DNA of 64,000 nt, taken from assembly GCA_965112735.1 (NCBI GenBank), contig OZ218958.1, positions 2,542,001-2,606,000 on the forward strand. Direction: 5' to 3'. Position numbers and translations under genes: made by a program. Under the pieces are notes generated by a model, which saw nothing but the letters and a program-made list of their open reading frames with translations, did not search any database and had not been told where the DNA came from. Within the stretch, counting starts at the first letter, position 1. Each line of letters begins with the position of its first letter. Positions 1 through 64,000 of this stretch are shown one piece after another. The stretch comes from Phaeosaccion multiseriatum (taxonomy: Eukaryota > Protista > Ochrophyta, other classes).

Positions 1-46
1 CTAGTTTCCCTCTTCCTTACCCTTCTTGCTGCTGTCTGTACGACAG

Positions 47-2167
47 AGTCGCTCGGGGTAGGGGAAGAGCGAGTGTGCTCTCGAGGAAGATGAGTGCAGA
101 GCGGGAGAGGATTGCCGGGAAGGTGCAGGAGTGGTATGACAAAAGAGCTGAGCTGGAGGCTTCGGGCTGGGGAAGCACCAAGGAGGACCTCCTGCTCTTG
201 CTCAAGGCCGTTCTCTGCACCGTCGATGTCGAGGAGCTGAAGCAGAAGGGGTATGGTCCGCTGCACTACCTTGCCGGTGCTGAGAAGAGCAAAGAGTCAC
301 GCTGCTCGGAGGTGAAGGGTTCGAGGATGCTGGAGGGGGTGAAGCTGCTGGGGGAGTGCGGACTGAACCTGGACGCCAAACTCAGCAGTGAGGAGGATGA
401 AGTTGTGCCTGGCGAGATGGCTCTGCACCAAGCTGCACGCAGGGGGCACTTTGACTTGGTGAAGGGGCTAGTGGAGGCGGGTGCGGACGTCAACATCGAG
501 TCGGACGCTGGACGGACACCTCTGCGCCTTGCTGCTCACGCCGGCCACCCCATGATAGTGTGGTACTTGCTTAAGCATGGAGCCAAATGGGAGGGGACCT
601 ACGCCTTGCGCGATGCGGCTCGGGCTGGGAGCCCTTCGAGTGTGAAGATGTTGCTGAAGGCAGGGGCCAATGTATTCGAGAAGGATCTGGATGGAGATAC
701 GGCTGCCCAGAAGTGCTGCATAGGGAGTGACGAGCAGGGCTCGAAAGCAGGGCGGGCCGAGGCTCTGTCTATCTTGCTCAAGAAGGGCGCAGATGTGAAG
801 GTGAAGGACAAAGTTGGCTACACTCTCCTGCTCTTCGCCGCGTACACCGGAAACGAGCAGTGCATCCCCATTCTTGTGGGCAGAGGGCTGCAGGTCGATG
901 CAGTGGACAACGATTTGTGCACGCCGCTCCACTGGGCCTCTTTATATGGACAAGTGGGATGTGTGAAGGAGCTCATTCGCCGCGGTGCCCCCCTTGATGC
1001 TGTGAATGTATATGGTATCACTTCCCTCTTGTTTGCTGTCGTCAGAGGCCACGTAAAGGTTGTGAGCGAGCTGATGCACGCCGATGCCTCTGTTGATGTC
1101 AAGGACAAGAATTCGGTCACCCCACTGCATGTCGCGGCCGCCCTGGGCAGCATCAAGATGGCCTACCTCCTGGTGGAGGGTGGAGCGGCGGTCGATGCCC
1201 TCACCGATGATGGTGAAAGTCCTTTGGTATCGTGCATGCGCCCTGGAGAAGGGAAGATAGCTCGGACGTTGGAGAGGTTTCGACCATCACCAGGAGAAAA
1301 GGAGGCGCGCGAGAAGGTGGCTCGATTCCTGCTGAAGATGGGCACTGCCGTTGACGAGAAGGTTATGAAAGCGGCAGGGGAGGCAGGCTTCAGTGGTGTC
1401 ATTTCCTCTTTCTTCAGGAAAGAACGGGAGGGGCGCAACGCTGCCACTGACAGACTTCACACCGTTTCTACCCACTATCTCTCCACGATGAGCGGTGCTG
1501 AGGATGAGAAGGCTGACAGCACAGTGCGGGTTAGGCTGGTGAACACGCGCAGTGGAGAGAAGGGCGAGAAGCAGTACGTCTTGAATGTCCCTCTGATGGA
1601 GCGGCTGGCGGCGAGGGTCAGTGGGAGAGAGGAGGAGAGAGCGAAGATCTCCACAGCAGGCCAAGCCTCAGCGGCAGGCATTCTTCCGAATATGCTTGAC
1701 CCGAGGAAGCACGGCTACAAGGGGGATGACGAAGATGACAATGGGGAGAAGGGGGCAGGGAAGGGCAAGAAGGAGCTGAAGTATGATGGCGTGGACTTCA
1801 CCGAGGGGGGCTTTGAGGCTGTGGTGCAGTTCGTGACGACGGGCAGTGTGGAGGAGCTGCTGACGAGAAGGCCGCGAGAGGGAGGTACAGAGGGGGGCGC
1901 GAGCAGCAACAGCAGCAGCAGCAGGCGAGGAGAAGGGGGGAAAGCTGAAGGCACTGGCCGGGGCGGCAAGAAGAGGAAGCGTGTGAAACTTTTCGACGAC
2001 CTTCGGGCGAAGCAGCACTGCAAGCCGCAGACTTCTTCTGCTTGGAGGGCATGTCGAGGGAGGTGAAGACGCTGATGGGAGAGTACGGCTTTGAGCTGGA
2101 GCAGAACGAGACTGAGAAGGAGGAGGAAGAAGGGCCATCGCGGAAGAGGAACCGGGCTGACCCCTGA
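47..2167 (+). CDS. Ankyrin-repeat protein with C-terminal BTB/POZ-like domain (probable CUL3 adaptor); 5' end may lie upstream of the window
   Basis: ORF 75..2066 has about 10 ankyrin motifs (GRTPLRLAAHAGH, TPLHWASLYGQ, TPLHVAAALG). These are followed by BTB-like YDGVDFTEGGFEAVVQFVTTG. The BTB end (ALQAADFFCLEGMSREVK...) is in another frame and stops at 2165-2167. A pyrimidine tract plus AG acceptor ends at 46. Confidence 0.8.
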
Positions 2168-2356
2168 GCATCGCCAACCCAAGACTTCACCGACTCGACC
2201 CGGTGGTGGGAGCGAAGAGGTAGAGAGAGCATCCGAGGGATGCGAGGATGGAGACGAGCGATGCATGGGAAGCGTGCGAGGATCGAGCCGGCCTGTGGTG
2301 TGTGCCATGTACCCGTGACGTGAGCGAGGCATTAGGAGGGCCGTGGTGAGCGGAGG

Positions 2357-2387
<31 letters not shown>

Positions 2388-3786
2388 CCTTTGTCACCCC
2401 TAGTCTGATGAAGCGCGAGAGGAGCAGCACTCTTCTTCTTATTTGTTTTATCACTCGAGTTTTGAGTTTTTCGAGTTTTGGGAGAGCTCAGCAAAATGAC
2501 TGTCGGTGGGAGAAGCGCTATAGCTCTTCGTGTAGGTCTTTGAGATGCCTATCGATTTAAGTCTTTCGGCTTTCGTCCCTTTTTCCCCTCCCTACTTGTC
2601 AGCATTTCTGCAAGAGCACTCACCCTTGCCGCCCGATTCCTAAAAAACGGGCGATTTGGGCGATTCTTTTACGCAAATCGAGTGTTTCTACCTAGAAGGT
2701 GCTTTTTTTGCCTTCGAGCCGCTCTCTCGTACCGATTATTTGCTTTTTTTTCTTCCTATAATAAAACTAAGTTAACCATTTGGATTTAACCCCCCTCTTA
2801 GGCTCTACATGGGGCAGTTACTGAGCGGCGGCAAATGCGAGCTCCAACCAGTCTGCGTGTGAGATTGTCTCCCCTCCCTGTCCCCTCTCTGTGAACATTC
2901 GTGGGCGCTACGCTGGCCGACTCACCAACGCGTCAACTTGGAAGCTTGGCGGTCGGGATCAAATGGTCTTTTGTGCCGAGAAGAGACGGAGGAGGAGAAA
3001 GGAGAGAGGTTGACGAGTCGAGGTGTTGCCCATGCTATGGCACCATGAGCGAAGGGGGGGGCATTTGTTTGGGGAAGAACTTGGGTAGTGAAAGAATGAG
3101 ATGAACGAAAAACAATTGATAACATTTATGAAAGAACCACTATACTAGCAAGGCTACCCCTTCGCTCCCTCTCCTCTTTCCTTCGGCTGGGAAGGCGAAG
3201 ATGGGGCAGGAGTGTGCCTTACGTACGTACCGACTTGCATTGCTCGAATCTATCGCTGCACAAATCTTACGTGTCGAGGCCGGAAGGCTGCCCCCCCCTT
3301 CCTTGACTTGCTGCAGCAGCTCAGAGACAGCGAGAGAGAGAGAGAGAGAGAGAGAGGGAGCCCGAGAGTGAGGGGGTTCTGCCTCCCTCTCTCTCACTCC
3401 TCCCTCTCTGCCCCTCCCTCTCACTCCTCCCTCTCTGCCCTTCCTTCTCTCTCTCCCCTCTCTACCGCTCTCCCTCCCTCCCTCCCTCCCTCCCTCCCTC
3501 CCTCCCTCCCTCCCTCCCTTCCTCCCTCCCTCCCTCCCTCCCTCCCTCCCTCCCTCCCTCCCTCCCTCTCTCTCTGTCAATGCAAGTGCAGAGCCCTCCC
3601 CCCCAGCGAAAGCGTTGAGAGGTCCAGCCAGCCATCACATGCAAACACTACAAAGCACCACACCCTCAGCAGGTTTGACAAGTTCGTCAGACAACGACCA
3701 CAAAAGCAGGAGAACAAGGACAGCAAAGCCTCGCCCACGCGCACACACGCAACATCAACAAGCACGCGCGCTCACACACAGCCTCC

Positions 3787-5081
3787 TCATGCAGGCTGCG
3801 CCTTTGGCTCCGCTGCCGCTGCCCCTGCTGCTGCCTCCTCTGATGCCTTTGCCTGGGAAGAAGCCTGTTCTCCCTTCTTTGCCTCCTTCTCTGCGTCAAG
3901 GTAGGCAGCGTTGTAGAACTGCAGCTCGTTCTTGTGTCGCAGTGCCTTGAGGGCGATGGCCTCACATCGGTCTCGGTGGGCATTTGCCTCCTCCAGGGAC
4001 ACCTCCTTCACGTAGCGGATAGGGTTGCCGCCCCTAGACATTGGTATATGATAGGAGGAGGAGGAGGAGGAGGAGGAGGAGGAGGAGGAGGAGAAGGAGG
4101 AGGAGGAGGAGGAGGAGGAGGAGGAGAAGGAGGAGGGGGAGGAGGAGGAGGGGGGGGGGGGGGGCGAGGAAGAGGAGAAGGGTAAAATTAAGTACCAATA
4201 GGAAAAATGATGAAAGACAGGAAACAAAAGACGAAAGAAAACAAAAACGACGACAAGAGGGGTTCGCTACTCACTCTCTCACTCACTCACTCACTCACTC
4301 CTTCACTCACTCACTCACTCACTCACTCACTCACTCACCATTCCTGACACTCGGGAATGACCGTCCCCGCCGGCACCACGCAGCCCGCTTGCACCCTCCC
4401 CCCGTGTCTGACGAAAGCCCCCTCCTCTACCACAGCGTTGTGTCCGATGACGCAGTGGTGTCCCACATCACAGGATGTAAGCACCGCTCCGGGCTCTGTG
4501 GGAAGGGGAAATGTTGGTGATACAGGGGGTGTGGGTGGTTGTAAGAGGGTGGGTGTAGGGGTGTGTGGGTGTGTGTGGGGGGGGGGAGGTTGGAGCGTGT
4601 GTGTGTGTTTGTGTATCTCGCTCTCTCTTCTCTCTCCTCTCCCTCTCCCCTCCTCTCAAGCCCCTCCCTCACCCACCCACACACCCACCCAACCCACCTC
4701 CCCCGCCAAAAACACTGACTCATTCACTTACCGACGATGGTAAAGTCCCCTACCGAGCACTGGGAAGAGAAGCCCGTGTCCACTTTGAGTGACGAGACCG
4801 TGTTGAGCACCGCCTTCTCTCCGATGGAGGTGTAGGCCCCCACATCAACAGTGTTGTTGTCTCCCCGCACCACTGCTCCGTGCCATACAGAGGCCTGTGT
4901 GGGGGTGAGGACGGAGGGGAGAGGGTGAGAGGGGCGAGGGGGTGGAGAGAGTAGGGGGGCACACCATGGTAGAGCGAGGCAGCAGGACGGTACTTATGCC
5001 ACTGCTACTACTACTGCTGCTGCTGCTACTGCTACTACTGCTGCTACTACTCTCCTACTCCTACTGCTGCTACTACTACTA

Positions 5082-5113
<32 letters not shown>

Positions 5114-6023
5114 GCCGCTGCTACTACTACTACTACTACTGCTATTACTGCTGCTACTACTACTACTACTACTACTACTGCTACTACTGCTACTACTACT
5201 ATATACCACCTCCACTAACCCTACTACTAGGAACCCCCCCCCCTTGCCCTCCCCCCTCTCTCCTCGCTCCTCCTGCACCCTACGCACATGGTCGATGATG
5301 CGGACTTGCCCAACAAGGTGTGCGTTGGGTGCCACGAAGGTGTTGTTGTCCTCGTGACTCCTCTGCTCGAACAGGTTCATCACATTGCGAAAGCGCGCGT
5401 CTATGGGGCGGGGAAACCACAGATAATGAGAGTGCATGGGCGGTAAGGAAGCAGGGTCATAAAAGAGGAAAGGAGGAAAAGGGGGAGGAGGAGGAGGAGG
5501 AGGAGGAGGAGGAGGAGGAGGAGGAGGAGGAGGAGGAGGAGGAGGAGGAGGAGGAGGAGGAGGAGGAGGAGGAGGAGGAGGAGGAGGAGGGGGGGGGTGG
5601 GAGTGAAGAGGGTCCGGGGTTGTCAGCGAAAGGATACGGGGCTTGACAAAACAGCAGGAAGGGATAAGGTGCACGGGGGATGGGGCAGATTTGCCCGTAC
5701 GAGTCCTCTCCTCCCTCCTCCCCTCATGCTCTCTCCATTCCCCGTTCTCATCTAGTCTGAAAGAAACGAGAGAGAAGTGATTGGGGATGTTGGGGTTACT
5801 TACAAAGCTCAGGCTCTTTGGCACCCTTCTCGCTTTCGCTGACGGCGTCCGAGCTGCTGTGCCTTCTGCTGCCGCTCCTTGAGACGCTGTGGGGTGAGGG
5901 AACGGGACTTGTCCCTCCTCCTCCTGCTGCTGCTCCTGCTGCTGCCAAGCTCTGCTGCTGGCACTTTGGTGCAAGGCCCTTCGCTACCCTATGCGCCAGC
6001 CGCGGCACAGCCCGAGAGATCAT
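3787..6023 (-). CDS. Gamma carbonic anhydrase-like (left-handed beta-helix) protein, probably a mitochondrial complex I subunit; about 5 exons
   Basis: Spliced translation: MISRAVPRLAHR (Arg-rich presequence) ... ELYARFRNVMNLFEQR ... TFVAPNAHLVGQVRI / ASVWHGAVVRGDNNTVDVGAYTSIGEKAVL / CVIGHNAVVEEGA ... VPAGTVIP / WGGNPIRYVKEV. GT-AG junctions keep the frame where checked. Confidence 0.88.
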
Positions 6024-7306
6024 GGCGCCTCCTCACTCTCCCTCTCCTTGTATATACTCTTCGCTATTGCGTCTCACAGTGAGGCTTTTGGCAGAGGGGC
6101 ACGTAACGTTACGTAATTTGTTTTAATTTCCCATTTCAATTCTTTTTCCTCTCCTCTTCCTCCACTACTTCTTCTCGAGAGACTACAGTTGTACATCATT
6201 TATTCGCAACAGCCCTCGCTCCCCGACCATGTGAACCCCCCTGATCATGGGCTTTCGGAAACCCTCAATGACTTCGTGTGTGTGCGCGTGTGGCTATCTT
6301 CATTTCCCCCCCCCCATTCCTCCTTGCTTTGCCTCTCTCTCTCTCTCAAACACACACACACTCTCTCTCTCTCACACACACACACTCTCTCTCTCACACA
6401 CACTCTCTCTCTCGTGCGCGTGCCTTGCTCTCTTCACCCCTTCTAATCAATCCTCTTCTGACCTCTACAGGGGTGCTCCGAATATTATATTCATCGCGAT
6501 AGCTGCTTCCACAACACATCCATGGTGGCCAAGATGACAAAGGGGTGATGGATGAGTAGGAAGACCACAATACCCCAGTCGTCATCAGCCTCTTCCGCAA
6601 GCAGCTTCAAAAGAAACGAGGGTAGAAACCAGGGTAGTAGAAACCATGGAAACCAGGAAGACGGCAAAGTCGTGAGTGGCTGCCTGGTGGAGCGTGGTGA
6701 AGCAGCCAGAGCTGGGGAAAAGGGTTTCTAGGAGCATGAGGATGGAGATAGTAGAGACAGAGGAGCGATGATCTCATGTATCGGAAAATCGGCCGCAACA
6801 GCAGGGGGGGGGGGGCGGGGGTTGTCCTCCTCCGCCCTCCGCCCCCAAACCCGCCACGCCAGCCAGCCGGGGGTGCTGCACTCGCCTCAGCTCCAGGTCC
6901 CACCACCACATCGCCAACCGCGGCCACCTCGACCCAAGCGTCTGCAGTAGAAGAAGGGGGTGTTCGACTCTTATTACACTGCTCATGGTCACGCTTTGCT
7001 TCGTTCGCCTCTAACTTGAAGACACTGCCACAGCAGGCGCCTTATGCGCTGAGTCGCTCTGAGAATCGGCTCCTGACATGCTTCTGAGACCGGCCAGCCC
7101 AGAAGCAGGAACCGGCCGGCCAGAAGCAGGAACCAGGGTCGCCTCAGAAGTACTGTATGTCAGGGGGGACGATGAGAAATATAACCAACACGCCTACCTT
7201 GGCGACACGTATGTACGTTCTCGAATCAGTTTTTGCTTTGATTATTGTGTTCTCCTCTTAGTGCACCGTAAGCTACTCCTCATCTTTTTCACACCGTCGA
7301 CTCACG

Positions 7307-8983
7307 ATGGCGCCGATCCAGAGCCTTGCCGGCTGCTGCTTCCTGCTTCTCTCCCCTTCTCTCTCGTTCGTGGTTCCACCGACCCGGCCCGTTTTGGGAC
7401 TTGGCTCACCTGTGCAACCACAAGAACGGGGGACCCATCAACAAGGGATCACTATGCGACCAACACCCGTACTTCGCAGCAGCAGCAGCAAGGTGAGCTT
7501 CAGGAATGGATGGAATGGGAGAGTTGAAGAGCAGGGTATTTACATGCATGTGCGCCCCGATCCCTGCTCGCCTGCCCCTGCGATCGTGCCTCTTATGCTC
7601 AGGGATACCTGGAAGATCTGGGCGGCGGCGGGCATGTGTTGACGGGGGAGATGGTGGGGGGCGGCTCAGATAGTCTCGACATGGAACTCGAGGTGGAAGC
7701 CGAAGCAGTGGCAATAATGGCAGCGGCAAAGGTAAATCTCTCACTCAATCTCTCTACCCACCGCACCCTCCTCTTCTCTCTCCCCAAAGGCTGGGCGCTG
7801 GCCCACTTTCTCGCTTCCCGTCCTTCCTCCCCCGTCACTTAATCGCTCTCTCCCTCTTCTCTCTTCTCTCTCTCTCTCTCTCTCTCTCTCGCCCCCTCCT
7901 CCGCAGGCTGAGGTCATGGCCGAGGAACCCGACACATCATCGGGGTCAGAGGACTCCCTTAGCCCCATTGACTCCTTCCTCGTCACAATGGGCTTCAAGA
8001 AGGACCCCAACTTGGCAAAGGACGAGGAGGAAGTGTCCGTAACCGACAAAATCAAGGCAGCAGGCGCCGCCGGAGTAGTGGCCTATGCCTTCACAGAGGG
8101 TGTGTTCTGGTTCGTGAGCCTGCCCCTCGCTGTGGGGGCTTATGTGCAATCCACGGGACATCTTCCGGATTTCGCCGATGCGGCCGACAAGGCGGAGGTG
8201 AGAGCAACACTGCTTCGTGCGTCCCGTAGTGCGGGCCTTTTTGGTCGGCCATTTAGTATGGCCTACCTAACCCTCAACCCTATCTGGCCTTTTCCCACCC
8301 CTCATCCTCTGTATTTGTCTTGTATTCGTGCCTGCGTGCTTGCGTGTCGCCCACTGCCAATCAGCTCGCGGCGTTCAGCTTCGGTTTCTTGACTCTGGCA
8401 CGAGCAGCAGTACCCGCGAGGATCGCATTTGCGCTTGCCCTGGTGGTGAGTAAGAGAAGTCCTTCTTTCCTTGCATAGGAGTACAAGTAGTAGCGGGAGT
8501 AGCAGGAGTAGCAGCAGCACTTGTAGTAGCAGGAGTAGTAGCAGCAGCAGTAGTAGCAGTAGTACAAGCAGTTGCCGGAGTAGCAGGAGTGGCAGGAGTA
8601 CCAGTAGTAGTAGGAGGAAGAGGAGGAGGAGGAGGAGGAGGAGGAGGAGGAGGAGGGAGCGGGGGGGGGGGGGGGGCTCATGAGGCGGGGGGGCACGGTG
8701 GTGAATAGAGGGCTCTGCTGTTGGAGGAATTGATGGGATGGGAGGGGGTTCAGTCGTGGATGCTAGGGTATAGGTATCTACGCTGTGTGCACTTCCTTAC
8801 GCCACCGTGTTGTCTTCTCCCCATCTTTCTCTGTCCCTCCCTCCCTCCCTCCTCTCTCTCTCTGTCTCTCTGCCTCCCTCCCTCCCTCCTCTCTCTCTCT
8901 GTCTCTCTCTCCCTCCCTCTCAGCCCTTCGTGGAGAAGAATGTCCTTACACGCTTCGGCAAGAAGGAGGAGGAGGGGGTATAG
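7307..8983 (+). CDS. Plastid-targeted small membrane protein, DUF1279/FAM210-like; 5 exons
   Basis: The signal peptide ends SLS-FVVP (ASAFAP-type motif). Later exons read KIKAAGAAGVVAYAFTEGVFWFVSL / LAAFSFGFLTLARAAVPARIAFALALV / PFVEKNVLTRFGKKEEEGV*. Phase-0 GT-AG junctions. Confidence 0.7.
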
Positions 8984-9796
8984 GGTTGGTGGTTGGCCAT
9001 CAGCCGAGGAGGAGGAGAAGGAGGCTTAGAGGGATGGTTGGCAATCAGCTAAGGAGGACGGAAGCAAGGAGAGGAGGAGGAGGAGGAGGAGGAGGAGGAG
9101 GAGGAGATACATAGGGCGGAATGGCGAGCAGCCAGGGGGAGGAGGGCAACATGTACATACGGGGCCGGCAAAGGATGCTGATGTGCACCCAGGCGTGTAT
9201 ACTACGCCATTAACGGTTACAGTAACTGTACTGCACATCGTGATAAACAATTGCTTGCAAGAACAAGCAAGTACGTGTGTAGCACGCGCTGTTTTATTTC
9301 GAAGTGATGTAAGGAATATAGGCAACTATAAACAGCAGTCTCTAGACCATCTGTGATGCTATGCTCTACCCTATCATACCAGCCATGCCAAAACACTGAG
9401 GTCGAGAGGAGCTGCAGAGAGCGCTCACATGACGGCCACCGCACTGGGGACGGCGCCGAGCAGAGGGGTAGTGCACAAGGCAACAAACACACCAAGCAGA
9501 CGCACTCGGTGTCAGGACCCCAAGAGGATGAGTGTGTCGTAAGGGTCTGGGGTGGTTGGCCATGCGGTGCCCGTCCGTTGACCAAACCAAACCAAAGAAA
9601 GGGCCTTGAGCCTTGCTATAAATCATACTTTCCATCACCAGACATCATGTCGTTGAAGGTTTTTATCCATTCCCAGACAGTAGTTTAACGTACTTTCCAT
9701 TAACGGACAGTGGTCCAACGTAATTTCCACTACAGTTGGTTTCACGTACGAAACTAAAAGCGCCACTGAGCAACTCAAGAGTGGGAAAATCAGTCG

Positions 9797-19433
<9,637 letters not shown>

Positions 19434-19553
19434 CCGCCACGAGAGCGAGAAGAGCAGAGGGAGAAAAGGAGAAAAAAAACAGAGAGAAAGGTTGGTAGTA
19501 CGCAGAAAACTCTCTCTCACTTCTCTCTTTCTCTGCTTTGCTCAGCCGGTAGC

Positions 19554-22500
19554 ATGCAAAGGACCTTCAGCACTGAGGTAAAGCTCCCTTCCCCCCCTTG
19601 TCCCACACCCGCACAACGCACTCACTCGCTCTGTCTACACATGTCCCCCTCCTACTTTCGCGCTGTTACTTTGCTTCTTGTGGCAGGCCACCCTTCTGCG
19701 GGAAGCTATCATTAGTGGCCAGAGCGTCAAAAAGGTGGCGGCGGCGGTGAGAGCCCTCGTCGCTAAGAACGGAGGGAGGAAGGCATGCTTGGACGAGCCC
19801 TTCGATGAGAGCGGATGGTTTGCCCTGACCAAAGCTATAAATGAAGGCAGGGGTGACATCATGGCTCTTCTGCTGCAAGAGGGGGCGTCGCCGAATGCTG
19901 TAAATCGTGTGCTCGGGGGGACTGTGTTAATGTTCGCATGTACTGTAAAGGATGCTGCTGCTGTTGTACCACGGCTTCTCTCTGCTGGTGCGGACGTCAA
20001 TGCAGTAGCGATAGAAGGACATACGGCTCTCATGGTGGCCTCCCTGCTAGGGACCGTGGTGGTGGTGCGCAAGCTGCTCTCCGCCGGTGCCAGTGTGGAC
20101 TTGGTTGACAGTGCAGGTCGTACTGCGTTGGTCTGTTCGGCACAGGAAGGGCACCATGCAGTGGTCCAGCAGCTGCTGTCAGCCGGTGCGGAGGTCGACA
20201 AGGCAGATTCGGAAGGCTTTACGGCCTTGATATGGGCCTCTGAGAAAGGACATCATGCGGTGGTACAGCAGCTGCTGTCGGCAGGTGCAGAGGTGGACTG
20301 GGCAACGATACAGTGGCGTACATCCCTCCATTCAGCTTCATTTGCAGGACATGAAAGAGTGGTCCAGCAGCTGCTGTCAGCCGGCGCGGAGGTCGACAAG
20401 GCAGATTCGGAAGGCTTTACGGCCTTGGTATTGGCCTCTCAGGAAGGATATCATGCGGTGGTACAGCAGCTGCTATCGGCAGGTGCAGAGGTGGATTGGG
20501 CAACGACAGAGGGGCGTACATCCCTCTATCAAGCCTCATTTGAAGGACATGAAAGAGTGGTCCAGCAGCTGCTGTCAGTCGGTGCGGAGGTCGACAAGGC
20601 AGATTCGGAAGGCTTTACGGCCTTGGTATTGGCCTCTCAGGAAGGACATCATGCGGTGGTACAGCAGCTGCTATCGGCAGGTGCAGAGGTGGACTGGGCA
20701 ACGATACAGGGGCGTACATCCCTCCATTCAGCTTCATTTGCAGGACATGAAAGAGTGGTCCAGCAGCTGCTGTCAGTCGGTGCGGAGGTCGACAAGGCAG
20801 ATTCGGAAGGCTTTACGGCCTTGGTATTGGCCTCTCAGGAAGGACATCATGCGGTGGTACAGCAGCTGCTATCGGCAGGTGCAGAGGTGGACTGGGCAAC
20901 GATAAAGGGGCGTACATCCCTCTATCAAGCCTCATTTGCAGGACATGAAAGAGTGGTCCAGCAGCTGCTGTCAGTCGGTGCGGAGGTCGACAAGGCAGAT
21001 TCGGAAGGCTTTACGGCCTTGATCGCAGCCTCACTTGAAGGACATGAAAGAGTGGTCCAGCATCTGCTGTCAGCCGGCGCGGAGGTCGACAAGGCAGATT
21101 CGGAAGGCTTTACGGCCTTGATCGCAGCCTCTCAGAAAGGACATCATGCGGTGGTACAGCAGCTGCTATCGGCAGGTGCGGAGGTGGACCGGCCAACGAT
21201 AAAGGGGCGTACATCCCTCTATCAAGCCTCACGTGAAGGACATGAAAGAGTGGTCCAGCAGCTGCTGTCAGTCGGGGCGAAGGTCGACAAGGCAGATTCG
21301 GAAGGCTTTACGGCCTTGATCGCAGCCTCACTTGAAGGACATGAAAGAGTGGTCCAGCATCTGCTGTCAGCTGGCGCAGAGGTCGACCAGGCAGATTTGG
21401 AAGGCTATACGGCCTTGGTACTGGCCTCTGAGGAAGGACATCATGCGGTGGTACAGCAGCTGCTATCGGCAGGTGTAGTGGTGGACCGGGCAACGATAGA
21501 CGGTCGTTCATCCCTCCATGCAGCCTCATTTGAAGGACATGAAAGAGTGGTCCAGCAGCTGCTGTCAGCCGGCGCGGAGGTCGATATGACAGATTTCGGA
21601 GGCATTCCGCCCTTATTCATGGCCTCTCAGGAAGGACATGTTGCGGTGGTGGAGCAGCTGCTGTCAGCCGGCGCGGAGGTCGATATGACAGATTCCCAAG
21701 GTGTTACACCCTTGTTAATGGCCTCCCAACAAGGACAACTTGCGGTGGTGCGGCAGCTGCTGTCGGCCGGCGCTGATCCCAACCACTTGGATGACAGAGA
21801 TGGTCGCACCGCCCTGTACGTGGGCGCAAGAATGGGTCACCACAGGGTCACGCAGCTGCTCCTCACCTCCGGGGCAGATGCGAATTTGGGAGGCTCGAAC
21901 GGATGGTTTGCCCTCTATGCTGCAAGCGAACATGGACATGGCCTTGTGGTGGATCAGCTCATCGCAGCCGGCGCGGAACTCGAAAGCCGTAAAGGTGTGC
22001 ACGGGAGAAGTGCGTTGATGATGGCATCGAGGGAAGGGCACAGAAGCATTGTGCGGAAGCTGCTCAGGGCTGGGGCAGAGGTGAACGCGATGAGTGGCGA
22101 CGGTTATGGAGCGATACACTTGGCATCTCAGTTTGGCCATGCTCGCGTCGTGGAGGAGCTCATCTCAGCAGGTGCTGACGTGGAGGTGGTGAATGCTGAC
22201 GGGCACACAGCTTTGTTGCTGGCTGCTGATAGTATAGAGGGTCATGAGGCAGTGATCCGTGTTCTCCTGTCTGCGGGGGCTGATCCTGACCATGAGGGCA
22301 CTATCAACGCTGGAACGCCCTTGTTTTGTGCAGCACGGCAGGGCCACAGCGGGGCGGCGCTGGAGCTTCTCTCAGGAGGGGCATCACTGGCAAAGGCTCT
22401 GACAACAGCACAAGAGCATCGCGATGAAGCATCTGTTGAATTCCTCCTGGCCGCGGACAGACATCTCTTTGCGTCACAAAGCGCGTTGGACCTGATGCGG

Positions 22501-22599
22501 GGCACTGACCGTCTGTTCGGCAAGGAAGGGAGGCTGAAGGTGTATCAGAGAGAGGTTAGCCCAGAGGTGCTGCAGGAGGTGGCGGAGGAGATGGCATGA
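19554..22599 (+). CDS. Tandem ankyrin-repeat protein, paralogue 1 (14 highly conserved 33-aa units plus divergent caps)
   Basis: Exon 1 19554-19577 encodes MQRTFSTE. Intron 19578-19686 is GT..AG. Exon 2 is in frame with ORF 19678..22599. The 99-bp units span 20194-21579. Confidence 0.92.
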
Positions 22600-23485
22600 T
22601 GAAAGGGGCGTCTCTGGCCTGCGGTGGGAAGGACGACGGGTGTTGCCCTAAGGGTGAGGACGAAAAGGAAAGGGCTCTTGTCATGAGAATTGTGTGAGTT
22701 TCAGTGAGAGGGCGTTGAGGGAGAGGGCGTGCCCATGCGGAATGGGGCATCAGCGTGAGGGGGCAGTGGGGTAGGCAGGAGGATCAAGGGTAGAGCAACT
22801 CCCCCCTCCCCCTCAGGGTGTCGAAAAAGGAGGTTTAGTGGTGTAAGTGGCGGCGTGACCTTGCTTTTCCATGAGCATTAATGAAAGTGTTACACACGTG
22901 GAGGCGAAGGAGAGACCCCTTCCCCCCTTTGTTCTGTGGTTCCGTTGCTTGTGACCCCCCTCCAAGGCATGCCATGCTGGCCCCCTGGGTGCTGCCCAAA
23001 ACGCCCCGCATGAACAAAGTTGGGGCTACCGTAGGCAGGGGAGAAGAGGAGGAAGATTTCCACGGTGCGTCCAAGAAGGTAGAGACGGAAGGCAACAGAT
23101 GCCCCTCTCCTCTGTTTCCCCACGTCGCGATTAAAATGAATCGGACCTCGGTCCAGGGCTCACTCCACGCCCCTCCCTGCAGTGAAGCTGATGTGAGGGC
23201 GTGCGTCAAGGAGGAAGGGGTGCAGGGCGAGGGACTCACGCCACAGGCGGGAGGCGAGAGGGTCGTCCAGAAATTGGTCGTGGAGTTGTTCCAGGTTCCC
23301 ATTGACATATTTCCCTCCTCCTATCCCACTATTTGATCTCGATCCCAGTCGTCTTTTCCCTCTCCCGCCTCATTACTTTTCCCTCTCCCGCCTCCATCCC
23401 CTCCACTATACTGCGCCTGTCAGACAGCTGTCTGTGCTGCTGCTCTTATCGCGCCTCTCTCTTTCTGCTTTGCTCAGCCGGTAGC

Positions 23486-25934
23486 ATGCAAAGGACCTTC
23501 AGCACTGAGGTAAAGCTCCCTTCCCCCCCTTGTCCCTCACCAGAACGACGCACTCACTCGCTCTGTCTACACATGTCCCCCTCCTACTTTCGCGCTGCTA
23601 CTTTGCTCCTTGTGGCAGGCCACCCTTCTGCGGGAAGCTATCATTAGCGGCCAGAGCGTCAAAAAGGTGGCGGCGGCGGTGAGAGCCCTCGTCGCTAAGA
23701 ACGGAGGGAGGAAGGCATGCTTGGACGAGCCCTTCGATGAGAGCGGATGGTTTGCCCTGACCAAAGCTATAAATGAAGGCAGGGGTGACATCATGGCTCT
23801 TCTGCTGCAAGAGGGGGCGTCGCCGAATGCTGTAAATCGTGTGCTCGGGGGGACTGTGTTAATGTTCGCATGTACTGTAAAGGATGCTGCTGCTGTTGTA
23901 CCACGGCTTCTCTCTGCTGGTGCGGACGTCAATGCAGTAGCGATAGAAGGACATACGGCTCTCATGGTGGCCTCCCTGCTAGGGACCGTGGTGGTGGTGC
24001 GCAAGCTGCTCTCCGCCGGTGCCAGTGTGGACTTGGTTGACAGTGCAGGTCGTACTGCGTTGGTCTGTTCGGCACAGGAAGGGCACCATGCAGTGGTCCA
24101 GCAGCTGCTGTCAGCCGGTGCGGAGGTCGACAAGGCAGATTCGGAAGGCTTTACGGCCTTGATATGGGCCTCTGAGAAAGGACATCATGCGGTGGTACAG
24201 CAGCTGCTGTCGGCAGGTGCAGAGGTGGACTGGGCAACGATACAGTGGCGTACATCCCTCCATTCAGCTTCATTTGCAGGACATGAAAGAGTGGTCCAGC
24301 AGCTTCTGTCAGCCGGCGCGGAGGTCGACAAGGCAGATTCGGAGGGCTTTACGGCCTTGATCGCAGCCTCTGAGAAAGGACATCATGCGGTGGTACAGCA
24401 GCTGCTATCGGCAGGTGCAGAGGTGGACTGGGCAACGACAGAGGGGCGTACATCCCTCTATCAAGCCTCATTTGCAGGACATGAAAGAGTGGTCCAGCAG
24501 CTGCTGTCAGCCGGTGCGGAGGTCGACAAGGCAGATTCGGAAGGTTTTACGGCCTTGGTATTGGCCTCTCAGGAAGGACATCATGCGGTGGTACAGCAGC
24601 TGCTATCGGCAGGTGCAGAGGTGGACTGGGCAACGACAGAGGGGCGTACATCCCTCTATCAAGCCTCATTTGAAGGACATGAAAGAGTGGTCCAGCAGCT
24701 GCTGTCAGTCGGTGCGGAGGTCGACAAGGCAGATTCGGAAGGCTTTACGGCCTTGGTATTGGCCTCTCAGGAAGGACATCATGCGGTGGTACAGCAGCTG
24801 CTATCGGCAGGTGCAGAGGTGGACTGGGCAACGACAAACGGGAGTACATCCCTCCATTTCGCCTCATTTGCAGGACATGAAAGAGTGGTCCAGCAGCTGC
24901 TGTCAGCCGGCGCGGAGGTCGACAAGGCAGATGCAGTACGCTTTACGGCCTTGATCGCAGCCTCTGAGAAAGGACATCATGCGGTGGTACAGCAGCTGCT
25001 ATCGGCAGGTGCAGAGGTGGACTGGGCAACGATACAGGGGCGTACATCCCTCTATCAACCCTCATTTGAAGGACATGAAAGAGTGGTCCAGCAGCTGCTG
25101 TCAGCCGGTGCGGAGGTCGACAAGGCAGATTCGGAAGGCTCTACGGCCTTGATCGCAGCCTCTGAGAAAGGACATCTTGCGGTGGTACGGCATCTGCTGT
25201 CGGCCGGCGCTGATCCCAACCACTTGGATGACAGAGATGGTCGCACCGCCCTGTACATGGCCGCACAAAACGGTCACCACAGGGTCACGCAGCTGCTCCT
25301 CACCTCCGGCGCGGAACTCGAAAGCCGTAATGGTGTGCACGGGATAAGTGCGTTGATGGGAGCGTCGATGGAAGGGCACAGAAGCATTGTGCGGAAGCTG
25401 CTCAGGGCTGGTGCAGAGGTGAATGCGATGAGCGGCGATGGGGTTGGAGCGATACACTTGGCAGCTGCAAGGGGCCATGCTCGTATCGTGGAGGAGCTCA
25501 TCTCAGCAGGTGCTGACGTGGAGGTGGTGAATGCTAATGGGCGCACAGCTTTGTTGCTGGTTGCTGTTAAAGAGGGTCATGGGGCAGTGATCCGTGTGCT
25601 CCTGTCTGCGGGGGCTGATCCTGACCATGAGGGCACTATCAACGCTGGAACGCCCTTGTTTTGTGCAGCACAGCAGGGCCACAGCGGGGCGGCGCTGGAG
25701 CTTCTCTCAGGAGGGGCCTCACTGGCAAAGGCTCTGACAACAGCACAAGAGCATCGCGATGAAGCATCTGTTGAATTCCTCCTGGCCGCGGACAGACATC
25801 TCTTTGCGTCACAAAGCGCGTTGGACCTGATGCGGGGCACTGACCGTCTGTTCGGCAAGGAAGGGAGGCTGAAGGTGTCTCAGAGAGAGGTTAGCCCTGA
25901 GGTGCTGCAGGAGGTGGCGGAGGAGATGGCATGA
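23486..25934 (+). CDS. Tandem ankyrin-repeat protein, paralogue 2 (11 conserved units)
   Basis: Same two-exon structure as paralogue 1. ORF 23610..25934. Units span 24126-25214. Confidence 0.92.
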
Positions 25935-26819
25935 TGAAAGGGGCGTCTCTGACCTGCGGTGGGAAGGACGACGGGTGTTGCCCTAAGGGTGAGGACGAAA
26001 AGGAAAGGGCTCTTGTCATGAGAATTGTGTGAGTTTCAGTGAGAGGGCGTTGAGGGAGAGGGCGTGCCCATGCGGAATGGGGCATCAGCGTGAGGGGGCA
26101 GTGGGGTAGGGAAGAGGATCAAGGGGAGAGCAACTCCCCCCTCCCCCTCAGGGTGTCGAAAAAGGAGGTTTCGTGGTGGAAGTGGCGGCGTGACCTTGCT
26201 TTTCCATGAGCACCAATGAAAGAGTTACACACGTGGAGGCGAAGGAGAGACCTTTCCCCCCTTTGTTCTGTGGTTCCGTTGCTTGTGACCCCCCTCCAAG
26301 GCATGCCATGCTGGCCCCCTGGGTGCTGCCCAAAACGCCCCGCATGAACAAAGTTGGGGCTACCGTAGGCAGGGGAGAAGAGGAGGAAGATTTCCACGGT
26401 GCGTCCAAGAAGGTAGAGACGGAAGGCAACAGATGCCCCTCTCCTCTGTTTCCCCACGTCGCGATTAAAATGAATCGGACCTCGGTCCAGGGCTCACTCC
26501 ACGCCCCTCCCTGCAGTGAAGCTGATGTGAGGGCGTGCGTCAAGGAGGAAGGGGTGCAGGGCGAGGGACTCACGCCACAGGCGAGAGGCGAGAGGGTCGT
26601 CCAGAAATTGGTCGTGGAGTTGTTCCAGGTTCCCATTGACATATTTCCCTCCTCCTCCACCATTTGATGATCGCAGTTTTGCCAGTTTTTCGTCATTTCA
26701 GTCTTTTCCCTCTCCCTCCTCCAGCCCCTCCACTATACTGCGCCAGTCAGACAGTTCACAGCTATCTGTGTCGCTGCTCTTACCGCGCCTCTCTCTTTCT
26801 GCTTTGCTCAGCCGGTACC

Positions 26820-29800
26820 ATGCAAAGGACCTTCAGCACTGAGGTAAAGCTCCCTTCCCCCCCTTGTCCCTCACCAGAACGACGCACTCACTCGCTCTGT
26901 CTATACATGTCCCCCTCCTACTTTCCCGCTGTTACTTTTCCCCTTGTGGCAGGCCACCCTTCTGCGGGAAGCCATCATAAGTGGCCAGAGCGTCAAAAAG
27001 GTGAAAGCGGCGGTGAGAGCCCTCGTCGCTAAGAACGGAGGGAGGATGGCATGCTTGGACGAGCCCTTCGATGAGGGCGGATGTTTTGCCCTGACCGAAG
27101 CTATAAATCAAGGCAGGGGTGACATCATGGCTCTTCTGCTGCAAGAGGGGGCGTCGCCGAATGCTGTAAATCGTGTGGTCGGGTTGACTGTGTTGATGTT
27201 CGCATGTAGTGTAAAGGATGCTGCTGCTGTTGTACCACGGCTTCTCTCTGCTGGTGTGGACGCCAATGCAGTAGCGACAGACGGACGTACGGCTCTCATG
27301 GTGGCCTCCCTGGAAGGGACCGTGGTGGTGGTGCACAAGCTGCTCTCCGCCGGTGCCAGTGTGGACTTGGTTGACAGTGCAGGTCGTACTGCGTTGGTCC
27401 TTTCGGCACAGGAAGGGCACCATGCAGTGGTCCAGCAGCTGCTGTCAGCCGGCGCGGAGGTCGACAAGGCAGATTCGGAGGGCTTTACGGCCTTGATCGC
27501 AGCCTCCCAGAAAGGATATCATGCGGTGGTACAGCAGCTGCTATCGGCAGGTGCAGAGGTGGACTGGGCAACGACACTGGGGCGTACATCCCTCCATTTC
27601 GCCTCACATGAAGGACATGAAAGAGTGGTCCAGCAGCTGCTGTCAGCCGGCGCGGAGGTCGACAAGGCAGATGCGGGACGCTTCACGGCCTTCATCGCAG
27701 CCTCTGAGAAAGGACATCATGCGGTGGTACAGCAGCTGCTATCGGCAGGTGCGTGCGTGCGTGCAGAGGTGGACTGTGCAGCGATAAAGGGGCGTACATC
27801 CCTCTTAACAGCCTCACAATATGGACATGAAAGAGTGGTCAAGCAGCTGCTATCAGCCGGTGCGGAGGTCGACAAGGCAGATTCGAGAGGCTTTACGGCC
27901 TTGGCATTGGCCTCTCAGAAAGGACATCATGCGGTGGTACAGCAGCTGCTATCGGCAGGTGCAGAGGTGGACTGGGCAACGACAGAGGGGCGTACATCCC
28001 TCTTTACAGCCTCATTTGCAGGACATGAAAGAGTGGTCCAGCAGCTGCTGTCAGCCGGTGCGGAGGTCGACAAGGTAAATTCGAAAGGCTTTACGGCCTT
28101 GGTATTGGCCTCTCAGGAAGGACATCATGCGGTGGTACAGCAGCTGCTATCGGCAGGTGCAGAGGTGGACTGGGCAACGATACAGTGGCGTACATCCCTC
28201 CATTCAGCTTCATTTGCAGGACATGAAAGAGTGGTCCAGCAGCTTCTGTCAGCCGGCGCGGAGGTCGACAAGGCAGATTCGGAAGGCTTTACGGCCTTGG
28301 TATTGGCCTCTGCGGAAGGACATCATGCGGTGGTACAGCAGCTGCTATCGGCAGGTGCAGAGGTGGACTGGGCAACGACAAACGGGAGTACATCCCTCCA
28401 TTTCGCCTCATTTGTAGGACATGAAAGAGTGGTCCAGCAGCTGCTGTCAGCCGGCGCGGAGGTCGACAAGGCAGATGCAGTACGCTTTATGGCCTTGATC
28501 GCAGCCTCTGAGAAAGGACATCATGCGGTGGTACAGCAGCTTCTATCGGCAGGTGCAGAGGTGGATTGGGCAACGACAGAGGGGCGTACATCCCTCTTAA
28601 CAGCCTCACTTGCAGGACATGAAAGAGTGGTCCAGCAGCTGCTGTCAGCCGGTGCGGAGGTCGACAAGGCAGATTCGAGAGGCTTTACGGCCTTGGTATT
28701 GGCCTCTGAGAAGGGACATCATGCGGTGGTACAGCAGCTGCTATCGGCAGGTGCAGAGGTGGACTGTGCAGCGATAAAGGGGCGTACATCCCTCCATTTC
28801 GCCTCACTTGCAGGACATGAAAGAGTGGTCCAGCAGCTGCTGTCAGCCGGTGCGGAGGTCGACAAGGCAGATGCGGAGGGCTATACGGCCTTGATCGCAG
28901 CCTCTGAGAAAGGACATCTTGCGGTGGTACAGCAGCTGCTATCGGCAGGTGCAGAGGTGGACTGGGCAACGACAGAGGGGCGTACATCCCTCTTTACAGC
29001 CTCACTTGCAGGACATGAAAGAGTGGTCCAGCAGCTGCTGTCAGCCGGTGCGGAGGTCGACAAGGCAGATTCGAAAGGCTCTACGGCCTTGATCGCAGCC
29101 TCTGAGAAAGGACATCTTGCGGTGGTACGGCATCTGCTATCGGCCGGCGCTGATCCCAACCATGACAGAAGTACAAGTCTTGCCCTCTATGGTGCAAGCC
29201 AAAATGGGCATGGCCTTGTGGTGGATCAGCTCATCGCAGCCGGCGCGGAACTCGAAAGCCGTAGTGGTGTGCTCGGGAGAAGTGCGTTGATGGGAGCGTC
29301 TATGGCAGGGCACAGAAGTATTGTGCGGAAGCTGCTCAGGGCTGGTGCAGAGGTGAATGCGATGAGTGGCGGCGGTTATGGAGCGATACACTTGGCATCT
29401 CAGGAAGGCCATGCTCGTGTCGTGGAGGAGCTCATCTCAGCAGGTGCTGACGTGGAGGTAGTGAATGCTGATAGGGGCACAGCTTTGCAGCTGGCTGCTG
29501 ATAGTATAGAGGGTCATGAGGCAGTGATCCGTGTGCTCCTGTCTGCGGGGGCTGATCCTGACCATGAGGGCACTATCAACGCTGGAACGCCCTTGTTTTG
29601 TGCAGCACGGCAGGGCCACAGCGGGGCGGCGCTGGAGCTTCTCTCAGGAGGGGCCTCACTGGCAAAGGCTCTGACAACAGCACAAGAGCATCGCAATGAA
29701 GCATCTGTTGAATTCCTCCTGGCCGCGGACAGACATCTCTTTGCGTCACAAAGCGCGTTGGACCTGATGCGGGGCACTGACCGTCTGTTCGGCAAGGAAG

Positions 29801-29871
29801 GGAGGCTGAAGGTGTCTCAGAGAGAGGTTAGCCCAGAGGTGCTGCAGGAGGTAGCGGAGGAGGTGGCATGA
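26820..29871 (+). CDS. Tandem ankyrin-repeat protein, paralogue 3 (17 conserved units)
   Basis: Same two-exon structure. ORF 26944..29871. Units span 27460-29154 and include a 12-bp insertion. Confidence 0.92.
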
Positions 29872-30681
29872 TGAAAGGGGCGTCTCTCGCCTGCGGTGGG
29901 AAGGACGACGGGGGTGAGGACGAAAAGGAAGGGGCTCTTGTCATGAGAATTGTGTGAGTTTCAGTGAGAGGGCGTTGAGGGAGAGGGCGTGCCCATGCGG
30001 AATGGGGCATCAGCGTGAGGGGGCAGTGGGGTAGGCAGGAGGATCAAGGGTAGAGCAACTCCCCCCTCCCCCCCAGGGTGTCAAAAAGGAGGTTTCGTGG
30101 TGGAAGTGGCGGCGTGACCTTGCTTTTCCATGAGCACCAATGAAAGAGTTACACACATGGAGCGGAGGAAGAAACCCTCCCCCCTTTGTTCTGTGGTTCC
30201 GTTGCTTGTGACCCCCCTCCAAGGCATGCCATGCTGCTCCCCTGGGTGCTGCCCCCAACGCCCCGCATGAACAAAGTTGGGGGCAAGGTAGTGAGGAAGG
30301 TGATTGAAGGTAAGCAACATCATCAGTATCCCCTTCTTCTCCTCCCCCTTCTTAGTGAGGAGCTTGGAGGGGACTGTAGACTATTTGACAGCTGCAAAGA
30401 GTGGAGTTGAGAAGGGGCGCCACTGCCCTGGCTCACACGATGACAAACAGCTCTCCCCTCCCCCTCGGCTTTCCTGGCGCGTACTTCCCTCCTGTTTGGA
30501 GGGAGCCTTGGGTGTGGTGTGCTGCGTGTATTGACTGACGTATGTGGGAGGCCATGCCCTCTCCCTATGGCTTCGAATCGTACCCGCAAGCGCAATCCCA
30601 CCCTACAAGCTCAAGCGATCGTTTGGGATAAAACTTAACATTAGCTTATTTGATAGTAACATAAGCAAAATTGAGAAGGAT

Positions 30682-33600
30682 TCACGTGACATATACTTGA
30701 GCCCCTTCCTCAGCCCCGTCGCTCCTCTTCTGTGTGTTGCTTCCCTCCGTCATGAGGCGCTTAATCTTGGTCTCGAGATTGAAAATCGCCCTCTCCAAGT
30801 CCGCCTGCTGCCGCTGCTTGGCCATCTGTGAGCTGCTGCTGTTGGTGGTACTGCTGCCATCAGCGCTGCTGCTGTCGATGCTGCCACTCCCGCCCCCACC
30901 AGTCCCAGGGGAAACGCTGCTGCTGCTGCTACTACTGCTGCTGCTGCTTCGTCTCCTCAGCAGAGAGCGGCCCTTCTTTTTGCCGCTGCCGTTCTTCTTC
31001 TGCTGCTCCTGCAACAGTTGGTCCTCCGCCGCTGCCGCCTCGTCTTCGCTCTCCCTCTGCCTCATCTGCCGCTCTCGAAGGTGCACCAGCTGCCGTGAGA
31101 GCTGGTTGATGAGCAGCTTCCGAGACGCCTCAGAGGAGTCTGCAACCCCCGCCCCGACAGCACCAGCAGCACCAGCACCAGCACCAGCACCAGTACCAGC
31201 ACCAGCACCAGCACCAGCACCAGCATCAGTACCAGCAGCAGTGGCTCCCTCACTCTCTTGGTCTTGCCCTCGCGCACCACCACTAACACTACTATTACCA
31301 CCACCTCCGCGGTGGGCGCTGTCGGAGGAGGAGAGAGCAGACTGAGCAGCATGCTCGGCACGAAGCCCCGACTTCCCGTCCAAAGGGGGGTGTGTACGCG
31401 TTGACTGCCATCTGGTGGGGCTGCCCTCCCCCTCCCCCTTGCTGCTGTGGCTGGTGCTCTTGCCACCCCCCAGCTTTCGCTGATGCTGTTCCTGCTGGCC
31501 CCCCTGGGCGGTGCCCCCTTCTTCCTCCTCCTCTTCCTCCTCCACAGCCGCCACAGCCGCCACAGCTCGTGCGTCTCCCTTTTTTCGAACCTCGGCCACG
31601 AGCACCTGTGTGGGAGGGCAATGGATGGACAGTTCAGTTGAAGATAAGAGTTCATTACCCGGCGATTCAAAAGATCGATCCATAACATCGGCCCTAAAGT
31701 CGACATCGCATGCTTCTGGGCCACACAGCTTGTGCCTCTTCTCTTCTGAGGGACGCACAGAGGTGAAAGTGTCTTGAGCTCAAGTTGGACATTTAAGAGG
31801 GTTTTCATAGGGGCAAAGGGCTGTCCATCCATGCATGCATCCATCCATGCATCCATGCATCCACCCATCCATCCATCCATGCATCCATGCATCCATCCAT
31901 GCATCCATGCATCCATCCATCTATCCACCCACCCACCCATCCATCCATCTATCCATCCATCCATCCATGCATCCATCCATCCATCCATCCATCCATCCAT
32001 CTGGGGCCGTGTAGTACGCTTACCTTCTTCTCCGCCTTGAGCCGCTGGAGTTTGACTTCGTAGTCTGCCTGCAGGTTGGTCTGCTGCGCCCTCTCCTCCT
32101 CCAGCTTCGCCAGCCTGTGAGACATGGTGCGCTGCATCATGCGCGCCTCCTCCGCCTCCGACCTGACCACACATGATACGCACGCACCCACATATAGAGA
32201 AGGGGGGGAGGGAGTGTGAGAGGGGCCGGGAGGCGGAGAGAGTGAGGGAAGCGCTGTTAACACGTGTAAACTTATGCGGTACCGTATGTGAGCAGTACGT
32301 CCCGGTGTTATCCAAGACATACGACGGCAGCTTTCGCCGCCTCCCCCTGTCTCTCTCCCCTTTACCTCTGCCTGCCTGCCTGCCTGTCTGCCTGCCAGCC
32401 AGTCTGTCTCCCTGGTAGCTCGTCTACCCATACGCCTCTCTCTGCCTCTGGGCCCCTCTGTTTGTCTACCTTAACGTCAGTTCGTGCGCCCATATGCCTC
32501 TCTCTGCATGCCTGTATGCCCATATGCCTCTCCCTGCCTCTATGCCCATATGCATCTCTGCCGCTATGCCCATATGCCTCTCTCTGCCTACCGCTATGCC
32601 CATATGCCTCTCTCTCTGCCTGCCGCTATGCCCAGATGCCTCTCTGCCGCTATGCCCATATGCCTCTGTCGCTATGCCCATATGCCTCTGCCGCTATGCC
32701 CATATGCCTCTCTTTGCCTGCCTCTATGCCCATATGCCTCTCTCTGCCGCCATGCCCATATGCCTCTCTCTGCCTGCCTCTATGCCCATATGCCTCTCTC
32801 TACCTGCCTCTATGCCCAGATGCCTCTCTGCCGCTATGCCCATATGCCTCTGCCGTTACGCTCATATGCCTCTCTCTGCCTCTATGCCCGTCGGCCTCTC
32901 TTTCCCGCTGTCTCTCTCTGCCTCTCTCTGTCTCACTCTCTACCTCTCTATCTCTGTCTCTCTATACGTGTCTTTCTGTCTCTGCCCCGCTCTCTGCCTC
33001 TCTCTCTGCCCCGCTGTCTGCCTCTCTCTCTCTGCCTCTCTCTCTGCCCCGCTCTCTGCCTCTCTCTCTCTCTGCCTCTCTCTCTCTGCCTCTCTCTCTC
33101 TCTTCTCTCTCTCTTCTCTCTCTCTGCCTCTCTGGGTACCTCTCTGTGTGCCCCCCCACCTCACCTGGCGCAAGTGATGGCGTCGGCGTCTCTCCTCCTC
33201 TGCACTCTCAGCTCGGAAACAAGCACTCGCTTCTCAGCGGTGAGACGCGCTACTTCAGCCTCGAGATCACACAGCGCCGCCTTACGTAAGGGGACAATGG
33301 CCATACGTAACGGTAGGGGCGGGGGGGGGGGGTGGAGGAGGAGGAAAGAAGAGGCGAGGGCAGGGGGTGGTAAGGGGGGGGGGAGAGGAAGAGTAAAAGA
33401 GAGACAGCAACAGGGACGATTGAGTTCGGTGCGTGCATTTACATATTACTCTCGCTATCTCCCACTCACTCACTCACTCAACCACTCCTTCCCTCCCTCT
33501 CTCACTCACTCACTCACTCACTCACCCACATATCCACTCATCCACTCACTCACCTACCCACCCACCCACTCACTCACTCACTCACCCACCCATCCACTCA

Positions 33601-35620
33601 TTCACTCACTCACCCACTCCCTCACTCACTCACCCTCGCATCCTCGGCCTCTTCCCTCGCCATTCGTGTGTCTGTCTGTGCCTGCTCCAGCAGCCGCGGC
33701 ATTCGGTCGCTACGGAGCTTCTCTGAGAGAGGAGGGGATGGCAGTGGATGGGTGGAGTGGCACCAAGGGTCAGCGCATGCACGCACGCACGCACACCCAC
33801 ACACACGCACGTGCACACTCATTCACAGACACACTCACGCACGCACGCTCACACGAGACAGGCAAAAGAACAGGTGGCGAGGGACCAACCATCCCATGCC
33901 ATCTCTCCCCCATCCGCTGCCATCCCTCCCCCCCCCTTCCATCCCTCTCCCCTTTCCCATCCACTGCCATCCCTCCCTCTCACCCGTCATGGTGTCATTC
34001 TCTGCGAGGAGGATACGATTCTCCTCCCTGAGCCTCGATAGGCTTCGGAGCGAGTCCTCGTGCTGCTGTTGTTGGACCTGCTGCTCGGACACCACCTTGG
34101 TCAGTTGAGACTTAAGGGATGGCAGTGGATGGGAGCAATGGGTAGGAGAGAGAGGAGTGAGGGGATGAGATGGTAGCGGATGGTAGTGGATGGGAGAGAA
34201 ACAAGGGGGGGGGGGGGGGAGCCCACCTACACACACACACACACACACAGTAACCAAACCCCACCCCTATACCACCAACACCCACCCCTATATCAACAAC
34301 ACCCACCCACCTGGATGTCGCTCCTCGCTGTCTGCCAAACGTTCTGCTCAGCCTTGAGTACGTCTCTCTCGCGTCGGATGGAGAGGAGCTCTGTAGCGGC
34401 CGACGCCTGCTCTGCTCGCACCACCGCGGCCTGTAGGGAGTGGATGGCAATGGATGGAGGAATGGAGGAAGGAAGGAAGGAAGGAATGGAGGGGATGGAT
34501 GGCAATGGATGGATGGCAATGGAGAGAGGACAAGGGGGCGTAAGGGGAGGGATGGCAATAGATGGAATAGAGGAGTCAAAGCAGGAAGAAGAACACCCCG
34601 TCCTCGCCGTCTCTCTAGGGGCCCTCTTTGTGGCCTTTGTAGGCCTTTGTAGGCCTTGCGCTTAGGTTGGAACATCTTACACATCAACTAGCTTAGGACC
34701 TTACTGCTGCTGCTGTTACTGCTGCTGCTGTTACTGCTGGTGCTCCTCCTGCTGCACCAACTGTTGCACCACCAACTGCTTGCTGTACCACCAACTGCTT
34801 GCTTTACCACCAACTGCTCCTACACGTACCTGCTGAGCCAGTGCGTCCCTCTCCCCCCGGAGGCCCTCCTCCCTCCTCCTCGTCTCCTCGAGAGCGCTCT
34901 TGGTCTCCTTAAGAGTCCTCTCTCCTCTCTGCAAGTCCGTCCCCACTCTCGAGAGGTGAGAGAGGAGGATCTTGCATTGAGCGTCCGCCTGGGCCCTCCT
35001 GTGAGCGTGTGTGTGGGTGGGTGGGTGTGTGTGGGCGTGGGTGTGGGTGTGTGTGTGTATGTGTGTGTGTGTGAGGGTGGGATGGGGGGGCGTTGAGTGT
35101 GTATGTGACACAAAGAGAGAGAGAGAGACAGAGAGAGAGAGAGATAGAGAGAGAGAGAGGCAGGGAGAGAGAGGCACAGAGAAAAGACATAGAGAGAGAG
35201 AAGACGAGAAGAAGGAGGAGCAGGAGCGAGATAGAGACGGGCTTACTTCGCTGACTCGCACGCAAGTTCGTCCTCCAAGTCCCCGAACCTCTCCAGTAAA
35301 CCCTCAGTGCCCCCTCGGGGAGTGCCATGATGCCCCCCTCGGGGATGACCACCACCCCCTCGAGGAGGCGTGCCGGTGCTGGCGGTAGCCGACACTGACG
35401 CTCCTCCTCCTCCTCCTCCTCCTCCTCCTCCTCCTCCTCCTCCGCCTCCGACGCCACCGCTCCCACTCCGACTGTTGAAGCTGTATCCGCCTGCTGCCAT
35501 CCGTGCCCCTCCTCCTGCTGCTGGTGCTGGTGTACCAACTGTTGCTCCTGCTCCTCCTCCTCCTCCTCCTGCTGCTGCTGCTGCTGCCATATTTACACCT
35601 TTGCCGCTGGGCGTCCCTCC

Positions 35621-35651
<31 letters not shown>

Positions 35652-38600
35652 ACGCGCTTTCCTTTGCGTGGAGGGGTGTAGAGAGGAGACGGGGCCGCTC
35701 TCGCCTGCCCTCCTCCTTCCCCTTCTCCTTCTCCTCCTCCTCCTCCTCCTCCTCTTCCTCCTCCAACGCCTATAGTTGGCGACGAAAAGTGGTCGACGAA
35801 CACATCATGCGTAGGTGACCACGCCGCTGAGGACTCCACCACCCCACCACTCCCTGCTTCTGTATCACCAACTGCTGCCGTGTCACCCCCTGCTGCAGCT
35901 GTATCATCAACTGCTGCTGCGGCATCACCAACTGCTGCTGCTGCATCACCTGCTGCTGCTGTATCACCAACTGCTGCTGCTGCATCACCACCTGCTGCTG
36001 CTGTATCACCAACTGCTGCAGCGGGACTCTCCACTTGTTGCGGCGCCGCCTCCAGCAAGGGCACAGTCGAAACCGCCGGATCCCCCTCTCCCCCGGAGGT
36101 AATAGCCGTCCCTCCTCCTCCGATCCACACCACGGGCTGCGCTAGAAGGAAGCTGGCACCTCTCCAAACACGGGTTCCCTGATGCAAAACCTGCTTCACC
36201 ACCACCCTGCGGAGACTGAAGCCGCCGCCATTGCCAGGACCTCTGGCTCCTCCTCCTCCTCCTCCTCCTCCTCCTCCTCCTCCTCCTCCTCCTCCTCCTC
36301 CTCCTCCTCCTCCTCCTCCTCCCTCCTCTGTCTGCTCCTCCTCCTCCTGCTGCTGCTGTATCACCAACTCCTTCTGTGCCTCCCTTATGTCGAGGGGGCG
36401 CACTGTGATCTCCAGGACGGGTCTTTCGGACCCTCTTTTCTTCCTCTCTCCAGCAGGAGTGGGCGAGCGGCTATCAGTCCTCGTCATCCCCGCCCCTCCC
36501 CCTCCTCCTCCCCCTTCTCCTCCCCCTCCTCCCCTCGAGCTCCCCCCTCGACTGTGGCTGAAGGAGCGCTGCGCCACTGAAACCGCCTCAGCAGCGTCAC
36601 ACGCGGCCTTCATGGTGGGTTCTGTAACGCTCTCCACAACGTACTTGAGCCTCTTGCCTCTGATGCGACTGTAGGTATTGCTCCAACGTATCACCACATG
36701 CCCACTCGCTTTGCAGCGGTAGCTCCCCTGCACCGCCACCGGGGCCGCTATACCGCCAATTGGCGGTGTATCACCAACTGCAACTGGGGTAGTTGCTGTT
36801 GATCCCGTCACCGGCACGCTGGAGTACCTCGTTTCTCGATGAACGAGCTCTCCCTTCTCCTCTTGCTCCTCCTTCTCCTCCTTCGCCTCCTGATTCTCTT
36901 TCCCATCGACCTCCTCCTTCCTCCCCTCCTTCCCCTCCTCCTTCTCCTCCTCCTCCTCCTTCTCCCCCGCCTCCTCCCCCTCCTCCTCCTTCTCCTCCCA
37001 GAGAGGCACGCCTTTCCCCCCGTCCCCCAAGGCCTCCACCGCCCGATCGGGTATGAACCGAACGGAGAAGTCAATGTCCAGACAGTCCAAGACTTGAAAC
37101 TTCCACACCAGGGACTCGCCGGCCAGCACGTCGAGCCTCTCCTCCCGGAAACCTCTGCGGGGAATGTACAAGTAACGTTGCTCGAAGGGCTGCAGCAGGA
37201 ATTCGATTGCGCTCACCGGAGAGGAGTGGAGCACTCCTCCACCATCCACCGAGGAAGAAGAGGAGGGCGAGGGCAGGGGGATGGCAGTGGATGGGATGGA
37301 GCTGGGGGGCGCGGGGCTGGTGCTATCAACGCCGGTGTTGGTGTTGATCGTCGCCTCCTTTGCCAAGGGAAAGGCGTCCGCGGTTCCCTCAGTATTGCCC
37401 CCCTGTATCCCCACGTGTTGTGGCTGCTGCTGCTGCTGCTGCTGCTGCGGCTGCTGCTGCTGCGGCTGCTCCTCACTCTCCAAGAGCTCCACAAAGCCTG
37501 CAAAGAGCGGACTCTGATGATGACAATCAGGAACAAGACGAATGGGAAAGAAAGGATACGAATACAGGAGGGGAGGAGGGAGGACGTCCCGTCAGAGAAT
37601 GGTGTTCCTGAGCCACCAAAATGGTCACAAACGCCCCTGGTCGCTCGGGTTGGGTACCATACGGTCTCGGAGAGAAGGGAAAGGGGAAAAGTCAGGGAAG
37701 AAACACTCTGTTAGACGAACTAAAAAGAGATGGTGAGGCGGTGAGACGTTTCGAACCAAGCTTAGCCAGGAGGGAAGGGACTCGCACACTCACGCACTCA
37801 CACGCAATCACACGCACTCACACGCACGTCAGACACGTGCACACGCACGCACTCACCTGGAGCACCTGCTCGATGCGCATAAGCTTCTGAAAGTACACAG
37901 TCAGCCCCGCGGCCCCCTCGGAGAGATCCGGCAGATCCGGCAGTTGCGCCTTCACCTCCTTGGAAGGGCACATTAGAGGCATATGAAGAGGCATGTTAGA
38001 GGCTTATTATCAGGGGCAGTCACGTTAGAGGCATATCAGAGCCATGTTCGAGGCATATTGGAGGATACCTCGTTGCAGCCAAACTCGTCCGTGAGGAGGA
38101 AGTAGTGAAGGCGCTGGAACTCCGCCCATGGCTTGAAGAGTCGGCACATCGGACCGGGACCGCGACTGCTGCTGGTGGTAGTGGTGGTGGTGGTGGTGGT
38201 GGTGGTGGAGGAGGAGGAGGAGGAGGAGGAGGAGGAGGAGGGGGAGGAGGAGGAGGAGGAGGAGGAGGAGGAGGAAGAGCTGCTTCCCTTACCCACACTT
38301 CCACCCTCACCGTGACCCTCACCCCCACCCCCACCCCCATCTTCACCCTTTGCCCCCCCCCCTCCACCTCCGCTGCTACCCCCCTCCACAGCACCACCCC
38401 CCTGCCCTTCCCTACCCCCCCCCTCGCGCTGGACGTGGTCAAGGCGAACAGCAGCAGGGGCAGCAGTAGAGGCAGCAGTGGTCCCCAAAGCCTTTGCCGC
38501 CCCTGCCGCCGGTGCCTGTCGGACTTCCAGTACGAACCAAGCGTCCTTCTCCGCCGGGCCCCCATTCCTACCGTACCGGGTTGGCGAGCCCTCTTCTTCT

Positions 38601-39460
38601 CCGTAAGCCCCTCCCCTTACCGCCGACCCCAGCCCCTCCAATCCAGCGTACTCATCCTCATCCTCATCCCGCCCTCTCTCTCTGCCCGCCCCGCGTATGC
38701 CGTCCGGTATGACATCCCCTTCATACCCGAGTCCTCCCCCGTCCAATTCGCGCACGACGCTCTTGACCAGAGAGGCCGCTAGCGCGATGGAGCGAGAAGA
38801 GCTTGGGGTGGTAGAACTAGCCTCTTCCTTCTCCTTCTCCTCCTTCTCCTCCTTCTCCTCCTCCTCCTCCTCCTCCTCCTCCTTCTCTTCCTCCTCCTCT
38901 TCCTCCTCTTTCTCGTCTGTCTCTTCCTCTTCCTGCTCCTCCTCCTCCTGCTGCTGCTCCTCCTCGTCTGTCTCTACCTCTTCCTGCTCATCCTCTTCCT
39001 CCCCCTCCTCCTGCCGCGAGACAGCAGCAGCAGCATCAGCCGTTAGTAGTACCGCGGCAGCAGCTTTCCTCTCCTCCTCTTGTGATGGCTCGGGTGCTTC
39101 TGGTGCTCTCACATCGGTCGCTGATTCCTCCATCTCCCCTCCTGCTGCTACTCCTGCTTCGGGTGCGCCTCCCGCTTGCGCTTGTGCTCCTCCTGTTCCT
39201 CTATGTATTGTCTCCTCTGCTGACACTGACATTTGTGCCCCCCCTTTAAGTAATTCGGATGCCGCTGGAGGTGCAGGTGGAACGCACAGGGGCGGTTCTG
39301 TCACGGCTGCTGTGGCTGCTGCTCCTGCTGCCAAAAGTGCTGAGGGCTCCGACCCGACAGGGGCAGGGGCTGAAGAGGGGAGTGGCGTGGATGACGCATT
39401 TGAGTCATCCTGTGCACCTGCTGCAGCAGAACAGTCTGGTGCTTCCTTCACTGTTCCCAT
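30682..39460 (-). CDS. Large multi-exon protein: acidic N-terminus, degenerate PX-like domain, GOLD domain, long coiled coil
   Basis: PX-like segment: WFVLEV...[10 protein letters not shown]...LPDLP...LTVYFQKLM...SPLFAGF. GOLD segment: [22 protein letters not shown]...[32 protein letters not shown]. Heptad-rich small exons lie at ~34830-35000, 34311-34430, 33984-34110, 33650-33722, 33165-33280 and 32023-32163. The 3' end is uncertain. Confidence 0.72.
32487..32890. repeat. Intronic minisatellite with core ATGCCCATATGCCTCT (variable ~22-32 bp unit)
   Basis: About 14 degenerate copies are visible. Confidence 0.9.
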
Positions 39461-39772
39461 CCGACTGCTCAAGTTACCACCACGTGTCCAGTGCGGGGAG
39501 GGAAAGCAGAGGAGGCACGCGCAAGAGAGGGAAAGGTGACACTCTCTGAACTCCGCTGTCAAAAGCAGCTTGTCACATACTCTGGAACGGGATCAAGGTC
39601 AGGAGCAGCGGGAGTACCCGCTCCTGGTCAGAAACAGCAGGATTAACCGCTCCTCTCGCCGATAGAATGGGAGATTGTGCTTTCTGCGGGAGCTTGAGCT
39701 TGCGGGAGTTTGAGGTCGAAGGTGAACCAACACGTGTACTCACAGTTGGGGGGTGAAACGCGTTTTCCAGAG

Positions 39773-39954
39773 TCGACCCCTGACACACTATCCGCTATCC
39801 GCTATCGCCGGCGCCAGCCGGCGCGCTATCCGCTATCGCCGGTGCAGCCGGCACGCTATCCGCTATCGCCGGCGCCAGCCGGCGCGCTATCCGCTATCGG
39901 CCGCGGCCGATAGCGCGCTATCGAGAATGTGGGCGATAGTGTGTCAGGGGTCGA
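39773..39954. mobile_element. 182-bp MITE-like non-autonomous DNA transposon
   Basis: Perfect 20-bp TIRs: TCGACCCCTGACACACTATC (39773-39792) and GATAGTGTGTCAGGGGTCGA (39935-39954). It is flanked by the direct repeat CCAGAG (39767-39772 and 39955-39960). The interior is ~30-bp tandem units. Confidence 0.85.
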
Positions 39955-39972
39955 CCAGAGGGGCGCACTCCG

Positions 39973-40185
39973 ATGGCCAGCACAGGAGTCTCGCTTCGCT
40001 CTGTATCAGCATCACTGAACGGCCATGAGGGGACTGTGCAGCTCTTGATTGACACCAACGCTAATGTGAACCAAGCCTCCCCTCGAGATAGGGCATCACC
40101 GCTCATGATCGCCAGTGAGCAGGGTCAAACGAGGGGGGAGAGCGGGTCCTTGAGTGACTTGTTGCAGCCAGGGCTGATGTGAAAC
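39973..40185 (+). pseudogene. Ankyrin-repeat gene fragment
   Basis: Reads ASLNGHEGTVQLLIDTNANVNQASPRDRASPLMIASEQG (about 1.5 ankyrin repeats) and then degenerates. No gene context is visible. Confidence 0.65.
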
Positions 40186-40498
40186 GGTGAAACGGTCAGC
40201 GAAGGATGTAAACACAACCTCCTCCTCCCTCGGGCCAGGCCTTGACTTTGCCTTCCACCCCCCGAAACGGAAAAGCATTTCCTCCACAAGCCCATGTCGT
40301 TGCTTGTCGTTATCGTCTTCGTCCTGGTCGTCATCACACACTCGATGGCCCTTGTACAAGGCGCACCCCGCCCTACTACTTTGCAGTCATGACGACCACT
40401 GCCAACACTACAACTAATACTCTTGCTTGTCGCCGCCCCTGCCTCCACCCTCCGCTCCTACCCGCTGCTGCCCGTCAGCCCTCCATGGGTCATGCACC

Positions 40499-41380
40499 TC
40501 ACCGCCGCCGCCTCAAGCCGCCGTAGATGAGCGGGCGAGAAGTGATGGCCATCGTAAGGAGCACCAGGCTACAAGGAAGGAAACCCATCAGAGAAGTCGA
40601 GGCGGCGCCATTCCCTGCAGGGGTTGTCCGGGGTGTAGGCGAAGGGGCTGTATCATTGGCTGTAGACGAAATGTCGCTGAGGCTCGCGCCAAAACAGGAT
40701 AAAGTCTCGTTGTCAAAGCTGAATCGGTCTCCGGAGATGCACTCGCTTTCCACCCATTGTGGGCCCCAGCTTGCGATGCAAAACTTGTCGCAAACGCGCC
40801 CACCAAGGAGCCCACTACCTCCTCCGTCCACGGACTCGACTGCCTCACATGAGCACTCCCCTCCAGCCGTACAACTTGCAAGAAGAGCGTCGGTCACATT
40901 CTCAGGAACAAGTGTGCTCATAAAAAAGGTTATGTTTTCCCATGGCGTATTGCTATTGCTCGACAGAGGTCCAAACCAGTGAACTTGAACGGGGACCTTC
41001 TCGCTCACTGGGTTCACGTAGCAAGTCTGGCCGGTAAGGTCGAGGGGGTAGCCTTCATGTGGCACATAGTCTCCAGTGCACTCAGAAAAAGAGGCACCCC
41101 CGCAGCCCCCCCACCAACCATCGAGTACGAAGTCGCCCAAGCCGTCTGGGTAGCCAAGAGGGAAGGAGTCTGGAAGATCGTCCAACCCAGTCATTGGATA
41201 TGATTCAGTCGTGTCCCTTTCTTCTTCTGGGAGACTCTGCAAATCGCGCCGACTTTGGGCCATCTTTTCATAGACCATCGCCCAAGATGTTCCCGTGAAT
41301 CTCTCCCCCGCGAACGCTGAGGAGGCCCGCTGAAAAAGAACTGCTGCGAGAGCGGGTACCAAAGAGCTCCATTGCATCAT
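40499..41380 (-). CDS. Intronless secreted or surface Cys-rich protein of unknown function with hydrophobic C-terminal anchor
   Basis: Signal peptide MMQWSSLVPALAAVLFQRASSA, about 10 Cys, a TAPSPTPRTTP stalk, then GNGAA and a hydrophobic tail (GPI- or TM-like). The sequence is complex and non-repetitive. Confidence 0.7.
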   Translation of the reverse strand: MMQWSSLVPALAAVLFQRASSAFAGERFTGTSWAMVYEKMAQSRRDLQSLPEEERDTTESYPMTGLDDLPDSFPLGYPDGLGDFVLDGWWGGCGGASFSECTGDYVPHEGYPLDLTGQTCYVNPVSEKVPVQVHWFGPLSSNSNTPWENITFFMSTLVPENVTDALLASCTAGGECSCEAVESVDGGGSGLLGGRVCDKFCIASWGPQWVESECISGDRFSFDNETLSCFGASLSDISSTANDTAPSPTPRTTPAGNGAASTSLMGFLPCSLVLLTMAITSRPLIYGGLRRRR

Positions 41381-41858
41381 TCCACCACAGCCAGCAAAAG
41401 CCTCCTTCAAGTCCTCCAACAAGGTACTTGAATGCGCACACAGCACAATGGGTTCAAAGCCAAGCAAAAATTTGGCCTGCAATCCTTTTTCTTGCAGCCA
41501 CTATGGTATGAGTTACCCTATGAGATGGAGAGGAGAGTGTGTAATTACGCCCCGCGCACCATTCTGCAGTCAATCATCACGTAGAGAAGGAGAGAAAGTT
41601 TATCACGGAATAATAAGGAATACAAGGTGGTCCTTCGGACTGCGCCGTCAGCAGGGAGGAGGAGGAGGGGAGAAGAGGGTTGGAGTTGGAAGTGGGAGAA
41701 GAAGGGAAAAAGTGAAAGTGGATCGGGTACTGAATACCGGAATATTGGAATATTGAACTTGTTGACGTGTTGGTGGCTCGGTATCACTCACAGATGGCAC
41801 CTCTTCCGGTAGTTCCCTTTTTTCTCCTCTCCCATTTGACTGGCCCCTCTCCAGACTC

Positions 41859-42922
41859 ATGCACGCAACGAGGGGTCTTTGCTTCCCTGTCTCAGCTACG
41901 GCGGCAGGAGCGGCGAAAAGAGCCGCTTTGAGGGCTGCCAGAAGGGTAGAGGGCACAGAGCCGGCAGGGGCCGCCCCTGTAGCAACACCAGCAACAGCAG
42001 AGAAAACAACCTCAGGACGACGGAGACAACGCGTGGCTCGTAGTCTGGCAGAGGCATCCAAACAGGCTGGACAGGGTGGGCCCACGCACCTCATCTTACG
42101 CGGCAGCCCCGACCTTGTGTGCAGGAACATGTGGTGCGAAAAGGTGGGGGAGGCATGCATCTGTCGCCTGGCTGCGGTGCTGGAGCGCTCCTCCTCCGAG
42201 CTGGAGGTGCTGGATGTGGCCGACAATCGCCTCAGTATGCTACCGGACTCGCTCTCCCTCTGCGGGAGCCTGCGGGAGCTCGACATTAGCGGTGCGTAAG
42301 AGATGCGACGTAAGGGAGGGGAAGCTTGTGTTGGCTGCTAAGTTCGTCCACCCATCGATAAATCAGCAGTGAAGGGGGGTGGTGAGGCGAGAACCGAGTA
42401 GTGAAGGGGGTGTTGGGCTCCGTCGGATGGAAGCTCTCTGCGAGACCACACAGGCCAGTCCAGTGTATGGCGGTTTCTTCTGTACAAGCGAGTGATAAGG
42501 CAGTAAACCGGTACTCTGTTTGGCTCGGCGCCGGCGCCGTCGAACCAAGACGGTGTGTGTTCCTTTGTCATAACATATCATCTTGCTCTTGTTCCTCTCC
42601 CCCGCCCCCCCGGCATTGTCCTACTCTTTACCCTCCCCTCCATCATCAACGGGGATGCCCCCCCGCAGGCAACTCTTTGGCAGACTTTCCCCACGGCATA
42701 GAGGCACTGACCCAGCTCCGAGTGCTGCGGGTGAGCGGAAACGGCATCGGGCGTCTGCCTGCCCAGGACGTGGCTCAGGCGCTGCCCCTTCTGGAGGAGC
42801 TGCACGTAGACGGGAATCCCTTCATCCTCAGTAGTAGCAGCAGGAGTAGGGATGGCAGCAGCAGCAGTAGCAGCACCAGCAGCACCAGCAGAAGCAGTAG
42901 GAGTAGTAACAGCAAGAGTTAG
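41859..42922 (+). CDS. Small leucine-rich-repeat protein; 2 exons (41859-42291, 42669-42922)
   Basis: LEVLDVADNRLSMLP, LRELDISG/NSLADFP, LRVLRVSGNGIGRLP, LEELHVDGNP. The GT-AG intron restores LDISGN. Confidence 0.85.
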
Positions 42923-44264
42923 GTAGTAGCAGCACCAATAGCACCAGCAGCAGCAGCAGCATTGGTGGTAGAGAGAGGTGCTGAAGGTGGAAAATGAGCA
43001 ACGGTCCGCTCTTCTTCCTCTGCTACCGAAGGTGGCGTGCAAACAATTTAGTGACAAGCCGCAGCAGCAGCACCACCACCACCACCACCAGCAGCAGCAG
43101 CAGCAGCAGTAGCACATGCAAAATCATAGCCTCACGGCGAGCGATTTGTGAGCTTATGCCCAATAGGCTTCACGCAGGGATAGCTGCAGGCGGGGCGTTG
43201 ACTTCCGACCTTCGCCAGATAGAGCAGGAGGATGCGACCGATCCTGGACCCACCCTGATACGTGAGCTGTAGGTGGTGAGGAGGGAGCGGGCGAGTAGGA
43301 TCAAGTGAGCGAGCTCTCGCGAGAGGCGCGGCAGAGGAGGGGGGCTAGCATCTGAGGAGGCTTGAGGCAGGCTCATCTCGCTTTGGGCCAGGGGGGTGGG
43401 GCGTTGAGTCCAGCATGGGCGTTTCAGGCGTTTCAGGCGTTTCAGTTGAGATGAGACCGACCTCCCTCTCTCTATACATGCACCCGCCGCCCACGCCCCG
43501 CCAGCCACCAGCAGGAGTGGCAACCGAAACGCGGCTTTCCACCATCTTGAGCCCCTCCACGTCAAGGAAGAGGGACTTAATGGGCACCCCCCGAGACAGG
43601 CAGGCATGCAAGCGCTCAACGTATTTGGCTGCTCAGGACAAAAGGCAGGGCCTTCCAGTAAACGCCTTGGAGGGAGGAAGCACGACGCCGGCCGTTTCTA
43701 TTTAGTTTTGTGACAAAAGGGAGCACGAGGGCCTTCTCGGTCGAAATGGATGGCAGAAAAGGCACGATGTATCTATCGTACTGTGCTTCCCCTGTGCTTC
43801 CCTCGTGAGCGACTGTTGGAAGAACCAAGCCAACTGTGAACAACAAGGTTCCGTCCGGCAAAAGAGGCCGTATGGGTGAGAGGATCGTACATTTAGACTC
43901 TCATGTTCTGTGGGCGCGCCTTCTGCGACCACCCTGCCTGTGATGACATGGCCTGCAAGTCGCAGTCGATCATGAAACGCTTAGCTTCCCCCCTAGGGGA
44001 CTAGGAGCACAACAAACGCTCACAATCAGATGAACAGACCGGACCAGGCAGAATAGGACATTGAACATTCATCTCTGTCGCAAGGCATCAGGACAATGGA
44101 CTCGAGGTAAGGTTGCACCACCGAGTGTCGCCATCCCATTGCTTGCTCAGCCTTCTCCCTCCGAAAGAAAGGGGGCTGGAGGGATCCCTGCCATCTGAGA
44201 ATCGCCGGAGAACCAACGCATGCGCGGTTTCGGATTTTCTGTTTTTCACCCAAAAGCATTCGCG

Positions 44265-50624
<6,360 letters not shown>

Positions 50625-50862
50625 AGTGAAGAGAAGTTTGCTCCCTCCTGTGCTTCTCTCTTTCTTTCTCTCTCTCTTTTTTCAAGGTATAAGTGTGCCT
50701 TGTTTGGTCTAAGCTTTTACTCATTCACTGGAGCCTTAAGTGCATTTACAACTAAAAGTAACTACCTTCGCCTTGATTGCACCCCGGGTTGGGGTGTGTA
50801 ACGGCTAATACGGCTGCGACACAAGAGCAAGTGCGATCGTAGAGCGATCATCCTCCTTCTCC

Positions 50863-57782
<6,920 letters not shown>

Positions 57783-58572
57783 GGCTGATCACCACAAGAG
57801 CCGCCCCAGCCTACGGGAACCGGTCTTTCTCCCTTCCTAATCTCTTTGGAGGAAAAGGTTATCTCTCTTGATCCTCTTTGGTGGGAAGTTGTTCAGCTCA
57901 TTGTACGTAACCTTTACGTAAGGATGGAATCTAACTCCCCGACTCTCTCGGGACTCTCGGCTGTCGGGTGCATTCATTACAACGGCTGTGTGTGTGTGTG
58001 TGCGTGCGCGGGCGCGTGAATAAGTCCTAATCCGGACAGTTCTGGTCTGTGACTGCCGCTCTAGGCCGTGTGGCCTTCGCTCGGACCATGGGACACCTCA
58101 TTACCTTATCAAGAGGGGCCTCGACTCCTCCCCTCACTCCCCTTTCCCGCATATTATCTTTTGTATCTCATTACGTAATGACTAAGGTATATCTCATTAC
58201 AACCATTGATTGATTGATCCACTGATCAGTGCACATTGCAGTGGGCACGCAGTCTCGCCCCGGCGCGCTGCTGTGTGCTGTGCCTCACTCCTCACTCCTC
58301 ACCTCCTCGCCTCTTTGCCGACAGTCTCCATGCTGTTGCCTCTTGTTGCTCCCACTACTACTACGAGCGCTACTACTTCTCCTACTTCACTCACTCGCTC
58401 GCTCTATCCCTCCCTCTCACTCCCTTTCCCTCTCCCTCCCCCTGTCCTTCCTTCTCCCCCTCCCACCCTCCTTCCTTCTCCCCCTCCCTCCCTCACTCCC
58501 ATCCCTCTACACTACTACTGCCGCTGCCTCTCCCGCCACCCTCTGCTCCAGCTCCGGCTTGCGAAGAGCCTG

Positions 58573-58679
58573 TTACTGCTGCTGCTGCCCAAATGGCTGA
58601 TGCTGCTGCTGCTGCTGCTGATGCCCGTATGTCTGCTGCTCATGAGGTTGCTGGTGTTGCTGCTGTAGCAGCTGCTGCA

Positions 58680-58725
<46 letters not shown>

Positions 58726-59198
58726 GTGGTACTGCTGTTGCTGGTACAACTGCAGCTGCGGCGGCGGCGGCGGCGGCGGCGGCGCCCTGTGGAAGCGCGG
58801 CTGGTGCTGCACGATGGCGTCCTCCGGCATAAGCGGAATTAGCTCCTCGGGGATGAGGCCGCTCAGCTCTGAGAGGAGGAGGACCGACACGGCAGGCATG
58901 GAAGGAGGGGGGGGAGGCAGAGAGACTTTAGACTTTATATTCGTATACAAACATGGGCTTGCCACCCCTCACTGCACACACAACAGCCGTTTCCAACTAG
59001 CCTGGTGTGCAGAACACTAGGGACAACAACCACATGTCCGCTTTTCATTCTTCACTTTCCCCTCTCTCCGCCCCCCTCCCCCTCACTCCCTCTTCCCCTC
59101 TCCCCCCCCCTCCCCCGCCCGTCCGCCCCTCCGTCTCGCCCCCTCTCCCTCCCTCTCTCCCTCCCTCCCTCTCTCCCTCTCTCCCTCTCTCTCTCTCC

Positions 59199-59248
<50 letters not shown>

Positions 59249-60579
59249 GCACCTTCCCGCTCAAAGCCCGCCATGCCAAGCTGCTTGAGAAGCTCGTCGC
59301 TGTGGCTCATCTTGAAGGAGTCACTGAAGGAAAGGCGGCACTCCTGCCCCCCTCCCGTCACCTCACAGTGGACGGAGGTGTCCGGCGAAGTCGCCAGCGT
59401 CATGAAGGGTAAGGCCAGGCTTGCCTCCTTTAGGCCCGCCTTGTTGAGACCGTAGTTGTGTAGGTTGCGCTTGGCAAGCTTGCGGCATGCTGCGAACTTG
59501 GTCAGGAGGTGCCCCACTTGCTCCTGCTTGGCTGCCACCGCGTTGAGCTGAAGTGCAGAGGAAGACAGCAGCAGCATTGGTTAGTTGGTTGGTTGGTTGG
59601 TTGGTTGGTTGGTTGGTTGGCATAGCAGACATGCGAAAGTTATTGACTAAACCCATTCACTCAGCCACTAACCCCCCTCACCTTTGCCCTCTTCCTCCTG
59701 AGCTCGTTCTTGGGGTCGTCCAGCCTGGCCCCCGTGGGCAGCCCCTTCCAATAGATCTCCTTCTTCTCCTTGCAGATAATGTCCAGAGCCATGAGCACAT
59801 TAAGGGCGTCATACACCCTCCTTCTGATGTTTTTCTCATCGAAGGCTCCCTTGGTGCCAGGCTTGCCGCCCACCCCGAGGGATGACTTGCCCTTCTTACC
59901 CTCCTTCTTGCCGCCGTTAGCCTTGCTGACCTGCTGCTGCTGTGGTTGTAGTGGAGCCACCGCCCCCTGCGGCTGCTCCTGGGGCTGCATTATCGTCACC
60001 TCCCCCTGTTGTTGTTGTTGTTGGTGGTGCTGCATCATCAACTGCTGCTGCGCCTGCTGCTCCTGCTGCTGAATCACCAACTGCTGCTGCTGTATCGCCA
60101 ACTGCTGCGCCTGTATCTGCTGCTTCGACAGGACCAGCGGCACCGACCTTGCCGCCTCCTCCGCCGCCTCGTCAAGAAACTCCTTGACTAGCTCGTCCGC
60201 CACTTCGTTGTACGTGGTCACCTTCTTCTCCTGCACCTTACACGACACCTTGAGGCTGAAGTGACGCAGACCCTTGCTGGTGCGGGCCGCCGGTGCATCT
60301 GCCCCTCCTTTGCCCTTCTTGGCGGGGGGTCGGGGTGGGGAGGGGGCTACGGGCACGAGTTGGGGTGGCAGGGGCAGTGCCGGCGCACCTGCATACACAC
60401 TCTGTGGTTGTTGCTGTTGGTGCTGCTGTTGTTGTGGTGGTGGTTGTGGTTGCAGTTGTTGTGGTTGTTGTTGGTGTGGTTGTTGTGGTTGTTGTGGTTG
60501 TTGTGGGTGCTGCTGTTGCTGCTGCTGCTGTTGTGGGTGCTGTTGTTGTTGCTGTTGTTGCTGTTGTTGTTGCTGTTGA

Positions 60580-60651
<72 letters not shown>

Positions 60652-60717
60652 GGTTGTTGTTGTTGCTGTTGCTGCTGAAGTAGTTGTTGCTGCTGCTGAA
60701 GTAGTTGCAGCTGTTGC

Positions 60718-60760
<43 letters not shown>

Positions 60761-60762
60761 GC

Positions 60763-60802
<40 letters not shown>

Positions 60803-61508
60803 CTCGTTGCAGTTGTTCTCGCTGCTGCTTCGCCTCCTGCTGCTTCGCCTCCTGCTGCTTAGCCTCCTGCTGCTGCTGCTGCACGGCTGCCGCCAACTTG
60901 CCCAGCCCTCCTTCGTCTTCTTCCTTCACCGCCCTCTCGGGCGGAGCCAGGGTTGTTGACTTTGCACTCCCATCCGACAAACCTGCACCGCCCTTGGCAG
61001 CAGTAGGTGCGGTGATCTCCGCGTCCGCTTCCCGGATGGCAACCTTAAGCCGTATCATCCCTTCTCCCATGTTCTCCCCTGGTTGGAGGTTCAGCCCCCA
61101 CACGGGACTAGGGGGAGGCGGGAGGGCAACGGGCTCACCCACCAACGGAGGAGCCACCACCACCCCGCGCTGCCCCCCCTGCCACTCCTCGCCACAGAGC
61201 TCCTCAATCACGGAGACGGACCTTCGGGCGCTGCCATACGAGCCCAAATGTCCCACGGAGGAGCCGTTTGTTGTTGGGCCAACTACTGCTGCTGCTGCTG
61301 CGGCCGGTGGCGCGGGTCCGTGTTGGGGGCCGGGCAACGTGGACACCAGCCCAATCTCCTCGGCCATTTGCTGGAGGCCGGCCGCGTGCAACAAGCTCAG
61401 CCAGTTGTCCTGCACAGGGGGGAGCTTGGAGTCCACTTCGTCCTCGCGCTGCCGCTTGCGCTGCTGCTGTGCGGTCCATTCTGCCGTGGGCCTACCTATT
61501 AAATTCAT
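58573..61508 (-). CDS. DP: DP transcription factor (E2F dimerisation partner); about 3 exons, polyQ-rich
   Basis: [28 protein letters not shown] and [33 protein letters not shown]. The DP C-terminal exon reads [19 protein letters not shown]...[14 protein letters not shown]. Confidence 0.93.
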
Positions 61509-62169
61509 TCCCGCCGATCCCTTTCAGTCCCCCTCTTTCGTTGACGACAGACTGCTCCTGCTCCTGCCCTGTTGCGCTTGCTGTCGCCGCTCCGTCAACC
61601 TCCACTGTGCCTCTCTCTTCCTCCACCCCCCCCCCCTCCCCTCCGAGCCCCTTCTCCTCTCTCTCTCTCTCTCTCGCTCGTTTTTTGTCACGGCTTCCAC
61701 CCTCCCTCTTTTGTATGTAGGGCAGCGGACCCGCAAGGCTGCAAAGGGCGTGAACCCACAACTGAGACTCAAAGTAGTACACCAGGCGTGGGGGCTCTAG
61801 GGGCGTGGTGCTCGCTACGCGTTTTCCCCCCAACTCCCTCCTTCCCGCGAAGTATGCGAGCGGCTGTATCCACGGGATATGTTTCGCGGAGGCCCACGCC
61901 TATGCAAGATTTGGTTCCACCTCCCCACGGTGTGGTGGTTGAGGATTATAACGATTTGATATTCAGAGTCGTCTCTAGCTTGTAGCAGCGATACCATAGG
62001 CAGAAGAACAGCGTCGTTTCCGCCAGCGAGTCGACGGTGCGTGCGCGGCGCCCGTCTTGAAGGCGCTTCGAGAAACCGTTTGGACGGGGAAGGAATCGAT
62101 CTTTCTTGAAATCGGACGTCTCTGCCGCTGCTCACGGCCACAGAACAAAGCAAGGGGGAAGGAGAGAGC

Positions 62170-63859
62170 ATGTCTTCTCGCAGGGCAAAGGACTTTAAGA
62201 AGGGCGTTGATGGGGATGACTCCCGCCGGCGCCGGGGCGAGAAGGGCGTGCAGGTGCGGAAGCAGAAGAGAGAAGAAGGCTTGGCCAAGAAGCGACACAT
62301 CACCATGACGGGAGAGGGGAGCCCAGTCCCGCTTGGATCGGCGGGCATGAACAACTCAGTAGGGGCCATTGCACTAGGAGGAGGGGAGGTAGGAGGCGCG
62401 GGAGTAGTAGATGCGGGTAAGAAGGCACCGGCCTTCACCATCACCGACATTCCGATGCTCGCGACGGGCATCCTGACCTCGACCGACCCGGAGGAGCAGC
62501 TTCGCTGTACGCGGGGCATCCGCAAGCTCCTCTCCATCGAGGGGAACCCCCCCGTGCAGCAGGTGCTCGACGCCCACATCCTCCCCTCCCTCGTGGCCTT
62601 CCTGAGCCGCAGCGACCAGAACGACCTACAGTTTGAAGCTGCCTGGGCCCTTACCAACATTGCGTCCACGGACATGACTCGAGTGGTTGTGCAGGCCGGG
62701 GCCGTGCCTCTCCTAAGCGAGCTGCTCGGCAACCAAAGCGCCGACCTCCGGGAGCAGTGCGCCTGGTGCCTGGGGAACATTGCCGGCGATTGCGCGGAGC
62801 TCCGTGACCTTGTGCTGTCCACAAACGCCATGCAGGGCCTTTTGGCCAACGTCGCTCAGCCGGCCAACCTCACCCTCCTCCGGAACTGCGTGTGGGCTCT
62901 CAGCAACTTCTGCAGAGGCAAGCCGCAGCCAGACATTGAGCTCATGAAGCCCGTGCTGCCCGCGTTGGTGCACTTGCTGAGCTCGGAGGACCTGGAGGTA
63001 CTTACAGATGCCGGGTGGGCACTCTCCTACCTCTCTGACGGAGACAACGACAGAATCCAGGTGGGTAGGTTGCTGGGGAAGTACATTCCGGTGCCTGGCG
63101 CGGTTGTATGTGTTTTAGTCCCCTGCTCTGCTCCCTGCTCTGCGTACACACACACACACACGCGCGCGCGCGCGTTGGATTGGGCTAGCTGTGGAAGAGT
63201 AGCAAGAGTGACGGGGCGGCTTGACTTGCTCCTCTTGACTTTTCTTTGGAGTAGTCCATATTCCTTATTTTCTGCGTTTCCCGTTTCCCTCGACGCCCAA
63301 TCGCAGGACAATGTGCCTAGTGCCCCCCCCCCCCCTCCTCCACTCACACCCCTCCTTACTCCGTAAAATTATAGAATTAGAGAAGGGCTGCTGCCTTGGT
63401 ACGCATTTTTGTTCGGTTTCCAGCTTTTCCACCCTTCTTTCTCACCCGCTCTTTCCACTCTTTCCACCCACCCACAAACACAACCCCCACCCCCTACCCT
63501 TCCTCCCCACCCCTCCCTCTGCCCTTTCTATTGTCCAATCGATGAAGGTGGTGGTGGATCACAACCTCTGCCCATCCCTCGCCAAAATGCTTGCCCACGA
63601 GACGAGCAGCGTGGTCACTCCGGCCCTCCGTACCCTCGGCAACATTGTCACAGGAGACGACGACCAGACGCAGGCCGTCGTCTCGTCAGGAGTGCTCACC
63701 ACCTTGGCTAAGCTCTTGCAGCATAACAAAACCTCCATCCGCAAGGAGACGTGCTGGATGCTGTCCAACATCGCGGCGGGCTCCTCTGCGCAGATCTCGG
63801 AGATGGTCCAAGTGCCGTACATTCTCGAGGGGGTAGTGGCGCAGCTCTCGTGCAGGTGC

Positions 63860-63901
<42 letters not shown>

Positions 63902-64000
63902 GGGTGTGAGTGAGTGAGTGAGTGGGAGGGAAGTGGGTGGGTGGGGAGTCGGTGGGTGAAGGTTGTTGAATGGAAAATGGCAAGACGGGGATGCGGTTGT
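62170..64000 (+). CDS. Importin alpha (karyopherin alpha), truncated by the window end; exons 62170-63060, 63548-63855 and more beyond
   Basis: IBB domain (SRRRRGEKGVQVRKQKREEGLAKKR) followed by ARM repeats LQFEAAWALTNIAS, QCAWCLGNIAGD, WALSNFCRGK, ALRTLGNIVTG, KETCWMLSNIAAG. Confidence 0.96.

Follow-up and report, generated by a model that had tools for sequence, protein, structure and literature searches.

Tandem ankyrin-only genes of the alga Phaeosaccion multiseriatum with near-identical repeats that differ mainly at six groove residues

The stretch of Phaeosaccion multiseriatum DNA analyzed here (64,000 nucleotides, hereafter the window) contains three intact ankyrin genes, g1, g2 and g3, which lie head-to-tail on the + strand and encode proteins of 978, 779 and 980 amino acids. 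We hold with moderate confidence that they are lineage-specific, ankyrin-only tandem paralogues in which concerted evolution, combined with selection for diversity of the binding groove, has given rise to a variable recognition repertoire. Near-identical repeats that differ almost only at six groove residues are, judged by analogy, a signature of selection for many partners. Hypervariable, near-identical ankyrin arrays are known from fungal immune-type receptors, whereas those of the trio have no signalling domain attached to them.

Locus Organization and Gene Models

The three genes are contained in a tandemly triplicated segment (Table 1), with similarity extending from 31 bp 5' of the g1 ATG to ~410 bp 3' of the g3 stop codon. 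In blastn comparisons the 5' parts of g1 and g2 were 98.4% identical, and the remaining flank and spacer pairs 91-94.5%. The corresponding + strand open reading frames are listed at 19678-22599, 23610-25934 and 26944-29871. The initial annotation, made from the sequence before this analysis, placed the start of the feature at 19554, and this is the ATG of the eight-codon first exon of g1. Every ankyrin repeat of each gene lies within one uninterrupted exon. Pfam assigned Ank (PF00023, E=1.8e-157, 20 stretches) and Ank_2 (PF12796, E=9.3e-152), and detected no domain other than ankyrin in the three gene models. In a single contig of run X5, a run whose type was guessed as 'DNA?', position 19577 is joined to 19687 (109 nucleotides skipped, GT..AG, cut +2), and the loose end CCACCCTTCTGCGGG is identical to the beginning of g1 exon 2. 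From this one short contig in a run of guessed type, g1 is a candidate for transcription and splicing.

Table 1. Coordinates of the features of the triplicated ankyrin locus, given as positions in the window.
Feature	Position	Strand	Basis or remark
Tandemly triplicated segment (gene + ~0.9-kb spacer, x3)	19523-30282	+	blastn of flanks
g1 exon 1 (MQRTFSTE)	19554-19577	+	ATG + 8 codons then GTAAAG, kept in 3/3 copies
g1 intron, 109 nt, GT..AG	19578-19686	+	gene model; junction in run X5 contig
g1 exon 2, 970 codons + stop; ~27 ankyrin repeats + tail	19687-22599	+	ORF; Pfam Ank only
g1 array, 14 near-identical 99-bp units	20194-21579	+	unit listing; Tandem Repeats Finder periods 198 and 297
A/B hybrid unit A' of g1	20986-21084	+	codons 21-32 B-type; second copy 21283-21381
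g1 constant C-terminal 115 codons	22252-22596	+	5-6 nt differences between paralogues
Spacer g1-g2	22600-23485	.	94.5% identical to spacer g2-g3
g2 exon 1	23486-23509	+	conserved ATG + 8 codons
g2 intron, 109 nt	23510-23618	+	GT-AG
g2 exon 2, 771 codons + stop	23619-25934	+	ORF; AlphaFold2 model
g2 array, 11 units (ABABABABABA)	24126-25214	+	unit listing
g2 constant C-terminal 115 codons	25587-25931	+	comparison of paralogues
Spacer g2-g3	25935-26819	.	paralogue of spacer g1-g2
g3 exon 1	26820-26843	+	conserved ATG + 8 codons
g3 intron, 109 nt	26844-26952	+	GT-AG
g3 exon 2, 972 codons + stop	26953-29871	+	ORF
g3 array, 17 units, strict AB alternation + one 12-nt insertion	27460-29154	+	unit listing
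In-frame (GTGC)x3 microsatellite insertion, g3 units 3/4	27752-27763	+	placement within GTGC run ambiguous
g3 constant C-terminal 115 codons	29524-29868	+	comparison of paralogues

Repeat Units and Their Exchange

The arrays comprise 42 core units of exactly 99 bp (14 in g1, 11 in g2 and 17 in g3), 23 of type A with the consensus VDKAD..G.TAL..AS..GHHAVVQQLLSAGAE and 19 of type B with the consensus VDWAT..GRTSL..AS..GHERVVQQLLSAGAE. The open reading frames and the unit listing bear out the earlier description of three tandem genes built from 42 such units of two types. Strict alternation of A and B, as had been described, occurs in g2 and g3; the g1 array reads ABABABAB-A'-A-B-A'-A-B, where A' is a hybrid of an A-type 5' half and a B-type 3' half. 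All 42 units are exactly 99 bp long; in g3, units 3 and 4 are separated by the 12-nt in-frame (GTGC)x3 insertion. All two-residue variants listed in the initial annotation were found in the units, as were the differences between the cap repeats of the paralogues (QF/AR/QE and RE/ME/MA).

Units of the same type share on average 82% of their protein and 89-90% of their DNA sequence, and A and B units are only 61% identical to each other, so that the homogenized unit is the 198-bp AB pair. AB dimers are 84% (protein) and 91% (DNA) identical, and the scaffold alone 91-93%. A 42-nt core of the scaffold occurs 18 times with at most two mismatches, where no occurrence is expected.

Several observations point to exchange of units. 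Identical or near-identical units and dimers are found out of register between the genes, all four combinations of adjacent hypervariable codons are seen, and flank identity forms a mosaic of 98.4% and 94% across the trio. The two A' hybrids, which differ by two silent bases and each head a duplicated 297-bp block, mark unequal crossovers. Together, the out-of-register sharing of units and the A/B hybrids suggest concerted evolution plus selection for diversity. Targeted mutation by a diversity-generating retroelement or an RIP-like process was set aside, since every type of base change occurs, multi-nucleotide changes included; no reverse transcriptase was among the Pfam hits of the open reading frames scanned.

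Hypervariable Codons and Selection

Six codons per unit, corresponding to ankyrin positions 2, 3, 9, 10, 13 and 14, account for about two thirds of the variation in amino acids (63% of the entropy in type A and 67% in type B). The most variable codons coincide in the two types, although the codons themselves differ. An even spread of substitutions over scaffold and surface, which had been named beforehand as speaking against selection at the surface, is not what is seen.

At the first two positions of the hypervariable codons, diversity was 0.344 (A) and 0.417 (B), which is 6-9 times the silent third-position diversity of the scaffold, 0.038 (A) and 0.064 (B) when computed without the hybrid and terminal units. 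The scaffold DNA, described initially as almost invariant, does differ at silent sites, as these third-position values of 0.04-0.06 indicate. Nei-Gojobori estimates of dN at the hypervariable codons were 0.37 (A) and 0.55 (B), compared with a scaffold dS of 0.12 and 0.07. Among minor codon states, the ratio of nonsynonymous to synonymous was 35:3 in hypervariable codons and 23:13 in the scaffold (Fisher p=0.004). The same six positions stand out in the flanking repeats that are not homogenized, where 19 of 41 residues differ between paralogues at the six positions and 27 of 185 elsewhere (odds ratio 5.05, p=2.4e-5). A concentration of variation at the surface, as proposed earlier, is confirmed at far above the neutral level by diversity, Nei-Gojobori estimates, codon models by partition and flanking repeats.

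Codon models by partition gave figures that are only indicative, because trees of recombining units are unreliable. In type B, omega of the hypervariable partition reached the upper bound of 50 and that of the scaffold was 0.70, with a hypervariable tree eight times longer than the scaffold tree. In type A, the hypervariable tree was six times longer and omega only 0.91, since silent positions, too, distinguish the alternative codons (ATC/GTA, GCA/TTG). Part of the type A diversity therefore looks like old variant cassettes that were kept against homogenization, rather than the result of recent positive selection, and an omega of 0.91 fits such preserved cassettes as well as repeated positive selection. 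The initial reading of a recognition system under diversifying selection is supported in part.

Predicted Fold and Binding Groove

AlphaFold2 modelled g2 on a 36-sequence alignment with a mean pLDDT of 88 and ~98 in the repeats; a single-sequence prediction was unusable (pLDDT 48.6). The model is a stacked solenoid whose top Foldseek matches are AnkB, ankyrin-1 and a DARPin, the best being the 24-repeat solenoid of AnkB (4rlv, TM 0.66). The variable sites were mapped using the secondary structure of the model, helix periodicity and the DARPin register. The predicted structure places positions 2 and 3 in the loop before helix 1, and positions 9, 10, 13 and 14 in a stripe on one face of helix 1, in agreement with the surface location that had been expected. 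This loop and the helix 1 stripe form the known binding groove of ankyrin repeats. The proteins are probably cytosolic; a signal peptide and a membrane segment were judged absent by eye.

We propose that each protein would fold as a long solenoid of 21-27 repeats, in which unequal crossing-over and gene conversion of 198-bp AB pairs, acting within a gene and between paralogues, could keep the central repeats near-identical in DNA. Selection would retain or make differences at the six residues per repeat that line the concave groove: the loop preceding helix 1 contributes two of them, and the other four run along helix 1 as a stripe i, i+1, i+4, i+5. Since these residues differ per repeat, each gene would present a different long binding groove, and new groove combinations could arise by recombination between units. 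By analogy to ankyrin-B and DARPins, the groove may bind proteins or extended peptides. The N-terminal repeats and the C-terminal 115 residues, both nearly invariant, could represent a constant part that couples binding to a downstream partner.

A repertoire of this kind may play a role in conflicts with viruses or parasites. It seems rather unlikely, though conceivable, that the trio represents intracellular recognition without an NTPase, in which germline-encoded, recombining ankyrin binders would neutralize or flag viral or parasite proteins, directly or via the tail. That the genes are free of an NTPase, as was stated before, agrees with our Pfam searches, which found neither NACHT nor NB-ARC nor any other domain beside ankyrin in the gene models, no NTPase or other domain in the 1-kb spacers, and no NACHT or NB-ARC in the neighbouring open reading frames; the open reading frames in the spacers had no significant Pfam family (one match at 0.012, below the curated cut-off). 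A receptor or immune function of the trio is purely conjectural.

The Constant C-terminal End

The last 115 codons of the genes differ by 5-6 nucleotides between paralogues, compared with 25-31 in the 91 codons that precede them. They encode the last ankyrin repeat, a degenerate cap and an 84-aa tail without relatives. The tail matched no Pfam family at E<=10, BTB, SOCS-box and F-box included, and no relative was found among 1.84 billion representative proteins. A homologue search with the C-terminal 212 residues gave generic ankyrin proteins only (28-50% identity), and the examined matches stop at the ankyrin-like part. The tail was modelled at low confidence (pLDDT 42-64). Nowhere in the stretch is summed contig depth higher than over the constant end, where it far exceeds the depth over the spacers, and contigs of public runs diverge right 3' of the stop codon; both suggest that this end is common to many paralogues. 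The description of the genes as 'stand-alone' is apt for their domain content, but this nearly invariant end could couple the proteins to other factors.

These features could imply that the proteins are variable substrate adaptors, in which the groove picks targets and the constant 115-residue end docks an enzyme such as a ubiquitin ligase, after the manner of ANK-SOCS (ASB), ANK-BTB and ANK-F-box proteins. Such adaptors would be a special case of the recognition repertoire and not a contrary explanation. The near-invariance of the end relative to the codons before it and its apparent sharing by many paralogues argue for an adaptor function; the undetected BTB, SOCS-box and F-box, the tail's lack of any relative and its low-confidence model argue against such a function. 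In addition, an ANK-BTB-type gene at 75-2066 of the window shows only generic ankyrin similarity (~30%) and no tail similarity to the trio. On balance we regard an adaptor function as possible and rather improbable.

No evidence was obtained for reading the trio as ANK-BTB genes truncated by the double TGA: the frame after the stop is full of stop codons, and no domain, BTB included, was found in the tail or in the two longest spacer open reading frames.

Scaffold, Assembly, and Origin

The solenoid could also belong to a structural or scaffolding ankyrin, either a membrane-cytoskeleton adaptor or an elastic element, that expanded recently and whose surface came to differ under relaxed constraint. 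Ankyrin-B, ankyrin-1 and the NOMPC spring are among the best structural matches, the likeness of the repeats is expected of young repeats, and the codon models put scaffold omega near 0.7-1.0. Relaxed constraint, however, cannot lift replacement above silent diversity, as is observed at six codons only, and the same six positions are affected in A units, B units and the old flanking repeats. Moreover, a scaffold of fixed length would not be expected to have paralogues with 14, 11 and 17 units and shuffled cassettes. We therefore consider such a role quite unlikely.

It is very unlikely that assembly collapsed, expanded or chimerically joined the arrays, leaving an unreal number and order of units. 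Arrays of 1.1-1.7 kb made of ~91% identical dimers are indeed hard to assemble, and the public runs give short contigs only: the pieces shown are 100-300 bp, cannot span the arrays, and half of them also fit a second place in the stretch. Yet each of the three reading frames stays open over 2.3-2.9 kb, most units can be told apart in DNA (20 of 23 A and 18 of 19 B), contigs from four runs match along the stretch at at least 99% identity, and the pattern of variable sites is independent of unit order. A form lacking exactly 198 nt was seen at the g2 place in X1, X3 and X5 and at the matching g1 place in X2, where allele and paralogue are not separable.

Origin from an endogenized giant virus is hardly credible: giant viruses are rich in ankyrin-only genes, but the trio has the same G+C content as its flanks, carries a spliceosomal GT-AG intron in each copy, lies among ordinary nuclear genes (importin-alpha, E2F/DP, formin FH2 and a kinase) and gave generic ankyrin matches only (28-35% identity) in a scan of viral contigs.

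Comparison With Known Repeat Systems

The recognition repertoire that we favour has its closest counterpart in the highly internally conserved (HIC) ankyrin arrays of fungal NOD-like receptors (PMC4986451, 2014; PMC13449251, 2026), and the likeness to fungal NLR sensor repeats noted initially holds (PMC4986451). HIC repeats of one gene are 80-100% identical, with a cut-off of 85% over at least 100 aa used by Dyrka et al.; same-type units of the trio, at 82% protein identity, fall inside the range and just under the cut-off, and A and B units compared with each other reach only 61%. Both systems have near-identical 33-residue repeats in differing number, a few hypervariable positions on the binding face above the neutral level, shuffling of repeats within and between family members, and concerted evolution with diversifying selection. 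Unlike the fungal NLRs, the trio has neither the central NACHT or NB-ARC of NLR/STAND proteins nor an N-terminal effector domain, its host is not a fungus, the homogenized unit is the AB pair, and the constant tail has no relatives. Polymorphism of repeats between strains was shown in Podospora, whereas the comparison here is between three paralogues of one assembly (14, 11 and 17 units).

DARPins (6mol, 1svx) share with the trio a consensus-like, invariant framework and variation at positions 2, 3, 13 and 14, and the best PDB sequence match of the trio is a DARPin. The earlier comparison to DARPins is correct in that the alignment shows these four to be library positions; positions 9 and 10, hypervariable in the trio, are framework in DARPins, and the library positions 5 and 33 vary only mildly in the trio. 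DARPins have two to three internal repeats and are man-made, and the likeness is an analogy, not a family relationship. The membrane-binding domains of ankyrin-B and ankyrin-R (24 repeats; 4rlv, 5y4d, 7tw3) are likewise solenoids of more than 20 repeats. The inner groove of 4rlv, which is built from the inner helices and finger loops, the residues that vary in the trio, holds an extended peptide along its length. The animal repeats, in contrast, are old, diverged and not homogenized (~30% identity to the trio), their groove is conserved, and spectrin-binding and death domains come after the repeats. Variable repeats shuffled between paralogues are also found in the brown-algal LRR-ROCO and NB-ARC-TPR candidates (Zambounis et al., 2012; PMC11378527), but these carry a GTPase (ROC-COR) or NB-ARC domain and each repeat is its own exon, shuffled or alternatively spliced, neither of which applies to the trio.

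If our reading is right, the device of fungal NLR sensors, i.e., near-identical, freely recombining repeats with a few surface residues driven apart, works outside fungi and without a nucleotide-binding or death-type domain. This would broaden the search for variable recognition in protists, in which little is known of LRR- and NLR-based immunity, and would offer natural, well-folding ankyrin frameworks that vary at positions 9 and 10, which are fixed in DARPin libraries. The intracellular recognition system considered above would, if true, represent a new kind of innate immune architecture in algae. For now, the practical weight of the locus is limited.

A 39-nt piece of the scaffold was absent from metagenome contigs, a metagenome protein scan gave only distant ankyrin matches, and the ESM Atlas gave only generic ankyrin clusters. 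Two environmental contigs encode ankyrin-only, near-identical arrays, L005 with one gene of 1037 aa and L015 with two tandem genes of 652 and 775 aa. Pfam detects only ankyrin in both, and at a lag of 99 nt their DNA shows an identity of 0.85-0.91. They differ from the trio in sequence (35-40% identity), repeat consensus and tails, and have no A/B alternation; they appear to have evolved independently in the same mode. Their most variable positions are 1, 3, 9, 10, 13, 17 and 33 in L005 and 1, 3, 5, 9, 10, 14 and 25 in L015, so that positions 9, 10 and 13/14 and the loop are common to the trio and these contigs. Both contigs hint that the intracellular recognition system considered above, if real, may be widespread in marine protists.

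Repeat Organization and Unit Shuffling

The three tandem ankyrin-repeat genes g1, g2 and g3 (the trio) are arranged head-to-tail on the + strand (see table). When their proteins were set in 33-residue rows, the recount came to 42 core units (23 type A, 19 type B), every one exactly 99 bp long, in agreement with the 42 near-identical units of the initial annotation, and every di-residue variant that it had listed was found again in the units. Tandem Repeats Finder gave periods of 99 and 198 in the arrays, and additionally 297 in g1. Same-type units share 82% protein identity and 89–90% DNA identity; the DNA scaffold had been described as almost invariant, but strict invariance is absent. A and B units are only 61% identical to each other, while same-type units reach 82% at the protein level, and therefore the homogenized unit is the 198-bp AB pair. 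The proposed alternation of A and B breaks down in g1, which has the order ABABABAB-A'-A-B-A'-A-B; A' stands for a hybrid unit whose 5' half is of type A and whose 3' half is of type B. In g3, an in-frame (GTGC)x3 insertion lengthens a loop between two ankyrin units by four residues.

Several single units and dimers are identical or almost so between the genes, out of register: g2 unit 2 equals g3 unit 8, g1 units 3–5 match g2 units 5–7 and g2 units 7–9 match g3 units 9–11. The A' hybrids mark crossovers of A with B units, and in g1 the duplication of the 297-bp A'-A-B block came afterwards. The two A' copies of this block differ by 2 silent bases only; many hypervariable codons differ in its A and B units. 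At adjacent hypervariable codons all four combinations occur (E-K, Q-E, Q-K and E-E), which suggests that change recurs at these codons or that exchange tracts are very short.

Coordinates of the trio, its surroundings and two environmental arrays (window positions, except for L005 and L015)
Feature	Position	Strand	Description
g1 reading frame	19678-22599	+	ORF
g2 reading frame	23610-25934	+	ORF
g3 reading frame	26944-29871	+	ORF
g1 model	19554-19577 + 19687-22599	+	978 aa
g2 model	23486-23509 + 23619-25934	+	779 aa
g3 model	26820-26843 + 26953-29871	+	980 aa
Duplicated segment	19523 to about 30282		contains the trio
A'-A-B block of g1	20986-21579		297 bp, duplicated
Insertion in g3	27752-27763		12 nt
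Microsatellite	18384-18608		(AG)n, about 115 copies
Ankyrin-BTB-type gene	75-2066		ORF, 663 aa
Protein kinase	47752-49002		ORF, by domain
Formin FH2	53655-55148	-	ORF, by domain
E2F/DP	59664-61508	-	ORF, by domain
Importin-alpha	62170-63363		ORF, by domain
L005 array	4504-7617		one ankyrin-only gene, near-identical repeats
L015 array	2608-7133		two tandem ankyrin-only genes, near-identical repeats

Gene Models and Genomic Context

Upstream of each reading frame lie eight ATG-started codons (MQRTFSTE) followed by GTAAAG, and 109 bases past this first exon each gene has TTGTGGCAG directly before GCC, in frame. Between g1 and g2, identity reaches 98.4% in the 5' parts, and the remaining pairs of flanks and spacers have 91–94.5% identity; these values form a mosaic, as expected for recent exchange between paralogues. 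The G+C content of the trio segment equals that of its flanks, and by their ORF domains the neighbours are ordinary nuclear genes. The (AG)n microsatellite close upstream of the array produces long artefactual ORFs on both strands.

Variable Codons and the Binding Face

Unit codons 6, 7, 13, 14, 17 and 18 account for 63% of the amino-acid entropy in type A and for 67% in type B, and the most variable codons coincide in A and B despite the different codons used there. Alignment with a solved designed ankyrin repeat protein (DARPin) gave the register D1 S2 E3 G4 F5 T6 A7 L8 I9 W10 A11 S12 E13 K14 G15 H16, so that these six codons correspond to ankyrin positions 2, 3, 9, 10, 13 and 14. A structure model built from a 36-sequence alignment had a mean pLDDT of 88 and about 98 across the repeats. 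Helix 1 comprises unit residues 11–18 in this model, which places positions 2 and 3 in the loop preceding it; positions 9, 10, 13 and 14 are i, i+1, i+4 and i+5 of helix 1 and form one stripe of the inner helix. The top structural match was the 24-repeat ankyrin-B solenoid 4rlv, which was solved with a peptide in its groove. Ankyrins bind through their inner helices and finger loops. The binding face of fungal ankyrin arrays is likewise formed by inner helices and finger loops (PMC4986451). The proposed location of the variable sites on the binding surface thus agrees with the loop and helix-1 stripe predicted from the DARPin register and the model. The proposed match with sites randomised in DARPin libraries holds for positions 2, 3, 13 and 14; positions 9 and 10, hypervariable in the trio, are not library positions, and the likeness to DARPins is an analogy.

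Evidence of Selection for Diversity

Four units, two of them hybrid and two terminal, were left out of the results on neutrality, except for the Nei–Gojobori figures, which include all 42 units. Diversity at codon positions 1+2 of the six hypervariable codons was 0.344 (A) and 0.417 (B), against 0.038 and 0.064 at scaffold third positions, a 6- to 9-fold excess. Among minor codon states, the ratio of replacement to silent was 35:3 in the six codons versus 23:13 in the scaffold (p=0.004). Nei–Gojobori dN of the hypervariable codons was 0.37 (A) and 0.55 (B), and dS of the scaffold 0.12 and 0.07. A Goldman–Yang codon model, fitted per partition on a fixed tree, put omega of the type B hypervariable codons at the upper bound of 50, with a tree 8x the scaffold length (scaffold omega 0.70), and gave the type A hypervariable codons a 6x longer tree and an omega of 0.91, but these figures are only indicative because trees of recombining units are unreliable. 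The initial annotation had proposed diversifying selection; the hypervariable codons do exceed the silent level, but the type A omega stays below 1. The latter arises because alternative A cassettes (ATC GCA ... GAG AAA versus GTA TTG ... CAG GAA) differ at silent positions too, so that some of the A diversity resembles old variants that were kept apart while the surrounding 3–12 bases were homogenized.

With or without old cassettes, selection for difference is needed, since relaxed constraint cannot lift replacement diversity above silent diversity and homogenizing exchanges work on contiguous tracts. The older N- and C-terminal repeats, which are not homogenized, are an independent check on the six-position pattern: differences among the three paralogues again fall at the six positions, 19/41 versus 27/185 (odds ratio 5.05, p=2.4e-5). 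The observation is confirmed far beyond chance, and there is good support for concerted evolution combined with selection that favours diversity in the binding groove.

Domain Content and Comparison With Known Systems

Pfam found only ankyrin families in the trio proteins and no NTPase, BTB, SOCS-box or F-box domain; the spacers and neighbouring ORFs added none, in line with the description of the system as NTPase-free. Judged by eye, the proteins probably have neither signal peptide nor membrane segment. Five or six divergent repeats come after the arrays, and then a tail. Only 5–6 base differences separate the paralogues in the last 115 codons, and 25–31 in the 91 codons preceding them. For the 84-residue tail, Pfam gave no match at E<=10 and a search of 1.84 billion representative proteins gave no relative; its model confidence is low. 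An ankyrin-BTB-type gene in the window combines ankyrin repeats with a long non-ankyrin C-terminal part. That the trio are genes that lost a BTB domain is unsupported, because this gene shares only generic ankyrin similarity with them (about 30%).

Fungal NOD-like receptors carry highly internally conserved arrays of ankyrin, TPR or WD40 repeats that are nearly identical, polymorphic in number and shuffled, and in which a few positions on the concave face are positively selected (PMC4986451). These arrays are the closest described case. A NOD domain defines the receptors and is absent from the trio, as are the features of brown-algal ROCO and NB-ARC-TPR genes; the trio works like the fungal sensor domains, yet stands outside those families. 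Of the repeat proteins in a 2026 survey, 22% of those bearing an ATPase domain show such internal conservation, compared with 5.6% of those lacking one (PMC13449251), so databases do contain ankyrin-only cases. To our knowledge, no study has treated these as variable binders. The particular trait of the trio is variation among near-identical repeats within each gene, and a recognition repertoire, perhaps immune-like, is a plausible reading of it.

Sequencing Runs and Possible Further Paralogues

Five public sequencing runs of one organism contained the window, as contigs only, with pieces of 100–300 bp shown and none of those listed covering the whole window. A contig from X5, a run of 34 million letters whose type was guessed as ‘DNA?’, joins 19577 to 19687, exactly the predicted splice. 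A spliced copy therefore exists, mRNA-derived or as a processed paralogue, which is weak support for transcription. Summed contig depth at the N-terminal repeats was tens of times the spacer level. It peaked around the stop codon, again at tens of times the spacer in all four runs compared (22300–22700), with the same pattern in the matching parts of g2 and g3, and several contigs diverge directly past the stop codon. This suggests that many further genomic paralogues share the N-terminal repeats and the constant 3' end, summed depth not being equal to copy number. A form shorter by exactly 198 nt (two units) occurred in these four runs, with joins at 23975–24178 in g2 (X1, X3 and X5) and at the matching 20043–20246 in g1 (X2), with TGGG between the ends; it is either an allele or a paralogue with a shorter N-terminal part.

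Related Arrays Elsewhere

Protein searches for relatives of the trio returned only generic ankyrin proteins (28–50% identity), and a 39-nt piece of the scaffold was not present in the metagenome contigs searched. Several distant environmental contigs carry arrays with 0.82–0.91 DNA identity at 99-nt lag. Two of these, L005 and L015, were looked at closely (0.85–0.91). Variation in them peaks at positions of a similar kind to those of the trio, namely 1, 3, 9, 10, 13, 17 and 33 in L005 and 1, 3, 5, 9, 10, 14 and 25 in L015. Judging from these arrays, this mode of evolution appears to recur outside the Phaeosaccion multiseriatum genome. Contig L015 also bears an RNA polymerase II Rpb1 fragment and a WD40 gene.
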